Source: Lentisphaerota bacterium
GTDB taxonomy: Bacteria; Verrucomicrobiota; Kiritimatiellia; UBA8416; VGWI01
Assembly: GCA_016873655.1 (NCBI GenBank)
Contig: VGWI01000003.1
Location: forward strand, 1,737 to 65,736
Direction of reading: 5' to 3'
DNA length: 64,000 bases
Shown here piece after piece: positions 1 to 64,000 of the stretch. How positions within the stretch are numbered: position 1 is the first letter of the stretch; each line of letters begins with the position of its first letter. The notes under the pieces were generated by a model, which was not told the origin of the DNA, did no database searches, and saw only the letters and a list, made by a program, of their open reading frames with translations. Position numbers and translations under genes: made by a program.

Positions 1-165
1 CTGCACCACCAGCTCGGCGATCTGGCGGTGCTTCTCAATATCAAGGATAACGTGCGCGTGCTCCGCCTTGGGAAACTCGGCCAGCATCGCCTCCGCCTTG
101 GCCCGGGCGTAGTCCTGAACTTCCTGGGATGCGTTCATATGCCTGACGGTGACTTCAACTGGCAT
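1..165 (-). CDS. hpf: Ribosome hibernation promoting factor HPF/RaiA family (N-terminal part; 3' end outside window)
   Basis: Revcomp of 1-165 translates MPVEVTVRHMNASQEVQDYARAKAEAMLAEFPKAEHAHVILDIEKHRQIAELVVQ, which follows the HPF/sigma-54 modulation protein pattern. SD AGAGGAGG lies 6 nt upstream of the ATG at 165. Sits downstream of lptB as in the rpoN-hpf region of other bacteria. Confidence 0.7.
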   Translation of the reverse strand, partial: MPVEVTVRHMNASQEVQDYARAKAEAMLAEFPKAEHAHVILDIEKHRQIAELVVQ

Positions 166-184
166 GCTCAGTCCTCCTCTGTAA

Positions 185-931
185 TCACATCCTGAAACTC
201 TTCCCGAGATAAAGCTCCCTGCTGGTGGGGTCGTCCACCAGGAACGAGCTCGACCCTTCACGCAACACGCGTCCTTCATACAACAGGTACGCCCTGTCCA
301 CAACAGTGAGTGTCTCCCTCACGTTGTGATCCGTAATGAGAACACCCAGCCCACTGTCCTTCAGCCGCCTCACGATCCCCTGTATCTCGCTGACGGCCAA
401 CGGGTCAACGCCGCTGAACGGCTCGTCGAGCATCATGATGGAGGGACTCGTCACAAGCGCGCGCGTAATCTCCAGCTTGCGCCGTTCGCCGCCGCTGAGC
501 GTGAAGGCCTTCTGCTCGGCCAGATGCGAAAGACCGAGCTGTGAAAGAAGCGACTCCAGCCTCCTGCGCCGCTCTGACTTCGATATGTTCAGCGTCTCAA
601 GGATGGCCATTACGTTCTCTTCGACGGTGAGCTTGCGGAACACGGACGGCTCCTGCGCGAGGTACCCCAGGCCCATCCTGGCCCGTCTGTACATGGGGAG
701 CCGCGTCACGTCCCTGCCGTCAAAAAGAACCCGGCCGGAATCGGCCCTTATCAGGCCGGCAATGATGTAGAATGTCGTGGTCTTCCCAGCCCCGTTCGGA
801 CCGAGCAGACCGACTATCTCTCCGCGTTGCACGTGCAGCCGCACGTTGTTCACAACGCGCCGCTTGCGATAGGTCTTCACCAGGTCGTGCACCTCGACCA
901 GGACGTCTTTGCCGTTCCCCGCCTGCTTCAA
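185..931 (-). CDS. lptB: LPS export ABC transporter ATP-binding protein LptB
   Basis: 248 aa with Walker A GPNGAGKTT, ABC signature LSGGERRKLEI and Walker B IMMLDEP. Sits in an LptC-LptA-LptB context. Confidence 0.9.
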   Translation of the reverse strand: MKQAGNGKDVLVEVHDLVKTYRKRRVVNNVRLHVQRGEIVGLLGPNGAGKTTTFYIIAGLIRADSGRVLFDGRDVTRLPMYRRARMGLGYLAQEPSVFRKLTVEENVMAILETLNISKSERRRRLESLLSQLGLSHLAEQKAFTLSGGERRKLEITRALVTSPSIMMLDEPFSGVDPLAVSEIQGIVRRLKDSGLGVLITDHNVRETLTVVDRAYLLYEGRVLREGSSSFLVDDPTSRELYLGKSFRM

Positions 932-1437
932 GGCTTTCCCCCCGTTCCGCGCGGCAGGCCCAGCAACGCCTCGCCTCCGCCATGCGCGCCTTCCTGCTGG
1001 AAAACAACCATCCTGCCCGGCTCACACACCATGCGGTCGTCGGCAAGCCAGTAGCGGATCACATCCGCGTTCACCGTGTCCTGCCCGCGCCGCAGCTCAA
1101 CCCTGCCTATCAGAAGCAGTTCCCCCTTGCCCGAGAGGTAAATCGCCTTGTCGCAGCGGGCGTTCTTGTCGCCGTAGTTCATCACGACGTTGCCGACCGC
1201 CGTCACGGATTCCAGCGTGTTCGTGCGGGAGAAGAGGACGTTCAGCTTGTCGGACTCGATCCGCACGGCCGGATCAGTGACAACGACATTGCCCTCGAAT
1301 ATGGCAGCCGACCGCGCGTAATCGAACTCGAGCCTGTCGGACGTTATGACGGTCCGGTTCGTCGCGGTGACGTCTGCCGCGCCCGCGGCGCCGGCACAGA
1401 CGGCCAGCACCGCACACAGAAGAACAGATGCCCTCAT
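928..1437 (-). CDS. lptA: LPS transport periplasmic protein LptA (OstA-like)
   Basis: Internal ATG at 1437 gives a signal peptide MRASVLLCAVLAVCAGAAGAA followed by an OstA-like beta-jellyroll sequence. Stop overlaps the lptB start (ATGA). The upstream part of the 216-aa ORF is GC-rich read-through. Confidence 0.75.
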   Translation of the reverse strand: MRASVLLCAVLAVCAGAAGAADVTATNRTVITSDRLEFDYARSAAIFEGNVVVTDPAVRIESDKLNVLFSRTNTLESVTAVGNVVMNYGDKNARCDKAIYLSGKGELLLIGRVELRRGQDTVNADVIRYWLADDRMVCEPGRMVVFQQEGAHGGGEALLGLPRGTGGKP

Positions 1438-1925
1438 CTCGACCCGGCCTCCCCGCCCGGTCCACCCGACACAGTCCGCTTCTTTCCGAGCGGCCCCAGC
1501 ATGCTGCCGCCTTCGCCGCGCGGCAGCACTACACGCGCCCCCGACCTGATCACCACAACCTTGTTGCTCACCTGCCACTCGTATCCCGTCCCGGAAATCT
1601 CCAGCCCGTTCTTCTCGAACTGCACCGGCCCGTCCGACCGCGCCGAGCTGAACCCCTTGTTGTACCAGCAGTCGCGCGCGCGCATCAGGCCCTCAACGGC
1701 CCCGTCCTGCCTGAAGAAGACCACCGTGATCCCCTTCGCGACAGCGTCGCCGTCCTCGTCCATCCGCGCGGTTTCAGCGAGCAGTTCGGTCTTCACCGCG
1801 CCGTTCGGGTAGAACTCGAACGGCACACGAAGCCCCTTCACCGGCATGACTTCGGTCTGGGCCGCCGCCACAAGGCCGAGAGAAACCCCGAACACGAACA
1901 CCGCTGATCTCAATCCTTTTACCAT
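1434..1925 (-). CDS. lptC: LptC-like LPS export protein (signal/anchor plus OstA-like fold)
   Basis: 163 aa with an N-terminal hydrophobic segment and a beta-rich LptC-like body (FEFYPNG...FFRQDGAV...). Position kdsA-X-lptA-lptB matches lptC. Overlaps the lptA start. Confidence 0.5.
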   Translation of the reverse strand: MVKGLRSAVFVFGVSLGLVAAAQTEVMPVKGLRVPFEFYPNGAVKTELLAETARMDEDGDAVAKGITVVFFRQDGAVEGLMRARDCWYNKGFSSARSDGPVQFEKNGLEISGTGYEWQVSNKVVVIRSGARVVLPRGEGGSMLGPLGKKRTVSGGPGGEAGSR

Positions 1926-1971
1926 TACTCAATCACAGACGCCGGGATATGACCCCGCCGGCCGGGGCATC

Positions 1972-2787
1972 CTACAATGCATCGCTGATGCGGCGCAACA
2001 CCCGCCACAGCCGCCCAAGCGCCGCCACGGGCATCGCATTGTCGCCGTCGGAGAGCGCTGTCTCCGGCCTGACATAGGTCTCGATGAAAACCGCGTCGCA
2101 GCCGGCGGCCACCGCCGCGCGCGCAAGGCCGGGAGCCATCCTGGATTCGCCGCCCGATCTGTCGCCGCGCCCTCCGGGTTTCTGCACGCTGTGTGTCGCG
2201 TCGAAAACGACCGGCACCCCGGATTCCCTCATCAGCAGGAGCCCGCGCATGTCAACCACAAGGTCGTTGTACCCGTGCGTCGTGCCGCGCTCGGTGAGCA
2301 GCACGTTCCTGTTTCCGGTGCTTTCAACCTTGGCCACCGCGTTCTTCATGTCCCACGGAGCCATGAACTGGCCCTTCTTGATGTTCACGCAGCGGCCGGT
2401 ACGGCCGGCGGCAAGAAGCAGATCCGTCTGCCTGCACAGGAAAGCCGGTATCTGGAGCACGTCCACCGCCACCCCGGCGGCCTCGGCCTCCGGCACGGAG
2501 TGCACGTCGGTAAGAACAGGCATGCCGAACCGGTCCTTGACCTCGCGCAGGATCTCCAGCCCCTTTTCGAGCCCCGGCCCGCGGAATGAGCCCGACGACG
2601 ACCTGTTGGCCTTGTCGTAGGACGCCTTGAATATCAGCGGTATGCCTTCCCTCGCCGCGAGTGTCGCAAGACGGCGCGCGAGCCCGACGCATTTCTTCCT
2701 GTCTTCGATCACGCACGGACCCGCTATCATGGCCAGCGGCGCGCCGCCGCCGATCGAGACAGGCCCTATCTTCACTCTCCTGGTCAT
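1972..2787 (-). CDS. kdsA: 2-dehydro-3-deoxyphosphooctonate aldolase (KDO-8-phosphate synthase)
   Basis: 271 aa; MTRRVKIGPVSIGGGAPLAMIAGPCVIED...KASYDKANRSS...HSVQKPGG match KdsA/DAHP-synthase family motifs. Confidence 0.9.
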   Translation of the reverse strand: MTRRVKIGPVSIGGGAPLAMIAGPCVIEDRKKCVGLARRLATLAAREGIPLIFKASYDKANRSSSGSFRGPGLEKGLEILREVKDRFGMPVLTDVHSVPEAEAAGVAVDVLQIPAFLCRQTDLLLAAGRTGRCVNIKKGQFMAPWDMKNAVAKVESTGNRNVLLTERGTTHGYNDLVVDMRGLLLMRESGVPVVFDATHSVQKPGGRGDRSGGESRMAPGLARAAVAAGCDAVFIETYVRPETALSDGDNAMPVAALGRLWRVLRRISDAL

Positions 2788-3596
2788 GGCTTCTCCTCCC
2801 CGCCGCGTTCCGCGGCGAGTTCAGGCCACCGCCTGCGCAGCGCCTCTTCCGCCCGCGCTACATCGGCGGGCGTGTCCACACCGACCCCGCCCTTCCGCCA
2901 CGGAAGCACCTTCATCCTGGCGCCAAGGTGCAGGGCCCGCAACTGCTCGAGCTTCTCCGCCCGCTCAAGGAGACACGGCGGCTCGGCAACGAGCCTTTCC
3001 AGGAACGCGCGCCTGTAGGCGTAGATCCCGATGTGCCGCCAGTGCAGCGCGTCCAGGCCGGCCTCTGGATCGCGCACGTACGGGATCGAATGCCGCGAGA
3101 AGTACATCGCCAGCCCGTTCGCCGCGCATACCACCTTCACCACGGCAGGACTCTTCATGTCCTCGTCGTTCTCGATCCGCGACGCCGCCGTCGCCATGTC
3201 CAGCGAGGGATCGGCCAGCATCGCGCGCGCAAGCTCGTCCACGAGCGCCGGGTCCACAAGCGGTTCGTCGCCCTGGATGTTGATCACAACCGCGGCACCG
3301 CACCCGGCAACCGCCTCGGCGGCCCTGTCGGTGCCGGACGGATGCGACGGGCTGGTCATCACGGCAATCCCGCCGGCGCGCTCGACCGCCTCGACAATCC
3401 GCCCGTCGTCGGTTGCGACAACCACGGCGTCGAGCAGCCTCGCCTCGCCGACGCTCCGGAGAACCCATTCGATCATCGGGCGGCCGCAGAGCCGCACCAG
3501 CATCTTGCCGGGCAGACGGGTGGAGCCCCACCGGGCGGGAATAACGCCGACCACCTTCGCGCCGGCCGGCATGCGTGCGGAGGCGTCAGGAAACAT
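2784..3596 (-). CDS. kdsB: 3-deoxy-manno-octulosonate cytidylyltransferase (CMP-KDO synthetase)
   Basis: VIPARWGSTRLPGKML...GTDR...IQGDEPL motifs. Internal ATG at 3596 has a GAGGAG SD. The annotated ORF start at 3728 is an upstream GC-rich extension. Confidence 0.85.
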   Translation of the reverse strand: MFPDASARMPAGAKVVGVIPARWGSTRLPGKMLVRLCGRPMIEWVLRSVGEARLLDAVVVATDDGRIVEAVERAGGIAVMTSPSHPSGTDRAAEAVAGCGAAVVINIQGDEPLVDPALVDELARAMLADPSLDMATAASRIENDEDMKSPAVVKVVCAANGLAMYFSRHSIPYVRDPEAGLDALHWRHIGIYAYRRAFLERLVAEPPCLLERAEKLEQLRALHLGARMKVLPWRKGGVGVDTPADVARAEEALRRRWPELAAERGGEEKP

Positions 3597-4584
3597 GGCC
3601 GAGCAGCTCCTCAGACGTACACGTGGCGGTGCCGAGCTTGCCGACAACAACGCCCGCGGCGGCGTTCGCGAGCGATGCGGCCTCCCGGTGGGAAGCGCCG
3701 GCCACGACAGCCAGCGTGCACGTCGCAATAACCGTGTCGCCGGCGCCGGATACGTCGAAGACCTCGCGCGCTCTTGTCGGGATCACCGCCACCTCGCCGT
3801 CGTTCTCCAGCAGGTACATCCCGTGCGGCCCGAGCGTGACTATCAGGAAGCGTGTCCGCCACTTCGCAAGAAGACGGCGGGCAACGTCTGCAAGCCTGGC
3901 GTTCGCGGCCGGATCGCCGCGCAGCGGCGCGTGCGGCACACCGAGGCACACGCACGCCTCCATCCAGTTGGGAGTGGCAAAGGTTATCCCCGAGACATCA
4001 AGTTCGTGGTTGTCCTTCGGATCGTAACCGACGCACAGGCCGTGCTTCTCCGCCATGCGCCGCACCGCGTCGACCACCGGCTGGCACAGAGCGCCCTTGC
4101 CGTAGTCCTCAAGCACGACCCCGGACACTTCCGGGGCCAACGCCTCTATCCGCGCACACATCTCCGAAACCGTGCCTTCATCGAGCGGATCGCCGTCTTC
4201 CCTGTCCACCCGCACCACCTGCTGCCGTTCAGCCAGAACGCGGGTTTTGCACGTCGTCCGGCCCCTCGCGCGGACCACCACGCCGTCGGTGTTGACCCCG
4301 CGCTCCCGCAGCGCGGCAAGCAGTTCGCGCCCGTCGGCATCGTCAGAGACTACTCCGACAACAACCGCCTGCCCGCCAAGCGACTGCACGTTGAGCGCCA
4401 CATTCGCCGTGCCGCCCGGCCTGGTGTACTCGCCGCTGACCAGCACAACCGGAACCGGCGCCTCCGGCGATATCCGGCTCACCGATCCCGCCACGTACCG
4501 GTCCAGCATCAGGTCGCCGACCACAAGCACGCGGCGCCCCCTGAACCGACCGGCTACCTCGCGCGCTTTTTCAATGCCAATCAT
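3586..4584 (-). CDS. hldA: D-glycero-beta-D-manno-heptose-7-phosphate kinase (HldE domain-I type, PfkB family), stand-alone
   Basis: 332 aa with RVLVVGDLMLDRY...GGTANVA...DVSGAGDTV ribokinase/PfkB motifs, typical of the RfaE/HldE kinase domain. No adenylyltransferase domain is fused. Confidence 0.8.
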   Translation of the reverse strand: MIGIEKAREVAGRFRGRRVLVVGDLMLDRYVAGSVSRISPEAPVPVVLVSGEYTRPGGTANVALNVQSLGGQAVVVGVVSDDADGRELLAALRERGVNTDGVVVRARGRTTCKTRVLAERQQVVRVDREDGDPLDEGTVSEMCARIEALAPEVSGVVLEDYGKGALCQPVVDAVRRMAEKHGLCVGYDPKDNHELDVSGITFATPNWMEACVCLGVPHAPLRGDPAANARLADVARRLLAKWRTRFLIVTLGPHGMYLLENDGEVAVIPTRAREVFDVSGAGDTVIATCTLAVVAGASHREAASLANAAAGVVVGKLGTATCTSEELLGHVS

Positions 4585-5339
4585 CTGTCTTGCGCCTCCC
4601 AGAACCCGTACACTTGAGGCGGCTCATGCCGCCCGCTCCTGGAAACCTCAACATAGTCGCGACCGCCTGTCGCGATCCATTCCCTTTCGATCCTGCCCGT
4701 CTCAAGCCCGCCCGGCGCTATCGTCCGGCGCGCGCCAAGCTTGTAGAGAGTGCCGGGCTCATCAGTCAACTGAACGGGCGCCATGTGAAACCGCACGCCC
4801 TCCGCAAAAGCGAGAGGAAAATGACGGCTGTCGAGCCAGCGGATCGTCATGTCCTCGACATGAACAACCAGCTCGCCGCGGAAGTCGCGCGTGGCCATGG
4901 AAAGCTGGACGACGCTGCGCAGGGGCATGTCGCCTAGAACGGCCAACCCGCCGCCGCTCCACTGGCCGGTCTCGCTGCGCACGAGATTCAGCTTCACACG
5001 GCCGGTGGACACGCTCCACACCGGCGGCCATTGCGCCATCCAGACCGGTCCGCAGGCCAGTTCGCCGGCGGAGAGCTCCGGTTCACCCCCGGGCAGCTTC
5101 GCCTTCGACCGGACATCAGAGAGCACCACGTCGCACGGCCAGGCCAGGCTCATTGCCCCGATCTCCAGCTCGATCCCGGCAATCGCGGAAATGCGCCGCG
5201 CCGCCCAGCCCTTTGCCCAGCCGGTCCGCGCAACATAAAACGCGCCGGCCGCGGCAAGCAGCAACATCAGCACCAGCATCAGAAGGCAGCCCCTCGCTCC
5301 GCTCCGCCGCTTCGCCCCGTCTTCCTTGCCGGCTCCCAT
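4581..5339 (-). CDS. Hypothetical membrane-anchored protein (single N-terminal TM, about 200-aa periplasmic domain)
   Basis: 252-aa ORF with TM LLMLVLMLLLAAAGAFYV. Translationally coupled on both sides (TGATG / ATGA overlaps) inside the LPS operon. No recognizable family. Confidence 0.5.
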   Translation of the reverse strand: MGAGKEDGAKRRSGARGCLLMLVLMLLLAAAGAFYVARTGWAKGWAARRISAIAGIELEIGAMSLAWPCDVVLSDVRSKAKLPGGEPELSAGELACGPVWMAQWPPVWSVSTGRVKLNLVRSETGQWSGGGLAVLGDMPLRSVVQLSMATRDFRGELVVHVEDMTIRWLDSRHFPLAFAEGVRFHMAPVQLTDEPGTLYKLGARRTIAPGGLETGRIEREWIATGGRDYVEVSRSGRHEPPQVYGFWEAQDR

Positions 5340-6031
5340 CAGGCGCCTCCCCGGCGTCCGAACAGCGCCGTTCCCACCCTCACCATCGTGGCGCCTTCCT
5401 CGATCGCGACACCGTAGTCATGCGACATACCCATGGAAATATCCGGGAACAGGCACCCCGACTCTCCGGACCACCTGTCGCGCAACTCGCGCAGGGCGCG
5501 GAAGTGCGGGCGGACATCGGCCGGATCGGGCGTGAACGGCGGAATCGTCATGAACCCGGCAAGATTCACGTTCATCAACCCGTTCGCCGCCTCGATCACG
5601 CCCGGCACATCCGATGGCGCAAGCCCGAACTTCGCCGACTCGCCGGAAACGTTAACCTCCAGAAGTATCTTCTTCACTTCCCCGGCGGCTTCGGCCGCGG
5701 CGTTTACCGCCTGGAGAACACGGACCGAGTCTATGCTGTGGATGACGTCAAAAAGCATGACCGCCTCGCGGGCCTTGTTGGTCTGGAGATGGCCGATCAT
5801 GTGCCAGCGTAGACCGGACGGTGAAAGCGGTATCTTCTGCCTCGCCTCCTGAACGCGGCTCTCGCCGAAGACGGTGAGGCCGGCGCCGGCCGCCTCACGG
5901 ATGGATTCCGGCCCGAACCCCTTGGCAACGGCTATGAGCTGGACCTCGCCCGGATCACGCCCGGCCCGCGCGCACGCGGCGCCGATGCCGGAACGCACCT
6001 CCTCGAGCCTGCTTTCAAACGTGTCGTTCAT
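5339..6031 (-). CDS. yggS: YggS-family pyridoxal-phosphate homeostasis protein
   Basis: Alanine-racemase N-domain-like sequence (LIAVAKGF...HMIGHLQTNK...FDVIHSID...LSMGMSHDY). Start at the internal ATG 6031. Confidence 0.8.
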   Translation of the reverse strand: MNDTFESRLEEVRSGIGAACARAGRDPGEVQLIAVAKGFGPESIREAAGAGLTVFGESRVQEARQKIPLSPSGLRWHMIGHLQTNKAREAVMLFDVIHSIDSVRVLQAVNAAAEAAGEVKKILLEVNVSGESAKFGLAPSDVPGVIEAANGLMNVNLAGFMTIPPFTPDPADVRPHFRALRELRDRWSGESGCLFPDISMGMSHDYGVAIEEGATMVRVGTALFGRRGGA

Positions 6032-6047
6032 GCGATCACCGCAACAA

Positions 6048-6650
6048 TCATGCTTCCTGCCTGCCCCGGATCGCGCGCGCAAGCGTAACCGGGTCCGAAT
6101 AACCTATCCCGCTCCCGGCCGGCAGCCCGTAGGCAAGCCGGGTCACCTTCACCGGCTTGGCACGGAGAAACTCGGTCACGAAACTGGCTGTCGCGTCGCC
6201 TTCGACGTCGGTGTCCAGCGCCAGCAGCACCTCGCGCACCCCGCCGGCGTCAACCCTGTCCACCAGCGCGCGCATCCGCAGGTCCCGCGGCCCCACCCCG
6301 CGCATCGGCGAGATCGTGCCCATCAGCGCATGGTAACGCCCGCGGAACACTCCGGCCTCCTCCATCTTCATTATGTCGCCGGGTTCCTCGACAACGCACA
6401 GGATGGTGTCGTCGCGCGCGGGGTCGGTGCAGAGACGGCACGGGTCGCGGTCGCGCGAAGTCACGTTGCCGCAGCGGCCGCACTGAATCAGGCAGGCGGC
6501 GGCGTCCTGCATCGCGGAAACGAGATCTTTCAGGAGCCCGCCCGGGTCGCGGACAAGGCTCAAGGCCATCCGCTCCGCCGTTCGCCGCCCCACGCCGGGC
6601 AGGCGCGAAAGGCACGCGGTAAGACTGTCAAGTTGGGCCAAGGCGCTCAT
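6048..6650 (-). CDS. recR: Recombination protein RecR
   Basis: 200 aa with the C4 zinc finger CxxC...CxxC (CGRCGNVTSRDRDPCRLC) and a Toprim region. Follows ybaB as in the dnaX-ybaB-recR operon. Confidence 0.9.
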   Translation of the reverse strand: MSALAQLDSLTACLSRLPGVGRRTAERMALSLVRDPGGLLKDLVSAMQDAAACLIQCGRCGNVTSRDRDPCRLCTDPARDDTILCVVEEPGDIMKMEEAGVFRGRYHALMGTISPMRGVGPRDLRMRALVDRVDAGGVREVLLALDTDVEGDATASFVTEFLRAKPVKVTRLAYGLPAGSGIGYSDPVTLARAIRGRQEA

Positions 6651-6679
6651 TCACGGCTCCCGCCGGCGCGGCCGCGGCA

Positions 6680-6997
6680 TCAGCCGCCGCCAAGAAGATC
6701 GGACAGCCCACCCATGCCGCCGGTCATCTTGCCCATCTCGGTGCCGGCCTGCTTCTTTGCGTTGCGCAGCGCGTTGTTCACGGCCGTCACTATCTGCGAT
6801 TCGAGCCGCTCCTTGCGCGCCTGGTCCAGGCCCTGCGGGTCGATGTTCACGCTCTTCATGGTCATGTCGCCCAGCATCGTCACCCGGACAAAGCCGCTCG
6901 CCCCTTCGACGCTTACCTTCTGAAGTTCCTTCTGTATCCTCTTCACCTGCTGCCGCATCGCGGCGGCCTGCTTCAGCATCTTGAACATGTCAGCCAT
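6680..6997 (-). CDS. ybaB: Nucleoid-associated protein YbaB/EbfC
   Basis: 105 aa, MADMFKMLKQAAAMRQQVKRIQKEL...TMLGDMT... typical of the YbaB family. Confidence 0.9.
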   Translation of the reverse strand: MADMFKMLKQAAAMRQQVKRIQKELQKVSVEGASGFVRVTMLGDMTMKSVNIDPQGLDQARKERLESQIVTAVNNALRNAKKQAGTEMGKMTGGMGGLSDLLGGG

Positions 6998-7045
6998 GGC
7001 TCTGTCACTCCGTTCTGAACCGTCCCGTCATCTTCAGCGATGACA

Positions 7046-8788
7046 CTATATCCCGCGCACTTCCGACACCGTTCCATCAAACATCTCGGCCACACGCTTC
7101 ACGGCCGGATCGCGCGCCCATTCCTGGGGGGTCTTCTTCGATTCCCGCGCGCCTTCCGACGGTCGCTTCCCATCATCCGCCCGGGCGCCGCCGGCTTCAC
7201 CGCACGCTGCCTCGATCTCGGCCTCGTCCTTGAGCACGAAAGAAAGCTTCACGCACCGGCCCAGGACATCAGAAATCGCCTTCTCGAGAGCAAGACGGTT
7301 GCGGGGCACATCAAACCGCGCCGGTTCCTCGGCGAACTCGCGGTCGAAACCTATCGTCACCGTGTCGCCGGAGACGGAAATCGGGGCGGCATCCGCGAGA
7401 GCGTTCCGCAAGGATACCGCACACATCGCCGCCGCCGCGGCGACATCGCCCCACCGCTGCCGCAGAAGACGGCATTCCCGTTCACCAGTCCCGGCCGCCG
7501 CCGCCTCGGCGCTCGGCTCCAGCCCGGTCGGCGCGGCGCCGGCCATCGGCAGTTCGGGCTCGCGCACCGCCTGCGGGCGGGACGGAGAAGACGCGAACCG
7601 GACCGGCGCAGCCGACTGCGGCGCGGTTCCTTCACCAGCCCCGCCGAGTTCCTCGCGCAACGCCTGGACCTTCGCGAGCACTTCATCGAGCGAAACCGAT
7701 CTCGCCGCCCGCGCTGAGCGGATCAGCGCCATCTCGAGCATCGTGCGTCTGGACAGGGCCGTCCGCATGCCCTCCTCCGCCTCTGAAAGGATTTCGGCGA
7801 CACGCACTATGCGGGCGGGCGAAACTTCGCCCGATTGCTCCATCAGGGCTTCGCGGTCCTCGGCCATGATGCCCAGCTCCGCCGTGTCGCCCTCGATGTA
7901 ACGGCAAACAAGCAGGTCGCGGAAGCAGCCGAGCAGTTCGATCAGCAGCCGCTGCATGTCCTTGCCGGCCTCATCCATGTCCTTCACGGTCCGGATCAGG
8001 CCCGGTATGTCGCCGGAAAGCACCTGGCCGGCAAGGCCCGTCACCACGCGGCGGGAGACAAGCCCGAAAACCGAAAGAACGTCCTGCTCCTCTATCTTCC
8101 GGCCGCAGAACGAAACAAGCTGGTCAAGCGCCGATTCCGCGTCACGCAAACCGCCCTCGGCTCCACGCGCAACAGCCAGCAGGGCGTCAGACGTAACCTC
8201 AAAACCTTCCTTGTCCGCGATCAGCTTCAGTCGCTCCACGATCAGGGGCAGCGAAATGCGCCGAAGGTCAAACCTCTGGCACCGCGAGAGTATCGTCGCC
8301 GGCACCTTGTCCGCCTCGGTGGTCGCAAAGATGAACTTCACGTGCCTCGGAGGCTCTTCAATGGTCTTGAGCAGGGCGTTGAAGGCACCCATGCTGAGCA
8401 TGTGCACCTCGTCTATGACGTAGATCCGGTAAGGGCCGCGCGCAGGAGCGTACTTGACGGCGTCGCGAAGATCGCGCACCTGGTCCACGCCGTTGTTTGA
8501 GGCACCGTCTATCTCCTGCACGTCAAGACTCCTGCCTTCCATGATCTCGATGCAGGAGTCGCACTTGTCGCAGGGCTTGTGACCCTTCCTCTTGCCGCAA
8601 TTGAGCGTCTTGGCAAAGATGCGGGCGAGTGACGTCTTTCCCGTGCCGCGCGGGCCCACGAACAGGTATGCGTGGGCAAGCCGGTCCGCGTCGATGGCGT
8701 TGCGAAGCGTGCGGGTGACGTGCTCCTGCCCGACGACATCGTCGAACTGCTGCGGACGCCACTTCCGCGCTATCACTTCGTAGGCCAT
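7046..8788 (-). CDS. dnaX: DNA polymerase III subunit gamma/tau
   Basis: AAA+ motifs (GPRGTGKTS, DEVHML, SRC) and a Zn module CDKCDSC. True start is probably the ATG at 8788 (MAYEVIARKWRP), two codons inside the GTG of the listed ORF. Confidence 0.9.
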   Translation of the reverse strand: MAYEVIARKWRPQQFDDVVGQEHVTRTLRNAIDADRLAHAYLFVGPRGTGKTSLARIFAKTLNCGKRKGHKPCDKCDSCIEIMEGRSLDVQEIDGASNNGVDQVRDLRDAVKYAPARGPYRIYVIDEVHMLSMGAFNALLKTIEEPPRHVKFIFATTEADKVPATILSRCQRFDLRRISLPLIVERLKLIADKEGFEVTSDALLAVARGAEGGLRDAESALDQLVSFCGRKIEEQDVLSVFGLVSRRVVTGLAGQVLSGDIPGLIRTVKDMDEAGKDMQRLLIELLGCFRDLLVCRYIEGDTAELGIMAEDREALMEQSGEVSPARIVRVAEILSEAEEGMRTALSRRTMLEMALIRSARAARSVSLDEVLAKVQALREELGGAGEGTAPQSAAPVRFASSPSRPQAVREPELPMAGAAPTGLEPSAEAAAAGTGERECRLLRQRWGDVAAAAAMCAVSLRNALADAAPISVSGDTVTIGFDREFAEEPARFDVPRNRLALEKAISDVLGRCVKLSFVLKDEAEIEAACGEAGGARADDGKRPSEGARESKKTPQEWARDPAVKRVAEMFDGTVSEVRGI

Positions 8789-8955
8789 CGCCACTCACCC
8801 CCCCCCCAGGAAGAACGGCAGGCCCCGCACACGCGCGGCGCGCCGTAACGGCCGGTCAGAACCTTCGTTTAATAGCGGCTGGGCTATCAGGTTGACAAGG
8901 ATTTTGCTTTTGCCCATCCTGCGTCGGCCCAGGGAATTCTTGCCGGTTTTCGATA

Positions 8956-10269
8956 ATGACGCAATCGCACTTGCCAACACCCTCGCCGGAGCCGCGGCGG
9001 GCATGGTTGCCCGGACTCCTTCTGCTTCTTGCCGGAGCCGCGGCCGCGACGTTGATATTCCAGTTCACCGACCTGGATATGCGGCTCCAGAAGCTGTTCC
9101 ACCGCACGGACGGCACCGACCCCTGGCCTTTCGGCGATCGGCCGCCTTGGAACTTCCTCTATCACTACGGAACGATCCCGGCCGTTCTGACCGGCCTGGC
9201 GGCGCTGGTGACGGCGGCGTGGAGCGCTCTGCGCGGCGGACCGCGCCTGCGGCGCATCTACTCAGTCTTCCTCATCCTCTCCCTTCTCATCGGCCCCGTC
9301 ATCGTCGTAAACGGCCTGTTCAAGGATAAGTGGGGCCGGCCGCGCCCGCGGGAAATAACGGAATTCGGCGGCATGCACGCCTTCGTTCCAGCCGTCGTAA
9401 AGGGAACATGGGCCAAGGGCCGGTCGTTCCCGTGCGGACATGCCTCGACGGGCTTCTACCTCGGCGCCTTCTACTTCGTGCTGCGCAACCGGCGCCGCGC
9501 GGCGGCTCGGGCGGCCATGGCAGGTTCCGTCGTCTACGGAACACTCATCGGCATCGCGCGAATGGCGGCAGGAGCGCATTTCGCATCCGATGTGGTCTTC
9601 GCCGCGCTGATGACCTACGGGACAATGTTCGCCGCGTACTGGTGGCTCCTGCGCATCCCGGCACACGAGGCGGGTCCGCCGGTTGTCGAGAAACCCGCGG
9701 CCGCATGGCGCGTGGCCGCCGCCACGCTGGCAGTCGCTGCGCTCGGCGGCGTCGCCGTGCTGCTCGCCACGCCTTTCCGGAAGACCGCAGCCTTCGCCGC
9801 ACCGTCCGCCGGGAGTAATGAGCCGCCCGCGGCAATCACCGTCTCCGCACGGGCAGGCCGCGTCACACTGCTTGCGACCCCGTTGCCCGACCGCCTTTTC
9901 AGGTTCGAGGGGGAAGCGCGCGGGTTCGGCCTTCCGTGGAGCGGCGTGAAAGTGTCGGTCCGCAAGGACACAAGCGGCCCGGGGCGGCGCTACGTGCTTG
10001 ATGTGGAACCGAAGGGCTTGTTCACGGAGTTGGACATGAACCTGTCGCTCGCGGTCGGCGACGGCGTGGGCGCGGTGGAGCTGGACGTGGAGGGCGGCGA
10101 CCTGCTGATCCGGCACGACGGCGGCGGCATTCCTTCGGTGCGCGCCGTTGTCCGGGACGGCAGGATCAACGTTGGTCAGAACCTCCGCCCATACGCGAAA
10201 ACGGTCCTCCTGCCTTCCAGCGAAATGGAATGCGTTTTAGTCCCGCCCGCGAAGGAAACCGGCAAGTGA
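8956..10269 (+). CDS. PAP2-superfamily membrane phosphatase (LpxE/LpxF-like lipid phosphatase) with a C-terminal about 190-aa beta-rich extension
   Basis: PAP2 motifs KDKWGRPRP, PCGHAS, HFASDVV and multiple TM segments, plus a long C-terminal soluble domain. Divergent from the dnaX/LPS operon. Confidence 0.6.
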   Translation: MTQSHLPTPSPEPRRAWLPGLLLLLAGAAAATLIFQFTDLDMRLQKLFHRTDGTDPWPFGDRPPWNFLYHYGTIPAVLTGLAALVTAAWSALRGGPRLRRIYSVFLILSLLIGPVIVVNGLFKDKWGRPRPREITEFGGMHAFVPAVVKGTWAKGRSFPCGHASTGFYLGAFYFVLRNRRRAAARAAMAGSVVYGTLIGIARMAAGAHFASDVVFAALMTYGTMFAAYWWLLRIPAHEAGPPVVEKPAAAWRVAAATLAVAALGGVAVLLATPFRKTAAFAAPSAGSNEPPAAITVSARAGRVTLLATPLPDRLFRFEGEARGFGLPWSGVKVSVRKDTSGPGRRYVLDVEPKGLFTELDMNLSLAVGDGVGAVELDVEGGDLLIRHDGGGIPSVRAVVRDGRINVGQNLRPYAKTVLLPSSEMECVLVPPAKETGK

Positions 10270-10295
10270 ACGGCAGTCCCGACCACGAGCACTAC

Positions 10296-10760
10296 ATGAG
10301 GATGGCCTTGCGGCTGGCCGCCGACGCGGCGGAGGACGGCGAAGTGCCAACCGGCTGCGTGATAGTCCATGCGCCGCCTGGATCCGAACCGGCGCCACTC
10401 AGGATCATAGGCAGGGCGCACAACCAGACGGAACGGCTGAAGGACCCGACAGCCCATGCCGAGATGATCGCCATAACCCAGGCCGCTTCCGCGCTGGGAG
10501 ACTGGCGGTTGCTTGACACGGTTCTCTACGTCACCAAGGAGCCGTGCTCCATGTGCGCGGGAGCAATCATCCTGGCGCGTATCCCCGTCGTGGTGTTCGG
10601 CGCGCCCGACCCCGCACGCGGCGGCGCGGTATCGGTCTTCAACATACTGAATCACCCCGCGCTCAACCACAGATGCGAGGTGCTCGGGGGCGTGCTGGAA
10701 AACGAGTGCCGGAATGTCCTGCGCGACTTCTTCAAGTCACGGCGCGAAGACGGCAAATGA
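10296..10760 (+). CDS. tadA: tRNA-specific adenosine deaminase TadA
   Basis: CMP/dCMP deaminase zinc motifs HAEMIAI and PCSMCAGAI. Start at the ATG 10296 inside the longer listed ORF. Confidence 0.85.
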   Translation: MRMALRLAADAAEDGEVPTGCVIVHAPPGSEPAPLRIIGRAHNQTERLKDPTAHAEMIAITQAASALGDWRLLDTVLYVTKEPCSMCAGAIILARIPVVVFGAPDPARGGAVSVFNILNHPALNHRCEVLGGVLENECRNVLRDFFKSRREDGK

Positions 10761-10844
10761 ACCCCCGACCGGCCCCGCCGGCCCGGCACCTGACTCGAAA
10801 CGAAACGCGCACACCCCGATCTGGCGGCGGCATGGCCACTGTCG

Positions 10845-11723
10845 TCAGGCGCCGGCTCTGATGCCGAACCCTCTTGCCGGAGTCTCGGGCTTCCCCTTCA
10901 CGCCGGGCCTGAACCGCCAGGTTCCGCCCGAAGGCGCCGGCAACTTGCCGGCCCCGGCGGATGTGACATACATCCAGTCAAGCGCCGGCCCGGCAAAGCA
11001 AACGTTCGATATGCGCTCGACCGGCATCGCCGCCTTCCCCGCAATCCGCCCATCCCTGTCGAGCCGCAGAACGCAGCTCCCGCCCCAACAGGCCACCCAG
11101 ATGAACCCTTCGGCGTCCTGCGCACAGCCGTCCGGCACGCCGTTCGAAGGATCGCTTTCGTACCAGGGTCTTCCTTGGTCCAGCCTCCGCGCCGGGTCGT
11201 ATGCGTATGCCCTGATCGTCCTGCGCGGCGAATCGGTGTGCAGCAGCACCCGCCCGCCGTCGCAGAATGCCATTCCATTGGATATCCCGACCCCTTCGAG
11301 CACCAGACGCGCCGGCCGACCGGCGTCGCACAGGTACAGCACTCCGTCCTTCATCAGCGGGCTCATCGAGCCGACAAGCACGCGTCCGCCGGGATCCACG
11401 GCGGCATCGTTCAGCCGCCATCCGCGCGGGACCGGCAGGTCCGCCATGTGCACAAGCACGCCCCGCCGGACATCCAACCGGGCCAGCCCCCGCTCGTAGG
11501 CGGCAATCAGCCCGCCGTCTTCCGCCGCCAGGATCGCCGATACCTTGTTCGGCCCGCGCCATACAACACTGCAGTCGCCGGTCGCATGGTCACAGGCATG
11601 CACCGCGCCGCCGTCTATGTCGGCCCAGTACACCGTCCTGTCCGCCTCGCTCCAACACAGCGCCTCGCCCAGCAGGCACGGCGGCGCTTCGAGGAGTTCA
11701 AGGTCCATGGACGTTGTCTTCAT
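10845..11723 (-). CDS. SMP-30/gluconolactonase/LRE-family beta-propeller protein
   Basis: Repeated beta-propeller motifs (VYWADIDGG, LYLCDAG, GMAFCDGGRVL, WVACWGG). Start at the internal ATG 11723; the upstream 32 codons of the listed ORF lack support. Confidence 0.7.
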   Translation of the reverse strand: MKTTSMDLELLEAPPCLLGEALCWSEADRTVYWADIDGGAVHACDHATGDCSVVWRGPNKVSAILAAEDGGLIAAYERGLARLDVRRGVLVHMADLPVPRGWRLNDAAVDPGGRVLVGSMSPLMKDGVLYLCDAGRPARLVLEGVGISNGMAFCDGGRVLLHTDSPRRTIRAYAYDPARRLDQGRPWYESDPSNGVPDGCAQDAEGFIWVACWGGSCVLRLDRDGRIAGKAAMPVERISNVCFAGPALDWMYVTSAGAGKLPAPSGGTWRFRPGVKGKPETPARGFGIRAGA

Positions 11724-11868
11724 GCGCACACCTTCGTGGTTCCGCTCTGCCTTCGCGTTGAGAGTCCGCCCATATAGGCGGTCTCCGTCGCCAAAGTCCA
11801 GAGTATGCTTCGAGTTCACAGGCGTCCCGGCGGTGACCGCCGGCTCCTGTGACTCGCCTTTTCAAGCC

Positions 11869-12043
11869 ACTGTCATCCCATAGGGAACGTTTAATGACCA
11901 CAAAACCCCGTTATTGCTGATGTCTTGGAATAGTATGCGAGATTGTGATTCTTGGACGTTTTTTCGTAATCCTAATCGTAATCATCATCATAATCCTCTC
12001 TGTGACAGATGATTACGATTAGGATTCCTGTGGGACGCCAGTG
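11869..12043. mobile_element. MITE-like non-autonomous element, copy 1 (about 175 bp) flanked by a 10-bp direct repeat TTTTCAAGCC (11859-11868 and 12044-12053)
   Basis: About 85% identical to a second copy at 34993-35182. Imperfect about 17-bp terminal inverted repeats CACTGTCATCCCATAGG / CCTGTGGGACGCCAGTG. Internal perfect 19-bp hairpin AATCCTAATCGTAATCATC ... GATGATTACGATTAGGATT. Different flanking direct repeats at the two copies look like target-site duplications. Confidence 0.55.
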
Positions 12044-12083
12044 TTTTCAAGCCTCCCTTCGTGGCGGTGCGGACTCGCTGAGC

Positions 12084-12159
12084 GTCCCTTCGTGACGCTG
12101 CTACAGGCCAGATACGCGTGAAAACGGGTCTTCTGTAGCCGCCGCACGAAGGGCGACGC
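12084..12159. repeat. Inverted pair of REP-like 23-27-bp GC-rich units (GTCCCTTCGTGACGCTGCTACAG ... CTGTAGCCGCCGCACGAAGGGCGACGC) forming a long imperfect palindrome
   Basis: Both arms are members of the CTGTAGCCGTCGCACGAAGGGCGACG family that is tandemly repeated at 19545-19673. Confidence 0.45.
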
Positions 12160-12338
12160 TCCTCCATTCTGTATCCCGCTGCGCAAATCAAAAATCGGTC
12201 ATTCGGAACGCCAGCATCCGGTTTCACGATATCTCCGCCCAATCGCACACAACCGCCCTCCGCACGCAACCTTGTGCCGCATAGGTATTTACCAATACAG
12301 CGCGGCACATCTTCCCGTTTCTTGTTGGGCGTTCACGG

Positions 12339-12354
12339 TTGGCATGGAGTGTGC
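12339..12354 (+). promoter_or_regulatory. Candidate sigma-54 (-24/-12) promoter TGGCAT-N6-TGTGCG
   Basis: GG at 12340-12341 and GC at 12352-12353 with the canonical 10-nt spacing. Sits 45 nt upstream of a small ORF with a strong SD and about 340 nt upstream of the ACT/UPF0210 genes. An NtrC-type sigma-54 activator is encoded at 14678-16069. Confidence 0.3.
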
Positions 12355-12398
12355 GAATACATGCTGGGTTTGTATTTGAGCCTTGCCGGGAGGCAATT

Positions 12399-12590
12399 GA
12401 GATGCATGAAGAGAATAAGCTGCCGCGAGATGCCGGTTCCGGGGCCGGCCAACAGGGTCAATCACCCGCCGATGGCGCCCCTGCCCAACCGCGCGCCACG
12501 CCGCGCAGAGGGCGGCGTCCGCGCCGCCTGAACTGGGTATCCTTCGACGACCATCAGCCGCCCGCAACCAACTACCTGCGCAAAGGCTGA
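12399..12590 (+). CDS. Small basic hypothetical protein (63 aa, low complexity)
   Basis: ATG at 12399 is preceded by GGGAGG at 8-nt spacing. MHEENKLPRDAGSG...RRGRRPRRLNWVSFDDHQPP. No homology recognizable; may equally be a leader or UTR. Confidence 0.25.
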   Translation, partial: EMHEENKLPRDAGSGAGQQGQSPADGAPAQPRATPRRGRRPRRLNWVSFDDHQPPATNYLRKG

Positions 12591-12696
12591 GGGCATTCCC
12601 GGAAACACCGGTCCGAACACGCAGCCGCATTCCGCTCCGCCGCATTTGACTGAACGGGGTACGCACACTACGATTCGCCCTTTGTCGGAGGGAGAA

Positions 12697-13293
12697 GTGG
12701 AACAGTCATCCTCACGCTTCGTCGTGTCCGTGCTGGTTGCCGACCGCGTCGGCATTCTGCGCGATATCACTTCGGCCATAGCCGATCTTGACGGGAACAT
12801 TGACGCCATAAGCCAGACGGTCGTGGAGAACTACTTCACCGTCATTCTGACCGCGACGTGGAAGAAGCCTGTCCCGGCAGCCACCGTGCAGGAAGCCCTG
12901 ACGGCCAGGTTCGGCCGCGACGCGGCCGCGGTAGCGGTCCGGCCTTACGCGCCTGGCAAGGCGGCAAGCCGCTCGCGGAGAACCCGGTACGTCGTGATCC
13001 TCACCGGACCGGGCAAACTGGGCCTCCTCAAGGCGGTCACATCGTTCCTCGCCGAGCGCGGCATCAACATCGAGGACTGGTTCGTGGAAAAAGGCGCCGC
13101 CGGCTTCACGCATATCGGATTGGTCTCGATCCCGGACGCGTTGGATATCAAACACGTGCAGGACGAGATACGGCAGACTGCGGCGGAGCTTGAAATGACG
13201 TGCGCGCTCCAGCACGAGAACATATTCCGGGCCACGAACGAAGTCGGCCCGATCAAGTCGCTGCTCCGACACGGCGAGGCGGGGAGAGGATGA
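12697..13293 (+). CDS. Tandem ACT-domain protein (UPF0237-like), partner of the UPF0210 protein
   Basis: Two ACT-like modules (VVSVLVADRVGILRDITSAIADLDGNI and YVVILTGPGKLGLLKAVTSFLAERGINI). GTG start at 12697 with a GGAGG SD 5 nt upstream. Stop overlaps the next gene's start (ATGA). Confidence 0.7.
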   Translation: MEQSSSRFVVSVLVADRVGILRDITSAIADLDGNIDAISQTVVENYFTVILTATWKKPVPAATVQEALTARFGRDAAAVAVRPYAPGKAASRSRRTRYVVILTGPGKLGLLKAVTSFLAERGINIEDWFVEKGAAGFTHIGLVSIPDALDIKHVQDEIRQTAAELEMTCALQHENIFRATNEVGPIKSLLRHGEAGRG

Positions 13294-14663
13294 TCGGCAA
13301 GGCGGACATTCTGGCAACCATGCGGATGCTTCAGGAGGAGAACCTGGACGTGCGCACGGTGACCCTCGGCGTCAATATTTCCGGCTGCAAAAGAGACGGC
13401 GCGGCGGACACCGCGAAGGCGGTGGCCGACCGCATACGCATGAAAGCGGGCGGTCTGTTGCGGGTCTGCGACGCGGTCACGGCCCGCTACGGCCTGCGGG
13501 TGGTGAACCGCCGCGTGGCCCTGTCGCCCGCCGCCGCCCTTCTCGAGGACCGCACCGTGGAAGAGGCGGTTGAGATTGCCCTGGCAATGGACCGCGCAGC
13601 CGCGGACGTGGGGGTGGACCTGATAGGCGGATATTCCGCGCTCGTGCAGAAGGGCATGACACCGGGCGAACGGCTGCTGATCGAAAGCCTGCCGGCGGTT
13701 CTCAGCCGCACGGAACGCGTCTGCTCGTCGGTCAACATCGCAACCACCCGCGCCGGCATCAACGTGGACGCCGCCGCGCTGCTTGGAAGAATCATCCTGC
13801 AGGTGGCCGAGGCCACGCGCGACCGCCACGGGTTCGGCGCAGGGAAACTCGTCGTCTTCGCGAACATCCCGGAGGACAACCCGTTCATGGCCGGAGCCCT
13901 GCTGGGACCGGGCGAGCCCGATTGCGTCGTGAACGTCGGGGTCAGCGGCCCGGGCGTAGTGAAGCGCGCGGTGGACAGGCTCGTCCAGGCCGATCCCGAC
14001 TGCACCCTCGACGAGATAGCCGAGGAGGTGAAACACACCGCGTTCCGCGTTACCCGCACAGGCGAGCTGATCGGCCGCGAGGTCGCCGCGGCGCTCGGCG
14101 TCCCGTTCGGCGTTGTGGACCTCTCGCTCGCGCCCACACCTCGCCCCGGCGACAGCGTCGGCGAGATCTACCAGGCCATGGGCATCAGGAAACTCGGCGC
14201 CCCGGGCACAACCGCCGCGGTGGCACTGCTGAACGACGCGGTGAAGAAGGGCGGCGCTTTCGCTTCAAGCTCGGTCGGCGGACTTTCGGGCGCGTTCATA
14301 CCGGTAACCGAAGACTGCGCCCTGTCGGAGGCAGTCTCTTCCGGCACACTCACGATGGAGAAGCTCGAAGCCATGACCGCAGTCTGTTCGGTCGGGCTGG
14401 ATATGATTCTTCTGCCGGGCGATATCGAGCCGGAAACGATCAGCGGCATCATCCTGGATGAAATGGCCATCGGCGTGATCAACCGCAAGACGACCGGCGT
14501 GCGCGTCATTCCCGTGCCCGGCGGCAAGGTCGGCGACAAGGTTGATTTCGGCGGGCTCTTCGGCGGAGGAACGGTGACGAACGTCAACTGCCCCACCGGC
14601 AGCGCCGACTTCATCCGGCACGGCGGCCATATCCCGGCCCCGATCCAGAGCCTGACAAACTGA
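13290..14663 (+). CDS. UPF0210 (DUF711) family protein
   Basis: MIGKADILATMRMLQEENLDVRTVTLGVNISGC..., classic UPF0210 N-terminus. About 457 aa, translationally coupled to the ACT protein. Confidence 0.85.
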   Translation: MIGKADILATMRMLQEENLDVRTVTLGVNISGCKRDGAADTAKAVADRIRMKAGGLLRVCDAVTARYGLRVVNRRVALSPAAALLEDRTVEEAVEIALAMDRAAADVGVDLIGGYSALVQKGMTPGERLLIESLPAVLSRTERVCSSVNIATTRAGINVDAAALLGRIILQVAEATRDRHGFGAGKLVVFANIPEDNPFMAGALLGPGEPDCVVNVGVSGPGVVKRAVDRLVQADPDCTLDEIAEEVKHTAFRVTRTGELIGREVAAALGVPFGVVDLSLAPTPRPGDSVGEIYQAMGIRKLGAPGTTAAVALLNDAVKKGGAFASSSVGGLSGAFIPVTEDCALSEAVSSGTLTMEKLEAMTAVCSVGLDMILLPGDIEPETISGIILDEMAIGVINRKTTGVRVIPVPGGKVGDKVDFGGLFGGGTVTNVNCPTGSADFIRHGGHIPAPIQSLTN

Positions 14664-14677
14664 CGGCGGCCCTGCCG

Positions 14678-16069
14678 TCAGCTTTCTCCGCCGTCCGTTT
14701 CCGCCGCGTACTCGCGGAGCCGTCTGTGCAGGGTGCGGCGGCTGATGCCGAGCTCCTTCGCGGCCCTGGAACGGTTGCCCCTGTTCCTGCGCAGCGCCGA
14801 TTCGATCGCCCGCCGCTCCACGTCCTCTATCGTCGCCGGCCCGGTTGCCGCGACGGGAACGGGTCCATCCGACATCTGCGCGGCTTCGCGTATGTTGCGG
14901 GGCAGGTCGCGCGCGGTGAGCCGCTGTCCGCGCGAAAGAACAAGCATCTTCTCGATCGTGTTGCGCAGTTCACGGACGTTGCCCGGCCACCTGTAGGCCA
15001 TGAAGGCGGCCATGACGTCGGGGGTGATTCCTTCCACGCTGCGCCCGTTCTTTTCGTTCAACACCTTGATGAAGTGATCGCAAAGCAGAGGTATGTCGTC
15101 CAGCCTCTCCCTCAGCGGCGGCAGCGCCACGCTCACAACGTCAAGCCGGAAAAACAGGTCTTCACGGAACTTCCCTTCTGCAACGAGCGCGTGCAGATCC
15201 TTGTTCGAGGCGGCAATCAGGCGGATATCCGTTTCGATTGAGGACTCGCCGCCCACCCTCTCGAAACGGCGCTCCTCGAGCACGCGAAGGAGCTTCACCT
15301 GCGTCCTGGCCTCGAGCTCGGATATCTCATCGAGAAACAGCGTGCCGCCGTCGGCGACCTCGAACCGCCCTTTCCTGCGCCCGGTCGCGCCGGTGAACGA
15401 ACCCGCCTCGTGGCCGAACAACTCACTCTCGAGAAGCGTCGGCGAAAGCGCCGCGCAGTGGACCGCGACAAACGGGCCTTTCGTTCTCGTGCTGAGCCCG
15501 TGCAGGGCGCGGGCGACGAGTTCCTTGCCCGTCCCGCTCTCGCCGGTAACCAGGACGGTGGCCTGGGTCGGCGCGGCTTGGCGTATCACGTCGTACACCT
15601 GCTGCATCCGCTCTGACGTGCCGATGATCCCTTCGAAACCGGGACGCGCATCGAGCTGCTCGCGCAGGGCCCTGTTCTCGCTCTCGATCTGCGAAGAACG
15701 CACGGCGCGCTTGAGCAGTATCTCAAGGTGGTCGAGATTGACCGGCTTGGTGAGGAAGTCGTAGGCGCCGCGCTTCATCGCCTCGACCGCGGTTTCGACG
15801 CTGCCATAGGCGGTGAGAAGGATGCCGACAAGGCCCGGCTGCCGCGCCAGCGCCCGCTGGAGAAGAGTCAACCCGTCCATACCCGGCATCCTGACGTCGG
15901 AGAGGAGTATGTCAACCTGCCGGGAATCCAGCGTGCGCAGGGCTATCTCCCCGCTTTCGGCGGTGATAACCTCGTAATCGAGTTCAAGCGCGCGCCGCAG
16001 CCCGTCCCTGGTGCTCTTGTCATCATCCACAATCAGCACGGCGTGCCTTGTCCTGTCCGAAACACTCAT
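14678..16069 (-). CDS. Sigma-54-dependent two-component response regulator (NtrC/AtoC family)
   Basis: Receiver domain (VLIVDDD...SDVRMPGMDG), AAA+ sigma-54 activator domain (GESGTGKELVARALH, GAFTGA-like ESELFGHEAGSFTGA) and a C-terminal Fis-type HTH. Start overlaps the kinase stop (ATGA). Confidence 0.9.
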   Translation of the reverse strand: MSVSDRTRHAVLIVDDDKSTRDGLRRALELDYEVITAESGEIALRTLDSRQVDILLSDVRMPGMDGLTLLQRALARQPGLVGILLTAYGSVETAVEAMKRGAYDFLTKPVNLDHLEILLKRAVRSSQIESENRALREQLDARPGFEGIIGTSERMQQVYDVIRQAAPTQATVLVTGESGTGKELVARALHGLSTRTKGPFVAVHCAALSPTLLESELFGHEAGSFTGATGRRKGRFEVADGGTLFLDEISELEARTQVKLLRVLEERRFERVGGESSIETDIRLIAASNKDLHALVAEGKFREDLFFRLDVVSVALPPLRERLDDIPLLCDHFIKVLNEKNGRSVEGITPDVMAAFMAYRWPGNVRELRNTIEKMLVLSRGQRLTARDLPRNIREAAQMSDGPVPVAATGPATIEDVERRAIESALRRNRGNRSRAAKELGISRRTLHRRLREYAAETDGGES

Positions 16070-17271
16070 TTCTCTTCCTCCCTGCCAGGCCTGCCGCGAC
16101 CCGCCTTCCGCCCGGAGGCATTCAGCAGACGCACCCGCCTTTCGGAAAGCGGGAGAAGCAGGGTGAACACCGTTCCGACTCCGGGCTTGCTCACTATGTC
16201 TATCCGCCCGCCATGCTCCTGGACGATTCTCTGAACAACCATAAGGCCAAGCCCGGACCCCTCGCCCTTGGTAGTGAAGTAGGGCTCGAAAATGCGCCCC
16301 ATGTCGTCCGGCTTGATGCCCGAGCCGGTGTCCTGGAACGCAACCGCCACGAACCTGTCCGTCGCGGTCATCCCGATCCTCAGGCTGCCGCCGTCAGGCA
16401 TCGCCTGCACGGCGTTGCGGATGACGTTGAAGAAGGCCTGCTTGATCTGGTTGCGGTCGGCCATGACCCGCGGGAGCGCCTCCGACGCCTTGGCCTCAAC
16501 CCTGATGCTCCGGTTGTCCAGCTCCGGCTTCAGCAGCGTCAGCGTCTCCGCCATCAGCCGATCGACGTTCACAACCGTCATCTCCGGCTTCGAAGGCCGT
16601 ATGGCGCGAAGGAACTGCGTGATGATCAGGTCCAACCGCGCCACCTCGTTCCTGGCCACCTTCAGAAGCTCAGCCACGGACTCCCGCCGTTCGGCGGGCA
16701 GCAGCTTGAGCTCGCGCTCGATGAGCTGCAGGTGGATGTTCAGCGCGTTCAGCGGATTCCCTATCTCATGCGCCACACCGGCCGCCAGCAGCTTGATCGC
16801 GTTGAGCCGCTCCGACTCGATCATGCTCGCCTCCTGCCGCCGGTCCTTCGTTATGTCGCGAAGTATCACCACCACGCCCTGCTGCACCCCGTCGTCCGAC
16901 GGCAGCGGCGTCACGTAGAAACTCAGAAACCTGTGTTCCGGGTAGCGGATCTCTATCTCGCTGCCCATCAGACGGGACCACTCACTCATGTCCTGCTGCA
17001 GTATCCTGTCCCAGTTTATCTCCTTGAAGAAACGGGATATCGCCTTGCCCTTCGCCGACTCGAACGAGAAGCCAGTCAACACTTCCGCGGCCCTGTTGGC
17101 GTAAAGAAGCTGCCCGTTCACGTCGACCACAATCACACCTTCCTGGATGGATTCGAAGATCGTCTCCAGCAACCCCCTTTCCTGCACCAGCTTGAGGAAT
17201 TGCGTCTGCAAAGAACCGGGATCCAGCTTGTTCAGCCGCCCAACCAGCTTGTCCAGAAACCCCGACTTCAT
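16066..17271 (-). CDS. PAS-domain sensor histidine kinase (HisKA + HATPase_c)
   Basis: PAS (IQEGVIVVDVNGQLLYANRAAEVLTG), H-box AAGVAHEIGNPLNAL, and N, G1, G2 boxes (NVIRNAVQAM, DTGSGI, GSGLGL). Only the C-terminal about 400 codons of the 1033-aa listed ORF are genuine; the rest is antisense to fusA. Start is ATG 17271 (or 17319). Confidence 0.8.
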   Translation of the reverse strand: MKSGFLDKLVGRLNKLDPGSLQTQFLKLVQERGLLETIFESIQEGVIVVDVNGQLLYANRAAEVLTGFSFESAKGKAISRFFKEINWDRILQQDMSEWSRLMGSEIEIRYPEHRFLSFYVTPLPSDDGVQQGVVVILRDITKDRRQEASMIESERLNAIKLLAAGVAHEIGNPLNALNIHLQLIERELKLLPAERRESVAELLKVARNEVARLDLIITQFLRAIRPSKPEMTVVNVDRLMAETLTLLKPELDNRSIRVEAKASEALPRVMADRNQIKQAFFNVIRNAVQAMPDGGSLRIGMTATDRFVAVAFQDTGSGIKPDDMGRIFEPYFTTKGEGSGLGLMVVQRIVQEHGGRIDIVSKPGVGTVFTLLLPLSERRVRLLNASGRKAGRGRPGREEEK

Positions 17272-17374
17272 CAGGCCACCCCCGCCCGGCCCGCATGACC
17301 GGAACAAACGAGACATCATGTCGCACAGCAGCCATGTGTGCCGTGCTGACTCTTTGTACGATCCGCTTTTTTCC

Positions 17375-17403
17375 TTGTCAACTCGGGCCTTCACGCGTAG
17401 CTT
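17375..17403 (+). promoter_or_regulatory. Candidate sigma-70 promoter for fusA (TTGTCA-17-TAGCTT)
   Basis: -35 at 17375-17380 and -10 at 17398-17403, about 40 nt upstream of the GTG start and its GGAGGG SD. Confidence 0.3.
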
Positions 17404-17442
17404 GCGCCGCCTTTTGCATAGGAATAGCCGGAGGGAAAGACC

Positions 17443-19524
17443 GTGGCTCGAACCGTTCAGCTCTCGAAGATCAGAAACATTGGCATCATGGCGCACATAG
17501 ATGCCGGCAAGACGACCGTGAGCGAGCGGATCCTGTTCTACACGGGCAAGACGCACAAGCTCGGAGAAGTGCATGACGGCGCGGCCGTGATGGACTGGAT
17601 GGACCAGGAGCGCGAGCGCGGCATCACCATAACCTCCGCGGCGACCACAACGACGTGGCGCGAGCACAGGATCACCCTGATAGACACCCCGGGACACGTG
17701 GACTTCACGGCGGAAGTGGAACGCAGCCTGCGCGTCCTCGACGGGGCCGTCGCGCTGTTCTGCGCCGTCGGCGGCGTACAGCCGCAGACCGAGCAGGTCT
17801 GGCGGCAGAGCGAAAAGTACAACGTGCCGAAGATCGCGTTCATCAACAAGATGGACCGCGTGGGCGCCAGGTTCTTCGATGTGGTGGCGGACATCCAGTC
17901 CACCCTCGGCGGCAACGCGGTGCCGATGGTTATCCCGATCGGCGCGGAAGACAAGTTCCGCGGCATCATAGACCTCGTCGAAATGAAGGCTGTCTGCTAC
18001 GACGAGAATGACGGCGCCACGTTCACGCTGGAGGACATACCGGCCGACATGGCGGAGGATGCAAAGAAGTGGCGCGCCATCCTCGTCGAAAAGTGCGCCG
18101 AGCAGGACGATGAACTCCTGCAGAAGTTCCTCGAGGAAGGCGACGTGTCCCGCGAGGAAATCCTCACCATCATCCGCAAAGCCACGATCGAGCGCCGCGT
18201 GGTGCCGGTCTATTGCGGTTCCGCCTTCAAGAACAAGGGCATCCAGCGCCTCCTCGACGGCATCGTCAACTACCTGCCGTCGCCTGAGGACATTCCGCCG
18301 ATCATTCATGCCAAGGAAGAGGACGCCGCCCGCTGCCATTCGGACGATGATGCGTTCGCCGCCCTGGCGTTCAAGATCGTCTCGGACAAGCACATGGGCA
18401 AGCTGACGTTCATCCGCGTCTATTCCGGCACCATCACGTCCGGCGCGGTCATCTACAACAGCAGCCGCCAGAAGGAACAGCGCATCGGGCGCATCATCCG
18501 CATGCACGCGAACCGCCAGGAGGCCATTGATGAGGCCCTCTGCGGCGACATAGTGGCCGTTGTGGGCCTCACGCAGACCCGCACCGGCGACACGCTCTGC
18601 CTGCGCGATTCGCCAGTCCAGCTCGAGAGCATCGAGTTCCCGGCGCCGGTCATCTCCATCAGCATCAAGCCGGCATCCCGGCAGGACAACGACAAGATGG
18701 GGTCGGCTCTGCATCACCTCGCCGACGAAGATCCCACGTTCGTCGTTTCGTTCGATCCTGAAACAAGCGAGACGATTCTCTCCGGCATGGGCGAACTGCA
18801 CCTGGAAGTGCTGGTCGAACGCATGCGCCGCGAGTACGGGGTCGCCGGCGACGTCGGCCGCCCGGAAGTCGCCTACCGCGAAACAGGAACAAGCCCGTCG
18901 GAAGGCGTTTTCAAGTACGTCAAGCAGACCGGCGGACGCGGCCAGTACGCGCACGTCGTCATGCGCGTGGAACCAATGGGCCCGGGCCGCGGCTTCTCGT
19001 TCGAGAACGAGGTCAAGGGCGGAAACATTCCCACTGAGTACATCCCGGCAGTCGAAAAGGGCGTCATTTCCGCAATGCATAAGGGACCGTTCGCGGGCTA
19101 CCCGGTTGTGGATATGCGCGTCGTGCTTCTCGACGGTTCGTACCACGAGGTGGACTCGAACGAGCACGCGTTCACGGAGGCCTCCCGCCTCTGCTTCCGC
19201 AAGCTGTTCATGGACTCCAAGCCGGAACTCCTTGAACCGGTCATGTCCGTCGAAGTGACGGTGCCGGAAGAGTTCATGGGCGCCGCGTCGGGCTCAATCT
19301 GCCAGCGGCGCGGTCGCATCGACTCGATGGACGATCAGGCGGGTTCAAAGATCATCCGCAGCATGGTGCCGTTGAGCGAGATGTTCGGCTATTCGAGCAC
19401 GATCAGGACACTCTCGCAGGGCCGCGGCAACTTCACGATGCACTTCGAGCACTACGAGGCGGTCCCGTTCTCGCTGGCCGAGGAAATCATCAAGAAACGC
19501 CGCGAACAGAACAAAATCCGCTGA
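17443..19524 (+). CDS. fusA: Translation elongation factor G
   Basis: 693 aa with GTPase motifs [21 protein letters not shown] and EF-G domains II-V. GTG start with GGAGGG 7 nt upstream. Not embedded in an rpsL-rpsG-tuf operon. Confidence 0.9.
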
Positions 19525-19544
19525 CCGCCGGCGAACCCCGTCTT

Positions 19545-19673
19545 CTGCAGCCGTCGCACGAAGGGCGACGTGTCCCCCTGTACCCGTTCGCACGCAGGGC
19601 GACGTGTCCCCCTGTAGCCGTCGCACGAAGGGCGACGTGTCTCCCTGTAGCCGTCGCACGAAGGGCGACGTGA
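19545..19673 (+). repeat. Tandem array of four 33-34-bp REP-like units (CTGTAGCCGTCGCACGAAGGGCGACGTGTCCCC), each carrying a 6-bp-stem hairpin CGTCGC-ACGAAGG-GCGACG
   Basis: Units at 19545-19577, 19578-19611, 19612-19644 and 19645-19673 abut directly with no spacers, about 20 nt after the fusA stop. Degenerate relatives lie at 19728-19764 and 12084-12159. Confidence 0.7.
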
Positions 19674-19880
19674 CAACCGGACACCGAGGGCTACCCCGAC
19701 CTATTCACGAAGCCGCCTCGTGGATAGGTCGCCCTGCGGGCTTCGACTCCGGCCCTGCGGGCCTGCGCTCAGGGTAGCCCTGAGCAAGGTGCGCAGCACC
19801 GCGTCGATGCCTGCTGCGGCGCACGTTGCGCCGCTGCAGGCGGTTGTGAATGAACGTGCAGCGTTCATGAATAATCCGGG

Positions 19881-20780
19881 CTACAGCAATTCCCGCTGCC
19901 CGCCTGCAAGCTCTATCGCCCGCAGTTCCGGATATTTCCGGACCAGCGCGGACGGAACCGGCACCTGCCGCCCGGTGATTCCGGCCTTCAACTGGAGTAT
20001 GTTGACCGCTTCCTTGCCCTGGTAGTGATTGTTCGCCACCATCGTGAGCGACGCCGTCATCCCGGCAATCCGCAGCGCGCGCGCGGCAATCCCCTCCAGC
20101 TCCTTCGGGGTGTAGAGGTAGTTGTACGTCTCGTCCCTGCCCGCGTCTTTGCTGTACCAAGCTTTCACGTTCCGGCCATGCAGCCGGAAGTAACCGTGCG
20201 CCCCCACCTGCCGCCCTTCGCCGCGCCCGGCGCTGCCGGGATAGTCCAGGTTGACGACGTTCAGCCCCTGCGACTCCAGCCAGTCAAGCGCGGATGCCTC
20301 GAACCAGGAAGCGTTTCTCAATTCCACCGCGAGCGCGGCGGCCTGGCTCCTGAACGCGTCCGCCATCCGCGCAAGGTGATCCCGTGTTCCGGCAGAATCC
20401 GCGAAGTCATACTTGAACTGCGCCAGCAGGTGCCGCAGCCTTCCTGCCTCGCGCAGAGGGGCAAACCCCTCGCGGAACGCATCAACCATCGCGCGGTCAA
20501 GCATGCCGCCGTGCGTGATGTCACGGTGCAGTTTGGCGGTGAAGAAGAACCTGGGCAGCCCGGCGGTCTTCCGCACCCAGGCGGCGGCGGCCTTCGCGGA
20601 CGGCGGACGGTAGAAGGAGCTGTTGACCTCAATCATGTCGAGGTACGGGGCAATGTACCCGAGCTGGTCGCGAGTGCCCGGCGGATAGACGTACCCGTTC
20701 CAGTCCGGGTAAGACCACCCGGCCACGCCGAAGGCGATCTTCCCGGCCGCGGACCTGTCCGCAGAAACCGCAGCCTCCAT
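19881..20780 (-). CDS. DUF72 (UPF0759) family protein
   Basis: AFGVAGWSYPDW...YDMIEVNSSFYR signature of DUF72. ATG 20780 has a GGAGG SD; the listed ORF extends 10 codons further upstream to a GTG. Confidence 0.8.
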   Translation of the reverse strand: MEAAVSADRSAAGKIAFGVAGWSYPDWNGYVYPPGTRDQLGYIAPYLDMIEVNSSFYRPPSAKAAAAWVRKTAGLPRFFFTAKLHRDITHGGMLDRAMVDAFREGFAPLREAGRLRHLLAQFKYDFADSAGTRDHLARMADAFRSQAAALAVELRNASWFEASALDWLESQGLNVVNLDYPGSAGRGEGRQVGAHGYFRLHGRNVKAWYSKDAGRDETYNYLYTPKELEGIAARALRIAGMTASLTMVANNHYQGKEAVNILQLKAGITGRQVPVPSALVRKYPELRAIELAGGQRELL

Positions 20781-20810
20781 CGCGCCCCTCCGCCCGGCCG
20801 GCAGCAACAC

Positions 20811-21695
20811 TCAGATGCCGATCATCGCAGCGCCGAGAACGCCCGCCGAATCGCCGATCTGGTGCTTGACTATGGGCGTCTCAAGACTGTCGTTGAACAC
20901 GAACCGGGCCACCTGCTTCACGCCGTGGGTGTATATGCCGTCGGTCTTGGACATCCCGCCGCCGAGAACAACAATGTCAGGATCAAGAACGTTTATCAGG
21001 TTCGCCACTGCGCGGCCGAACCACTCGTAGAAGTACTCCATGTGCGCGACGGCGCGCGGATCTCCGGCCTTCGCCTCTTCCTCTATCTGGCGCGCCTTCT
21101 TCTTCTCGCCGTACTTCTCGGCATAGCGTTTCTCCAACCCGCCGCCGCTGATGTAACACTCCACGCACCCGTTCTTCCCGCAGTAGCACTTCGGGCCGTT
21201 GGGATCTATGGACATGTGCCCCCATTCCCCGCCGATCGCCTGCGCGCCGGTCCACACCTTGCCTTTGTAAACCAGCCCGCCGCCGCAGCCGGTCCCCATG
21301 ATCACCCCGAACACCATGTCCTTGCCCCGCCCCGCGCCCATCATCGCCTCTGCCTCCGCAAAGCAGTTCGCGTCGTTCTGAATCGCTATCTCGCGTCCGA
21401 GCAGCTTCTCGAGATCGCGCTTGAGCGGCCTGCCGTTCATGCAGACGGTGTTCGAGTTCTTCAGCAGCCCTGTCCGAGGCGATATCGCGCCGGGGGTTCC
21501 GATCCCGAACGTGTGCGGCGCCCCGCCTACGCTCGCCGCCATGTCGTCATGCACGGCCTTCAGGTTGCCGAGTATCCCCTCGTAGCCCTTCTCCGCCTCA
21601 GTCGGCGTGCGCTTTCGGTAGACTTCATTCCCGTCCTCGTCGAGGACGATCCCTTCTATCTTCGTGCCGCCAAGATCAATTCCCAGTCGCAGCAT
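20811..21695 (-). CDS. ROK-family sugar kinase (fructokinase/glucokinase-like)
   Basis: MLRLGIDLGGTK ATP motif, ROK signature and the zinc site CYCGKNGCVE. Start at the internal ATG 21695. Confidence 0.8.
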   Translation of the reverse strand: MLRLGIDLGGTKIEGIVLDEDGNEVYRKRTPTEAEKGYEGILGNLKAVHDDMAASVGGAPHTFGIGTPGAISPRTGLLKNSNTVCMNGRPLKRDLEKLLGREIAIQNDANCFAEAEAMMGAGRGKDMVFGVIMGTGCGGGLVYKGKVWTGAQAIGGEWGHMSIDPNGPKCYCGKNGCVECYISGGGLEKRYAEKYGEKKKARQIEEEAKAGDPRAVAHMEYFYEWFGRAVANLINVLDPDIVVLGGGMSKTDGIYTHGVKQVARFVFNDSLETPIVKHQIGDSAGVLGAAMIGI

Positions 21696-21902
21696 ACCGC
21701 CTCCAATCGCACGATGAACACCCGCGGCCCGCGGAACCCGTCGCGGGTTGGATTGGATAGCATTTCGCACGTGCGCCGCGCAACGCGGAATTGCCCGCCG
21801 ATTGCCCCGTCGTCCGTGTCACAACCGGAATCCTTCCGATCGCGCGGGCTCTGCCCTGACAGGCCGGGAGCTGAAACCAGAGTCCCGCCGCATCCCATGT
21901 TC

Positions 21903-21931
21903 TTGAGTTGGATGGTGTACGCGGCTACAGT
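21903..21931 (+). promoter_or_regulatory. Candidate promoter of the tRNA-Ser gene (TTGAGT-17-TACAGT)
   Basis: -35 at 21903-21908 and -10 at 21926-21931, about 27 nt upstream of the mature tRNA 5' end. Confidence 0.35.
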
Positions 21932-21957
21932 CTCCCCGAACCACTGCTCCCACCCCC

Positions 21958-22045
21958 GGAGGGATGGCTGAGTGGACTATAGCACCGGTCTTGAAAACCG
22001 GCGCGCCGCAAGGCGCCGTGGGTTCGAATCCCACTCCCTCCGCCA
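21958..22045 (+). tRNA. tRNA-Ser (anticodon TGA), class II with long variable arm, CCA encoded
   Basis: GGAGGGATGGCTGAGTGGAC...CCGGT-CTTGAAA-ACCGG...GTGGGTTCGAATCCCACTCCCTCCGCCA. 7-bp acceptor stem GGAGGGA/TCCCTCC, anticodon loop CTTGAAA, T-loop GGTTCGAATCC, 88 nt. Confidence 0.85.
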
Positions 22046-22161
22046 ACCCGAGAACTCGCCAAATGCGATTGAGTGGGATGAGAACCCACGGGGACCGTGT
22101 GGTTCGCGCAGAGTCCCGCGCAGGCGCGCCAAGGACTGGGCTGTCACGCAGCCCGCTCCTG

Positions 22162-23076
22162 TCAGGACAGGTACTCCAGCACAGACGGGGCGACATCTTC
22201 GATGCGGCGGGCGGCAGGCGGCGCAACTGGCTCCGGAGTAACCGAGAGCGGGACCGGATTCAGCGTGTGGCACGGCGTCGAAAGGTCCTCGATGTTGCCG
22301 TGGTCGCTGGTAAGCAGCAACGTCACTCCGCAGTTCCGGCACGCCGGCAGAAGCGCGGCCAGGAACCTGTCCAGAATCCGCACGGTCTTCACCGCAAACT
22401 GCATGTCCATCGAATGGCCGGCGCGGTCGGTCATGAAATGCTCGAACAGGGAGAAGCCATGGCGCGCGGCAATGGCGGCAAGGTGCTCCGCCCCTTCCTC
22501 GGGGGAAATGACCGGACCGGCGTAGCCGCGCGCCCCCAGTGTCTCGCGCGTTATGTCGTGGCAAACGGCTTCGTTTCTTTCCAGCGAGTCCCGGCAACGA
22601 ACGACGCCCACCCCGCTCAAGGCGGCAACGGTTGTTACCGATTGCCTGCGCGCCTGCCGCACGGCATCAACGTCAGCCGCGAAGTAGGCGTTCGCAAACG
22701 TGCAAACCACTCCGCGCGCAGCGAGAACGCCGAAGATGTTCCTGTCAGAAACCAGCTCCCTCAGCGCCTGGTTTGGGAATCCCTCAAGATGCCGTCCGAT
22801 CAGCTTCGCCGCGTTGACCCCGGTAAGCAGCGTGGCCTGCCCGGTCGCGCTCTGCGGAATGCCCGGCACGCCGAGCGTCGCATCAAGCGGAACGGCGCGT
22901 CTCAACAGCGAATGCAGGACCGGCGTCGTGTCGGGCGTTATGGGGTTTGTTGCAGGATCGTCACGGCCAAGCCCCAGCCCATCAACGAATACCATGAGCA
23001 GCTTGCGCCGGCTCTCACGACTGTCAGGCACTTTCTGCACATGGAGATGATATCCCGCCGCCTTGCCGCATGGCAA
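22162..23076 (-). CDS. Alkaline-phosphatase-superfamily metalloenzyme (PF01676-like; phosphopentomutase/iPGM-related)
   Basis: LLMVFVDGLGLG metal-binding N-motif and a C-terminal TSDHGN motif. Start is uncertain (TTG 23076 with a GGTGAGG SD, or ATG 22995). Confidence 0.6.
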   Translation of the reverse strand: MPCGKAAGYHLHVQKVPDSRESRRKLLMVFVDGLGLGRDDPATNPITPDTTPVLHSLLRRAVPLDATLGVPGIPQSATGQATLLTGVNAAKLIGRHLEGFPNQALRELVSDRNIFGVLAARGVVCTFANAYFAADVDAVRQARRQSVTTVAALSGVGVVRCRDSLERNEAVCHDITRETLGARGYAGPVISPEEGAEHLAAIAARHGFSLFEHFMTDRAGHSMDMQFAVKTVRILDRFLAALLPACRNCGVTLLLTSDHGNIEDLSTPCHTLNPVPLSVTPEPVAPPAARRIEDVAPSVLEYLS

Positions 23077-23368
23077 CGCCCACGGACCTCACCAGCGCAG
23101 AGTCGTGGACCATGTGCGGGCCTGCGGGCGACCGTCCATGCCGCCAACCGCATCGTTGAGGCCGTCACAGATGATGAAGAGGATGTTGGGACGCGGCGCA
23201 CTCGCCGGCTGAACTTGATCCTTCATTTCGACCGGGAACATATGGCCTTCCGTGCCGCAAATGCAGGCGCCTGGGCGTCCGCATAGTTCTTGACCGGCAC
23301 GGCAAAAAAGGTGATGTTCCAAGCGTTCTTTGCCGGCGCACGTGCGCCGTGACGGGAGGAGGAAGTCC

Positions 23369-23929
23369 ATGAAGATTCTCGCGGTTTCCGCTGTCGCCGC
23401 TCTTGTCGCCGTTTCGGCCGTGGCGGGGCCGGTCCAGCAGGGCCTCTACGAAGTGCATGTCGGGGCGAACTGGGACGTCGCGTACGACGGCTATGACAAA
23501 TTCCCGCCGATCCAGGCCGGACTCGGATACTACTTCTCTGACAACCTGCAGGCGGGCGGGTTCATCACCTTTTCCAAAAAGAACGCGGACAGCTTCTGGG
23601 GCGTGGACGATGTCTGGGGGCTCGGAATATTCGGCGAGTACTGCTTTGTCGGCGATGACGCGCTTGTCCCCTACGTCTCCGCAACGCTGCAGATGCTGGA
23701 CGGCTCGGCGCAGGACGACGACACCGTGTTTGTCTTCTCGGCCGCGGCGGGCGCCAAGTTCTTCTTCCTGCCCACCGTCGCCCTGTTCGGACAGGTCAAC
23801 TTCAACGCGGCCACTGACGAAGTGTTCGATTTCGACCGCAACTGGCTGATCAAGTCCGACAGCGTCACCGGCTCCGGCGAAACAACCGATGTCTCCGTCT
23901 CTGCCGGCGTAAGGGTGGTTCTCTGGTAA
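23369..23929 (+). CDS. Small outer-membrane beta-barrel protein (OmpA-like barrel/OmpW-type)
   Basis: Signal peptide MKILAVSAVAALVAVSAVA after a GGGAGGAGG SD, alternating amphipathic beta strands, and C-terminal ...GVRVVLW (aromatic terminus typical of OMPs). Confidence 0.65.
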   Translation: MKILAVSAVAALVAVSAVAGPVQQGLYEVHVGANWDVAYDGYDKFPPIQAGLGYYFSDNLQAGGFITFSKKNADSFWGVDDVWGLGIFGEYCFVGDDALVPYVSATLQMLDGSAQDDDTVFVFSAAAGAKFFFLPTVALFGQVNFNAATDEVFDFDRNWLIKSDSVTGSGETTDVSVSAGVRVVLW

Positions 23930-23950
23930 CAGCCACCCGCTAAAGCCGTA

Positions 23951-23986
23951 ACAATGCGAAGGCCAGCGGGCTTGTACCCGCTGGCC
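23951..23986 (+). terminator. Rho-independent terminator (AAGGCCAGCGGGC-TTGTAC-CCGCTGGCCTT followed by TCTTCT)
   Basis: 13-bp GC-rich stem and T-rich tail, 22 nt after the OMP gene stop. Confidence 0.5.
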
Positions 23987-24258
23987 TTTCTTCTATCTGC
24001 ATGCGGCATCCTCCCTTTCACGGCAGGGGGGCGTTTGCTGGAGCCGCATCGTCACACCGCAAGCGCCGGCCCCCGCAAGGGCTGCCGGCGCGCCTGCCTT
24101 GCAACCGGCCGGGCTGCCGCCTTGAGGAAGGGCGAACTGAAGCGCGGGAAGTGAGCCGCCGTCATACCCGCGATGCACGGGCGAGGCATGGGGATGCGTT
24201 TGATCCGGCTCGGCAACCGTGGCCTGTGGAAACAGGCCACGGCGTGCTGCGAATGGTT

Positions 24259-25575
24259 CTACTTGTCCGCCGCGACAGGGACAGCCGCGCCGGGGCCGGA
24301 AGCCGGCTCCTCGGCAGGAATGGTCTTGTCGGTCGCGCCGCTGATGTACACTTCAACCCTGCGGTTCATAGGGTTGCCGCGAATCGGGTCGTTCTTCTCT
24401 TTCGGACGGCTAAACCCGTAACCCAGTGCATTCAGGCGCTCTGAAGCGATCCCGCGCGTGCCGGTGAGGTAGTCGGCAACAGAGCCGGCTCTCCGCCTGG
24501 AAAGGCGCGTGTTGTAGACTTCGCCGGACTTGCGCGTACGGTCGGCATGCCCCTCTATCCTGGCCCTGGCGTCCGGATTGCGCTGAAGCACCTTGGCCAC
24601 CACATCCAGCTTGGGATAGGACTGGACCGGGATCACGGCACTGTCGTACTCGAACGGAATGTAGAGCTCGATCAGCATCAGGTCGTCGGCCGGATTGCGC
24701 GGGTCGGTTTCGTCCTCAATCACTTCGTGCCCGTCTGCCACGCCGCCGCTGTCGGTATCCCTGATCTTCGGATCGGTATTGTGCTTCAGCACCTCGTCGC
24801 CGTCGCTGAGCCCGTCCCAATCGGTATCGGCGTTCAGCGGATTCGTCGTGTAGCGGTTCACCTCGTCGCCGTCGGTCAGCCCGTCGCGGTCAGTATCGGG
24901 ATCGAACGGGTCCGTCCCTATCTCGACTTCCCTTACGTCCGTCAGACCGTCGCCGTCGCTGTCGTTCGGGCTGCCGACAGCCACGAATTTCGGGGGTACG
25001 CGGGCGCCCCAGTTCCACACCAGGCCCGCCGAAAACATCGCGTTCGCGTTCGGGCTGTCGCCGAATCCGGCCAGAATTCCGCGGTAATCGGCCCTGACCG
25101 CCCACTCGTCGTTGAAGTGGTACATCACCCCGCCGCCGCCGCGCAGCAACAAGTTGTCGCTGCTGCCGTTCGCCGGCTCTTCACCGTAGTGCATGACGCC
25201 TATCCCGGCAGCCAGGTACGGATCGAGCCTCTCCCAGCGCGTGAAATGGAACAGGCCGTCAAGGGCAAGGGCGAGGATCTGCGTGTCGTTCCAGTCCGGG
25301 GCGGGCCGTCCGGACACCCTGTTGGAGTCGATCAGCGGGGCAAGCGAGGCCTCGGCCTCGAAAGTCCACCTGTCGTTGAAGTCGTAGCCCAGGCGGGCCG
25401 ACAGGAAAAGACCATCGGAGTATTCCTGGTCGCCCTCGAAATCAACCACGCCCAGCGCGGGCGAGAAGTACCAGGGCGCCTCATTCCCGAGTTCGATCGT
25501 AGCAGCCGCGGCGTTCAGCGAAAGCGCCGCCGCCATCCAGGCAACAGAGAGAATCGCGCTGATCTTACGAGTCAT
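24259..25575 (-). CDS. OmpA-family outer-membrane protein with thrombospondin type-3 (TSP3) calcium-binding repeats
   Basis: Signal peptide MTRKISAILSVAWMAAALSLNAAAA (ATG 25575, GGGAGGAG SD), an N-terminal beta-barrel, 4-5 DxDxDGxxDxxE repeats (DSDGDGLTD, DTDRDGLTDGDE, DTDWDGLSDGDE, DTDSGGVADGHE) and a C-terminal OmpA domain (NTRLSRRRAGSVADYL). Confidence 0.8.
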   Translation of the reverse strand: MTRKISAILSVAWMAAALSLNAAAATIELGNEAPWYFSPALGVVDFEGDQEYSDGLFLSARLGYDFNDRWTFEAEASLAPLIDSNRVSGRPAPDWNDTQILALALDGLFHFTRWERLDPYLAAGIGVMHYGEEPANGSSDNLLLRGGGGVMYHFNDEWAVRADYRGILAGFGDSPNANAMFSAGLVWNWGARVPPKFVAVGSPNDSDGDGLTDVREVEIGTDPFDPDTDRDGLTDGDEVNRYTTNPLNADTDWDGLSDGDEVLKHNTDPKIRDTDSGGVADGHEVIEDETDPRNPADDLMLIELYIPFEYDSAVIPVQSYPKLDVVAKVLQRNPDARARIEGHADRTRKSGEVYNTRLSRRRAGSVADYLTGTRGIASERLNALGYGFSRPKEKNDPIRGNPMNRRVEVYISGATDKTIPAEEPASGPGAAVPVAADK

Positions 25576-25727
25576 TGGGCATCTCCTCCCGCAGGAAAAG
25601 GCCGGCCAAACGCCGGAGAAAACCTCAGACACACCCCGGCAAGGCACCGGCTTCAACGCGGCGAATTTACCAGAACCCGACATGAAGGCAACATGCAAAA
25701 CGCCCGCTCCGAGCCCGCAAGCGCTTG

Positions 25728-25756
25728 TTGACACGGACAGGGCGGACGACTAACCT
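25728..25756 (+). promoter_or_regulatory. Candidate sigma-70 promoter for efp (TTGACA-17-TAACCT)
   Basis: -35 at 25728-25733 and -10 at 25751-25756, about 40 nt upstream of the efp ATG. Confidence 0.3.
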
Positions 25757-25798
25757 TGCGCGGCTTTTTGCCGGAAACGGTGTCCAGGAAAGGATCGC

Positions 25799-26359
25799 AT
25801 GTACAACGCATCGGACTTGAGGAAGGGGCTGAAAGTAGAGATTGACGGCGTTCCGTACGCCATCACCGAGTTCACTTTCGTGAAGCCCGGCAAGGGCCAG
25901 GCCCTCTACACCTGTCGCCTGAAGAACATGATCAACGGCTCTACCTTCATGAAGACCTACAGGGCCGCCGACAGGATCGACCAGCCAGTCCTCGAGGAAA
26001 AGACCCTGCAGTACTCGTACAACGACGGGCACGGCTACGTGTTCCTCGACCAGGACTTCGAGCAAGTGACGATCACGTCCGACGTGATGGGCGACTCCCG
26101 CCACTTCCTCGTGGAAGACGCCACCGTGAGAGTCCTCTTCCACAACGGGAACCCGATCGAAATCACGATGCCGACGTTCATCGAGAAGGAAGTCGTTCAC
26201 ACGGAACCCGGCGCGCGCGGCGACACCGCGACCAACGTCATGAAACCTGCCAGGGTGGCAGGCGGTTACGAGCTGCCGGTGCCGCTTTTCGTCAACCAGG
26301 GCGACATCATCAGGATCGACACGCGCACCGGCGGGTATGTTGACCGCGTCAAGCGCTAG
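25799..26359 (+). CDS. efp: Translation elongation factor P
   Basis: 186 aa; MYNASDLRKGLKVEIDGVPYAITEFTFVKPGKGQA is a canonical EF-P N-terminus including the modified Lys (KPGKG). Confidence 0.9.
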   Translation: MYNASDLRKGLKVEIDGVPYAITEFTFVKPGKGQALYTCRLKNMINGSTFMKTYRAADRIDQPVLEEKTLQYSYNDGHGYVFLDQDFEQVTITSDVMGDSRHFLVEDATVRVLFHNGNPIEITMPTFIEKEVVHTEPGARGDTATNVMKPARVAGGYELPVPLFVNQGDIIRIDTRTGGYVDRVKR

Positions 26360-26386
26360 CGCGCCAGCCCTGGCGGCAGCCGCGAA

Positions 26387-27295
26387 ATGACAGGTCCAGC
26401 GTCACTTGAGATTCTCCGGACCAGGTCCGGGGCCTGCCGCGCAGTACGGGATTTCTTCTTCTCCAGGGATTTCATCGAAGTCGACACTCCCGTCCGCATT
26501 CCCTCGCCCGCTCCGGAAGAACACATAGAAGCAGAACCGGCCGGAGACTGGTTCCTGAGAACCTCGCCGGAACTGCAGATGAAACGCCTGCTTGCCGCGG
26601 GAGCGGAACGGGTATTCCAGCTTGGCCCGTGCTTCAGGCGTGACGAATCCGGACCCATGCACAACCCGGAATTCACCATGCTCGAGTGGTACAGGGCAAA
26701 CGCCGACTACCTCGACATACTCGCGGATACGAAAAGCCTGGTCGCCGCGGTCGCGACCGCCATAACCGGCCGAACAACCGTCAGCCGGCACGGCCGGGTG
26801 ATCGAACTGATGCCCTGCTGGGAGATAATCACCGTCCGGGACGCCTTCCTCGAATGGGCCGGGTGGGATCCGCTGCGCGACCAGGACCCGGATCGCTTCG
26901 ACATGGATCTCGTGTGCAAGGTGGAACCGCGCATCGCCGAACGGGATCACCCGGTGATCCTCAAGGACTACCCGGTCCACGGGGCCGCCCTGGCCCGGTG
27001 CCGGCAGGACGACCCGCCGTGCGCTGAGCGCTGGGAGCTCTACATAGCCGGGATCGAACTGGCCAACGCCTTCAGCGAACTCACCGATGCATCGGAACAG
27101 CGCCGCCGGTTCGAGACGGCAACGGCGGCACGGACGGCGCGCGGCATGGCCGAATACCCGCCGGACGCGGATTTCCTGGAGGATCTTGACCGGGGACGCA
27201 TGCCGCGCGCGGGCGGAATCGCTCTCGGCATGGACCGGCTTGTGATGCTGCTGGCGGCGGCGCCGGATGTCGCGTCAGTCCGCGGCTTCGTCTGA
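26387..27295 (+). CDS. epmA: EF-P-lysine lysyltransferase EpmA (PoxA/GenX, truncated class-II LysRS paralog)
   Basis: Class II aaRS motifs (FQLGPCFRRDE, NPEFTMLEWY, GIALGMDRLVM). Directly downstream of efp. Confidence 0.85.
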   Translation: MTGPASLEILRTRSGACRAVRDFFFSRDFIEVDTPVRIPSPAPEEHIEAEPAGDWFLRTSPELQMKRLLAAGAERVFQLGPCFRRDESGPMHNPEFTMLEWYRANADYLDILADTKSLVAAVATAITGRTTVSRHGRVIELMPCWEIITVRDAFLEWAGWDPLRDQDPDRFDMDLVCKVEPRIAERDHPVILKDYPVHGAALARCRQDDPPCAERWELYIAGIELANAFSELTDASEQRRRFETATAARTARGMAEYPPDADFLEDLDRGRMPRAGGIALGMDRLVMLLAAAPDVASVRGFV

Positions 27296-28321
27296 TCCGG
27301 GCCCGGCAGCTTCCTCGTTCGCCATGTCGGATATGCGGCGCTTTATCTCGGTCTTGACCCGCTCCGCACCGTCGCCGGTGAAGGCGGATATCGGAACAGG
27401 GTCCAGCCCGGCTTCATCACGAAGTCTCTTCAACCCTTCCGCCGCATCGGGAAGATCCATCTTGTTGGCGACCACGAAAAACGGCCTGTCCGCAAGCGAC
27501 TCCTCGTGAAAGGTGATTTCCTTACGCAGGGATTCGTAGTCGGCAACCGGGTCTCGCCCGTCCACCCCCGCCGCGTCGAGCACGTAGATGAGAAAACGCG
27601 ACCGCTCGATGTGCCGGAGGAACCGGAGCCCCAGCCCTACCCCGTCGTGCGCGCCTTTCACGATTCCCGGTATGTCCGCAACCCGCACACGCGTGAAATC
27701 GTCGAACACGACGGTGCCTATCACCGGGTTCAGGGTCGTGAACGGGTACGCCGCCACCTTCGGATGCGCGTCGCTGATGGCTGCCAGCAGCGATGACTTC
27801 CCGGCGTTCGGATAGCCGACAAGCCCGACATCGGCGACGATCTTCAACGAAAGCCTGAGCTGGAACTCCTCACCCTGAATGCCGTCGGTGTGCTGCATCG
27901 GAACCTGGTTCGTGGGAGAGCGCCAGTGCCAGTTCCCGCGCCCGCCGCGCCCGCCGCGGGCAACCATCAGCTCGGCGCCTTCCTCGACGATTTCGCCCGT
28001 CACTTCGCCGGTGCTCTCGTCGCGCACTTCGGTGCCGCACGGAACCTTGAGGACCAGATCGCTCCCGTCCGCGCCGTGCTTCTGCGCGCCGCGGCCCTTC
28101 CCGCCGTGCTCGGCCTTCTGCTCGGGCGCGTAGTGCAGGGCTATAAGTGAATCGGTTTCCCGGTCGGCCCTGAGGATGATGTGCCCGCCACGGCCGCCGT
28201 CACCGCCGTCAGGTCCGCCCTTGGGAACGTACTTCTCGCGACGGAAACTCACCGCCCCGTCGCCGCCGTTGCCGGCTTTGACGCGGATCACGACCTCGTC
28301 TATGAAGGTCCTGCCCTTCAC
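27275..28321 (-). CDS. obg: GTPase Obg/CgtA
   Basis: N-terminal Gly-rich Obg fold (GGDGGRGG...) and G-domain motifs GYPNAGKSS, DIPG, NKMD. Confidence 0.9.
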   Translation of the reverse strand: MKGRTFIDEVVIRVKAGNGGDGAVSFRREKYVPKGGPDGGDGGRGGHIILRADRETDSLIALHYAPEQKAEHGGKGRGAQKHGADGSDLVLKVPCGTEVRDESTGEVTGEIVEEGAELMVARGGRGGRGNWHWRSPTNQVPMQHTDGIQGEEFQLRLSLKIVADVGLVGYPNAGKSSLLAAISDAHPKVAAYPFTTLNPVIGTVVFDDFTRVRVADIPGIVKGAHDGVGLGLRFLRHIERSRFLIYVLDAAGVDGRDPVADYESLRKEITFHEESLADRPFFVVANKMDLPDAAEGLKRLRDEAGLDPVPISAFTGDGAERVKTEIKRRISDMANEEAAGPGSDEAAD

Positions 28322-28397
28322 GGTGAAACCCGCATGGAACCCGCGGCAACCCGAAGCGGGCTATGCAACGCGACGGACGGAAGAAAGGAGGCCGGGC

Positions 28398-28652
28398 TCA
28401 ATTCGCCGCTGCCGGCTCCATGATGCTGATGCGTTTGCCGCCCTTGTCGAACCGGACCGTCCCGGCACACAGCGCGAAGAGCGTGTCGTCCTTGCCGCGC
28501 TTGACGTTCGGGCCGGGCAGGAACTTGGTTCCACGCTGCCGAACAAGAATTGAACCGGCCGTGACAAACTGTCCGTCGTGACGCTTCACGCAGAGCCGCT
28601 TGCCGATACTGTCCCGGCCGTTACGACCCGCACCGCTTGCCTTGGAAGCCAT
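28398..28652 (-). CDS. rpmA: 50S ribosomal protein L27
   Basis: [44 protein letters not shown]... canonical L27. Confidence 0.9.
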
Positions 28653-28677
28653 AGGATTCCCCTTTCCGGATCGCGCA

Positions 28678-28998
28678 TCAGGCGCGGTTCAGGGCCTCGA
28701 CCTTGAGCACCGTAAGATCCTGGCGGTGGCCGATCTTCCTGGCGTAGCCCTTGCGACGCTTCTTCTTGTACGAAACCAGCTTCGGACCGCGCTTGTGTTC
28801 GACAACCGAGCACGCCACGCTGGCCCCGCTGACTTCCGGCTTGCCGATGACGATGTCCTTGCCGTCGGAAACCGCCAGCACCGGCGCCAGATCAACCTTG
28901 CCGCCGGCCTCGGCCTCGATGCGATTCACTTCGAGGACGTCCCCGGCCTTCACCAGGTACTGCCTGCCGCTCGTCTCCACAATTGCGTACGATTCCAT
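28678..28998 (-). CDS. rplU: 50S ribosomal protein L21
   Basis: [22 protein letters not shown]... from the internal ATG 28998. In rplU-rpmA-obg order. Confidence 0.9.
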
Positions 28999-29169
28999 GG
29001 TTCTCTCTCTTCCAATATGCCCCGCCCAGGCAGCCGAATCTCGGGCTCGCCGTCCGGAAAAACCGGCGCACAATAGATGCCGGCGCTCCACATGTCAACA
29101 CCGATCAGACTTGCCCCCGCTCCCGGCCCCGGCCGCAGCCGGGGCGTTCACGGCGCCGGGCAAGCCCCG

Positions 29170-29799
29170 TCAGATTCCCAGTATCGGATCCAGCTCGACC
29201 GCGATCTCGGCCATGTCCTTCGCGGCGTCTATGTCAGCCAGCAGCTTCCTGCTCGCGTAGAAGGAGATAAGCGGTTCGGTCTGGCGCCTGTACACCTCCA
29301 GCCTGTTCGCGATCGCCTCGGGCTTGTCATCATCGCGCTGAAGCAGGTCTTCCGGCTTCATGTCAGAAGTCGGGGCCGGGTAGCCGCCCGGGTTGACGTT
29401 GTATATCCGACCGGTCTTCTTATGAATGCGCCGACCGGAAAGCCGCCGGATAACCACCTCATCCTTGATCCTGAAATTGATCACCTTGTCTATCTGTACC
29501 CCGGCCGCCTCGAGCGCTTCGGCCTGCGGGATGGTGCGGGGAAACCCGTCCAGAATGAATCCCCTGGCGCAGTCCGACCGCGCGATCCGGTCCTTCAAGA
29601 GCCCTATCACGAGAGCGTCTGGCACAAGCTCGCCGGCATCCATGTAGGACTTGGCCTTCTTCCCGAGCTCCGTGCCGTTTTTCACGGCCTCACGGAGAAG
29701 ATCACCGGTCGATATCTGGACCACGCCGGTCTTCTGTGTAACGTGATGGGCCACTGTGCCTTTGCCGGCGCCCGGCGGTCCGAGAAAGATGAGTCTCAT
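29170..29799 (-). CDS. adk: Adenylate kinase
   Basis: MRLIFLGPPGAGKGT P-loop and a short LID (no Zn cysteines). 209 aa. Confidence 0.9.
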   Translation of the reverse strand: MRLIFLGPPGAGKGTVAHHVTQKTGVVQISTGDLLREAVKNGTELGKKAKSYMDAGELVPDALVIGLLKDRIARSDCARGFILDGFPRTIPQAEALEAAGVQIDKVINFRIKDEVVIRRLSGRRIHKKTGRIYNVNPGGYPAPTSDMKPEDLLQRDDDKPEAIANRLEVYRRQTEPLISFYASRKLLADIDAAKDMAEIAVELDPILGI

Positions 29800-29935
29800 T
29801 CGTGCCGTCTCCTTGCAGGTCGCTCCAAATCACAAAGGGCTGAAGCTTCGCACGTAACGCACCCGCGAGTCAACGCGCTGTTTAACGAGCCCGCCGTACT
29901 CGTGCCGCGCGAACCGCGGCAGGACAGCAAGCCGA

Positions 29936-30181
29936 TCAGGCGGCGGGCTCCATTGGCACACCGCAGCAGAATGGTTCGAACTTCCCGTTGACGCGCTGGA
30001 ACGACGCGACTTCGGCCTTGCAGATCGGGCACACGTAGAAACGCGCTTTCCTGCGCAGCGGCAGCATGTCGGTGTTGCAGCAATGCGGGTCAAAATCGCC
30101 GGCCCCGCCGTTCACCACGAAAAGCTCGGCTCCGCATACGGGACAGCGGTATACGGTTCCGCGGGAAGCAGGCCCGCTCAC
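29936..30181 (-). CDS. Tandem desulforedoxin-like (CxxCG...CC) double-module mini-protein (about 81 aa)
   Basis: Two modules: YRCPVCGAELFVVNGGAGDFDPHCCNTDM and YVCPICKAEVASFQRVNGKFEPFCCGVPM. GTG start at 30181 overlaps the stop of the preceding Dx gene (GTGA). The upstream part of the listed 134-aa ORF overlaps that gene out of frame. Confidence 0.45.
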   Translation of the reverse strand: MSGPASRGTVYRCPVCGAELFVVNGGAGDFDPHCCNTDMLPLRRKARFYVCPICKAEVASFQRVNGKFEPFCCGVPMEPAA

Positions 30182-30390
30182 TGCGCCGCTCCGCCATGTC
30201 TCGCCGACATCGGTTCCATCGGCCTGCCGCAACAGGCGAGTTCCATCACACCCACCCCGCCCTTGCTGACCATCGCCATGGCGCCGCATTTCTTGCAGCC
30301 ATACGCGACGCCGACGTTGATCGTCAACGCGCTTTCCCATTCGGTCAGGTCCCAGTCGGGCTGCTGTTCGTCAATAGGTTCGCTTTCCAT
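30178..30390 (-). CDS. Desulforedoxin-like (CxxCG...CC) single-module protein (70 aa)
   Basis: ATG 30390 preceded by AAGGAG at 5 nt. Module YGCKKCGAMAMVSKGGVGVMELACCGRPM matches the desulforedoxin Fe(Cys)4 pattern (C-x2-C-G ... C-C-G-x-x-M). Confidence 0.6.
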   Translation of the reverse strand: MESEPIDEQQPDWDLTEWESALTINVGVAYGCKKCGAMAMVSKGGVGVMELACCGRPMEPMSARHGGAAQ

Positions 30391-30593
30391 TGCGCTCCTT
30401 TCACACCCATCCCGCGCCGACGCGCGGGATGAACTGCCTGCATGATAACCGCACCCGCCTGCCCTGTGAAGCCAGTATCGGAGAACCTGTCAACGCCGCC
30501 GGCACGCAAGGAATCCAGCCGGACGGCAGCCGTATCGTCTTGCTATCTCATGAAGGAATTCCTAATAAGACAGCCTGGAGCGGGAGGAGTGCC

Positions 30594-31223
30594 ATGAATG
30601 CATTGATCGGCTGGTGGGCAGGCCTGACGGTTCTTAACCAGTGTTTCTACGGCGCGGCTTCCTTCTTCGCCGTGGTCTTCGTCTGGCAACTCGCTTCCGC
30701 CCTGATGGGGATCGGAAGCGAAGACGACCTCGACGCCGGGCCGGACGACGCCGCGGATCACCCGGTTGACGGCGACGCGCACGATACGGTCTTTGCGTTC
30801 CAGCTCATCAGCGTGCGTTCAATCATCGCCTTCTGCACACTCTTCACATGGGCCGTCTCCCTTCACCTGAATAACGGCGCGGCAGTTCGCCACGCGCTCG
30901 TGTTCGGCCTGTTGTGGGGCACCGGGGCCATGTTCATAGTATCGCTCATCCCGGCTGTAATGCGCAGGCTGACCGAAACCGGGAACCTGAAGATCGCGTC
31001 CTGCGTCGGCTCACGGGGCGCCGTGTACGGCGACATACCCGAGAGCGGCGTTGGCGAGGTGCGCGTCTCCTGCAACGGGGTCCTGACACACCTCCGCGCC
31101 CGGACCGTTGACGGCCGGCCGCTTCGCTCCGGCACTTCCGTAACAGTCGTCAGGGTTCTTGAATCGAATACCATCGAAGTGAAGTGCGACAAGCCCTCGG
31201 GCGCGAAGGAGGATCAGCAGTGA
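30594..31223 (+). CDS. NfeD-family membrane protein (partner of SPFH/flotillin)
   Basis: ATG 30594 after a GGGAGGAG SD. N-terminal TM helices plus a C-terminal OB-fold beta domain (GEVRVSCNGVLTHLRARTVDGRPLRSGTSVTVVRVLESNTIEVK). Stop overlaps the flotillin GTG start (GTGA). Confidence 0.7.
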   Translation: MNALIGWWAGLTVLNQCFYGAASFFAVVFVWQLASALMGIGSEDDLDAGPDDAADHPVDGDAHDTVFAFQLISVRSIIAFCTLFTWAVSLHLNNGAAVRHALVFGLLWGTGAMFIVSLIPAVMRRLTETGNLKIASCVGSRGAVYGDIPESGVGEVRVSCNGVLTHLRARTVDGRPLRSGTSVTVVRVLESNTIEVKCDKPSGAKEDQQ

Positions 31224-32782
31224 ACCAGTATTTTATCGCATCTCTCGGCGCGGTGACGCAGGTGCAGGGCCGCATCCCGACCGGACTGGTGCTCGGCCCG
31301 ATGCTTGCCCTCATCGCGCTCGTTCTCATCGTCACTTTCATCCGCCGGTACAGGCGCTGCCCGTCCAACAGGATACTCGTGATATACGGGAAGACCGGCA
31401 GCGGCGCGGCGCGTTGCATTCACGGCGGCGCGGCGTTCATCTGGCCGCTCATCCAGTCCTACGACTACCTCGATCTCGAACCCTTCGTCGTGCCGATTGA
31501 CCTGTCGAACGCACTCTCGCAGGAGAACATCCGCGTTACGGTGCCGACAACCGTCACCGCGGCAATCTCGTACCAGCCTGGAGTCATGGAGAACGCGGCC
31601 ATCCGCCTCCTCGGCCTGACCACTCAGCAGATACAGGCACAGGCGCAGGACATTATCATCGGCCAGATGCGCGCCGTCATCGCCACGATGAAGATCGAGG
31701 ACATCAACCGCGACCGGCAGGCGTTCATGGCGAAGGTGAATGAGGCGCTCGCGGTGGAACTCGAGAAGATCGGCCTGGGATTGATCAACGTCAACATCCG
31801 CGACATTGACGATGAGTCCGGGTACATCAAGGCAATCGGCAGAAAGGCCGCCGCGGAAGCGGTGAACCAGGCTAACATCGACGTGGCGGAACAGGAGAAA
31901 CTCGGACAGACCGGTGTGGCCGAACGCCAGCGCGACCAGAGAATCGCGGTCTCGGCCGCAACCGCGGAAGCCGAGATCGGCGAGGCCGAGGCCGCGAAGA
32001 AGAGACGCCAGAAAGTCGCCGCCGCCGTCGCCGAGGCGGAAATAGGCGAAGCTGCCGCAAGCCGCGACAAACGCCAGCAGACGGCAAAACTGGACGCTGA
32101 AGCGGTCGGTGCCGAAACCGCGGCAAATGCGCAGAAGGCCGGCTACAAGGCGAATCAGCGCGTCGCGGAAGAGGAGTCCAGGAACAAGGGCGAATCCGCT
32201 TCCCGCGAGGCGGACGGCGCGATCCGCGTGGCTCAGGAAACCGCCCAGAAGAAGGCCGAGGAGGCAAAGGCCCTGCGCGAACAGGCGCGCCTGAACGCGG
32301 AAGTCGTCGTCCCGGCGGAGGCCGAACGCAAGAAGATCGTTATCGCCTCCGAGGCGGAGAAGCAGCAGGCGGTTCTGATAGCTCAGGGGCAGGCCGAAGC
32401 AACCCTGGCGAAGATGCGCGCCGAAGGCGAAGGCACACAGGCCGTGCTCGACGGAAAGTCGGCAGGGTACAGGAACCTGGTCCAGTCGGCCGGGGACCCG
32501 AAGGTCGCGACATCCCTCCTCCTTATCGAGAAACTGCTCGAGATATCTCACGTGCAGGCGAAGGCGATCCAGGACCTGCCGCTGGAGAAGATCATCGTCT
32601 GGGACGGAGGCGCCGGCAACGGGCTCGACGGGCTCGGGAAGAGACTCATGGGCGTTCTTCCTCCGATGCACGAACTGGCAAAGCAGGCGGGCCTGGATCT
32701 GCCCGAGTTTCTGGGCCGGGTGGCCGATTCGGAAAAAACCGGCACGATCGGCCAGGAAACGCCGAAGCAGCCCGGGAAATGA
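31220..32782 (+). CDS. Flotillin-like SPFH/band-7 protein (FloT/YuaG type)
   Basis: GTG start with an AAGGAGG SD. N-terminal TM, SPFH domain and a long Ala/Glu-rich coiled-coil region (flotillin EA repeats: AEAEIGEAEAAKKRRQ...). Confidence 0.85.
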   Translation: MNQYFIASLGAVTQVQGRIPTGLVLGPMLALIALVLIVTFIRRYRRCPSNRILVIYGKTGSGAARCIHGGAAFIWPLIQSYDYLDLEPFVVPIDLSNALSQENIRVTVPTTVTAAISYQPGVMENAAIRLLGLTTQQIQAQAQDIIIGQMRAVIATMKIEDINRDRQAFMAKVNEALAVELEKIGLGLINVNIRDIDDESGYIKAIGRKAAAEAVNQANIDVAEQEKLGQTGVAERQRDQRIAVSAATAEAEIGEAEAAKKRRQKVAAAVAEAEIGEAAASRDKRQQTAKLDAEAVGAETAANAQKAGYKANQRVAEEESRNKGESASREADGAIRVAQETAQKKAEEAKALREQARLNAEVVVPAEAERKKIVIASEAEKQQAVLIAQGQAEATLAKMRAEGEGTQAVLDGKSAGYRNLVQSAGDPKVATSLLLIEKLLEISHVQAKAIQDLPLEKIIVWDGGAGNGLDGLGKRLMGVLPPMHELAKQAGLDLPEFLGRVADSEKTGTIGQETPKQPGK

Positions 32783-32823
32783 CCCGCGCACGCCGTATCC
32801 CGGCCTGACGCGCAGCACAAGGC

Positions 32824-33963
32824 ATGAGCCTCAAGGTTCGCACAGATATCCCATACGGGAATGCATGCGCCGTGGAAGTGGCGTCCGGCGGAGACATGCC
32901 GGAAGTCCGGTTCGCGGCGTCCCCGCGCGGCGGACCGGAGTCGCTTTGGTTCTGCTTCCGCGTCGTCGAATCCAACCCGGCCGCCTCGCAGGAGCAAGGC
33001 AAGGTAAGGGTTACCCTCCGCTTTTTCGACAATGTGCTCGGCGCCGGGGCGGGCGCCGACCTCGCGCCGGTGTTCAGACCGTCCGGCCAGGGCTGGCACC
33101 GCATGTCCGGCGGGGTGACATCGCTTTCCGAAACCGGACACTGCGCCGTATCATGGACTATCCCGCACCCCGCGCCCGAAACGGATGTGGCCCTTTGCTT
33201 CCCGTACGGCGAGGAGGACGCGGCTGCACTGGTCGCGAAGTCGAAGGGATCCTGGAAGACCGAGGAAATCGGGGTCAGCACCGGCGGAAGGCCGATCGTG
33301 CGCCTGTTCACCGACTCCGGCGAACCGAACGGAACACGGCAGGGCATCTACCTGGTCGCGCGCCAGCACGCGGGGGAAACCCCCGGCTCATGGGTGCTTG
33401 ACGGATTGATGCAGCAGCTTTCAAAAAGCCGGCGCTCGCCGTTCGTCGTCTGGGCGGTGCCGCTCCTGGATGCGGACGGTGTGGCCGCTGGCGAGTACGG
33501 CAAGGACAACTTCCCGTGCGACTTCAACCGCGCCTGGGGCCTGCCCCCGATGCGCCACGAAGTGCTCGCGGTGCAGCGCGACATAGCGCTGTGGCAAACG
33601 CGCTGCAAACCGGTGCTAGCCCTCGATTTTCACGCCCCCGGGGCATGCGAAACGGACGGCGTCTACGCGCTCCTCCCGAACGAGGAGAAGTTACCCGACG
33701 CCTTCAGGGCGGCCGAGAAGTGGGCAAACGTCATCCAGCAGGATCTCGGCGAATTCGCCGCTGGGAACTTCAAAAGACAGGCCGCTTGCCCGTCAAGATG
33801 GGACGGGGCGACTTTCACAACCTACATGGCATCCATTCTCTCGATCCCGGCCCTGGCGCTGGAAATACCCTACTCGCGCGCCGGCACAACCGTCCTGGCC
33901 CAGCGCCAGTACCGGGACATCGGCGCACGCCTCGCCACAGCGCTGATGCACAAGGTTCAGTAA
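32824..33963 (+). CDS. M14-family zinc carboxypeptidase-like protein
   Basis: 379 aa; IYLVARQHAGETPGSWVLDGLM resembles the M14 HxxE zinc-binding region. Confidence 0.55.
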   Translation: MSLKVRTDIPYGNACAVEVASGGDMPEVRFAASPRGGPESLWFCFRVVESNPAASQEQGKVRVTLRFFDNVLGAGAGADLAPVFRPSGQGWHRMSGGVTSLSETGHCAVSWTIPHPAPETDVALCFPYGEEDAAALVAKSKGSWKTEEIGVSTGGRPIVRLFTDSGEPNGTRQGIYLVARQHAGETPGSWVLDGLMQQLSKSRRSPFVVWAVPLLDADGVAAGEYGKDNFPCDFNRAWGLPPMRHEVLAVQRDIALWQTRCKPVLALDFHAPGACETDGVYALLPNEEKLPDAFRAAEKWANVIQQDLGEFAAGNFKRQAACPSRWDGATFTTYMASILSIPALALEIPYSRAGTTVLAQRQYRDIGARLATALMHKVQ

Positions 33964-34041
33964 ACCCGCCCTGCGCGCGCGGCCGTGAACGCCAAGTCCG
34001 CGCTTGATGCAGGCGCGCAGACAACTCACACTCCCGAGAAC

Positions 34042-34866
34042 ATGCATTCGCGTCTGCCAACAGCGTTCTGTGTCGCGGCTTTTCTGCTCCTTGCTGCCGG
34101 CGGGTGCGGAAGGAAGCCTCCTCCGGAACCGGCGACTCTCGGCATCTTCGTGATGGATCCGCTCGCGCTCCCTCTCTCCTGCGAATGCATCGCCGGCTTC
34201 GCGCAGCGCGATTACTCGAGGCTCGCGAAGTTCCTGGGAAACAGGCTCGGGCTTGAGCCTTCCCTCGCGTTCGGCACTTCGCTGGATTCGCCGGCCGCCG
34301 CGTCAGCCGACCTGGTAATCGGCAAACGCTCGGTGATCGAGTCCGAGTCGGCCCGCATGGATATCCGACTCTCGCTCGCCGCGGCCTTGACAGACAATGA
34401 CGGCGCCACCATGTTCCGGGGTCTCTTCATCGTGCGCGGGGATGACCCGGCCGTGGACCTGGCCGGCCTCGCCGGCAGGCGTCTCCTCTTCGGCCCGGCG
34501 AATTGCACGGAGAAACATTCAGCCGCGATAGAGGCGCTGACGACGGCGGGCGTCACCGTCCCCGCCACCGCCCGCACCGTCCGCGCCACTTGCACGATCG
34601 CGGCGATTGATGTCGCGGACGGAAACGCCGATGCGGCGGTCATATCCGACTACGCCGCGCCGCTGCTGCCGGCATGCGGAGCGATAAGGACCAACGAGCT
34701 GCGGGTCGTCGGCAGAACCGCCCCCGTTCCCTTCATAGGCGCGTACGTTTCAGGCCGCTGCAGCCGCACACGCGCGGCGCGAATCACCACCGCGCTGTTC
34801 GAGGCGGGCAGAGAACCGACCCTGCGGGTCGCTCTCGAAACACGCGACGGGTTCGTGGCGCCGTAG
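34042..34866 (+). CDS. PhnD/SsuA-like periplasmic substrate-binding lipoprotein
   Basis: Lipoprotein signal MHSRLPTAFCVAAFLLLAAGGC. Type-2 periplasmic binding fold motifs (GLFIVRGDDP...LAGRRLLFGPANCTEK). Confidence 0.55.
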   Translation: MHSRLPTAFCVAAFLLLAAGGCGRKPPPEPATLGIFVMDPLALPLSCECIAGFAQRDYSRLAKFLGNRLGLEPSLAFGTSLDSPAAASADLVIGKRSVIESESARMDIRLSLAAALTDNDGATMFRGLFIVRGDDPAVDLAGLAGRRLLFGPANCTEKHSAAIEALTTAGVTVPATARTVRATCTIAAIDVADGNADAAVISDYAAPLLPACGAIRTNELRVVGRTAPVPFIGAYVSGRCSRTRAARITTALFEAGREPTLRVALETRDGFVAP

Positions 34867-34992
34867 CAGACCTTCACCGTGCGGTCGGCCTCAACGATCA
34901 TGCCGCACCTTCCAGGGCTCGTCGAGATCCAGCAGGGCCGCGCCGACGCTGTACCCCTTGACCGTGCAGTTCGGCATGATGCCGTGAAACGG

Positions 34993-35182
34993 CATCACTG
35001 TCATCCCGTAGGCAACGTTTCACGATCACAAAACCCCGCGTTTGCTGATGTTTTAGAATAGTCTGCGGGATTGTGATTCTTGAACTGTCCTTCGTAATCC
35101 TGATCGTAATCGTAATCATAGTCCTCTCTTTGGCAGATGATTACGATTACGATCAGGATTACGATTACGCGATGCCTGTGGG
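34993..35182. mobile_element. MITE-like non-autonomous element, copy 2 (about 190 bp) flanked by a 14-bp direct repeat ATGCCGTGAAACGG (34979-34992 and 35183-35196)
   Basis: Same termini (CACTGTCATCCCGTAGG...CCTGTGGG) as copy 1. Internal stem extended to a perfect 26 bp (GTAATCCTGATCGTAATCGTAATCAT / ATGATTACGATTACGATCAGGATTAC) with compensatory changes relative to copy 1. Lies about 200 bp upstream of wzm. Confidence 0.6.
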
Positions 35183-35379
35183 ATGCCGTGAAACGGAATC
35201 AGCCATTGCCCTGCAAGCAAAAAGGGGGACATGCCCCCCGGCGATTCGGGCGCGGCCCGGAATTGGGCTTTCAGACGGAATGGGAAAATGTTTCCATCGC
35301 TCACGCGCTCTTTCCGGCAGGGACCCGGCAAAGACTCAACGGCGCCTTGTTTCGACAATCTTACCGCGGATGTTTCACT

Positions 35380-36243
35380 ATGTGCGAACACAGCCCGCTC
35401 GCCGGAAAAACCGGATGCCCGGAAACAGCGCAGACCGTCTTCGATTCGGCGCACCGCCAGCCGCCGGCAATCGAAGAGCTTGTCCAGCTATGGCGCTACC
35501 GCGACCTCGTGGCGCAGCTCGTCATCCGCAACATCAAGGCCCGCTACAAGCGTTCCGTGCTTGGAGTCGTTTGGACGATGCTGAATCCGCTGCTGATGAT
35601 GGCGGTGCTCTCGCTCGTGCTGCACGGGCTCTTCGGGCTCCGCGTGCCGAACTACTCCGCGTACCTGCTTGCCGGCCTTCTGCTCTGGCAGTTCTTCGCC
35701 CAGGCAACCCTGGCCAGCACAAGCGAGATCGTGTGGGGCGCAAGCCTCGTCAAGCGCATCTACGTGCCGCGGACGGCATTCGCCGTAGCCGCCGTCGGGA
35801 ACGGACTGGTCAACCTGGCTCTCTCGCTTGTCCCGCTTGCGCTGATAATGGCCGTCCTCGGAATCCCGGTCGGCAGAGCGGCGCTGACGATCCCGGTTTC
35901 TGTCCTGCTGACGGCAATGTTCACGCTCGGCGTGGCTCTGTTTGTTTCGTCGGTGGCAGTCTATTTCGCCGACTTCATGGAGATATACCAGGTTGCCCTG
36001 ACAGCGTGGATGTACCTGACACCCGTGATCTATCCGATAGACATCGTCCCGGAACGTTACCGATGGCTTTTCAAGTTGAACCCCATGTGCCACCTCGTCG
36101 ACATCTTCCGCGCGCCGATACACATGAACGCCCTGCCGGCCATGGAGTCCCTCTGCGCCGCTGCCGGCGCCTCCGTGCTGGTCCTGCTGCTTGGCTGGCT
36201 GTTCTTCACACGGAATTCCGATGAAATCGCCTACCGCGCCTGA
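35380..36243 (+). CDS. wzm: ABC-2 type polysaccharide export permease (Wzm/KpsM/TagG family)
   Basis: Six predicted TM helices; conserved N-terminal QLWRYRDLVAQLVIRNIKARYKRSVLGVVW typical of ABC-2 glycan exporters. The listed ORFs start within the MITE and translate the repeat (MITITIRITI...); the real start is ATG 35380. Confidence 0.8.
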   Translation: MCEHSPLAGKTGCPETAQTVFDSAHRQPPAIEELVQLWRYRDLVAQLVIRNIKARYKRSVLGVVWTMLNPLLMMAVLSLVLHGLFGLRVPNYSAYLLAGLLLWQFFAQATLASTSEIVWGASLVKRIYVPRTAFAVAAVGNGLVNLALSLVPLALIMAVLGIPVGRAALTIPVSVLLTAMFTLGVALFVSSVAVYFADFMEIYQVALTAWMYLTPVIYPIDIVPERYRWLFKLNPMCHLVDIFRAPIHMNALPAMESLCAAAGASVLVLLLGWLFFTRNSDEIAYRA

Positions 36244-37006
36244 CAACCGCAACACAACCGAGACAGAGACGCTGAGCCCGGACACGGCGATCAGGATTGA
36301 CCGCGTTACCGTCCGCTACCGCCTCCCGCACGAACGAATCCACACGTTCAAGGAATACGTGATCCGCATGCTGCGCGGACAACTCAGGATGATTGACCAC
36401 CTCGCGCTGCGGGACGTAAGCATGGAAGTCCGCCGGGGCGAGGTCCTCGGAATAGTCGGGCGCAACGGCGCCGGCAAGAGCACGCTGCTGAAACTGGCGG
36501 CGCGGGTGCTCCAGCCGACCGAAGGGCGGATCCGGATAAGGGGCCGTGTGGCGCCGCTGCTGGACGTCGGCGGCGGATTCCATCCCGAGCTGACCGGGCA
36601 CGAAAACATCTTTCTGAACGGCGCGCTGCTGGGACTCTCCCGCGCGGAGATAACCCGCCGCCTCGACAGCATCGTGGAGTTCGCCGAGCTTCGGGACTGC
36701 ATCGAATCGCCCCTGCGCACGTATTCCAGCGGCATGATCGCCCGCCTGGGCTTTGCGATAGCCACGGACGTCGAGCCGGACATCCTGCTGATAGACGAAA
36801 TCCTCGCGGTCGGCGACGAGAAGTTCCGCGCGAAATGCGCCGGACGCATACGGCGCTTTCGCGACGCCGGCACCACCATCGTTCTGGTTTCGCACGATAT
36901 GCACATGGTCCGCGAACTGTGCGGGCGCGCAGTCTGGCTGAACAAGGGCCGCGTCGAGGGCGAGGGCACGGCAGACGAGATCGTGACACTCTACAGCCGC
37001 GCCTGA
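36221..37006 (+). CDS. wzt: Polysaccharide export ABC transporter ATP-binding protein (Wzt/KpsT/TagH family)
   Basis: Walker A GRNGAGKST, signature YSSGMIARLGF, Walker B ILLIDE. No C-terminal carbohydrate-binding domain (about 260 aa). Overlaps wzm by 23 nt. Confidence 0.85.
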   Translation: MKSPTAPDNRNTTETETLSPDTAIRIDRVTVRYRLPHERIHTFKEYVIRMLRGQLRMIDHLALRDVSMEVRRGEVLGIVGRNGAGKSTLLKLAARVLQPTEGRIRIRGRVAPLLDVGGGFHPELTGHENIFLNGALLGLSRAEITRRLDSIVEFAELRDCIESPLRTYSSGMIARLGFAIATDVEPDILLIDEILAVGDEKFRAKCAGRIRRFRDAGTTIVLVSHDMHMVRELCGRAVWLNKGRVEGEGTADEIVTLYSRA

Positions 37007-37075
37007 CCAGGCGTTGCGTTGCGCTGTTCGGCAGCGCAGCCGCCGGGTCCCGCGCACAGGAAACAGGCGTCTTGC

Positions 37076-39964
37076 ATGGACGATGACGGAAACATCGAAT
37101 CGCACTACGACCGGATATGGGACTCCGATCCGGTCCCGCCGTACGTCGAGTCCCTGCTGCCGGCCATGGCCGGGCTGGGCCTGCGCCACTCTTCAACGGT
37201 GCTGGACGTGGGTTGCGGAAACGGTGTGCTGGGCCGGCGGCTGATGGACCTTTACGGCTGCCGGATTTACGGCACGGACATCTCGCCGGTTGCGCTGAAA
37301 GCCGCGTCGGCACGCGGCTACGCCGGCGTCGCAAGGACAAGCGCCGACCCGCTGGCCCGGTTCCGGCAGCCGTTCCCCGGCCAGCGGTTCGACGTTGTGG
37401 TGTTGAGCGCGGTCCTTGAGCACGTCTTCGACCCGGCTGCATTGATTGCAGCGTCCCATTCGGCCTTGAAGCCAGGCGGGTTCATCGTTGTTCTGACGCC
37501 CAACGTCACGTGGTTCCTGAACCGCCTTCTGTTCCTGCTTGGCATGTGGGAACACCCTCTCCTGGGAGGAACGGACGGCCACATACGTTACCTGAACCGG
37601 CGCATGCTGCAGAAGCTGGTGACAGACGCCGGCTTCGGCGGCCTTGACTGGTCATTCTCTTCCATGGCCGCCCTGCCGCCGGGCCAGAACCTGCACGTCC
37701 GCGGCCGCCGCGTCCCGCTCGTCCGCCGCCTCGCGGGACGGCGCGCGCGTGTTCGCCCCTCGCTCTGGGCGGAGAACTTCATCCTTCTCGCGCGGAAACC
37801 GGTATCCGACCCGGACACCTCCCAATGGGCGGACCTGGCCGGCAAGACGGACCTCATGCCGTTGAAGATTCTGCACATCGCCGCAACACCGAACGGAGCC
37901 AACTGGATGTTCGAAATCACGCGCGACTTGCGATCAAGGGGCCACGATGCCGCCGCGCTGATCTCGCCCGGCCAGGGCGATCTTGCGCCCAAGCTCCAGC
38001 GCGCCGGCGTGCCGTATCACGTGTTCGACCTGGACGTCATGAGCGTCAACGACTACGCAGGCATCGTTCGCCGTGTACTGAAGCTTGCCCGGTTCCTCAG
38101 GGAACATCGCTTCGACGTGGTACACTATCACCTCTTCACTTCCGTTATCCTCGGCCGCGTCGCGGCCTACATCGCCGATGTTCCGCTGCGCTTCTCCATG
38201 TGCACGGGGCCGTTCTACCTGGAAGCGCCGGCAACGCGCGAGGTGGACCGCCGCACGTTCTGGATGGACACGAAGGTCATCCCGTCCTGCGAGTTCAGCC
38301 GCAAGCTATACCTGGAGATGGGGCTCCCCGCCAGACGGATGGAACGCATCTTCTACGGCGCTGACCCGTCCGCATTCGATCCGGCCAAGGCTGACGGGGG
38401 CAAACTCAGGCGCGAGTACGGAATCCCGGACAACTCCCCGATCGTCAGCATGGTTGCCTATTTCTACAGCCGCCTCCCGTACGGCAAGTGGACGCCGCCG
38501 CAGCTCCAGGGCCGCGCTGTGAAGGGACACGACACAGTGCTTGAGGCCGCGAAACTCGTTCTGCAACGCAATCCGCGCGCCAGGTTTCTCCTGGTCGGCA
38601 GGGGATGGGAAGCCGGGGGCGAGGAATTCATGCTGGAGATGAAATCGCTGGCGAAGTCGCTGGGCATAGACCATGCAGTGATCTTCACCGGCATGCGGCG
38701 CGACATTCCCGATGTGCTGGCCGGCTCCGATGTCACCATCCAGTCCTCGCGCAGCGAGAACCTCGGCGGAAGCATCGAGGCGCTGTTGATGGCGCGGCCC
38801 ACCGTGGCGTCGGCCGTCGGCGGACTGGTTGATGCCGTTCGCCACGAGGAAACAGGCCTGCTCGTCCCTATGGACGATGCGCCGGCGCTGGCGGCGGCGA
38901 TTCTCCGTCTTCTGGACAACCCTGAATGGGCGGCCACACTGGGGAGAAACGGGCGCGCGTTGATGCTGCGGGACTTCACCCTGTCCAGAACAGTTGACGA
39001 TCTGGATCAACTCTACCGGACGGAGGCGGGAAAGATCATGCAACGCGAACGGCCTTCGGCGCCTGGCCCGGCCGCCCGCCGCTACCGGCCGTCGGTCAGC
39101 CTGCTGCGCCTGATGTGTGTCGCCGTCCGCCTGGGCTTCTTTGCCTTGTGTTTCGATCTGCCGGACATCGCCGCGGGCGCGATGCGCCGGAGAGTGGCAG
39201 GCCTCAAGCGGCCCGCCGCGCGCAACGCCGCCGCGCTGTTCGCGGGGCTGGGCCGGGATCTGATTCACTTGACGCCGCTTCTGCTCCCGGCGGCAGCGAT
39301 CTCCATCTTCCTGACCGGAACGGCGCGCATGGTCTTCCTGGCCGCCCTGTTGTCGTCCGCGCTCTTCGTGCGGCTGAAATACGCCGGCCCGGCCGTCAGC
39401 CTGGTTCGGCTTGCCACAAAGCGCGTTTTCGATCTGCTGATCGTTGCGGTCATCGCCGCGGCCGGCTCGCCGCTGTGGATCGCCGCCGTTGTCGCCGCGA
39501 AACGTCTGCCGGGCCCCGCGCTCGTGCGCTCGCCGAGAATCGGACGATTCGGGATTGTCTTTGACATGTTCACGCTGCGGAGCCGGCTGCCGGACTCCGG
39601 CGCAGCCTTCTTCGCCCGGCTGCTCCGTCGCATCCACGCGTGGAACGCCCCCGCCATCATCAACGTGGCGCGCGGCGAAATGAGCATCGTCGGCCCCCGC
39701 CCGGTTTCACCCGAACCGGCTGCCGGTTCATCCGGAATCCGGCGCAAACCGACAGCCAAGCCCGGCCTGGTTGGCTGGGCTGAAGTCAGGATGCCCGCCG
39801 CTTCGGCAGAGGAAGAGATGCGCCTCGATCTGTGGTACGAGGAACATCAGTCCTTCTGGCTGGACGCATGGACCGTGTTGAAGGCGGCGGCAGGCTGCGT
39901 CATGCGCGGGAGCGCCGCGTCGGCAGCCGACCATTGCGGGCCAGGACGCGAGCCGCCGCAATGA
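37076..39964 (+). CDS. Three-domain fusion: class-I SAM methyltransferase + GT4 (GT-B) glycosyltransferase + degenerate bacterial sugar-transferase (PGT, PF02397-like) membrane domain
   Basis: N-terminal VLDVGCGNGVLG (MT motif I). Middle domain with the GT4 EX7E motif (ENLGGSIEALLMARPTVASAVGGL). C-terminal domain with TM, VFDLLIVAV...SIVGPRP...PGLVGWAEV but lacking the catalytic Asp-Glu dyad (LDELP replaced by HAWNAP) and the KFRTM motif. Confidence 0.75.
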   Translation: MDDDGNIESHYDRIWDSDPVPPYVESLLPAMAGLGLRHSSTVLDVGCGNGVLGRRLMDLYGCRIYGTDISPVALKAASARGYAGVARTSADPLARFRQPFPGQRFDVVVLSAVLEHVFDPAALIAASHSALKPGGFIVVLTPNVTWFLNRLLFLLGMWEHPLLGGTDGHIRYLNRRMLQKLVTDAGFGGLDWSFSSMAALPPGQNLHVRGRRVPLVRRLAGRRARVRPSLWAENFILLARKPVSDPDTSQWADLAGKTDLMPLKILHIAATPNGANWMFEITRDLRSRGHDAAALISPGQGDLAPKLQRAGVPYHVFDLDVMSVNDYAGIVRRVLKLARFLREHRFDVVHYHLFTSVILGRVAAYIADVPLRFSMCTGPFYLEAPATREVDRRTFWMDTKVIPSCEFSRKLYLEMGLPARRMERIFYGADPSAFDPAKADGGKLRREYGIPDNSPIVSMVAYFYSRLPYGKWTPPQLQGRAVKGHDTVLEAAKLVLQRNPRARFLLVGRGWEAGGEEFMLEMKSLAKSLGIDHAVIFTGMRRDIPDVLAGSDVTIQSSRSENLGGSIEALLMARPTVASAVGGLVDAVRHEETGLLVPMDDAPALAAAILRLLDNPEWAATLGRNGRALMLRDFTLSRTVDDLDQLYRTEAGKIMQRERPSAPGPAARRYRPSVSLLRLMCVAVRLGFFALCFDLPDIAAGAMRRRVAGLKRPAARNAAALFAGLGRDLIHLTPLLLPAAAISIFLTGTARMVFLAALLSSALFVRLKYAGPAVSLVRLATKRVFDLLIVAVIAAAGSPLWIAAVVAAKRLPGPALVRSPRIGRFGIVFDMFTLRSRLPDSGAAFFARLLRRIHAWNAPAIINVARGEMSIVGPRPVSPEPAAGSSGIRRKPTAKPGLVGWAEVRMPAASAEEEMRLDLWYEEHQSFWLDAWTVLKAAAGCVMRGSAASAADHCGPGREPPQ

Positions 39965-41633
39965 CGGCGGGCATGAGAAGACACACGTTCGTGAAGGCGT
40001 ACAGCAGGTGCTGTCCCAGCGCCGTGATCAGGCATGGAACCAGATAGAAGAGCCACAACCTTCTGAAGTCTGACGCTTTCGACAAACGGAATGCGGCTGC
40101 AATGAGAGCCGCAAGCGCCACGGCCGCCGGAATCAGCCCGTACTCGAACGCCAGATCGAGGTACGTATTGTGCATGTGTGCGTAGTACAGCTTCGTTTCA
40201 CGTTGCGCATGCTTGTGGAAACGCGCCCAGGTGCCAGCCCCGCCGCCGCGTACGATATACCCGTCCGCGATCTTCCCCGCGCCCAGCGTCCACATATCGG
40301 CCCGCGCCGGCTCGAATCGCGCCAGCCACGGTTTCGCGCGCGCCACAAGACGCGTTGCGCCTGATCTGTCACCGCGCTCCACGGGCTTCCCTGCGAATTC
40401 CACGGCCGACCAGGCCGCCAGCGCGACAAGGCATGCAATCCGGACGCGGCGATAGCGGACCGGACCGCGTCCGGTCAGCGACCCGGACAAACCTTCCGCC
40501 GCGCGCAGAATCAGCCAGGCTGCCGGCAGCACGACCATGACCGCCCCGAGCACAAGCAGGGCTTTCGGGATGAACGTGCCAACAGCCAGCCTTGCCACGG
40601 ACAACACGTTCGGCAGCCCAACCACCGACGCCGTGTCCAGAAACCACAGAGTTGAAAGAACGACACCTGCGGCAAACAACAGGGCCGCCACGCGCCATGG
40701 CCGGGAGACCCGGCGCCGCGTGCCGGCCATGCCGCTCTGCAACCCGGCGCAGCGTGCCGGCCGGCAGAACATAAGCGCGACACCCGCCGCCGCGGCATAG
40801 AAAGCAATCTGGAGAATGAACAGCGCCGGCGGAAGCAAACCGCACAGCCCGGCAAACACACGCCTCGCACGGGTCATCGCGGCGAGAGCAAACCAGGGCA
40901 GCGCAAGCGCAACCAGGAAGGCAAAATAGCTGAGATTGTAACCGGCGCCGTGAAAGAGAAGTCCGGCAAGCCGCGCGTGATTGGTCGTGCCAAGGAAATG
41001 ATGCGGGCCCTGCCACGGCAGCAACGCGCTCCCGAAAGCGGCCAGCATGGCCGTGACTCCCGCCGCAAACGCGGCGGCCCAGATCCGCCGCGACGAGAAG
41101 AAGGCCGGGAAACACACGACACCGGCGCAGATTGCCGCCGCAAGCGAACGCTGGACACACTGACGCAAAGGGAAGACGTACCAGCTTGCCCGGGCCGAAA
41201 GGAAATGCCCCACGGCCTCACGCGGCGGCCGGCCGAGAATATCCAGGCACAGTGCGCCCCCTTCCCTCGGCCAGGAAAGGAACAGCACGGCCGCTGCCGC
41301 CAGCGCAACCGGAAACAGCGCCTTGGGGTTGCGTCTGCCGGCTGCAAGAAGCCGCAACAGCAGAACCAGCGCCACAAGCTCCTGCCACCATGCCCTGTCG
41401 CTGCCCGAATCGCACATGAAGGCCGGGCACGTCATCACCAGCAGAGGCAGGCATGTGGCCGGACGGACGAGGACCATGCCGCAAAGAAGCCATCCCAGCG
41501 CAATCCACTCGAGCGGCCCGCTCCGGAACGGCAACACGATCTGGCCGAAGAGAAGAAGCAATACCCATCCGCCGAGGACAACCCTGTCCGCCGTTCCTCC
41601 CCGAACACGAGTCCATCCCGCCACCAGGTTCAC
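39900..41633 (-). CDS. Wzy_C-domain polytopic membrane protein (O-antigen ligase WaaL / O-oligosaccharyltransferase PglL family)
   Basis: 577 aa with more than 10 TM segments. Conserved Wzy_C motif region AHMHNTYLDLAFEYGLIPAAVALAAL (compare H-x-H-N-x-Y-L of WaaL/PglL). Last gene of the pglC-pglD-pglE-pglF-like operon. Confidence 0.7.
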   Translation of the reverse strand: MNLVAGWTRVRGGTADRVVLGGWVLLLLFGQIVLPFRSGPLEWIALGWLLCGMVLVRPATCLPLLVMTCPAFMCDSGSDRAWWQELVALVLLLRLLAAGRRNPKALFPVALAAAAVLFLSWPREGGALCLDILGRPPREAVGHFLSARASWYVFPLRQCVQRSLAAAICAGVVCFPAFFSSRRIWAAAFAAGVTAMLAAFGSALLPWQGPHHFLGTTNHARLAGLLFHGAGYNLSYFAFLVALALPWFALAAMTRARRVFAGLCGLLPPALFILQIAFYAAAAGVALMFCRPARCAGLQSGMAGTRRRVSRPWRVAALLFAAGVVLSTLWFLDTASVVGLPNVLSVARLAVGTFIPKALLVLGAVMVVLPAAWLILRAAEGLSGSLTGRGPVRYRRVRIACLVALAAWSAVEFAGKPVERGDRSGATRLVARAKPWLARFEPARADMWTLGAGKIADGYIVRGGGAGTWARFHKHAQRETKLYYAHMHNTYLDLAFEYGLIPAAVALAALIAAAFRLSKASDFRRLWLFYLVPCLITALGQHLLYAFTNVCLLMPAVIAAARVLARNGRLPTRRSRA

Positions 41634-43546
41634 AGCACCGGCACATTCTGCTGCACGGCGTACTCCGGCAGTATCTCGACCAGTTTCCGCCTGATTCCGG
41701 CGGCGTCGTGGCGGCCGGCAATCTCAGCCAGTTCTTCTATCGCGCCCATCAACAGTCCCGAATCCGGCTGAGAACCGGCTTCGCGCTTCAGGACAAGAAT
41801 GCCCTTGTGCGAGGTCGGGGCAACTCCTTCCCCTTCGGTGATGAGTTCCTCGTGAAGCTTCTCGCCCGGCCGCAGGCCCGTGAAGACGATGCTCCCTTCC
41901 CTGTCCGGATCCATGCCGGACAGGCGGAGCAGGTCGCGCGCCATGGCGGCAATCCGCACCGGCTGCCCCATGTCCAGCACAAATGTCTCCCCGCCGGTCC
42001 CGAGCCCGCCAGCCTGCAGGATGAGCCGGGCCGCCTCGGGTATCGACATGAAGTACCTCGTCACTTCCGGATGCGTGACCGTGACCGGCCCGCCGCTCCG
42101 GATCTGCTCCCTGAAGATGGGGACAACCGAACCGGACGACCCGACCACGTTCCCGAAACGCACGGCCATGAAGACCGTGCCGTTCCCCGCCATGGCATGC
42201 ATCGCCAGTTCGGCCACGCGCTTTGAGGCGCCCATCACGTTCGTCGGTCTTACCGCCTTGTCGGTGGAAACCAGAACGAACCTTGCGGCCCCGTGCTTCG
42301 TCGCCGCTCGCATGGTCGCGCAACTTCCGAGGATGTTGTTGGTGACGGCCTCCCATGGGTTCGCTTCGAGCATCGGCACGTGCTTGTAGGCGGCGGCATG
42401 GAATACGACCGAGGGCTTGTAGCGCTCGAAGACCCGTTCCATCAGGCATTCATCGGCCACACTGCCGAGGATGGCCACGTGGCGCGGGAACCGCAGCCGG
42501 GTCTTGAGCTGCAGCTCCATCGCAAACAGGTTCGCCTCCGAGGAGTCGAGCAACACCAGCAAGCCTGGCCGGAACTCTATGATCTGCCTGCACAACTCGG
42601 AACCGATGGACCCGCCGCAGCCCGTGACCAGGACCGATTTCCCTTCGATGTAGCCGCGGATGCTTTCCACGTCCAGTTGCGCCGGTTCGCGGCCAAGGAG
42701 GTCCTCATAGTCCACATCGCGCAGATCCTTAAGGCCCGCCTTTCCTCCGATGAGTTCACCGATGCCGGGCACGATCTTCAGCTCGACGCGCCGGCCTTCG
42801 CAGTCCTGTACGATTCTCCGCATGGTCGCGGCGGAAACCCCGCTGATGGTCACCAGCACCTTCCTGACGCCGTGCCGGTCTATGCAGCGGCCGAGGGCGT
42901 CAACCGTGCCAATGACGGGAATGCCGTGAACCGAGCGCCCCCGCTTGCCCGGGTCATCGTCCACAAACCCCACCACCGAGCACGCCAGTTTCGGATTCTC
43001 CTGTATCTCCTGCAGTATCCGCTCCCCGGCAATGCCGGCGCCCACTATCATGGTCCGTACACCGGAACGGAATTGCCCGCGCCAGTTCAGAACCCGCGGC
43101 AGCGCCATCGCCTGGAGCCCGCTTCGATGCAGGAACACTCCCCGTATGCCTGTTCGCAGCGCACCGGTGAGAAGAAACGATATCAGGCCGTCCAGGACGA
43201 ACACGCCGCGCGACAGTCCGCTTGTCCCCTGGAACCACGCCAGCGTGAGGACAACGGCCAGCGACGCCACCGTCAGGGCCTGAAACAGACGGACAATGTC
43301 CTTGAGCCCCGTGTAGCGCCACATTCCGCGGTACAACCCGAACGCCGACAGGCACAGCGCTTTCACGGGCAACACGAGGCACAGCAACGGCGCTATCTGC
43401 CGGCGATAGTATGCCGGTATCGCAAAGTCGAAGCGTATCGCGTAGGCCAGCAACATCGACAACGCCATCAGCAAGGCGTCGGCGGCCAGCATGAGGTACA
43501 GCTTCGGGTTCCCGAACCGCGCGGCCATCGTCCTCATCGCCGTCAT
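41630..43546 (-). CDS. Membrane-bound UDP-GlcNAc 4,6-dehydratase (CapD/PglF/WbpM family)
   Basis: 638 aa: four N-terminal TM helices, two Rossmann regions (IVGAGIAGE..., VLVTGCGGSIGSEL) and the SDR catalytic YKHV...K. Confidence 0.85.
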   Translation of the reverse strand: MTAMRTMAARFGNPKLYLMLAADALLMALSMLLAYAIRFDFAIPAYYRRQIAPLLCLVLPVKALCLSAFGLYRGMWRYTGLKDIVRLFQALTVASLAVVLTLAWFQGTSGLSRGVFVLDGLISFLLTGALRTGIRGVFLHRSGLQAMALPRVLNWRGQFRSGVRTMIVGAGIAGERILQEIQENPKLACSVVGFVDDDPGKRGRSVHGIPVIGTVDALGRCIDRHGVRKVLVTISGVSAATMRRIVQDCEGRRVELKIVPGIGELIGGKAGLKDLRDVDYEDLLGREPAQLDVESIRGYIEGKSVLVTGCGGSIGSELCRQIIEFRPGLLVLLDSSEANLFAMELQLKTRLRFPRHVAILGSVADECLMERVFERYKPSVVFHAAAYKHVPMLEANPWEAVTNNILGSCATMRAATKHGAARFVLVSTDKAVRPTNVMGASKRVAELAMHAMAGNGTVFMAVRFGNVVGSSGSVVPIFREQIRSGGPVTVTHPEVTRYFMSIPEAARLILQAGGLGTGGETFVLDMGQPVRIAAMARDLLRLSGMDPDREGSIVFTGLRPGEKLHEELITEGEGVAPTSHKGILVLKREAGSQPDSGLLMGAIEELAEIAGRHDAAGIRRKLVEILPEYAVQQNVPVL

Positions 43547-44679
43547 CCGACTTCCATCGCGCGCCGAACAGCGCCTATGACGCGATCCTGATCCGCGTCA
43601 GTCATGCCCGTTCCCGAGGGCAGGCAAAGGCCCAGCCTGAACAGCCGCTCGCTCACCGAACCGCCGTACATCCTGCAACCGGCGAACACCGGCTGCATGT
43701 GCATCGGTTTCCATACGGGGCGCGCCTCGATGTCTTCCTTCTCGAGCGCCAGCCGCACGGCTTCCCGGTCCACCGACGCAACCGCGGGCTCTATCAGGAT
43801 CACCGTCAACCACCGGTTCGACCGCCCCCACGCCGCCTCGGGCATGAACGTCACGCCGGCGAGGCCTGAAAGGGCCTCAACGTAGCGGTCAAATATCTCT
43901 CTCTTCCGCCTGACGCGCTGGTCGAGAACACGCAACTGGCCGCGGCCGATTGCGGCAACAATGTTGCTCATCCGGTAGTTGTAGCCGATTTCAGCGTGCT
44001 CATAGTGCGGGTAGTTCTCGCGCGCCTGCTGCGAGAGCTTGCGCGCGTGCGCGATCAACTTCCCGTCTTCGGACGCGAGAAGTCCTCCGCCGGACGTGGT
44101 GATGATTTTGTTCCCGTTGAAGGAAAAGACCGCCATTTTGGCGCCGTTGCCTGCATGCCTGCCCCGGGACTCCGCGCCCATAGCCTCGGCGGCATCGGCT
44201 ATGACGGGTATGCCATGCGGCAGGCACGTTTCCGTCAGGCGCTCGTAGTCCGCGCACTGACCGTACAGATCGGTGGGAATCACCGCCCTGGGCCTGATCC
44301 CGGCGCGGATGCAGTCATCCACCACTTCAGCCAGCAGTCCAGGATCCATCGTCCAGCTTCCCTCGTCGGCATCAACAAAGACGGGCGTCGCGCCCTGAAA
44401 GACGGCAGGACTTACGCTGCCGATGAACGTGAGGGATGACGCGATCACGGTGTCGCCGGCCTGCACGCCGAGAACGCGGAGGGCAAGATGCATCGCAGCT
44501 GTCCCGCTGTTCACGGCCAGGCAGTGCGGCAGGCCCACGCGTTCCGCAAACTCCTTCTCGAACGCGTCAACCATCGGGCCCAGCGGCGCGATGTAGTTCG
44601 AGGCGAACGCTTCGCGCACCAGGTCCAGTTCCTGCCCGGACATGTGGGGCGGGGAAAGAAAGAGCCGTCCTGCGCTCAA
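43543..44679 (-). CDS. DegT/DnrJ/EryC1/StrS-family PLP-dependent sugar aminotransferase (PglE-like)
   Basis: 378 aa; ...FSFNGNKIITTSGGG... PLP-lysine region and overall DegT architecture. Confidence 0.85.
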   Translation of the reverse strand: MSAGRLFLSPPHMSGQELDLVREAFASNYIAPLGPMVDAFEKEFAERVGLPHCLAVNSGTAAMHLALRVLGVQAGDTVIASSLTFIGSVSPAVFQGATPVFVDADEGSWTMDPGLLAEVVDDCIRAGIRPRAVIPTDLYGQCADYERLTETCLPHGIPVIADAAEAMGAESRGRHAGNGAKMAVFSFNGNKIITTSGGGLLASEDGKLIAHARKLSQQARENYPHYEHAEIGYNYRMSNIVAAIGRGQLRVLDQRVRRKREIFDRYVEALSGLAGVTFMPEAAWGRSNRWLTVILIEPAVASVDREAVRLALEKEDIEARPVWKPMHMQPVFAGCRMYGGSVSERLFRLGLCLPSGTGMTDADQDRVIGAVRRAMEVG

Positions 44680-45083
44680 GAGCCGTTTCCCTTCCTCTTC
44701 ACTATTCTGGCCGGAACCCCGAAGGCAACGCAGTCGGCCGGGATGTCACTGTTGACGAAACTCATCGCCCCGATGACGGCATTCTCGCCAACCGTCACAC
44801 CGGGCATGATGACGCTGTGCGCCCCGATCCGGCAATTTCTCTTCAGAACAACGGGCCCATGCTTGTCGTCTATCGTGGAAACGGAGTAGATGGAACAGTG
44901 CGACCCTATCTGTACGTCGTCTTCAATGGCCACGCCGTGTTTTGCGTTGATGTAGGTGAAGGCGCCAATGTCGGTCCGGGTCCCCATCTGGAGCCCGTTC
45001 TTGTGCTGCACCAGCCAGTTGTACCTGGTGAGCTTGCCGTCCTCGATCACCGGCTTCTCCCATCGCTCGAATCGCTGTTCCAT
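44676..45083 (-). CDS. Left-handed beta-helix (hexapeptide-repeat) sugar N-acetyltransferase (PglD/WbbJ-like)
   Basis: Hexapeptide repeats (IGSHCSIYSV, IGAHSVIMPGVTVGENAVIGAMSFV). ATG 45083 overlaps the pglC-like stop (TGATG). Confidence 0.7.
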   Translation of the reverse strand: MEQRFERWEKPVIEDGKLTRYNWLVQHKNGLQMGTRTDIGAFTYINAKHGVAIEDDVQIGSHCSIYSVSTIDDKHGPVVLKRNCRIGAHSVIMPGVTVGENAVIGAMSFVNSDIPADCVAFGVPARIVKRKGNGS

Positions 45084-45724
45084 CACTGCTTCCCCGTTTG
45101 AGAACCGCCGGTTCCAGTGAACCGGGGCATTGTCGCACAGCCTTTCGCCACTATGCCGACGCCGGACAACACGCGCCAGACGGTCATGCACAGAATCCTC
45201 GCATCCAGCAGGAGCGAATGGTGATCAACATACCAGACATCAAGACGGAAACGTTCTTCCCAGTCCAGCGCGTTCCGCCCGTTTACCTGCGCCCATCCCG
45301 TCAGGCCCGGCCTGACCTCGTGCCTCCGCGCCTGTTCGGCCGAGTAGAGCGGCAGGTATTCCATGAGCAGCGGACGCGGCCCCACAAGACTCATGTCGCC
45401 CCTGAGCACGTTCACGACCTCCGGCAACTCGTCAAGGCTCGTCGCCCGCATGAAGCGGCCAAACCCGGTCATGCGCTCCGCGTCGGACACAGCCCCCTTC
45501 TCGCCGCCAGCGTCCGTCATGGTCCTGAACTTGTAAAGCGTGAACGGCCTTCCGGCCAGTCCCGCTCTGGTCTGCTTGAACAACGCCGGACGCCCAAGCA
45601 TGGCCCAGACCAGCGCCGCAAGCGCCAGCCCCAGCGGCCAGAACAGAAGAATGATGATCGCGGCGGCAAGCACGTCCACGGCGCGCTTGAGCCGTCCGCC
45701 GTATCTTCCGCACGCACGCTTCAT
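45083..45724 (-). CDS. Undecaprenyl-phosphate sugar phosphotransferase (small monotopic PGT, PglC/WcaJ C-terminal type) with intact catalytic dyad
   Basis: 213 aa: re-entrant helix LAAAIIILLFWPLGLALAALVW, KFRTM, SLDELPEVVNVLRGDMSLVGPRP, PGLTGWAQV. Confidence 0.85.
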   Translation of the reverse strand: MKRACGRYGGRLKRAVDVLAAAIIILLFWPLGLALAALVWAMLGRPALFKQTRAGLAGRPFTLYKFRTMTDAGGEKGAVSDAERMTGFGRFMRATSLDELPEVVNVLRGDMSLVGPRPLLMEYLPLYSAEQARRHEVRPGLTGWAQVNGRNALDWEERFRLDVWYVDHHSLLLDARILCMTVWRVLSGVGIVAKGCATMPRFTGTGGSQTGKQ

Positions 45725-45928
45725 TGCCCCTGCCTCCCCGCCAACGCTGACCGATCATATTGGAACACGCGCCCCCGCGTACACCACGCAATCACTTTCC
45801 TGAACGGCAGAACACCCGGAACAGCAGGACCGCCCGGCCGGGCAGGGAGCCGGTTGCATTGCGGGGCGTCAACGTGTATGTTGCGCGCCGATTCACGCGA
45901 AGTTGTGCCGGCAGGGAGATTCACCGCG

Positions 45929-46375
45929 ATGGAACAGACCGCAGTGCAGGCAATGAAAGCCAGGCGCCTGAGACCGGATGCGCGCCTCCCGGAATACGCG
46001 CACCCTGGCGACGCCGGCATGGACCTCTTTGCCGCCGAGAGGCTCGACCTTGCCCCCGGCGAACGCCGTCTGGCCCGGACCGGCGTGGCGATAGAACTGC
46101 CGCGGGGCACGGAGGGACAGGTGCGCCCGCGCAGCGGGCTCGCACTGAAGCACGGGGTGACCGTCCTTAACGCGCCCGGAACGATTGACGAGGGATACCG
46201 CGGCGAGGTGGGCGTGATTCTCGTGAACCACGGCGGCGAGCCCTACACCGTGGAACCGGGCATGAAGATCGCGCAGCTCGTGGTTCAGCCCGTCCTGCGC
46301 GTGCAGGTGCAGGAAACATCGGACCTGTCCGACACCAGCCGCGGCGCTGGCGGGTTCGGCTCAACTGGATATTGA
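45929..46375 (+). CDS. dut: dUTP diphosphatase
   Basis: 148 aa; dUTPase motifs AGMDL, RSGLALKHGV, GTIDEGYRGEV, and a C-terminal RGAGGFGSTG motif V. Confidence 0.85.
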   Translation: MEQTAVQAMKARRLRPDARLPEYAHPGDAGMDLFAAERLDLAPGERRLARTGVAIELPRGTEGQVRPRSGLALKHGVTVLNAPGTIDEGYRGEVGVILVNHGGEPYTVEPGMKIAQLVVQPVLRVQVQETSDLSDTSRGAGGFGSTGY

Positions 46376-46389
46376 AGAGGAGCCTCGAC

Positions 46390-47403
46390 GTGGCCGACAA
46401 CGAGTACGGCAGTATACTTGCTGGCGAGTCGCAGACGGTCCGCGATTCCTGGAACCGGTTCCGGAGTCACCCAGTGGACTGGGAATGGCTCGCGCCGGAA
46501 CCCGCATGGCCCGCCAACGAAACGACGCTTGCACGCCCTTTCCAGGTCACCGGGCCGGGCACCTTCTTCGGCGAAGCGCAGCGCACGCTCCACTTCGAGC
46601 CGTCCGAGCGACGCGGCTGGTGGTTCGACCGCACAACGAGACCGGAATCCATGCCGATCCACGTGTCGGCTGACAACGTGTGGACCACGGTCCGCAACAT
46701 CGTCCTATGCAGCGGCTCGCCGCACAACTACATGCGCATGGTTGAACACATCATCGCATTGAGGACCGGCCTGAGACTGGACAACGTGTTGATCCGCGTG
46801 GACTCCGGCGACCCGCCCCTCTTCGACCGGAGCAGCATGGACATGGTCGAGGGCGTCGACGCCGCCGGAGTGGCCGAGACAGCCACGCCCGCATCCTACT
46901 GCACTGTGAAGGAGCCCGTTACTGTCGGCGGCAGGAACGGCAGCTTCCTCACCTTCCTTCCGGCCGAAGAAGGGTCCCGTTCGCTCACCATCGACTGCGC
47001 AATAGACTTCCCGTCCGCGATAGGGAAACAGAGGATCAGGTTCAACGTGACCCCGGAGACTTTTCGTTACGGCGCCCAGGCCAGGACGAACACGACAATG
47101 TGGATGATGCTCTACTCCTGGAGCATCGGGAAGATATTCGCCGACACCCGCAACCTCGGCTACACGCTGCGCAACATCCTCGTCGCCGGTCCACGCCGCT
47201 ACGTCAACAAACCGCGGCTCCACCACAACGGCAAATCGCTGGAAGCCGCATGGCACCGCGCCACGCTGGATCTGCTCGCGGTAATCGCGATGATCAACAA
47301 GGGTCGGTTCGTGGGCAGGGCACTGTCCTACAAATCCGGCCATGAGCTCGACGTGCGGATGATCCGCGAGCTTTACGAACGCGACCTGCTGCGGCCTGTC
47401 TGA
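46390..47403 (+). CDS. lpxC: UDP-3-O-acyl-N-acetylglucosamine deacetylase (LpxC family)
   Basis: LpxC zinc/catalytic residues conserved: ...MVEH (His79 equivalent), HRATLD (His238/Asp242 equivalent), YKSGHELD (His265 region). GTG 46390 preceded by GAGGAG; a TTG at 46372 overlaps the dut stop. Confidence 0.75.
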   Translation: MADNEYGSILAGESQTVRDSWNRFRSHPVDWEWLAPEPAWPANETTLARPFQVTGPGTFFGEAQRTLHFEPSERRGWWFDRTTRPESMPIHVSADNVWTTVRNIVLCSGSPHNYMRMVEHIIALRTGLRLDNVLIRVDSGDPPLFDRSSMDMVEGVDAAGVAETATPASYCTVKEPVTVGGRNGSFLTFLPAEEGSRSLTIDCAIDFPSAIGKQRIRFNVTPETFRYGAQARTNTTMWMMLYSWSIGKIFADTRNLGYTLRNILVAGPRRYVNKPRLHHNGKSLEAAWHRATLDLLAVIAMINKGRFVGRALSYKSGHELDVRMIRELYERDLLRPV

Positions 47404-47446
47404 GAACGGTGGCGCGGACGGCAGGAAGAACACAGGGAGAAGGAAG

Positions 47447-48082
47447 ATGGATGTGCTTCTGGATATCAAGAACGCGCTGATGCAGGGCAAGGCAAACGAC
47501 GTCAAGACGCTTGTTCAGAAGGCGCTGGACGCAGGAATTCAGCCGGGCGACGTCCTCGGCAAGGGCATGCTAGCCGGCATGAGCGTTATCGGCGAGAAGT
47601 TCAAGAAGAACGAAGTCTACGTCCCGGAAGTCCTCATCGCCGCGCGCGCCATGAAGGAGGGCATGAAGATCCTCCAGCCGAAGCTCGTTGACGCCGGCGT
47701 CGAACCGATCGGCGTGGCAGTGATCGGCACGGTCAAGGGCGACCTGCACGATATCGGCAAGAACCTTGTCGGCATGATGCTCGAAGGCGCGGGCCTGAAG
47801 GTCGTTGACCTGGGCATCGACGTGGACCCCGCGAAGTTCGTGGCCGGCGCACGCGACAACAGGGCTGGTGTCATCGGCGTGTCCGCGCTGCTGACGACCA
47901 CGATGACGAACATGAAGGCGGTCGTGGATGCGCTGAAGGCGTCCGATATCGCCGGCAAGACGAAGGTGATGATCGGCGGTGCGCCGGTTACTCAGGCCTT
48001 TTCCGACGAAATCGGCGCCGACGGCTACGCCCCCGACGCGGCATCAGCCGCCGACCTTGCCCGGAAACTGATCGGCAAGTGA
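47447..48082 (+). CDS. Cobalamin-binding corrinoid protein (B12-binding_2 cap + B12-binding Rossmann domain; MtbC/MtaC-like)
   Basis: N-terminal helical cap MDVLLDIKNALMQGKANDVKTLVQKALDAG. DxHxxG motif DLHDIGKN, SxL (GVSALL) and GG (IGGAPV). Confidence 0.75.
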   Translation: MDVLLDIKNALMQGKANDVKTLVQKALDAGIQPGDVLGKGMLAGMSVIGEKFKKNEVYVPEVLIAARAMKEGMKILQPKLVDAGVEPIGVAVIGTVKGDLHDIGKNLVGMMLEGAGLKVVDLGIDVDPAKFVAGARDNRAGVIGVSALLTTTMTNMKAVVDALKASDIAGKTKVMIGGAPVTQAFSDEIGADGYAPDAASAADLARKLIGK

Positions 48083-48424
48083 CACGGCCGCTATCTCGAC
48101 AACACGCAGCATTGTTCCCCACATGTTGACGCTCACCATGCCGGGCTCTTCCGTCCCGGTCACTTGAACGCGCAAACCGTGGCGCTTGAATGTCTCAGGA
48201 AGGTCGAGAGGTTCGTACTTGCGCCCGTCGTCGGAAACCAGGCCGTAGAAACCGGTTTCGAGATCAACCCACACAACCGTCCCCGTGAAGCGGACGATGG
48301 AGGCGGAATACGGCGGCTGCGCCGGAGAAGCGCCCCCGGCCGCCTCGCAACCCGCCGCGCCGACGATGGACGCCAGCGCGGCAAGCCCACAGGCCGCCAC
48401 AAGGCAACGGCGAACAGGCGTCAT
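48044..48424 (-). CDS. Small hypothetical lipoprotein
   Basis: Lipobox LASIVGAAGC, 126 aa; no family recognized. Confidence 0.4.
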   Translation of the reverse strand: MTPVRRCLVAACGLAALASIVGAAGCEAAGGASPAQPPYSASIVRFTGTVVWVDLETGFYGLVSDDGRKYEPLDLPETFKRHGLRVQVTGTEEPGMVSVNMWGTMLRVVEIAAVSLADQFPGKVGG

Positions 48425-48906
48425 TCTGAAGGCGGACGACCGCGCCGGTTGCGGCCGGCACGCACTCCCAGACGCGCCAGCTCGGCAAGCGCTTCCTTCT
48501 TGCCCATATCCCTCAGGCGCAGAAGCGCGCGGCGGGACGCTTCGCGCAGACGCAGCGGGCCGCGGGAGTTCTCCCAGTTGTACACCGACTGCGAAGTCGC
48601 GCCGACAAGCGCGCCGAATGTCGATCTCGAGAACTGCAGCTTCCTGCGCATGCTTCGCACGCCCTTGGCGGTCACCCTCCCGGCAGCATCCAGCTCCGCC
48701 GCCGGGGCGGTCGCGGACGCTCCTTTGGACACAATCTTCGCCAAGCGTTTTATCTCGCGCTGCGCCGCGGCAAGCTCGCGCCTCAGCGCGGCAACGCTCC
48801 TGCGCATCTCAGCCTGCATCTTCTTCATGTTCCTGGTCGCGGCCCTGGCTTCCTTCCGTCCAAGCCTGGCGATCTCATCGCGCAACACTTTGCCAAGATT
48901 GCTCAC
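48421..48906 (-). CDS. Hypothetical HTH (XRE-like) DNA-binding protein with basic coiled-coil N-terminal half
   Basis: FSRSTFGALVGATSQSVYNWENSRG resembles a Cro/C1 HTH. Translationally coupled to flanking small genes. Confidence 0.45.
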   Translation of the reverse strand: MSNLGKVLRDEIARLGRKEARAATRNMKKMQAEMRRSVAALRRELAAAQREIKRLAKIVSKGASATAPAAELDAAGRVTAKGVRSMRRKLQFSRSTFGALVGATSQSVYNWENSRGPLRLREASRRALLRLRDMGKKEALAELARLGVRAGRNRRGRPPSE

Positions 48907-48920
48907 ATGCCCCTCCTCTG

Positions 48921-49331
48921 TTAGTTGTCGGACGGTTCCCCTTCCGTCCGCTCTTGAGACTCAGCCCCCACCGCCATCGTCTGCTGTGCGGTCCATACCT
49001 CACGATCGCCCTTGCGAATCCGCACCCGGGTCATCGCCCTGGTCCCACCCGCGGTTCGCTGTACAAGCGCCGTGCACTTCAGCGAACTGTGATCATCACC
49101 GATCGTCACCTCACCCTTGCCGCCCTCGCTCAAACGAAGCCGGGGAGACGAGACAAGCCGGCTCTTGCCGCCGGCAAGGTTCTCGGAAATGTTGAACTCC
49201 ACGACGAACTCGCCGCCGTCTGGAATCACCCGCGTCTCGGCCTCATAGCCTACCCGAATGGCAGCACAGCCCGACGCCAGCCAGCAGAAAACAGACAGCA
49301 CAACAACACAGCCGCAGCGAACCCGATTCAT
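48921..49331 (-). CDS. Small hypothetical lipoprotein
   Basis: Signal/lipobox VVLSVFCWLASGC, 136 aa. Confidence 0.4.
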   Translation of the reverse strand: MNRVRCGCVVVLSVFCWLASGCAAIRVGYEAETRVIPDGGEFVVEFNISENLAGGKSRLVSSPRLRLSEGGKGEVTIGDDHSSLKCTALVQRTAGGTRAMTRVRIRKGDREVWTAQQTMAVGAESQERTEGEPSDN

Positions 49332-49585
49332 TGACTGGCATTATCGCCTGCTGTACATTATTCATCAAGCCAATTACCGCCACCTTCACGGCCGGTGCAT
49401 ACGCAACAGGTTGCTCTTCAGCGCCGTCCGTCGCGTTGCGGGTGTCTTGCATGTAGTGTTTCAGCGCTTCTCTGCTTGAAGTAGCTGTTTGTGTTTTGGG
49501 AACGAGGGACTGGAATCCGCGATCGTTCTCTGCTAACAACTCCCGTGACGCGGACATTCTGTGCGCAACCCGGGAGACTGGCGCC

Positions 49586-50107
49586 ATGGATAATATCCTG
49601 CTCGACAGACACGAGTTCAAGGTTACAGAAACCGCCGGAGGAACATGGCGTGAGTTCCTCTATCCGTCCGGCCTGGTCTACCGCGAATTCAAGTCGCGTG
49701 CGTCCTTCGGCGGTGTGCCTGTCCTTCACATCACCCGCGGCATCAATCCCGACACCGGACGCAGGACCGTGGCGCGCGGCATTGTGGCGATAGGAAGACT
49801 GGCCTGCGGCGTCGTGGCCATCGGCCAGGCATCGGCCGGTGTGGTTGCGGTCGGCCAGCTCTCGGTCGGCATACTGCTGGCAATCGGGCAGGCGGCGTTC
49901 GGCGGAGTTGCAATCGGGCAACTGGCGATCGCCGCCATTTTCGGAGCTGGCCAGGCGGCGACCGGGGCAGTCGCGATCGGTCAGTTCGCCGCCGGCGGCT
50001 ATGTGATGGCCATGAAGGGCTTCGGAAGCCACGTGTGGCAGATCGGCGGGTCGGACCCCGAAGCGGCGCGCTTCTTCAGAACCCTTGCCGGCTGGCTGCT
50101 ACCGTAG
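49586..50107 (+). CDS. Hypothetical membrane protein with seven tandem 8-residue glycine-zipper repeats (consensus G-x-VAIGQ-x)
   Basis: From ATG 49586: IVAIGRLACGVVAIGQASAGVVAVGQLSVGILLAIGQAAFGGVAIGQLAIAAIFGAGQAATGAVAIGQFAAGG. Confidence 0.45.
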   Translation: MDNILLDRHEFKVTETAGGTWREFLYPSGLVYREFKSRASFGGVPVLHITRGINPDTGRRTVARGIVAIGRLACGVVAIGQASAGVVAVGQLSVGILLAIGQAAFGGVAIGQLAIAAIFGAGQAATGAVAIGQFAAGGYVMAMKGFGSHVWQIGGSDPEAARFFRTLAGWLLP

Positions 50108-51121
50108 GGCGCCCAGCCGCACCGCCAGCAGGGCCGCCTGGACCATGCTCTCCGGTGAAGCACGACCGGTCCATGCTATGTCAAACGCCGTGCCGTGATC
50201 AGGCGATGTGCGCACGAACGGCAGCCCGAGCGTCACGTTCACGCCGCTTTCGAACGCAAGCATCTTGAAGGGAATCAAGCCCTGATCGTGATACATTACC
50301 ACGTAACCGTCATACCGCGCTCTTCTGTCCGGCAGGAACGCAGTGTCCGGCGGCACAGGCCCATCAACGCGCCACCCGCTGCCCCGCGCGGCGGCGATCG
50401 CCGGCCCTATCACGCGCCGTTCTTCGTCTCCGAACAGCCCCCCCTCTCCTCCGTGCGGATTCAGCGACAGCACGCAGATGACCGGCTCCCGGCCCTTCAT
50501 TCGCAACAGTGCGTCCCGGAGAAGCCGTATGGCGGCGGCGACGCTTTCGGAGTCAAGAAGCGCTGGCACCTCCGAAATCGCGACGTGAGTGGTGACCAGC
50601 GCGACCGCCAGTTCCTCGGACGCCATCATCATGCATACCCGCCCGGCCCCGGAGAGCTGCGCGAGCATCTCCGTGTGTCCGGCAAACCGTTCGCCGGCCA
50701 GTGAAAGGGCGGCTTTGTGGATCGGAGCGGTGACGATCGCACGCACACGTCCCGCAAGCGCCGCCGCGGCCGCCAGCCGTATGCAGGCGGCGGCATGCCG
50801 GCCGCACGACGCCGACACAACCCCCGGCTGCAGATGTGCCGCGTCGGCCCATGAAACATCTATGACCGCCGGGCCGGCCGGGTCAGCGCCATCTTCCCAT
50901 TCCTTCAGCGAGACAGCGTCGGCAGGCACCTCAAGACCGCATTGCGCCGCCGCGGCCGCCAAAACAGCCGCGCTGCCGAACACGCGCGGGCGGCAGATTC
51001 CGGCCACGCTCCGGTCGGAGAGCAGACGCAGGCACAGTTCGGGACCCACGCCTGCCGGGTCCCCGATGGATACGCCCAGCGGCGGCAGGTCGGCGTCCTT
51101 ATTGCAGCGGTGTTTCTTCAT
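50099..51121 (-). CDS. pdxA: 4-hydroxythreonine-4-phosphate dehydrogenase
   Basis: 340 aa; PdxA motifs GDPAGVGPEL, ...HTEML..., LNPHGGEGG. Confidence 0.85.
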   Translation of the reverse strand: MKKHRCNKDADLPPLGVSIGDPAGVGPELCLRLLSDRSVAGICRPRVFGSAAVLAAAAAQCGLEVPADAVSLKEWEDGADPAGPAVIDVSWADAAHLQPGVVSASCGRHAAACIRLAAAAALAGRVRAIVTAPIHKAALSLAGERFAGHTEMLAQLSGAGRVCMMMASEELAVALVTTHVAISEVPALLDSESVAAAIRLLRDALLRMKGREPVICVLSLNPHGGEGGLFGDEERRVIGPAIAAARGSGWRVDGPVPPDTAFLPDRRARYDGYVVMYHDQGLIPFKMLAFESGVNVTLGLPFVRTSPDHGTAFDIAWTGRASPESMVQAALLAVRLGALR

Positions 51122-51596
51122 GTTCGGCCGGCGCTTCGCGCGACGTGGGAGGATACCCGACGCCTATCTCTATGCCAATGCCGTCCCATTCCTGCTCACG
51201 GTACATCCGGGCTCTGCGCAGGACAAGAAACACCACCGCCGCCGCCAGCACCGCGGCGATGAGGGAGACAAGAACGTGGCGCCGGACAACCCATTGCATC
51301 GCCGGATGCTCCGCGGCGCGCCGTATCCGGCGCTTCCTTTCATCCGACAGCATTTCCGGCACACCGGCCTGCCGCTGCGAGGCCCGCTTCAGCAGCATGG
51401 CGGCATCGGACAGTTCGGCCGCAGCGGATCTGCAGTCGGCGCATCGGCGGAGATGCTCGCGGACCAGCTCAGACCGCGCGCCGCCAAGCTCCCCGGAGAG
51501 GTAGTCGAACAGCACGTCCCTCACGTCCGGGCAGAGGCCGTCCGGGCCGCATTCCTGCCGTCGCGAGTCTCCGCAGTTGTTGTTTCCCGTCTTCAT
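51099..51596 (-). CDS. Anti-sigma factor (zf-HC2 type, single TM)
   Basis: N-terminal CPD...LFDYLSGEL...HLRRCADC (H-x3-C-x2-C) and a TM VLVSLIAAVLAAAVVFLVL. Directly downstream of an ECF sigma gene. Confidence 0.6.
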   Translation of the reverse strand: MKTGNNNCGDSRRQECGPDGLCPDVRDVLFDYLSGELGGARSELVREHLRRCADCRSAAAELSDAAMLLKRASQRQAGVPEMLSDERKRRIRRAAEHPAMQWVVRRHVLVSLIAAVLAAAVVFLVLRRARMYREQEWDGIGIEIGVGYPPTSREAPAEHEETPLQ

Positions 51597-52144
51597 GTCA
51601 AACCCGACCCCGAACGGGCCGCACAGGCCAGTTTCCGCATCGCATGATGCAGAACGTAACCTACGTTCCCCACGCTCATGCCGGCGATCTCGCTGATCTC
51701 CCGGTACGACTTGCCCTCAATCACCTTCAGTATCACAAGCTGCTGCTCTCGAGGTTTGAGAGTGCGAAGCGCCGCCATGGCGCGCTTCTCGGCGTCGTCG
51801 TTTCCCGCGAATTCCGGCCCCGGCACGTCCATGCGCTCCTCCAGCGCAGATTGCTCCTCCGCGTGCCGCTCGTGCGCCGCGTTGCGGCGCGACTCGCGCC
51901 GCACGTGGTCAACGGCGCAGTTATGCGCAACCCTGTAGAGCCACGCTGAAAGCGCGGCAGAAGGCTCGAGCGCCTCGCGCCATTTCTCCAGGAGCCGGAT
52001 GAAAGTCTCCTGCACAACGTCCTGGGCGGCATCGGGGTCCGCCACGATCCGCGCGGCGTAGCGCAGAAGGGCAGCCTCGTAGCGGGATACGATCCCGTCC
52101 ATCGCCAGCACCCTTGCTTCAGTTCTTTTCCCGTGGCTCTCCAT
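51593..52144 (-). CDS. ECF-subfamily RNA polymerase sigma factor
   Basis: Region 2 (DAAQDVVQETFIRLL...YRVAHNCAVDHVRR) and region 4 HTH (SYREISEIAGMSVGNVGYVLHHAMRKL). Confidence 0.8.
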   Translation of the reverse strand: MESHGKRTEARVLAMDGIVSRYEAALLRYAARIVADPDAAQDVVQETFIRLLEKWREALEPSAALSAWLYRVAHNCAVDHVRRESRRNAAHERHAEEQSALEERMDVPGPEFAGNDDAEKRAMAALRTLKPREQQLVILKVIEGKSYREISEIAGMSVGNVGYVLHHAMRKLACAARSGSGLT

Positions 52145-52340
52145 CCGCCCCCGCCAACCGCAAGCGCATTGCGGCTCCGCCCGCACTTAATACGCCGTCG
52201 TCGGCCCCGATATTAGCCTTGCGGCCCCGTCAAAGCCATCCAGTCCTCCTCACCGCGCCGCGGAGGAAAAGCCTGCCGCGCCGGCATGGGCCTGCTTAAC
52301 ACATCGCCGGCCGCGCCCTCGCGCGCTATGCTGCGCGGTC

Positions 52341-53015
52341 ATGAGCGGGACAAGAGCGCTGATATGGGACTGGAACGGCACGTTGCTCGACGACGTCGAG
52401 GCGTGTATCGCGGCGGTGAACACCATGCTCAGCCGCCGCGGACTTCCGCGCACGGACGCCGAACGCTACCGCAGGCAGTTCGGCTTCCCCGTACGCGGCT
52501 ACTACGAGCTGCTTGGCTTCGATTTCACCCGCGACAGGTGGAACGATGTCTGCGTCGAGTATCACGCGCTTTACGAGTCGCTCGCGCGTTCGTCCCCGTT
52601 GCGGACCGGCGCGGAGCATCTTCTGGATGACCTGCGGATCGCGGGCTGCAGGAATCTTGTTCTCTCCGCCTCCGAGACCTCGCTGCTGAAGCGGATGGTC
52701 GAAGCGCGCGGGCTGGGCGCGAGGTTGAACGGGCTGCACGGGCTGTCGGACCTTCACGGCCGGTCAAAGGCGCACCTGGGACGGAGTCTACTCCGGGAAC
52801 TGGCGCTGCCGCCCGGACACGTGCTGATGATCGGCGACACAGCGCACGACAGCGAGACGGCGGCGGAGGCCGGCTGCGGATGCGTCCTGATGGAGGGCGG
52901 CCACGCCTCGACGGAACGCCTTCTGTCACTAGGCAGGCCGGTTCTGCGCGACATTCCGGCGTTGCGCGAATGGCTGGCCGCCAACTTCCTCCCCGGCCTC
53001 AGAGCGACACGCTGA
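52341..53015 (+). CDS. HAD-superfamily hydrolase (phosphoglycolate phosphatase-like)
   Basis: Motif I IWDWNGTLLDD, motif II SAS/ET, motif IV MIGDTAHD. Confidence 0.8.
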   Translation: MSGTRALIWDWNGTLLDDVEACIAAVNTMLSRRGLPRTDAERYRRQFGFPVRGYYELLGFDFTRDRWNDVCVEYHALYESLARSSPLRTGAEHLLDDLRIAGCRNLVLSASETSLLKRMVEARGLGARLNGLHGLSDLHGRSKAHLGRSLLRELALPPGHVLMIGDTAHDSETAAEAGCGCVLMEGGHASTERLLSLGRPVLRDIPALREWLAANFLPGLRATR

Positions 53016-54576
53016 ACGCGGCGATCGCCTTGATCTCGCGGCTGATGGCCGTCACGACGTCTTCAGGAACGACCCTGTTCACCTTCATGATGGCGAGGGA
53101 ACGGTTGCTCTTCGTGTCGTGCGGGTTGCGCATGTCCTCGATGTTGACGCTGTGCTCCGCAAGCATGTGGCCGATCGTTCCGATCACGCCCGGCCTGTCG
53201 TCGTAGATAAAGAACACGGTGGGGCCGGCGGGTTCGAAATACAGCTTGTTGAACTCGTTTATCCGGGAAACCATCAGGTTCCCCTCCGCAACAGTACCGC
53301 GCACGCTCAATCGGCGCAGGTTGTTCGATCCGATCTCGGCGGTTATGTCCACGGTGATGGACTCCCCGTACCCCTTCTTCGGGTCGGTCTTGCGGTTGAC
53401 GTACTCTATGCCCATTTCCTTCAGATACGCGGCGGCGGCGCGCGGATCGGCGGACCGCCCGAAGTCGTCCCATATCCCCGCCACTATCGGAACCACGAGC
53501 CAGTCCGCGTACTTTTCGAGCGAGCCGTAAAAACTCGTCTCGATCATCTTGAGCGAAGCCTCTCGCCCGACCAGGCACCGGGCGAGCCGGGCGAGCGTGT
53601 TCGCGAGCTGGCAGTAGTTCTCACTGAGACCTTCCGGTATGTCGCGGTTGACCACGAAGCTCGTGATGCCCTTTTCATCGAGGTCTATCAGTTCCTCCGC
53701 GGCCCTTTTCGCCGCGTTCCAGTTGGCCTCAACCGTGTTGGCGCCGAGATGAGGAAGCATCAGGTCGGCCACGTCGGCGACGCTTTTCGGACCCTCTTCG
53801 TCCTTGGGGTACACGTCGTTGAGGTAGCGCAGCCCCTTCGCAGCCTTCGCCTTCCGAAGCGCAGTCTCATCCACGACCTCGCAGCGGGCGCAGTTGACTA
53901 TCGTCGCGCCCTTCTTCACGAGAGAAAGCAGCTTCTCGCCGACAAGCCCCTTCGTGTCGCCGGTGGCCGGAACGTGCAGGGTGATTATGTCCGATTTTGA
54001 GAACACCGTGGCCAGATCCGCAAGCTCCACTCCCATATCGCCCGCGCGCTCGGCGGATATCACCGGGTCATAGCCGAGCAGCGTGCACTCGAACCCGGAA
54101 AGGCGCTTCGCCACAAGCCGGCCGATGTTGCCGAGCCCGACTATGCCGACCGTCTTGCCTGCCAGTTCCCTGCCCATGTAGAGGTTCTTCTCCCACTTCC
54201 CGGAGCGGGTTGAGGAATCGGCGGCCACGATGTGGCGGGCATCCGCGAGGACCATCGCGATGGCTTCCTCGGCCACCGCGTTCGCGTTCGCGCCCGGGGT
54301 GTTCATCACGTCAATGCCCTTCTCGCGCGCATGCCTCGTGTCGATCGTGTTGTAACCGGCGCCGGCCCGCACAATCACCCTCAGCGACGGCATTGCGTCC
54401 ATCACCGCGGCATCAACCTTCTCGCTGCGCACGATGAGGGCATGCGCATCGGAATGCGCCCTGGCCTGGTCGAGCAGCGGGGTCTTGGCGTCCTGGACAA
54501 CCTTGTAGTTGCCGTTCGCCTCGAGAAGTTCGCGGGCTATGGAATCCAGCTTGGTGGGGATCAGTACCTTCTTCAC
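52999..54576 (-). CDS. serA: D-3-phosphoglycerate dehydrogenase (long form with ASB and ACT domains)
   Basis: 525 aa; NAD motif GIVGLGNIGRLVA, catalytic ...HLGANT..., C-terminal ACT. Confidence 0.9.
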   Translation of the reverse strand: MKKVLIPTKLDSIARELLEANGNYKVVQDAKTPLLDQARAHSDAHALIVRSEKVDAAVMDAMPSLRVIVRAGAGYNTIDTRHAREKGIDVMNTPGANANAVAEEAIAMVLADARHIVAADSSTRSGKWEKNLYMGRELAGKTVGIVGLGNIGRLVAKRLSGFECTLLGYDPVISAERAGDMGVELADLATVFSKSDIITLHVPATGDTKGLVGEKLLSLVKKGATIVNCARCEVVDETALRKAKAAKGLRYLNDVYPKDEEGPKSVADVADLMLPHLGANTVEANWNAAKRAAEELIDLDEKGITSFVVNRDIPEGLSENYCQLANTLARLARCLVGREASLKMIETSFYGSLEKYADWLVVPIVAGIWDDFGRSADPRAAAAYLKEMGIEYVNRKTDPKKGYGESITVDITAEIGSNNLRRLSVRGTVAEGNLMVSRINEFNKLYFEPAGPTVFFIYDDRPGVIGTIGHMLAEHSVNIEDMRNPHDTKSNRSLAIMKVNRVVPEDVVTAISREIKAIAAFSVSL

Positions 54577-54816
54577 TTGCTTTGTCTCCGGTTCCTGCTC
54601 CTGTTTCGATGTTCAACGGAAAGCCGCAGGTTATCCCGCCGCCCATCCGAACGCAACCGCGTTCATCGGTTCCCGCGCACGCCGCCGTCGCCCCGGGAGC
54701 GTCCGCGCGACCCCGCCATGCGCGGTCCGCCGCCGGTGCGGCAGGCGGAAACAGCCGTCGCGCGGGGAATCCGCTCTTGACCCCGTCAAGCCGCGGCCGA
54801 TACGCTACGCGCCCGT

Positions 54817-55815
54817 ATGAGGCTTCCTGTCTTCCTTCTCATGTTCGCCGTCCTTGCCGGGTCCGCCGCCGGACAGGGCTTGCCGCCTTCCTCGGGCGAC
54901 ATGCCGGACATGCCCCGCAGTGTCGCCAACGAAGACCTTCGGAAACGGGAGCCGTCGCTTTTCCGCCGCCCGACATGCGCCACCCCGGCCGCACAGCTCG
55001 CCTACGCGAAAAGCCTCCTCGGAGCCGGCGAAACCCGCGCCGCGTCCCGCGCCTTCCTCGCGCTGGTGCACCAGTGGCATGAGTCGCCCGAAGCGGCCGC
55101 AGCCCAACTCGAGTACGCAACACTGCTCTACGATTCAGCCCGCTACGAAAAGGCCTTTTCGGAGCTGCAGTACCTTGTGGACTACTTTCACGGCAGGTTC
55201 CCGTTCGAGAAGGTGACGGACATGCAGTTCCGGATCGCCAACCACATACGCACCCGGCAGCACGGCGGGTTCCTCTTCATCCCGACCTTCCAGGCGCCGG
55301 AGCGCTCGCTTCCGCTCTACGAGCAGTACGTGCGCAATGCGCCGAGCGGCGCGCATACCGCCGAGGCGCGATTCGCGATGGCCATGATCCGCGAGGAGGA
55401 AAAGGATTACGGGGAGGCGGCCGCCGACTATGAAGCCATCCTGCGCCTTCCGCGGAGCGATTTCACCTCCGACGCCGCATTCCGCCGCGCCCGCTGCTAC
55501 CACCGCATCGCGCTCGCCAGTCCGAGAGATGAACTGGCCGCCAGAACGGCGCTCGACGCGCTTGCCTCGTTTCTGCGGGGCTACCCGGGACACCCGAACG
55601 AGACCGAGGCGCGGGCGGCGCACGAGGATCTGCGGGACCGGCTTGCGGACATGTACTACGGCCGGGCGGCGTTCTATGACAGGAAAGGCGACAAACCCCG
55701 CGCGGCGCTCCTCGCCTATACCGATTTCGTGAGGAATTTCCCGTCATCACCGCAATCCGACACGGCCCGGGCCCGGATAGCGGAGCTGGAAACCCTCGTC
55801 AAGGAGGCCGAATGA
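54817..55815 (+). CDS. Secreted TPR-repeat protein (BamD/YfiO-like)
   Basis: Signal peptide MRLPVFLLMFAVLAGSAAG followed by multiple TPR-like helical pairs. Stop overlaps the next gene's start (ATGA). Confidence 0.5.
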   Translation: MRLPVFLLMFAVLAGSAAGQGLPPSSGDMPDMPRSVANEDLRKREPSLFRRPTCATPAAQLAYAKSLLGAGETRAASRAFLALVHQWHESPEAAAAQLEYATLLYDSARYEKAFSELQYLVDYFHGRFPFEKVTDMQFRIANHIRTRQHGGFLFIPTFQAPERSLPLYEQYVRNAPSGAHTAEARFAMAMIREEEKDYGEAAADYEAILRLPRSDFTSDAAFRRARCYHRIALASPRDELAARTALDALASFLRGYPGHPNETEARAAHEDLRDRLADMYYGRAAFYDRKGDKPRAALLAYTDFVRNFPSSPQSDTARARIAELETLVKEAE

Positions 55816-56312
55816 AACCGTTGCCGATTCTGGCCGCAGTGATACTCTCGGCGGGATGCGCCGGGTACAAGGTTGGATCGGTACTGCCTCAGGACCTGCA
55901 GACAATCCACGTCGCGACGTTCGTCAACAAGTCCGGCGAACCCGGCATCGAGGCCCGCTGCACCGCGGCCACGCTTCAGGAACTGCAGATTGACGGCTCG
56001 CTGCGGATCGTTCCGAGCGAGGAAGCGGACGCCGTTCTGACGGTGAATCTCGTCTCCTACCGCCTTGAGCCGCTGCGGTACGACACCGACCGGCCGAAGA
56101 CCACCCGCGAATACAGGGTCTGGGTTGCCGCCGACATCAGCCTCAGGCGCGCCGGCACGGGCGAGGTGATCCTGGAACGGAAAGTAACCGGCGATACGAC
56201 CTTCGATACCGTCGCCGGCCTGGATCTCTCCACGGCGAAACAGGCCTCGCTCCCCGCGGCTGCCAGGGATCTGGCGCGGAAGATAGTGGAAAGCGTTGTG
56301 GAGTGCTGGTGA
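55812..56312 (+). CDS. LptE-like LPS-assembly lipoprotein
   Basis: Lipobox ILSAGC; about 165 aa alpha/beta lipoprotein with ...VATFVNKSGEPGIE... resembling the LptE (PF04390) N-region. Confidence 0.45.
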   Translation: MKPLPILAAVILSAGCAGYKVGSVLPQDLQTIHVATFVNKSGEPGIEARCTAATLQELQIDGSLRIVPSEEADAVLTVNLVSYRLEPLRYDTDRPKTTREYRVWVAADISLRRAGTGEVILERKVTGDTTFDTVAGLDLSTAKQASLPAAARDLARKIVESVVECW

Positions 56313-56326
56313 ACCGAGAGCCCGGT

Positions 56327-56593
56327 TCAGCCCTTCAAAGCCGCCACCTTCAGAGTCATGCGCGACTTCCGGCGGTCGGCGGCGTTCTTCTTGATCGCGC
56401 CCTTCTTCGCGGCCTTGTCGAGCGCGGAAACGTACTTCGCAAGCAGGTCGCGGCTGAGAGACGCGTCGCCCTTCGCTACCGCCTCGTCAAGCTGACGCCT
56501 GAGCGATGCGACCGGCCCGCGTCTTTCGCGGTTGGAAATTCGGCTCTTGGCCGAGGTCTTCATTCTCTTGAAAGCACCCTTGATCGTCGGCAT
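56327..56593 (-). CDS. rpsT: 30S ribosomal protein S20
   Basis: 88 aa, MPTIKGAFKRMKTSAKSRISNRERR... canonical S20. Confidence 0.9.
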   Translation of the reverse strand: MPTIKGAFKRMKTSAKSRISNRERRGPVASLRRQLDEAVAKGDASLSRDLLAKYVSALDKAAKKGAIKKNAADRRKSRMTLKVAALKG

Positions 56594-56640
56594 GTCGTTC
56601 GTGACTCCTTACAGGTCCGTTCAATGCATCAGTCTGCCAA

Positions 56641-57489
56641 ATGCGCGGATATCATATGGGTCAACCGCCGCCGGTCAACCCATTTCTGCCGCCTCCCTCC
56701 ACGGAACACCTGCGCGCGGCAGGTTCCAGGGCCGGAGCGCAAGCGGTGAGGGCTCTGCGATTCCTGGCGGGCATGGTCATGCTGCCGGCCTGTGCGACTG
56801 TATCGCTGGTGCTGGCGGACCTCCTGCGCACGAGCGCGGAAACAGGACCATGGTGGCAGGATCCGTTCCTGGCAATGGCGTCCGGCTTCGCGCTGTGGCT
56901 CGTATCGTTCCTCGCCCTTCCGAAGCCCGCACGCGCCTACATACTGGCCCATGAACTGACCCACGCGCTCTGGGGCGGCCTCATGGGCGCAAGGGTGTCG
57001 AACATCCGGGTCTCGGAGAAGGGCGGCTCGGTCATGCTCTCCAAGACAAACATCTGGATCACGCTGGCGCCGTACTTCTTCCCCCTGTACACCGCCATCG
57101 TCATCGCCGCCTACTGCATAGCCGCCGCCTTCGTTCCGATGGCAAGGTACGCGCCGGCGTGGCTTGCGCTTGTCGGCTTCACGTGGGGATTTCACTTCAC
57201 GTTCACGCTTTCCTCGCTCCTGCGCCGGCAAAGCGATATCCAGCGGTACGGCTACCTGTTCTCCTACACGGTCATCTACCTGCTGAACGCCGCCGGCCTG
57301 TGCCTGTGGGTCGTGGCGGTAACGCCGGCCAGGAAAGCCGACCTGCTTGACAGCGCCAGGACACGTTCCGCCCAGACAGCGCGCGCGGTCAGGTCAGGAT
57401 GGAAATGGGGCGCGGCACGGCTCGGCGATTTCCGGCGCGCGCAATCCGCGGGAAACCAGAATAAAACCCCGCACGCGGACGTTGAATGA
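56641..57489 (+). CDS. Polytopic membrane protein with HExxH zinc-metallopeptidase motif (DUF3267/site-2-protease-like)
   Basis: AYILAHELTHALWGG inside a predicted TM region, followed by about 5 further TM helices. Immediately upstream of an ECF sigma/anti-sigma pair. Confidence 0.5.
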   Translation: MRGYHMGQPPPVNPFLPPPSTEHLRAAGSRAGAQAVRALRFLAGMVMLPACATVSLVLADLLRTSAETGPWWQDPFLAMASGFALWLVSFLALPKPARAYILAHELTHALWGGLMGARVSNIRVSEKGGSVMLSKTNIWITLAPYFFPLYTAIVIAAYCIAAAFVPMARYAPAWLALVGFTWGFHFTFTLSSLLRRQSDIQRYGYLFSYTVIYLLNAAGLCLWVVAVTPARKADLLDSARTRSAQTARAVRSGWKWGAARLGDFRRAQSAGNQNKTPHADVE

Positions 57490-57518
57490 GAAGAAATGCG
57501 GAAGATACCGGGGATGGA

Positions 57519-58145
57519 ATGGCATCGACGATGGACGACAGGGAATGCGTAGGCCGGTATCTGGCCGGGGATGTTTCAGCCATGGAAGTGCTTGTACACC
57601 GTCACGAGAACGCTCTCTTCGGGTTCATCCGCGGACTGGTTCAGGACGCGTCCGAGGCAGACGACGTCTTCCAGGAGACATGGACGAAGGCGATCCGGCA
57701 CCTCCACAAGTACCGCAGCGACAACTTCAGGGGCTGGCTGATCCGCATCGCGCACAACGTGTTCATAGACCGCCTGCGCCGCCGGAAGCCGTTCCTCAGC
57801 ATGGACACGGCCGCCCCCGACAACCAGCCGCTCATGGCATCGCTGCCTTCTCCCGCGCCCGGACCCGATTCGGAAACCGACTCGGCGGAACTCGGCGCCC
57901 GCATCGCCCTTGCCGTCGCAGCGCTCCCTCGCGAACAGAGAGAGGTGTTCCTGATGCGGGCTCACGGCGGCCTGGCGTTCCGCGAAATCGCGCGTCTGCA
58001 GTCCACTTCGATCAACACGGCGCTTTCGAGAATGCAGTATGCCCTGAAGAAGCTGAGGCAGGAACTGAAGGACGACTACACCGAATTGGCCGGCAAAGCG
58101 GCATCCGCCGCGGGCTCAATGGAGGAATCCGGCGATGAACTGTGA
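57519..58145 (+). CDS. ECF-subfamily RNA polymerase sigma factor
   Basis: Region 2 (ADDVFQETWTKAIRHLHKY...RIAHNVFIDRLRRR) and region 4 (AFREIARLQSTSINTALSRMQYALKKL). Confidence 0.8.
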   Translation: MASTMDDRECVGRYLAGDVSAMEVLVHRHENALFGFIRGLVQDASEADDVFQETWTKAIRHLHKYRSDNFRGWLIRIAHNVFIDRLRRRKPFLSMDTAAPDNQPLMASLPSPAPGPDSETDSAELGARIALAVAALPREQREVFLMRAHGGLAFREIARLQSTSINTALSRMQYALKKLRQELKDDYTELAGKAASAAGSMEESGDEL

Positions 58146-58716
58146 ACAGGCAAGGAATGCGATCCTCCTGCATGAGACGGGCGAGCTGGGGAGATCGGCG
58201 TCACGCCGCATGGAAGACCACCTCGCAGCCTGCGCGGAATGCAGCGAGTTCGCAAACGCCTCCCGGATCCTGGTCCCGGCCGCGGCCGGCGCCACCGCCT
58301 GCGCCCCCGGCGCGGACACGCACGCGAGCGTAATGGACCGGGCCGGCGATCGGCGCCGCCGCTTCCTGGCCGCCTTCCCGCCGTTTGAACTGCGCGCCCC
58401 CGCGCTTGGGGCAATCGCGGCCGCCGCGTGTCTTGCCGTGGTCGCCGCGGTGTGGGTCAACGGCCGCAGGGCGGCGCCGGCGCACGACCCTGTACAGGTC
58501 GCCAGCAGCCTTGTATCGGTGATCTCCGGCTCCGAAACCGAAGACGAAACGGGGAACGGGAACACGTTGCGCGCGCTTGCCCGGGACCTGCTCTCAATGG
58601 AGGGTTTCTCGACGGACTGGAGCGACGAGGACCTGCTTATTCCACCCGCGGACAGCCCTGCCAAAGATCCTCTATCGCATAGTATTCCCGGGCCTTCTTC
58701 TCGAATATGTGGATGA
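58135..58716 (+). CDS. Anti-sigma factor (zf-HC2-like, single TM)
   Basis: MNCEQARNAILLHETGEL...HLAACAECS and a TM LGAIAAAACLAVVAAVWV. Starts 11 nt inside the sigma gene; its 3' end overlaps rsfS convergently by about 80 nt. Confidence 0.55.
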   Translation: MNCEQARNAILLHETGELGRSASRRMEDHLAACAECSEFANASRILVPAAAGATACAPGADTHASVMDRAGDRRRRFLAAFPPFELRAPALGAIAAAACLAVVAAVWVNGRRAAPAHDPVQVASSLVSVISGSETEDETGNGNTLRALARDLLSMEGFSTDWSDEDLLIPPADSPAKDPLSHSIPGPSSRICG

Positions 58717-58876
58717 TCACGTCCACGAAGTCGAGCGCCATCCAGCCGCTCTCGGGAACGCCGGAAGCGCCGTGGGGCACAACCCCCCGCTCCTTCATGG
58801 CAAGCCGCGCCCCCTCGCTCAACGCGCGCAGGTGCGGAGGGCTGTTCCCGGTAACCACGATGTAGAAATCCGTCAC
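58637..58876 (-). CDS. rsfS: Ribosomal silencing factor RsfS (Iojap) - C-terminal 79 codons from the first canonical start; homology continues about 20-30 codons further upstream (to about 58933-58972) where no ATG/GTG/TTG exists
   Basis: From GTG 58876: VTDFYIVVTGNSPPHLRALSEG...IEDLWQGCPRVE. The in-frame upstream translation reads ...RTVLDDRKGENISLVDVRGRSSV-TDFY..., matching the conserved RsfS N-terminal motif. Nearest upstream in-frame stop is at 59045-59047. Confidence 0.7.
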   Translation of the reverse strand: MTDFYIVVTGNSPPHLRALSEGARLAMKERGVVPHGASGVPESGWMALDFVDVIIHIFEKKAREYYAIEDLWQGCPRVE

Positions 58877-58992
58877 ACTCGAGCGGCCACGGACATCGAC
58901 AAGGCTTATGTTCTCGCCTTTCCTGTCGTCCAGAACCGTCCGTGCGATCCGTGCAGTCTCGATCGAGTCGATGTCGCGCCTCCGTTTCGTGG

Positions 58993-59634
58993 CTACAGGG
59001 AAGAACCGCCCCCCCGGTAAAGCCCGTGCTCGGCGATGTATACCTCAACCGCCTGGGGAACAAGGTACCGGATGGAGAGGCCCTCCGCAACCCTGTGACG
59101 GATCTCCGAGGACGAGACGTCTATGCGCCTGCCGCGCACGTAGCCGGCGGCAAGCTTCTCCGGCCAGGGCGGATTGAGCTGTATCTGCTCCGGCCTGGGG
59201 TCGTCCAGGGCATTCCCGCCGCGCCCGAAAGCCGCGAACTCGCAAAGCTCAAGAAGCCGGTGAATGTCCTTCCACAGGTGAAGCTCAAACAGTGAATCCA
59301 CCCCTATGAGGAAGTAGAACTTCGCGGACGGGTTGCCTGCGCGCAGTTCCTTCACCGTGTCTATGGTAAACGAACAACCGCCGCGCCTTATCTCGATGTC
59401 GCTTGCCTCGAAGCGCAGGTCTCCTTCCAACGCAAGGGAAAGCATCTCGAACCTGTGCTGCGCGGATGCCAGGCCGGAATGGCTCTTGTGCGGCGGCAGG
59501 CCGCACGGCACAAACAGCACGCGCGAAAGCTCCAGCCGGTCCGCGGCGCTCTGGGCAAGGAGAAGATGCCCGATGTGCACCGGGTTGAAGGTGCCCCCGA
59601 ATATCCCTATCCGTTCCTGCAACACCCCCTGCAT
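58993..59634 (-). CDS. nadD: Nicotinate-nucleotide adenylyltransferase
   Basis: IGIFGGTFNPVHIGH (HxGH motif), ...SSSEIR... 213 aa. Upstream of rsfS as in nadD-rsfS operons. Confidence 0.85.
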   Translation of the reverse strand: MQGVLQERIGIFGGTFNPVHIGHLLLAQSAADRLELSRVLFVPCGLPPHKSHSGLASAQHRFEMLSLALEGDLRFEASDIEIRRGGCSFTIDTVKELRAGNPSAKFYFLIGVDSLFELHLWKDIHRLLELCEFAAFGRGGNALDDPRPEQIQLNPPWPEKLAAGYVRGRRIDVSSSEIRHRVAEGLSIRYLVPQAVEVYIAEHGLYRGGGSSL

Positions 59635-59884
59635 GCCGCTTCGGTCCTCCTGCGGCGATTATCCCCCGCCCCGCCGTCGAGTCAACAGGTTTGATGCCAC
59701 CCCATGCGGCGGCTGAACCGGAGGCATGACCCGTTCGGGCACAGCGCCAGCGGAAAGTCCCCCGGCGTCACGCGCCGGGCGGATCCGCACCCGGCCATTT
59801 TCACGGCGCCTTTTTTGTGCTTGCCGTGCGCGCTGCGCACGGGTAACTTTCAGCGCTCGTTTCTCAACCATGGGGACGTTCGTA

Positions 59885-60085
59885 ATGAAAAAGGACATCC
59901 ATCCCAAGTACGGCGACGCAACCATCACCTGCGGCTGCGGGAACGTGATCCACACGCGTTCCACGGTCAAGGAGATGCAGATCAACACCTGCTCCGCCTG
60001 CCACCCGTTCTACACGGGCCAGGCGACGATGATTGATGCCGAAGGTCGCGTCGAGAAGTTCATGAAACGCTACGCAAAGAAGTAG
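59885..60085 (+). CDS. rpmE: 50S ribosomal protein L31 (zinc-ribbon C+ form)
   Basis: MKKDIHPKYGDATITCGCGNVIHTRSTVKEMQINTCSACHPFYTGQ. CxC...CxxC present. Internal ATG 59885 with a GGGGA SD; the upstream 53 codons of the listed ORF are spurious. Confidence 0.9.
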   Translation: MKKDIHPKYGDATITCGCGNVIHTRSTVKEMQINTCSACHPFYTGQATMIDAEGRVEKFMKRYAKK

Positions 60086-60184
60086 CTTCACGAACCACGT
60101 GGGCCAGGTCCGCGCAAGCGCGCCCTGGCCCTTTCCGTCTCTTCTTCCGGCGCGCAGCGCACCCGGAGCGCTGCAGGAACGGCC

Positions 60185-61294
60185 ATGATAGACCCAGCCT
60201 ACATAGACAAAGTGCTCTCGGCCCTGCCGGAGGTCGAAGCGAAGCTGGCCGATCCTGCAAGCGTTGCCGACCGCAAGGCCTACCGCAAACTGGTCATGGA
60301 ACACGCGGCCCTGCGCCGGGTTGCGGACCATGCGGCGGCGTACCGCCGCCTGCTGCGCGAACGGGACGGCCACCGCGAACTCATGGAGTCCGACGAGGCG
60401 GAACTGGCGCAGATGGCGCGCGAGGAGATCGCGGCGATCGAAGAGAAAATCCCCGCCGCCGAACAGGCCCTGCTGGCCTCGCTCCTCCCGCCGTCGGAGA
60501 CCGACTCGCGCAGCGCCGTCGTCGAAATCAGGGCCGGCACCGGCGGCGAAGAGGCCGCCCTGTTCGCCGCGGACCTGTTCCGGATGTACAGCCACTTCGT
60601 GGAAGGCCGCGGGTGGAAAGTGCGGCTGGTGGACCTCAGCTCAAACGACATCGGCGGCTACAAGGAAGCCATCTTCACCGTCGAAGGCGAGGGCGCGTAC
60701 GGAGCGCTGAAGTACGAAAGCGGCGGTCACCGCGTCCAACGCGTGCCCGCCACCGAGGCGCAGGGCCGCATTCACACCTCCGCGGCAACCGTGGCTGTCT
60801 TCCCGGAAGCCGAACCGGAGGACGATATACAGATTCCGCCGAACGAAATCCGCATAGACATATTCCGCTCCTCCGGGCCCGGCGGCCAGAGCGTGAACAC
60901 GACTGATTCCGCGGTGCGCGTGACTCACCTGCCCACGGGCCTGATAGTCCAGTGCCAGGACGAGAAGTCACAGCACCGCAACAGGGAACGGGCGTTGTCT
61001 GTCCTCAAGGCGCGCCTCCTGGAAATACGCCGCCGCGCGGAGCAGGAGAAGATGGGCCAGACAAGGCGGACGCTCACCGGCTCCGGAGACCGCAGCGAAC
61101 GGATCCGCACCTACAACTTCCCGCAGAACCGTTTCACCGATCACCGGATCGGGCTGACAGTCTACAGCCTCGACCGCATCATCGAAGGCCACCTCGACGA
61201 CGTGCTCTCGGCCCTGCGCGCCCACGACACCGAAATGCGGCTGCAGGACGAGATCGGCCGCGCACCGGCCGCCAACCCCGCACCGGAAGACTGA
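60185..61294 (+). CDS. prfA: Peptide chain release factor 1
   Basis: PAT-equivalent tripeptide region, GGQ motif ([16 protein letters not shown]), 369 aa. Follows rpmE as in many bacteria. Confidence 0.9.
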
Positions 61295-61357
61295 GAAGCC
61301 CGACACGCCCTGGACCGACAGGCCGGGGCACGCCCCGGCCCGCCCGGATCCTGCCGC

Positions 61358-63649
61358 TCACTCAACCACGATGGCCGTGTCCCCAGCTATGCACACGATG
61401 ACCTTCACACCCAGCGCGAAACAGTCCTTCAACTCCGGCTTCTCGTCGATCAGCCGGAAGTACTCCTCGCTGGCGTACGCCACCTTCCGCTCGGTCATGC
61501 CCTTGCGGTAACCGCGGTCAACCCACACGCCGTCAACCAGGTAGAAGAACCGCTTGCCAACGGAACGGAACGCCGAGGCGGCTTCTTCATCGACACGGTC
61601 CGCCATCTTGTACTTCCGGATCGCCTCGCTCTGCGTCACCGCCGACTCGCCGGACTCGCGGGCAAAATAGCCGCGCCGCCGGGCCTCGTCCGCCACCTCA
61701 AGCCGCGGACGCGCGCCGCCGGCCACGGAGAGCCCTGGCCCGAACGACGCGTACGCATCCGGGGAGGTCATGCCTTCGGCTTCGAACACCGGCATCGCGG
61801 CCCGCGCCACACCTGCGGCACCTTTGTCGTCCCTGCCGCCCGCCACGCTCCGCTCGGCCCAGCGCGTCTCGGCCGGCTTGACCGGATCAGCGGCGGCAGT
61901 CCCTCTCAGTCCATGCGTCACGTAGTCACCGTCCGACTCAAGCACGAGATAGGAGGTGTAGGGCGTAAGTATGCCGTATTCCCGGCTGAGCTTCAGGACC
62001 TCGTCCTTCAACTCCTTTTCCTCGCCGTGAAGCCGTATCTCCTCAAGCAGGTGCCCCACCCTGCGCGTCGCCCACAACCTGGGAACAAAACCGTTCTCGA
62101 CGTTGCGCTCCTGAAAGGTCGCTTCATAGACGTATTCCTGCTTCTTCCCGTTGATGTCGCCGGTCAGGCGGATCGCGACATGTCCGTCGCCGCGGTATCG
62201 GCCGAAGACGGTGATCTGCCCGCCGGCAAAGAGATCGCCGATCCGCGCAGGATGCATCCGGGAGACCTCAAGCTTCTCGATCTTCAATTGCGGGTTGGCG
62301 AGGACCGGATGACTCATCTTGTCCTGGAAAGATGAGACGTGGACCTCTATGTCCTCATCGGGCCGGACATACTGCGACAGCCCTCCGTGCCCGCCCGCGA
62401 GCCGGTCCAGAAGGTGGGTGTTGACCTCGTTGCCGACGCCGAACACGAATACCCGGACGCCTTTGGCGCAGGCCCCGTCCACGTTCTTCAGTATCTCCTC
62501 CGTCTCGGTCGAGCCAATCGTCGGCCTGCCGTCGGTGAGAAAGACCACGAAATGCGGCCTGCCCTCTTCCCCCTTCGCCGCGACCGCGCGCACCAGCGCC
62601 CCGTTGATGTCCGTGCCACCGCGCGCCTCGATCCCTTCCACGAATGCCAGGCCGGCTTTGCGCTCGGCGTCGGTGGCCTTCACCAGCCCGTCCCGGAACG
62701 CCTCAACATCGGTGCTGAAACGCACGATGTTGAAGCGGTCGCCGTCGTTGAGCTTGCCGACACAGTACCTCAGGGCGCTGCGCGCCTGTTCGATCTTCGC
62801 GCCGGACATGCTGCCGGACGTGTCGAAGACAAAGGTCACGTCCTTCTCGATCCTGTTCGATTCCGGCGGCTCGACCGAAGGCGAGATGAGCATCATGAAG
62901 AACCCTTCGTCCTTCTTCTCGCAGTACGTCAGAAGGTTGAGGCCGAAATCCTTCCTGGAGACCCCGTAGTAAAGCACGAAGTCGCGGTCGAGAATGCTCT
63001 TGTCCTCCTCGAACCCGATAACTGCCTCGTGGTCGCCCTTGCGCGAAATTCCGACCTTGTGGCTGGGGGAGTAGACCGTCCTGATCGGCACCGAGGAAAC
63101 GAGCTTCGCGTTCACAGTAAAGTCTTCAAGCGTGCCCGACGCCTGTTCGCCGGTTTTCAGCGGATAGACAAGCCGGTACAGCCCGCCGTCGAACTGCAGC
63201 GTCTCGGCATAGGCGATCTCAATGCGCTGCTCGCCCTTCTTCGGCACGGGATAGACGCTCGCGCGGAACAGGTTTCCGGAAAGGCGTTCGAGCAGGCCCG
63301 GATCGCGCATCCGCCGCACTATGTCCTCATACACCTTGCGGGCCTTGTCCTTCTCGACGATCTCGCCGCTTACCCGCTTGCCGTTCATGTACATCGCAAA
63401 GTCCGCAACGGCGGCGCCTTCAGGCAGCGGGAATACGTAGACGGCTTCAAGGTCGCGATCCACGCTGTTCTGGAAAACCTGCTCTATCTTCACCGTGGCC
63501 GCGCCGTCCTTGATCTGGATATCCACGCGCTGGTGCTTGATGGCCAGCGGCGGAACGGACCCGTCCTTCGGAATCATCATGCCCGACCCCATCGCGGGCA
63601 GAGCTGCAGCCGTCAACAGCGCGGCCAGTGCGAGCTTCGTGCGTTGCAT
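61358..63649 (-). CDS. Secreted VIT-domain + von Willebrand factor A (vWA) domain protein
   Basis: Signal peptide MQRTKLALAALLTAAALPAMG. N-terminal VIT domain. vWA MIDAS motif (DTSGSMSG ... T ... D), 763 aa. AGGAGG SD 9 nt upstream. Confidence 0.8.
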   Translation of the reverse strand: MQRTKLALAALLTAAALPAMGSGMMIPKDGSVPPLAIKHQRVDIQIKDGAATVKIEQVFQNSVDRDLEAVYVFPLPEGAAVADFAMYMNGKRVSGEIVEKDKARKVYEDIVRRMRDPGLLERLSGNLFRASVYPVPKKGEQRIEIAYAETLQFDGGLYRLVYPLKTGEQASGTLEDFTVNAKLVSSVPIRTVYSPSHKVGISRKGDHEAVIGFEEDKSILDRDFVLYYGVSRKDFGLNLLTYCEKKDEGFFMMLISPSVEPPESNRIEKDVTFVFDTSGSMSGAKIEQARSALRYCVGKLNDGDRFNIVRFSTDVEAFRDGLVKATDAERKAGLAFVEGIEARGGTDINGALVRAVAAKGEEGRPHFVVFLTDGRPTIGSTETEEILKNVDGACAKGVRVFVFGVGNEVNTHLLDRLAGGHGGLSQYVRPDEDIEVHVSSFQDKMSHPVLANPQLKIEKLEVSRMHPARIGDLFAGGQITVFGRYRGDGHVAIRLTGDINGKKQEYVYEATFQERNVENGFVPRLWATRRVGHLLEEIRLHGEEKELKDEVLKLSREYGILTPYTSYLVLESDGDYVTHGLRGTAAADPVKPAETRWAERSVAGGRDDKGAAGVARAAMPVFEAEGMTSPDAYASFGPGLSVAGGARPRLEVADEARRRGYFARESGESAVTQSEAIRKYKMADRVDEEAASAFRSVGKRFFYLVDGVWVDRGYRKGMTERKVAYASEEYFRLIDEKPELKDCFALGVKVIVCIAGDTAIVVE

Positions 63650-63707
63650 TGTTCCATTCCTCCTTCTTTCGCCTCGAGGGCTTTTCCCCGTCTTCCACCC
63701 CGTCCTT

Positions 63708-63986
63708 CTACATCGTGAAAGGTCTGACTATCGGCGGATCGGGCGGAGGAGGCGGCAGGCCGCGCCCGAATAGCGCGAGGTGCAGGACGCTTCCGCGCCA
63801 CACCAGCGCCGTTCCGTCAACAGAACCCGTAAGACGCAGGTGCGCCCCTTCGCCGGGCGCACTCTCTTCGTAACCCCGCGCGGCGGAGGCGGCCCGCAGA
63901 TACCGCTCCGCCTGCCCGACCGTCACCTGCCTCCAGCGCATCGCATCCCGCCTGCATACCGCGTTGAGCGCGTAGGCCCTCAACAC
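63708..63986 (-). CDS. Hypothetical ORF immediately upstream of the VIT-vWA gene (possibly 5'-truncated by the window edge)
   Basis: 92-aa ORF ending 58 nt before the VIT-vWA start. Pro/Gly-rich tail. No homology recognized; could be non-coding. Confidence 0.2.
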   Translation of the reverse strand: MLRAYALNAVCRRDAMRWRQVTVGQAERYLRAASAARGYEESAPGEGAHLRLTGSVDGTALVWRGSVLHLALFGRGLPPPPPDPPIVRPFTM

Positions 63987-64000
63987 CCGGTCGCGCAGTC

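Follow-up and report, generated by a model that had tools for sequence, protein, structure and literature searches.

Monotopic phosphoglycosyl transferases (PGTs) initiate most bacterial surface-glycan pathways and are pursued as drug targets. In these enzymes, the covalent nucleophile is an Asp, which also binds Mg2+, and catalysis requires Lys59 (PMC10541605). Small PGTs specific for diNAcBac carry an additional fingerprint, i.e., an aromatic box (Y118, Y122, W150, F154 and F197), a GLLLP loop and an extended C-terminus (PMC10186338). In the diNAcBac systems of Campylobacter (PglC/PglA) and Bacillus subtilis (EpsL/EpsD), PglF/E/D-type enzymes are followed by a small PGT and then by a retaining GT4 acting on the Und-PP-sugar; the GT4 enzymes PglA and EpsD represent step 2 of these pathways (PMC10653937). 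Export in these systems is by PglK or Wzx. Fusions of a PGT with a glycosyltransferase are also known as the BiPGT class (O'Toole, Imperiali and Allen 2021, as summarised in PMC11626204); in these, e.g., Neisseria PglB and GT-PGT fusions, a PglC-fold domain is joined to a glycan-pathway enzyme and encoded beside sugar-nucleotide genes.

In ABC-transporter pathways, multidomain chain terminators that combine methyltransferase and glycosyltransferase are known, such as Klebsiella pneumoniae O7 ORF6 and WbdD (PMC11231755, PMC3482155). In the terminators E. coli O9a WbdD, K. pneumoniae O7 ORF6 (with the layout methyltransferase-kinase-coiled coil-2xGT2) and O12 WbbB, the methyltransferase is found with glycosyltransferases in one polypeptide or complex, encoded beside wzm/wzt. 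The Wzt of every characterised terminator system contains a carbohydrate-binding module (PMC11231755). The Wzm/Wzt of K. pneumoniae O2a-type galactan has instead a short Wzt with a nucleotide-binding domain only.

We analyzed a 64,000-nucleotide stretch of DNA from a Lentisphaerota bacterium (the window), in which a fusion gene comes directly after wzm-wzt. Its product (the query) and the parts discussed below are as follows:

37076..39964, + strand: full open reading frame, 962 aa, methyltransferase, GT4, membrane linker and predicted pseudo-PGT (Pfam)
37076..37825, + strand: class I SAM methyltransferase domain, aa 1-250 (Pfam Methyltransf_23/11/12/25)
37841..39040, + strand: GT4 (GT-B, retaining) glycosyltransferase domain, aa 256-655 (Pfam, AF2, Foldseek)
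39041..39400, + strand: hydrophobic linker, aa 656-775 (Kyte-Doolittle scan, AF2)
39401..39910, + strand: predicted pseudo-PGT domain, aa 776-945 (Pfam Bac_transf, Foldseek, residue map)
39572..39574, + strand: codon of T833, at the Lys59 position (alignment)
39641..39646, + strand: codons of W856-N857, at the position of the catalytic Asp93-Glu94 (ungapped alignment)

The translation of 37076-39964 was uninterrupted over 962 aa, and all Pfam domain calls on it exceeded the curated cut-offs, bearing out the preliminary description of a single ORF that joins a methyltransferase, a GT4 and a PF02397-like domain. The ATG at 37076 is also where the NCBI protein P0001 (from a Lentisphaerae MAG) starts; this protein and the ORF product were 100% identical over 962 aa. 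The orthologs' N-termini agree with this start. A search for orthologs recovered the full fusion in P0002, P0003 and P0005, which share 50-55% identity with the query and contain all three domains, so that the architecture is not a frameshift artefact. The probability that an assembly or frameshift error fused three separate genes, for which we found no supporting evidence, is negligible, and the orthologs already refute it: those with the continuous architecture come from independent metagenomes, the identical 962-aa protein is present on three contigs from several sources, and all four ORF segments had a uniformly high GC3 (0.78-0.87). The enzyme is a genuine, conserved membrane protein of 962 residues with three domains.

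The methyltransferase domain matched five Pfam methyltransferase models above their cut-offs (Methyltransf_23 at aa 34-187, with 88.8 bits), contains a GxGxG SAM-binding motif (VLDVGCGNG, aa 42-50) and is 59-74% identical between orthologs; its best PDB match was 3cc8 (E = 1.5e-13). The GT4 domain, with 61-71% identity between orthologs, matched Glyco_trans_4_4 (aa 280-427), Glycos_transf_1 (aa 481-627) and Glyco_trans_1_4, and was modeled by AF2 with pLDDT > 90. Its top Foldseek matches were HepE (4xsu), BshA and PglA (8dqd), with TMt values of 0.81-0.87; for PglA structures, the values were E = 1e-14 by sequence and TMt = 0.83. The preliminary description had given the acidic motif of this domain as an intact EX7E. 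Both glutamates are present (SENLGGSIE), but with the spacing E561-X6-E568, one residue shorter than E-X7-E, a deletion common to the whole subfamily. Across phyla, this GT4 subfamily is linked to genes for Wzm/Wzt, DegT, PglF and small PGTs.

In the linker, which is only 23-33% identical between orthologs, a Kyte-Doolittle scan revealed hydrophobic segments at 673-695 and 728-770 with an Arg/Lys-rich loop between them, and AF2 predicted helices at low confidence. The linker probably forms an interfacial helix and a transmembrane hairpin. Its hydrophobic segments could anchor the protein alone, a point against anchoring by the C-terminal domain.

The C-terminal domain matched Bac_transf (PF02397) at aa 782-938, with 91.3 bits (E = 6.8e-26; cut-off 27). 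Foldseek aligned it with PglC (8g1n/8e37) with E = 4e-10 and TMt = 0.72-0.76 over 184-191 columns, although this retention of the fold is partly built in, because the AF2 alignment of the domain consisted mostly of real PGTs. The residues kept are K782, R783, D786, S798-P799, R851 and P874-R875-P876, i.e., K7/R8/D11, S23-P24, R88 and PRP in PglC numbering. Residues 776-809 form a hydrophobic segment that the models place in a helix. The re-entrant membrane helix, with its N-terminal Lys-Arg...Asp and its Ser-Pro break (S798-P799), is therefore predicted to be retained, a point that the preliminary description had raised.

The active site was aligned with those of PglC (8g1n), WbaP (8t53) and the window's own stand-alone PGT. 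W856-N857 occupy the position of Asp93-Glu94, with no gap between that position and the PRP motif, and the spacing from dyad to GPRP is the same as in the window's PglC. There are no acidic residues in LLRRIHAWNAPAIIN, which excludes a shifted dyad; the Asp-Glu pair has been lost, as had been claimed. The strings cited for this domain (KRVFDLL, MSIVGPRP, PGLVGWAEV and HAWNAP) were all found in the ORF product. The claimed loss of KFRTM is accurate for Lys (replaced by T833), Phe and Met, but Arg and Ser/Thr survive (TLRSR). In the aromatic box, the four mappable positions (Y118/Y122/W150/F154) are replaced or deleted, and the C-terminus of the fused domain lacks the box Phe. By comparison, the Asp-Glu pair was intact in all of about 240 ordinary PGT control domains (28/28, 11/11, 83/83 and 119/119). 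Judged from these residues, the C-terminal domain is probably catalytically dead, and our literature search found no description of a dead monoPGT domain.

The query thus shares with BiPGTs the fusion of GT4 and Bac_transf in one ORF, as do its orthologs, but the residue map suggests that its PGT is not competent: without Asp93, Glu94, Lys59 and the aromatic box, the defining BiPGT reaction should be impossible. It differs further in carrying a methyltransferase and in having a separate PglC that would prime the pathway. The preliminary description had presented the domain combination as one not known as a described family. PGT-GT fusions are already known as BiPGTs, whereas neither the inactivation of the PGT domain nor the addition of a methyltransferase has been described; the protein appears to be a so far unreported pseudoenzyme, the relic of a two-enzyme fusion of known type.

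The genes surrounding the fusion are:

35137..36243, + strand: Wzm-type ABC-2 permease (Pfam ABC2_membrane; NCBIfam galactan export permease Wzm/RfbD, 84 bits)
36191..37006, + strand: Wzt-type ATPase, 271 aa, nucleotide-binding domain only (Pfam ABC_tran, aa 73-204)
39900..41633, - strand: 577-aa polytopic membrane protein (translation)
41630..43546, - strand: PglF-like membrane-bound sugar-nucleotide 4,6-dehydratase (Pfam Polysacc_synt_2, 368 bits, and CoA_binding_3)
43543..44679, - strand: PglE/LegC-like aminotransferase (Pfam DegT_DnrJ_EryC1, 309 bits; NCBIfam LegC family, 341 bits)
44676..45191, - strand: PglD-like hexapeptide acyltransferase (Pfam Hexapep; NCBIfam NeuD/PglB/VioB family)
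45083..45724, - strand: stand-alone small PGT, PglC-like (Pfam Bac_transf, 206 bits)

The stand-alone PGT contains the motifs KFRTM, SLDELP and GPRP, with K65, D98-E99, P116-R117-P118 and the aromatic-box residues Y123, Y127, W155 and F159, and had been correctly described as intact. GLLLP is absent from it, although the aromatic box and a C-terminal ...ATMPRF... are there, so that the primer sugar can be called only "diNAcBac-like". As in Campylobacter and B. subtilis, PglF/E/D-type enzymes, a small PGT and a retaining GT4 occur together; unlike those systems, the GT4 here is fused to a methyltransferase and an apparently dead PGT, and the exporter at the locus is Wzm/Wzt. The Wzt is short like that of the K. 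pneumoniae O2a-type galactan system, and Wzt/RfbE was among its best NCBIfam matches (profile positions 43-241 of 244 covered), but far below the family cut-offs (200 versus 400 bits), and the glycan chemistry of that galactan is unrelated to the query's. The 577-aa protein gave no matches in Pfam, NCBIfam or PDB; its HNTYLDLAFEYG motif resembles the O-antigen ligase (Wzy_C) signature, suggesting that it may be a ligase. The fused GT4 was the only glycosyltransferase found in the ORFs that we annotated between 13 and 64 kb. Further glycosyltransferases could sit elsewhere in the genome.

The preliminary description had proposed a chain-terminating or capping module that works with Wzm/Wzt through methylation and a single glycosyl addition, with the dead PGT binding the lipid carrier. 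On such a model, other enzymes would build the polymer, the module would finish its non-reducing end with one sugar and a methyl group, and this cap would license export by Wzm/Wzt. The known methyltransferase-glycosyltransferase terminators, and the position of the gene directly behind wzm-wzt, are in keeping with this idea, but several findings make it distinctly improbable. Neither the cluster nor the rest of the window, as far as it was annotated, yielded a glycosyltransferase besides the fused GT4, which leaves no separate polymerase for it to terminate. The Wzt has no carbohydrate-binding module and no room for one C-terminally, the next gene following immediately, and it is likewise short (256-264 aa) at related loci. 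The AF2 model contains no coiled-coil ruler between methyltransferase and GT4: the methyltransferase ends near aa 250 and abuts the GT4, starting near aa 256, and the model's only long helices span aa 666-809 and are hydrophobic. The query also lacks a kinase and any specific similarity to WbdD, whose structures were not matched by its methyltransferase in the PDB search, and the closest relative, P0008, has the same GT4 as the sole glycosyltransferase of its locus but no methyltransferase. From the single glycosyltransferase, the Wzt without a module and the missing ruler, we therefore take the fused protein to be the principal enzyme of glycan building, tethered to the membrane through a relic domain, rather than a terminator.

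In P0008, a GT4 is fused to a PGT whose active site is intact, and this protein fits the BiPGT class directly. Its locus has the order Wzm-Wzt-[GT4-PGT]-PglD-PglE-PglF, with no separate PGT seen there, and in a neighbor-joining tree of the GT4 domain, which carries no support values, it was sister to the methyltransferase clade. Within that clade, the dyad is lost in the query, P0002 and P0005, while P0003 has D-K at the dyad, keeps KFRT and has a stand-alone PGT immediately downstream; at both the query and P0003 loci, a stand-alone PglC-like PGT thus lies beside a degenerate fused domain. The PRP motif is degraded in several relatives (GPRS, GPAP, GKRL and GTRL). A separate, second GT4 clade also has a dead domain, with a conserved WWLP where DELP would be expected and conserved N.PF and D.LY motifs.

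These relatives bear on whether the domain might still be an enzyme, either retaining some PGT activity by means of non-canonical residues or having acquired a different activity towards polyprenyl-linked substrates. The query keeps Arg88 and the PRP nucleotide-binding motif, P0003 keeps Asp and KFRT, and the WWLP clade has conserved polar positions. Such activity is nevertheless highly doubtful: Asp, Glu and Lys59 are all exchanged in the query for non-equivalent residues with no acidic residue nearby, and the dyad replacements vary by ortholog (WN, HR, NG and DK), so that the methyltransferase clade shows no sign of a new, conserved active site.

The domain might instead be a decaying vestige under no selection for function, serving at most as a generic hydrophobic tail and heading for loss. 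It is the least conserved folded domain (36-43% identity between orthologs, against 61-71% for the GT4; 54% for the active PGT pair), and erosion of its catalytic, sugar-binding and C-terminal elements has taken a different course in each ortholog. P0006, nested within the clade, already lacks it, and the domain is therefore dispensable in at least one lineage; in many family members, the C-terminal extension is just short and hydrophobic. However, the frame is open with a GC3 of 0.78 in this segment, whereas neutral sequence would be unrecognisable at such divergence, and the domain is better conserved than the linker. Little or no variation is seen in KRxxD, the Pro that breaks the helix, G..G.F, the NV..G.MS.VG core, PG..GW and WY, and the WWLP clade keeps its own dead domain with its own motifs. 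We consider a simple vestige unlikely; the identity values indicate that constraint on the domain is relaxed, not neutral.

The architecture, conservation, retained fold, lost catalytic residues and gene context lead us to favor, with a probability of about 0.6, a pseudoenzyme relic of a bifunctional GT4-PGT, in which the GT4 extends the PglC primer and the dead domain anchors the protein at the membrane. We infer an ancestor that was a bifunctional GT4-PGT initiator in a bacillosamine-type, ABC-exporter-dependent glycan pathway, with P0008 as the surviving ancestral state. In the query lineage, priming would have passed to the stand-alone PglC-like PGT (45083-45724), while the fused domain would have lost Asp, Glu, Lys59 and the sugar-side aromatic box and kept the re-entrant helix and core. 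The result would be one inner-membrane protein with a live SAM methyltransferase, a live retaining GT4 and a dead PglC-fold domain.

In the proposed pathway, PglF/E/D-like enzymes would make a UDP-2,4-diamino-2,4,6-trideoxyhexose derivative (diNAcBac-like), which PglC would move onto undecaprenyl phosphate. The fused GT4 would then extend this lipid-linked primer; Und-PP-diNAcBac is its putative acceptor, given the PglF/E/D/C-like neighbours and the pairing of GT4 with an intact PGT in the ancestral-type fusion. The product would be methylated by the methyltransferase domain, carried over the membrane by Wzm/Wzt, and perhaps ligated by the adjacent 577-aa protein. The dead domain and transmembrane hairpin would keep the two live domains (GT4 and methyltransferase) on the cytoplasmic face of the membrane, near the undecaprenyl-PP-linked acceptor, and the dead domain may also bind the lipid carrier.

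A more specific version, which we advance only tentatively, is that the dead domain is a selected pseudoenzyme that arose at least twice (in the methyltransferase and WWLP clades) and, without catalysing a reaction itself, serves as receptor for the undecaprenyl-(pyro)phosphate-linked primer, handing the PglC product to the GT4 and methyltransferase. The loss of the sugar-recognition features weakens any claim that it specifically recognizes diNAcBac-PP-Und. If it is such a receptor, the monotopic PGT superfamily would gain its first described pseudoenzyme, and the early membrane steps in glycan assembly would have a new mode of organisation.

The PGT active site has been treated as invariant, as it also was in our control sequences. 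The recurrence of nucleophile-less PGT-fold domains fused to a glycosyltransferase suggests a second, non-catalytic use of this fold at the membrane, in anchoring, lipid-carrier binding or substrate hand-off. A natural series for study runs from P0008 (active site intact) through P0003 (half degraded) and the query (without the dyad) to P0006 (without the domain). Profile-based annotation would call such proteins sugar transferases or PGTs, so that priming enzymes would be miscounted in metagenomes.

Translation of the window at 37076-39964 (+) gave the 962-aa fusion without interruption, with all of its domains above the curated Pfam cut-offs:

aa 34-187, Methyltransf_23
aa 280-427 and 481-627, the two halves of GT4
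aa 782-938, Bac_transf, i.e., the fold of monotopic phosphoglycosyl transferases (PGTs) (91 bits, E = 6.8e-26)

An identical 962-aa protein was present at NCBI on three contigs, in an entry from a Lentisphaerae MAG labeled only "methyltransferase domain-containing protein". Three orthologs from independent metagenomes, P0002 (957 aa), P0003 (904 aa) and P0005 (912 aa, cut at the N-terminus), were 50-55% identical to it and had the same continuous architecture, and GC3 was high (0.78-0.87) in all segments of the ORF. Because of these orthologs, the three contigs and the uniform GC3, a frameshift or assembly fusion, the artefact that the preliminary description had asked to be checked, is excluded for the 37076-39964 ORF. 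The single three-domain ORF was thus borne out by the Pfam matches, the uninterrupted translation and the orthologs.

The C-terminal domain was aligned by phmmer with PglC (8g1n) and WbaP (8t53) from the PDB. The alignment was gap-free from the catalytic Asp-Glu dyad through GPRP, and the placements by MAFFT and hmmalign concurred.

PglC residues and their counterparts in the fusion
Asp93: Trp856, lost
Glu94: Asn857, lost
Lys59: Thr833, lost
Aromatic box Tyr118, Tyr122, Trp150, Phe154: replaced or deleted, lost
Lys7, Arg8, Asp11: K782, R783, D786, kept
Ser23-Pro24 (helix break): S798-P799, kept
Arg88: R851, kept
Pro111-Arg112-Pro113: P874-R875-P876, kept

Also absent was the C-terminal loop bearing Phe197 in PglC. 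In monotopic PGTs the Asp of the dyad attacks as nucleophile to give the covalent phosphosugar intermediate, and also binds Mg2+, while Lys59 is catalytically essential (PMC10541605). The dyad was not merely shifted, because LLRRIHAWNAPAIIN, around its position, contained no acidic residue; its loss, as claimed from the sequence, therefore holds. The KFRTM motif, said to have gone as well, was not wholly lost: its Lys was missing, but the fusion reads TLRSR. As a control, the dyad was intact in all ordinary PGT domains of four sets (28/28, 11/11, 83/83 and 119/119). The 28 were matches to a search with the C-terminal 308 aa of the fusion, which did not recover the known orthologs and which also supplied alignment depth; the 83 came from 80 metagenome loci, all ordinary PGTs, matched by a search with a three-sequence alignment. 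The predicted structure of the 308-aa segment superposed on almost the entire PglC (TMt 0.72-0.76, 184-191 columns, E = 4e-10), a match that was partly expected because real PGTs made up most of the input alignment. Hydrophobic segments lay at aa 673-695, 728-770 and 776-809. A literature search, with the network study that defined the fusion classes outside it, found no paper describing inactive monotopic PGT domains.

Domains with similar losses occurred elsewhere. When 1.84 billion representatives were scanned with HMMER, many relatives of the GT4 domain were returned (40-49% identity), of which eight, 630-860 aa in length, were fused to a PGT-like domain (P0058, P0060, P0064, P0067, P0075, P0078, P0097 and P0112). 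In these DELP was replaced, most often by WWLP, KFRTM was gone and PRP often degraded, while KRxxD, the helix Pro, G..N.PF, KPGxTGW.QL and D.LY were conserved. Seven of the eight and the fragmentary P0090 grouped as a single clade in the GT4 tree; the tree did not contain the domain of P0112. Trp at the Asp position was common to the fusion and the WWLP-type domains. Two genomic loci bearing such fusions, one from an uncultured bacterium and one from a Candidatus Obscuribacterales MAG, were polysaccharide clusters:

L030, 9788-12046 (+), WWLP-type fusion
L044, 3365-5530 (+) and 6056-7273 (-), WWLP-type fusions

The 11.5 kb of L044, with its two dead-domain GT4 proteins, showed no intact PGT. 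A profile search with the WWLP-type alignment returned mostly ordinary small PGTs, with which the word pre-filter had filled its list, the sole dead-type match being a fragment, P0194 (KLQFLP). L036, taken from tblastn coverage as a further GT4-PGT fusion, proved to be two genes, one for a GT4 of 498 aa and the other for a PGT-containing protein of 449 aa.

The glycan locus was compact, with Wzm, Wzt and the fusion on the plus strand, against convergent genes on the minus strand:

35137-36243 (+), Wzm
36191-37006 (+), Wzt, 271 aa, nucleotide-binding domain only
39900-41633 (-), 577-aa polytopic membrane protein, convergent with the fusion and overlapping its 3' end by 65 nt
minus strand, convergent, PglF-like dehydratase, PglE/LegC-like aminotransferase and PglD-like acyltransferase
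45083-45724 (-), small PglC-like PGT, convergent

As previously described, the small PGT was intact. Its longest-ORF call overlapped that of the PglD-like gene (44676-45191 (-)) by 109 nt, and PglD translation probably begins further downstream. On the opposite strand, a 425-aa ORF (45098-46375 (+)) matched dUTPase in its last 130 aa only, its 5' part overlapping the PglC gene; the genuine start of dUTPase is likely to lie near 45.9 kb. The 577-aa protein is a possible divergent ligase or oligosaccharyltransferase, judging from a motif near its C-terminus, YAHMHNTYLDLAFEYGLI, that resembles the O-antigen ligase/Wzy_C signature. As a WaaL-type ligase it was set aside, having only this short HNxYL...E.G-like motif and no match in Pfam, NCBIfam or the PDB. 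Nor did it resemble the 626-aa protein encoded after the ortholog in L001.

The fusion had been proposed to be a chain-terminating or capping module. Characterized terminators have a coiled-coil ruler, a carbohydrate-binding module on Wzt and separate polymerase modules (PMC11231755), whereas the system in the window has none of the three. WbdD structures had no detectable similarity to the methyltransferase domain, and no second glycosyltransferase was found among the annotated ORFs from about 13 to 64 kb of the window. These results argue against termination: as the only glycosyltransferase seen in these ORFs, the GT4 would have to build on a lipid-linked primer, rather than cap another polymer.

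The EX7E motif reported as intact in this GT4 (window 38756-38782, aa 561-568) retained both Glu residues, but with the spacing E561-X6-E568; E/D-X6-E (ENLGGTIE), one residue short of E-X7-E, was common to the whole subfamily (alignment A3). By both sequence and fold the domain was near HepE, BshA and PglA. In 79 genome loci, genes for Wzm/Wzt, a DegT aminotransferase, PglF and a small PGT were very frequent neighbors of the subfamily. Single GT4 proteins occurred in Alphaproteobacteria and several Legionella species; those of Legionella and Fluoribacter (L018, L025, L026, L027, L054, L087) were 45-48% identical, and in several non-pneumophila genomes lay near small PGT, Wzm/Wzt and aminotransferase genes. 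Thermoanaerobaculia and other Acidobacteriota (L009-L013, L038, L042, L048, L050, L057, L061, L064, L066, L079) had tandem double-GT4 proteins of about 860-900 aa, encoded immediately before Wzm-Wzt and near PglE/PglF-like genes, a layout recalling the two-module polymerase WbdA. In both characterized diNAcBac pathways the PGT is followed by a GT4, PglA or EpsD, which acts on Und-PP-diNAcBac (PMC10653937). In the proposed pathway, the methyltransferase domain would modify the product that the GT4 had built on the primer, and Wzm/Wzt would export it. The exported glycan may be short.

The closest relatives differed in the state of the PGT domain.

Relatives of the fusion
P0008, 659 aa: GT4-PGT, no methyltransferase; SWDELP, KFRTM, PRP, long C-terminus of the diNAcBac type; locus Wzm-Wzt-[GT4-PGT]-PglD-PglE-PglF, separate PGT not seen there
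P0003: methyltransferase-GT4-PGT-like; LLDKLP, KFRT kept; stand-alone 215-aa PGT and PglD directly after the fusion
Window fusion, P0002, P0005: methyltransferase-GT4-PGT-like; WN, HR, NG at the dyad; P0002 locus Wzm-Wzt-fusion
P0006, 775 aa: methyltransferase-GT4 only, PGT domain absent; Wzm/Wzt, PglD/E/F-like genes and further glycosyltransferases nearby

In a neighbor-joining tree of GT4 domains (without support values), P0008 was sister to the methyltransferase clade, within which P0006 was nested. The PGT-like domain of P0003 (whole protein encoded at L008 1451-4165 (+)), with Asp and KFRT retained and the dyad Glu replaced by Lys, shared 52% identity with its intact counterpart in P0008, and its inactivation may be recent or only partial. 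Identity among orthologs was 59-74% for the methyltransferase, 61-71% for GT4, 36-43% for the dead domain (at which synonymous sites are saturated) and 23-33% for the linker; the two active stand-alone PGTs, one from the window and one from the P0003 locus, shared 54%. Judged from the per-domain identities, the dead domain is under relaxed constraint, yet is not unconstrained.

Docking of the dead domain on the stand-alone PglC as a heterodimer was considered, but has no precedent and is speculation; WbaP dimerizes via its DUF and a four-helix bundle, not its catalytic domains (PMC10942596). The most economical reading is a history in three parts. The ancestor would have been a bifunctional GT4-PGT of the known BiPGT class, as summarized in PMC11626204; a stand-alone PglC would have made it redundant for priming; and the PGT domain would have lost catalysis, being retained as a monotopic membrane module beside a transmembrane hairpin, which the hydrophobic segments suggest. 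The dead domain may serve as an anchor, in carrier binding or in hand-off.

Follow-up and report, generated by a model that had tools for sequence, protein, structure and literature searches.

A putative ABC-transporter-dependent glycoconjugate module with a divergent WaaL-fold ligase candidate in a Lentisphaerota genome

In this study, we explored a glycan gene cluster within a 64-kb stretch of Lentisphaerota DNA (the whole stretch analysed, hereafter the window). Our findings are compatible with a model, to which we give roughly an even chance, where the segment at 35.1-45.7 kb makes up a self-contained module for ABC-transporter-dependent glycoconjugate assembly, with a 577-aa polytopic protein as its ligase and lipid A-core as the likeliest acceptor. 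The model is built on which genes are present, on their domains, on conserved residues, on the fold, and on synteny conserved in related loci.

Results

Five minus-strand genes form the core of the module. The first encodes a PglC-like small monotopic phosphoglycosyl transferase (PGT; 45083..45724), and is followed by those of a short hexapeptide-repeat acyltransferase of 135 aa (44676..45083), a PglE/LegC-like, PLP-dependent sugar 4-aminotransferase (43543..44679), a membrane-anchored UDP-HexNAc 4,6-dehydratase of PglF/WbpM/CapD architecture (41630..43546), and the 577-aa Wzy_C/WaaL-superfamily protein, the proposed terminal ligase (39900..41633). At each of the four junctions, neighbouring genes share 1 or 4 nt (TGATG, TTGA, ATGA, and GTGA); these open reading frames bear out the operon claimed in an earlier note on this DNA, and their overlaps are compatible with translational coupling. 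The exporter that the note had placed in the same island is there as well: on the plus strand, convergent with the operon, lie a Wzm-type ABC-2 permease (35137..36243), a Wzt-type ABC exporter ATPase (36191..37006), and a methyltransferase-GT4-degenerate PGT fusion (37019..39964), whose gene overlaps that of the ligase by 65 nt at the 3' ends. On the other side, a divergent intergenic region (45725..45928), the presumed promoter region, parts the PGT operon from dut (45929-46375, recognised by eye from its translation) and lpxC (46372-47403; LpxC, 6.5e-37), the dut-lpxC pair being upstream of, and divergent to, the operon, ~200 bp from the PGT start. The argument that the Wzy_C gene lies far from the lipid A genes therefore fails, since lpxC is adjacent. 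Together with LpxC, the KdsA, KdsB, LptA, LptB, and LptE genes found within the window indicate that the host makes LPS. The 577-aa protein is the sole protein in the window with more than four TM segments, and no ligase candidate occurs in the sequence beyond the window ends, which adds ~3.5 kb at one end and ~2.4-5 kb at the opposite one.

The first four genes resemble a primer-sugar cassette. The PGT (Bac_transf, 3.1e-61 in the Pfam scan) aligns end to end with Campylobacter PglC (8g1n; E 2.1e-58) and keeps both SLDELP, with the intact Asp-Glu dyad ascribed to it previously, and GPRP. Equally well founded was the DegT assignment of the aminotransferase (DegT_DnrJ_EryC1, PF01041, 4.9e-92): it scores 341 bits against the LegC family TIGR04181, under the equivalog cut-off of 420, and among solved structures it is closest to 1o61 (E 9.4e-93; next distinct enzyme, 5.5e-70), which we take to be C. 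jejuni PglE. The 1o61 alignment starts at residue 5, supporting the TTG start. In the dehydratase, Polysacc_synt_2 (4.3e-110) and CoA_binding_3 (1.2e-17) follow three or more N-terminal TM segments (hydrophobicity), which is the PglF/WbpM architecture and agrees with the proposed membrane CapD/PglF enzyme. The acetyltransferase departs from expectation: a left-handed beta-helix (LbH) protein with Hexapep repeats (5e-14), it has the hexapeptide fold anticipated but is not of PglD type, as it covers only the C-terminal half (positions 114-202) of the NeuD/PglB/VioB model TIGR03570, contains no PglD_N domain in Pfam and NCBIfam scans, and has no PglD among its 46 solved-structure matches, the best being WxcM-like and LacA-type proteins. 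Homologs of equal size occupy the equal position in the related loci L003 and L005, and in L011 a true PglD_N-containing enzyme adjoins the DegT gene, which suggests that the short acetyltransferase functionally replaces PglD here; it is presumed to be the 4-N-acetyltransferase. Thus, of the diNAcBac enzyme set formerly read in this operon, the PglC-, PglE-, and PglF-type members were matched and the PglD-type member was not. Judged by sequence, a PglC/PglE/PglF-type cassette for a 2,4-diamino-2,4,6-trideoxyhexose (diNAcBac-like) primer is supported; the exact stereochemistry of the product, including its C4 configuration (gluco or galacto), we infer.

The fusion proved more elaborate than the methyltransferase-GT4 protein described before: both domains are present (Methyltransf_23, 4.6e-25; Glyco_trans_1_4, 2.5e-26), and so is a third, catalytically degenerate Bac_transf domain (7.2e-26, residues 801-957). 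The latter is 35% identical to the operon's active PGT, and in it the dyad motif LDELP has become AWNAP. The open reading frame opens at 37019, with a probable ATG at 37076; the database entry, P0078, has 962 aa. Wzt (ABC_tran, 2.4e-21) has as best NCBIfam matches TagH (4e-62) and galactan Wzt/RfbE (2.7e-59), both under curated cut-offs; its 271 aa include no C-terminal carbohydrate-binding domain, the nucleotide-binding domain alignments reaching residue 269. Wzm (ABC2_membrane, 6.4e-20) likewise matches the galactan export permease Wzm/RfbD (1.3e-23) under the curated cut-off.

The 577-aa protein is best recognised through its kin. On its own, it gave no Pfam match at E<=0.01, no NCBIfam match and no PDB sequence match; the sole Pfam match at E<=1 was a spurious Flp_Fap, and the PF04932 (Wzy_C) gathering score of 31.7 bits was not reached. 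Two relatives, P0007 and P0008, align over 95% of the length at 38-39% identity and score 41.8 and 41.7 bits, respectively, against PF04932; the L009 family member scores 37.8 bits, and Wzy_C is the best or only Pfam match in 13 of 18 relatives. Searched against 1.84e9 sequences, the family profile retrieved Wzy_C proteins with E values from 6e-6 to 1e-3, nine of the ten checked lying above the PF04932 gathering score. The superfamily is marked by a periplasmic-loop Arg, a Gly-rich turn, and an H-N...E-x-G helix start (EcWaaL R288/H338; NmPglL R298/H349). This ligase loop, R...GxGxG...HN...E.G, is complete and invariant in the 30 family sequences (R444, G463, G465, G467, H488, D493, E497, and G499), and in hhalign the invariant residues fall on the CmWaaL segment RLKIW...GVGVG...HAHN. 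The structure model shows ~16 helices of membrane-spanning length, of which 13 precede the catalytic loop, in a predicted WaaL/SEDS-like membrane fold. Its best fold match is WaaL, not a polymerase; no PglL structure was among the fold-library returns. We conclude that the protein belongs to the Wzy_C/WaaL superfamily (PF04932; GT-C(B) fold), as the earlier note had it, through relatives, profile, motif, and fold rather than through a PF04932 score of its own. Within that superfamily, the family is a small clade, separate from ordinary Wzy_C proteins and found to date only in MAGs assigned to Lentisphaerota and Verrucomicrobiota.

A WaaL-like fold leaves room for more than one acceptor. The note's pull was toward protein O-glycosylation. 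In such a reading, the 577-aa protein would be a protein O-oligosaccharyltransferase (PglL-, PglS-, TfpO-, or Geobacillus WsaB-like), and proteins in the periplasm or at the surface would receive the exported, bacillosamine-primed glycan on Ser/Thr; we regard this as unlikely, if a serious contender. Superfamily, fold, and catalytic residues are common to such enzymes, and by these they are indistinguishable from WaaL (PMC3643930). The PglL_A motif model PF15864, defined on NmPglL H400/E404/P406, was built by Schulz et al. to separate the two (PMC3643930): it is absent from eight family members at E<=1 and from eight more at E<=0.01, and the helix at its position reads ALGQHLLYAFT, lacking Glu and Pro at the corresponding sites. 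Wzy_C_2 (PF11846), too, is absent when the window protein and 15 of its relatives are scanned with Pfam, and present in an outgroup protein, P0044. Both absences speak against a PglL-like role, although PilO/TfpO-type enzymes lack the PglL motifs too. So does the missing C-terminal periplasmic domain typical of PglL and PglS (PMC12800693), as the last helix of the 577-aa protein stops at residue 565 and only 12 residues remain. An acceptor-protein gene (pilin or similar) is adjacent in 21 of 31 PglL loci (PMC3643930); no pilin-like or obvious acceptor gene lies beside the family member in any of seven loci (the window, L003, L005, L006, L009, L010, and L011). At E<=10 against the PDB, the family profile reached neither WaaL nor PglL; in profile-profile alignment the WaaL catalytic loop was matched with a probability of 67% (E 5e-5), and a solved PglL-like oligosaccharyltransferase, 9rmk, with 5% (E 8e-3), the latter match being confined to the HN helix. 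This comparison weakly favours WaaL over the PglL-like enzyme, and does not place the family within characterised WaaL enzymes. Adding the lpxC gene that adjoins the operon, a specific leaning toward protein glycosylation is not supported.

Related loci bear on both ligase and polymerase functions. The window and the L003 module (58% identity) share Wzm/Wzt and one GT4, and no Wzx- or Wzz-like or second polytopic protein was found among the window's candidate ORFs or L003's called genes; these two ABC-type loci hold no other ligase to complete an LPS pathway, a further point against a protein acceptor. In L005, L006, L009, L010, and L011, the family member is accompanied by other, unrelated polytopic proteins of 410-450 aa and 7-11 TM, possibly Wzy/Wzx-like, and two loci also have 2-TM proteins of Wzz-like topology (hydropathy only). 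A small PGT is found within four genes upstream (0-3 intervening) in six of the seven loci with enough context, and stays while the sugar-modifying genes vary. Presence with both assembly routes is what is expected of a shared last step, and the pattern agrees with terminal ligation rather than polymerisation. We therefore deem it very improbable that the 577-aa protein is a Wzy-type repeat-unit polymerase. Wzy polymerases are, to be sure, polytopic and very divergent, belong to the GT-C(B) fold class, and in many cases match Wzy_C weakly, and the gene sits within glycan clusters; WzyE has been treated as a member of the same superfamily (PMC10030265). Yet in ABC-dependent pathways the chain is polymerised in the cytoplasm, such that no Wzy is needed along the Wzm/Wzt route of the window and L003; loci lacking an ABC exporter already hold other Wzy-like polytopic proteins; and the complete, invariant ligase loop and the best fold match, to WaaL, both point to a ligase. 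L009 also encodes two further paralogs, of 446 and 433 aa, that are weakly Wzy_C-like and about as long as WaaL. One of them could be the true WaaL, leaving the 577-aa family for another acceptor, and they count in favour of protein transfer.

Discussion

Overall, we suggest the following sequence of events. At the cytoplasmic face, dehydratase, aminotransferase, and short acetyltransferase would turn UDP-GlcNAc into UDP-2,4-diacetamido-2,4,6-trideoxyhexose (diNAcBac-like), which the PglC-like PGT would load onto undecaprenyl phosphate. The GT4 domain of the fusion would lengthen the glycan and its methyltransferase domain methylate it, the dyad-less PGT-like domain probably serving only as an anchor at the membrane or lipid carrier. 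The Und-PP-glycan would be exported by Wzm/Wzt and, at the periplasmic face, moved en bloc from Und-PP to the acceptor by the WaaL-fold 577-aa protein, whose Arg/GxGxG/His loop (R444, G463-G467, H488) would account for pyrophosphate binding and catalysis. Lipid A-core is the likeliest acceptor, making this protein the O-antigen ligase of the bacterium; we favour it at close to even likelihood, and rate protein as a clearly lesser prospect. What sustains the latter is the co-operonic diNAcBac-type cassette, diNAcBac being the sugar at the reducing end of protein glycans in Neisseria and Campylobacter, and the separate clade, whose additional TM helices and conserved periplasmic loops might build an acceptor site of another kind. 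Moreover, the Geobacillus S-layer glycosylation cluster, with Wzm/Wzt, a methyltransferase-glycosyltransferase fusion, a PGT, and a Wzy_C oligosaccharyltransferase, follows the same logic.

The distinctive features of the family invite still another reading, which we find improbable: that the protein serves some other acceptor, such as a different lipid, peptidoglycan, or an anchor in the outer membrane, or that it is a non-catalytic scaffold. The 577-aa family has four extra TM helices, an invariant periplasmic Cys pair (C69 and C74, CxxxxC), and family-specific conserved periplasmic loops, including FLGTTN and HGAGYN, with conserved stretches at 121-153 and 205-233; we know of no counterpart of these helices, Cys pair, and loops in WaaL or PglL. 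Some members carry a 200-250-aa insert, and elsewhere in the superfamily, proteins fused to Glyphos_transf of the teichoic-acid type or to TPR domains suggest a broad acceptor range. Nothing positive, however, points to any particular alternative acceptor, and the strictly conserved catalytic residues oppose a scaffold. Taken more broadly, that the clade is a new O-oligosaccharyltransferase class, or ligates glycans to an acceptor other than LPS, seems to us doubtful but worth stating. If so, a novel acceptor site would be built from the four extra helices and the periplasmic loops (CxxxxC, FLGTTN, HGAGYN), and PglC-primed glycans, from ABC or Wzy routes, would be joined to envelope proteins of Lentisphaerota and Verrucomicrobiota, for which we know of no general protein O-glycosylation system.

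Returning to the favoured model, an O-antigen ligase acting on lipid A-core, the module combines parts of several known systems. With the PglC-PglD-PglE-PglF pathway of Campylobacter and Neisseria it shares a PglC-like PGT, a PglE-like aminotransferase, and a PglF-type dehydratase, in four contiguous and overlapping cassette genes; here the acetyltransferase lacks the PglD N-terminal domain, and export is by Wzm/Wzt, with no PglB N-oligosaccharyltransferase, PglK flippase, or PglA/H/I/J/L set. WaaL (Cupriavidus metallidurans, PDB 7TPG/7TPJ; E. coli) is 16% identical to the 577-aa protein and smaller, with ~400 aa and 12 TM versus 577 aa and ~16 TM; the latter adds the conserved periplasmic loops with the CxxxxC, and its gene is co-operonic with primer-sugar genes rather than lying in a core-oligosaccharide cluster; these differences in architecture and gene setting weigh against the favoured model. 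PglL, PglS, and TfpO (PilO) share with the 577-aa protein the superfamily, the conserved catalytic Arg/His, and an Und-PP-linked donor, diNAcBac-primed in Neisseria, but differ in that the protein described here has neither PglL_A, Wzy_C_2, nor C-terminal periplasmic domain, and no pilin neighbour. The E. coli O8/O9a (WbdD) and Geobacillus stearothermophilus (WsaE/WsaB) systems make O-polysaccharide and S-layer glycan, respectively, by ABC-dependent pathways that include methyl-capping enzymes. They resemble the module in Wzm/Wzt, in a methyltransferase fused to or associated with the chain-extending glycosyltransferase, and in a Wzy_C-type last transfer; we know of no description, for either, of a dyad-less PGT domain in such a fusion. 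In O8/O9a, a C-terminal carbohydrate-binding domain of Wzt reads the cap, whereas the Wzt found here has no such domain. Finally, unlike in both systems, initiation in the Lentisphaerota module would fall to a small PglC-type PGT, not WecA, and the fusion carries a single GT4 domain.

Family Membership and Topology of the Gene 5 Protein

The earlier note called the 577-aa product of the last gene in the five-gene operon (gene 5, 39900..41633, minus strand) a Wzy_C protein, and the call holds at the level of the family, through profile search, the Pfam matches of relatives, and invariant loop residues. The protein is 100% identical to a database "hypothetical protein" (FJ224_01415, Lentisphaerae bacterium MAG); taken alone it has no match in Pfam (E<=0.01), NCBIfam, or PDB sequences, and a profile of eight family sequences retrieved no PDB chain at E<=10. 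A word-indexed search of 5.8e9 proteins returned only nine relatives, with zero further members when repeated with the family alignment. An exhaustive profile search of 1.84e9 representatives gave 37 clusters at E<1e-10. After the family, scores drop from 68 to 42 bits, and generic Wzy_C proteins lie below this gap: PF04932 is above threshold in nine of ten proteins checked there, the domain standing alone or with Wzy_C_2, TPR, or Glyphos_transf. Within the family, Wzy_C is the sole or best Pfam match in 13 of 18 scanned members (three above the gathering score). Residues R444, G463, G465, G467, H488, D493, E497, and G499 are invariant in 30 family sequences and fall on an Arg/Gly-rich/His-Asn...Glu-x-Gly loop, the same loop that holds the essential R288 and H338 of Escherichia coli WaaL and the conserved R298 and H349 of Neisseria meningitidis PglL (PMC3643930). 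All members of the clade assigned so far come from Lentisphaerota or Verrucomicrobiota MAGs.

A first AF2 model, from eight sequences, was poor (pLDDT 63) and was superseded by a 30-sequence model. Judging from the model helices and the positive-inside rule, the protein would have ~16 transmembrane helices and cytoplasmic termini, with the conserved loops (68-81, 121-153, 205-233, and the catalytic loop 415-489) facing the periplasm; the chain ends 12 residues past the last helix. Loop 205-233 carries the conserved motifs PW..PH.FLGTTN and HGAGYN. The predicted periplasmic loop 68-81 contains an invariant cysteine pair, C69/C74 (motif LTCPAFMC(E/D); DNA ~41410-41429, minus strand), which the eight closest relatives in the family share and which stands out in the consensus of 30 sequences; it may form a disulfide or a metal site, and WaaL and PglL are not known to have an equivalent. 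About one-fifth of full-length members (P0009, P0016, P0019, P0024, and P0026, 763-830 aa) bear an insertion of 200-250 aa in a poorly conserved region ahead of the catalytic loop, at ~residues 355-420 of the window protein. The insertion has no Pfam match, and that of P0009 appears by eye to be partly similar to a lamin-tail-like beta domain.

The Operon and Its Surroundings

ORF reading bears out the five minus-strand genes at 45724..39900, the four junctions (TGATG, TTGA, ATGA, and GTGA) having stop and next start overlapping by 1 or 4 nt each. As for the proposed pglC-pglD-pglE-pglF set, PglC-, PglE-, and PglF-like genes are matched, but the acetyltransferase is not a PglD by family. Gene 1 (213 aa; Bac_transf 3e-61) is a small monotopic phosphoglycosyl transferase (PGT) whose alignment to Campylobacter PglC (8g1n, E 2e-58) spans the whole protein, with the Asp-Glu dyad (SLDELP) and GPRP retained. 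Gene 2 (135 aa) is a hexapeptide-repeat protein matching the NeuD/PglB/VioB model over its C-terminal half only; Pfam and NCBIfam scans found no PglD N-domain, and PglD is absent among its 46 solved-structure matches, the top ones being WxcM-like and LacA/Maa-type enzymes. Thus, "pglD-like" is for gene 2 a functional guess and no family assignment. Gene 3 (378 aa) encodes an aminotransferase of the DegT type. Its closest solved relative, by a large gap, is 1o61 (E 9e-93; next distinct enzyme E 5e-70), labelled simply "aminotransferase" in the database and which we take to be Campylobacter jejuni PglE; homology to solved relatives begins at residue 5, supporting the TTG start. The gene 4 product (638 aa) is built like PglF/WbpM, with membrane segments at the N terminus together with CoA_binding_3 and Polysacc_synt_2 (4e-110) domains.

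Three plus-strand genes converge on the operon: a Wzm permease (35137-36243), a 271-aa Wzt ATPase (36191-37006) with no C-terminal carbohydrate-binding domain, and a 981-codon ORF (37019-39964). The last had been described as a methyltransferase-GT4 fusion; both domains are present, but a C-terminal Bac_transf domain was overlooked. This PGT domain (~39420-39964) shares 35% identity with the active PGT, with LDELP changed to AWNAP, which replaces the dyad, and KFRTM degraded. An intact dyad is absent in all four homologous methyltransferase-GT4-PGT proteins, and SLDELP is kept by two GT4-PGT proteins; the domain seems to be a pseudo-enzyme conserved in lineages that encode an active PglC-like PGT separately. 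The ligase and fusion genes overlap at their 3' ends by 65 nt (39900-39964), a convergent overlap that recurs in independent gene calls on contig L001.

On the other side, a dUTPase gene (dut, recognized by eye from its translation) and an overlapping lpxC (45929-47403, plus strand) diverge from the operon, dut lying ~200 bp from the PGT start and sharing the intergenic region with it. The earlier note was thus wrong to set the operon at a distance from lipid A genes. Directly 3' of lpxC lies a gene for a 211-aa corrinoid protein (B12-binding plus B12-binding_2; 47447-48082, plus strand). The window also encodes LptB, LptA, KdsA, KdsB, and LptE, which together with LpxC indicate that the organism makes lipopolysaccharide. 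No window protein other than the gene 5 product has over four predicted membrane spans. The window yielded no candidate for a Wzx, a Wzy, or a second ligase, and the sequence recovered past its ends (~3.5 kb at one end and ~2.4-5 kb at the other) holds housekeeping genes only and none of these candidates. Window G+C is ~64%. Horizontal acquisition of the 35-46 kb region, also considered, has no clear signal: its GC (0.59-0.68) stays within the window range (~0.59-0.69, typically 0.61-0.67), with a small dip only at wzm.

Related Loci

Genome and metagenome scans yielded only five loci, of which two were either redundant or too short; context statistics come from seven loci. Locus L003 (58% identity) has the whole module: PGT, 135-aa acyltransferase, DegT, PglF, and family protein, with convergent GT4 (a plain protein of 453 aa), Wzt, and Wzm. 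Verrucomicrobiota locus L005 (39%) holds GT4, PGT, acyltransferase, DegT, family protein, GT2, and B12-radical SAM genes, and L006/L008, of the same phylum, hold GT2, methyltransferase, two GT4, epimerase, PGT, PglF, and family protein genes, with neither DegT nor acyltransferase. L010 has three GT4, epimerase, PGT, UDP-GlcNAc 2-epimerase, family protein, GT2, and B12-radical SAM, and L011 has GT4s, methyltransferase, family protein, a true PglD (with PglD_N), DegT, and PglF. In both L005 and L010 the B12-radical SAM gene is 3' of the family gene, with one GT2 gene between. Lentisphaerota locus L009 runs GT4, a 446-aa weakly Wzy_C protein (4607-5947), GT4, PGT, a 433-aa paralog (7735-9036), a 2-TM protein, and the family protein; the polytopic paralogs are 33% identical, so this cluster has three ligase/polymerase-like proteins, the family member included.

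A small PGT lies at most four genes upstream of the family gene (zero to three between) in six of the seven loci, and the sugar-tailoring genes vary. This steady PglC-type pairing suggests that the ligase prefers glycans with 6-deoxy-HexNAc or bacillosamine at the reducing end. In the window and L003 the family protein has an ABC exporter beside it and is the only other polytopic protein there; in the other loci the exporter is missing and the family protein is joined by one or two unrelated polytopic proteins of 410-450 aa, which look like Wzy/Wzx candidates by topology (and, in L009, by weak Wzy_C matches). The label "Wzz-like" for the 2-TM proteins of L006 and L009 comes from hydropathy, with no Pfam support. 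Being common to ABC and non-ABC routes, the family protein is expected to act after export, as an en bloc transferase; on this pathway logic we discarded the reading as a polymerase, which we hold very improbable.

The Acceptor

Sequence is unable to decide between a WaaL and a PglL acceptor, as the literature warns (PMC3643930), yet the tested features lean to a WaaL-like role, and we give lipid A-core an even chance of being the acceptor. When the family profile was compared with both subfamilies, as the earlier note had suggested, the better hhalign match was to the WaaL catalytic loop (59 columns, prob 67%, E 5e-5), that to the PglL-like oligosaccharyltransferase 9rmk covering the HN helix only (prob 5%, E 8e-3); both templates were partial (246 and 522 aa), rebuilt from HMMER alignments, and the comparison is indicative only. 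Also in favor are the adjacent lpxC and the fact that both ABC-type loci otherwise have no ligase. Against it, the clade is remote from characterized WaaL enzymes, differing by four additional helices and by conserved periplasmic loops of its own, and the gene does not lie in a core-oligosaccharide cluster; moreover, the WaaL-sized L009 paralogs might be the real ligase there. Transfer to protein, the O-glycosylation reading of the earlier note, finds no specific support and seems unlikely: PglL_A (PF15864) and Wzy_C_2 (PF11846) matched no scanned family member, no acceptor-like gene adjoins the family gene in any locus examined, and the 30-sequence model shows no C-terminal periplasmic domain, which PglL and PglS have (PMC12800693). 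Some other acceptor or role is a slimmer prospect still. A literature search on O-antigen ligases in the Planctomycetes-Verrucomicrobia-Chlamydiae group returned nothing relevant.

Proposed Pathway and Implications

Overall, we suggest that UDP-GlcNAc would be dehydrated by the PglF-like enzyme, aminated at C4 by the PglE-like one, and probably N-acetylated by the short left-handed beta-helix enzyme, after which the PGT, PglC-like by domain, would form the Und-PP-sugar from this presumed substrate. The GT4 domain of the fusion would extend the glycan and its methyltransferase domain methylate it; as Wzt lacks a domain that could read a cap, the methyl groups may serve as decoration rather than as a signal for export. 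The dyad-less PGT domain is, speculatively, a membrane tether keeping the fusion enzyme near its lipid-linked acceptor. After export by Wzm/Wzt, the WaaL-fold protein would move the glycan to the acceptor; if it works as WaaL does, R444 and the Gly-rich turn would engage the pyrophosphate, and H488 would be the catalytic base.

If the protein is an O-antigen ligase, the one used by at least some members of the Lentisphaerota and Verrucomicrobiota has diverged too far for standard annotation, and surveys scoring O-antigen capacity by Wzy_C/WaaL models would miss it; if it is a protein O-oligosaccharyltransferase, it represents a new class. A ligase with the suggested reducing-end preference could serve glycoengineering, and the eight genes at 35137-45724, which cover primer synthesis, a single extender, the exporter, and the ligase, form a compact module tractable for heterologous reconstitution. 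The pathway logic is already known, and the system itself is of a known kind; three features are new, namely a discrete unannotated WaaL/Wzy_C clade with an expanded membrane core, its conserved link to PglC-type initiation, and the pseudo-PGT domain of the extender enzyme, a moderately interesting and well-delimited gain in annotation.
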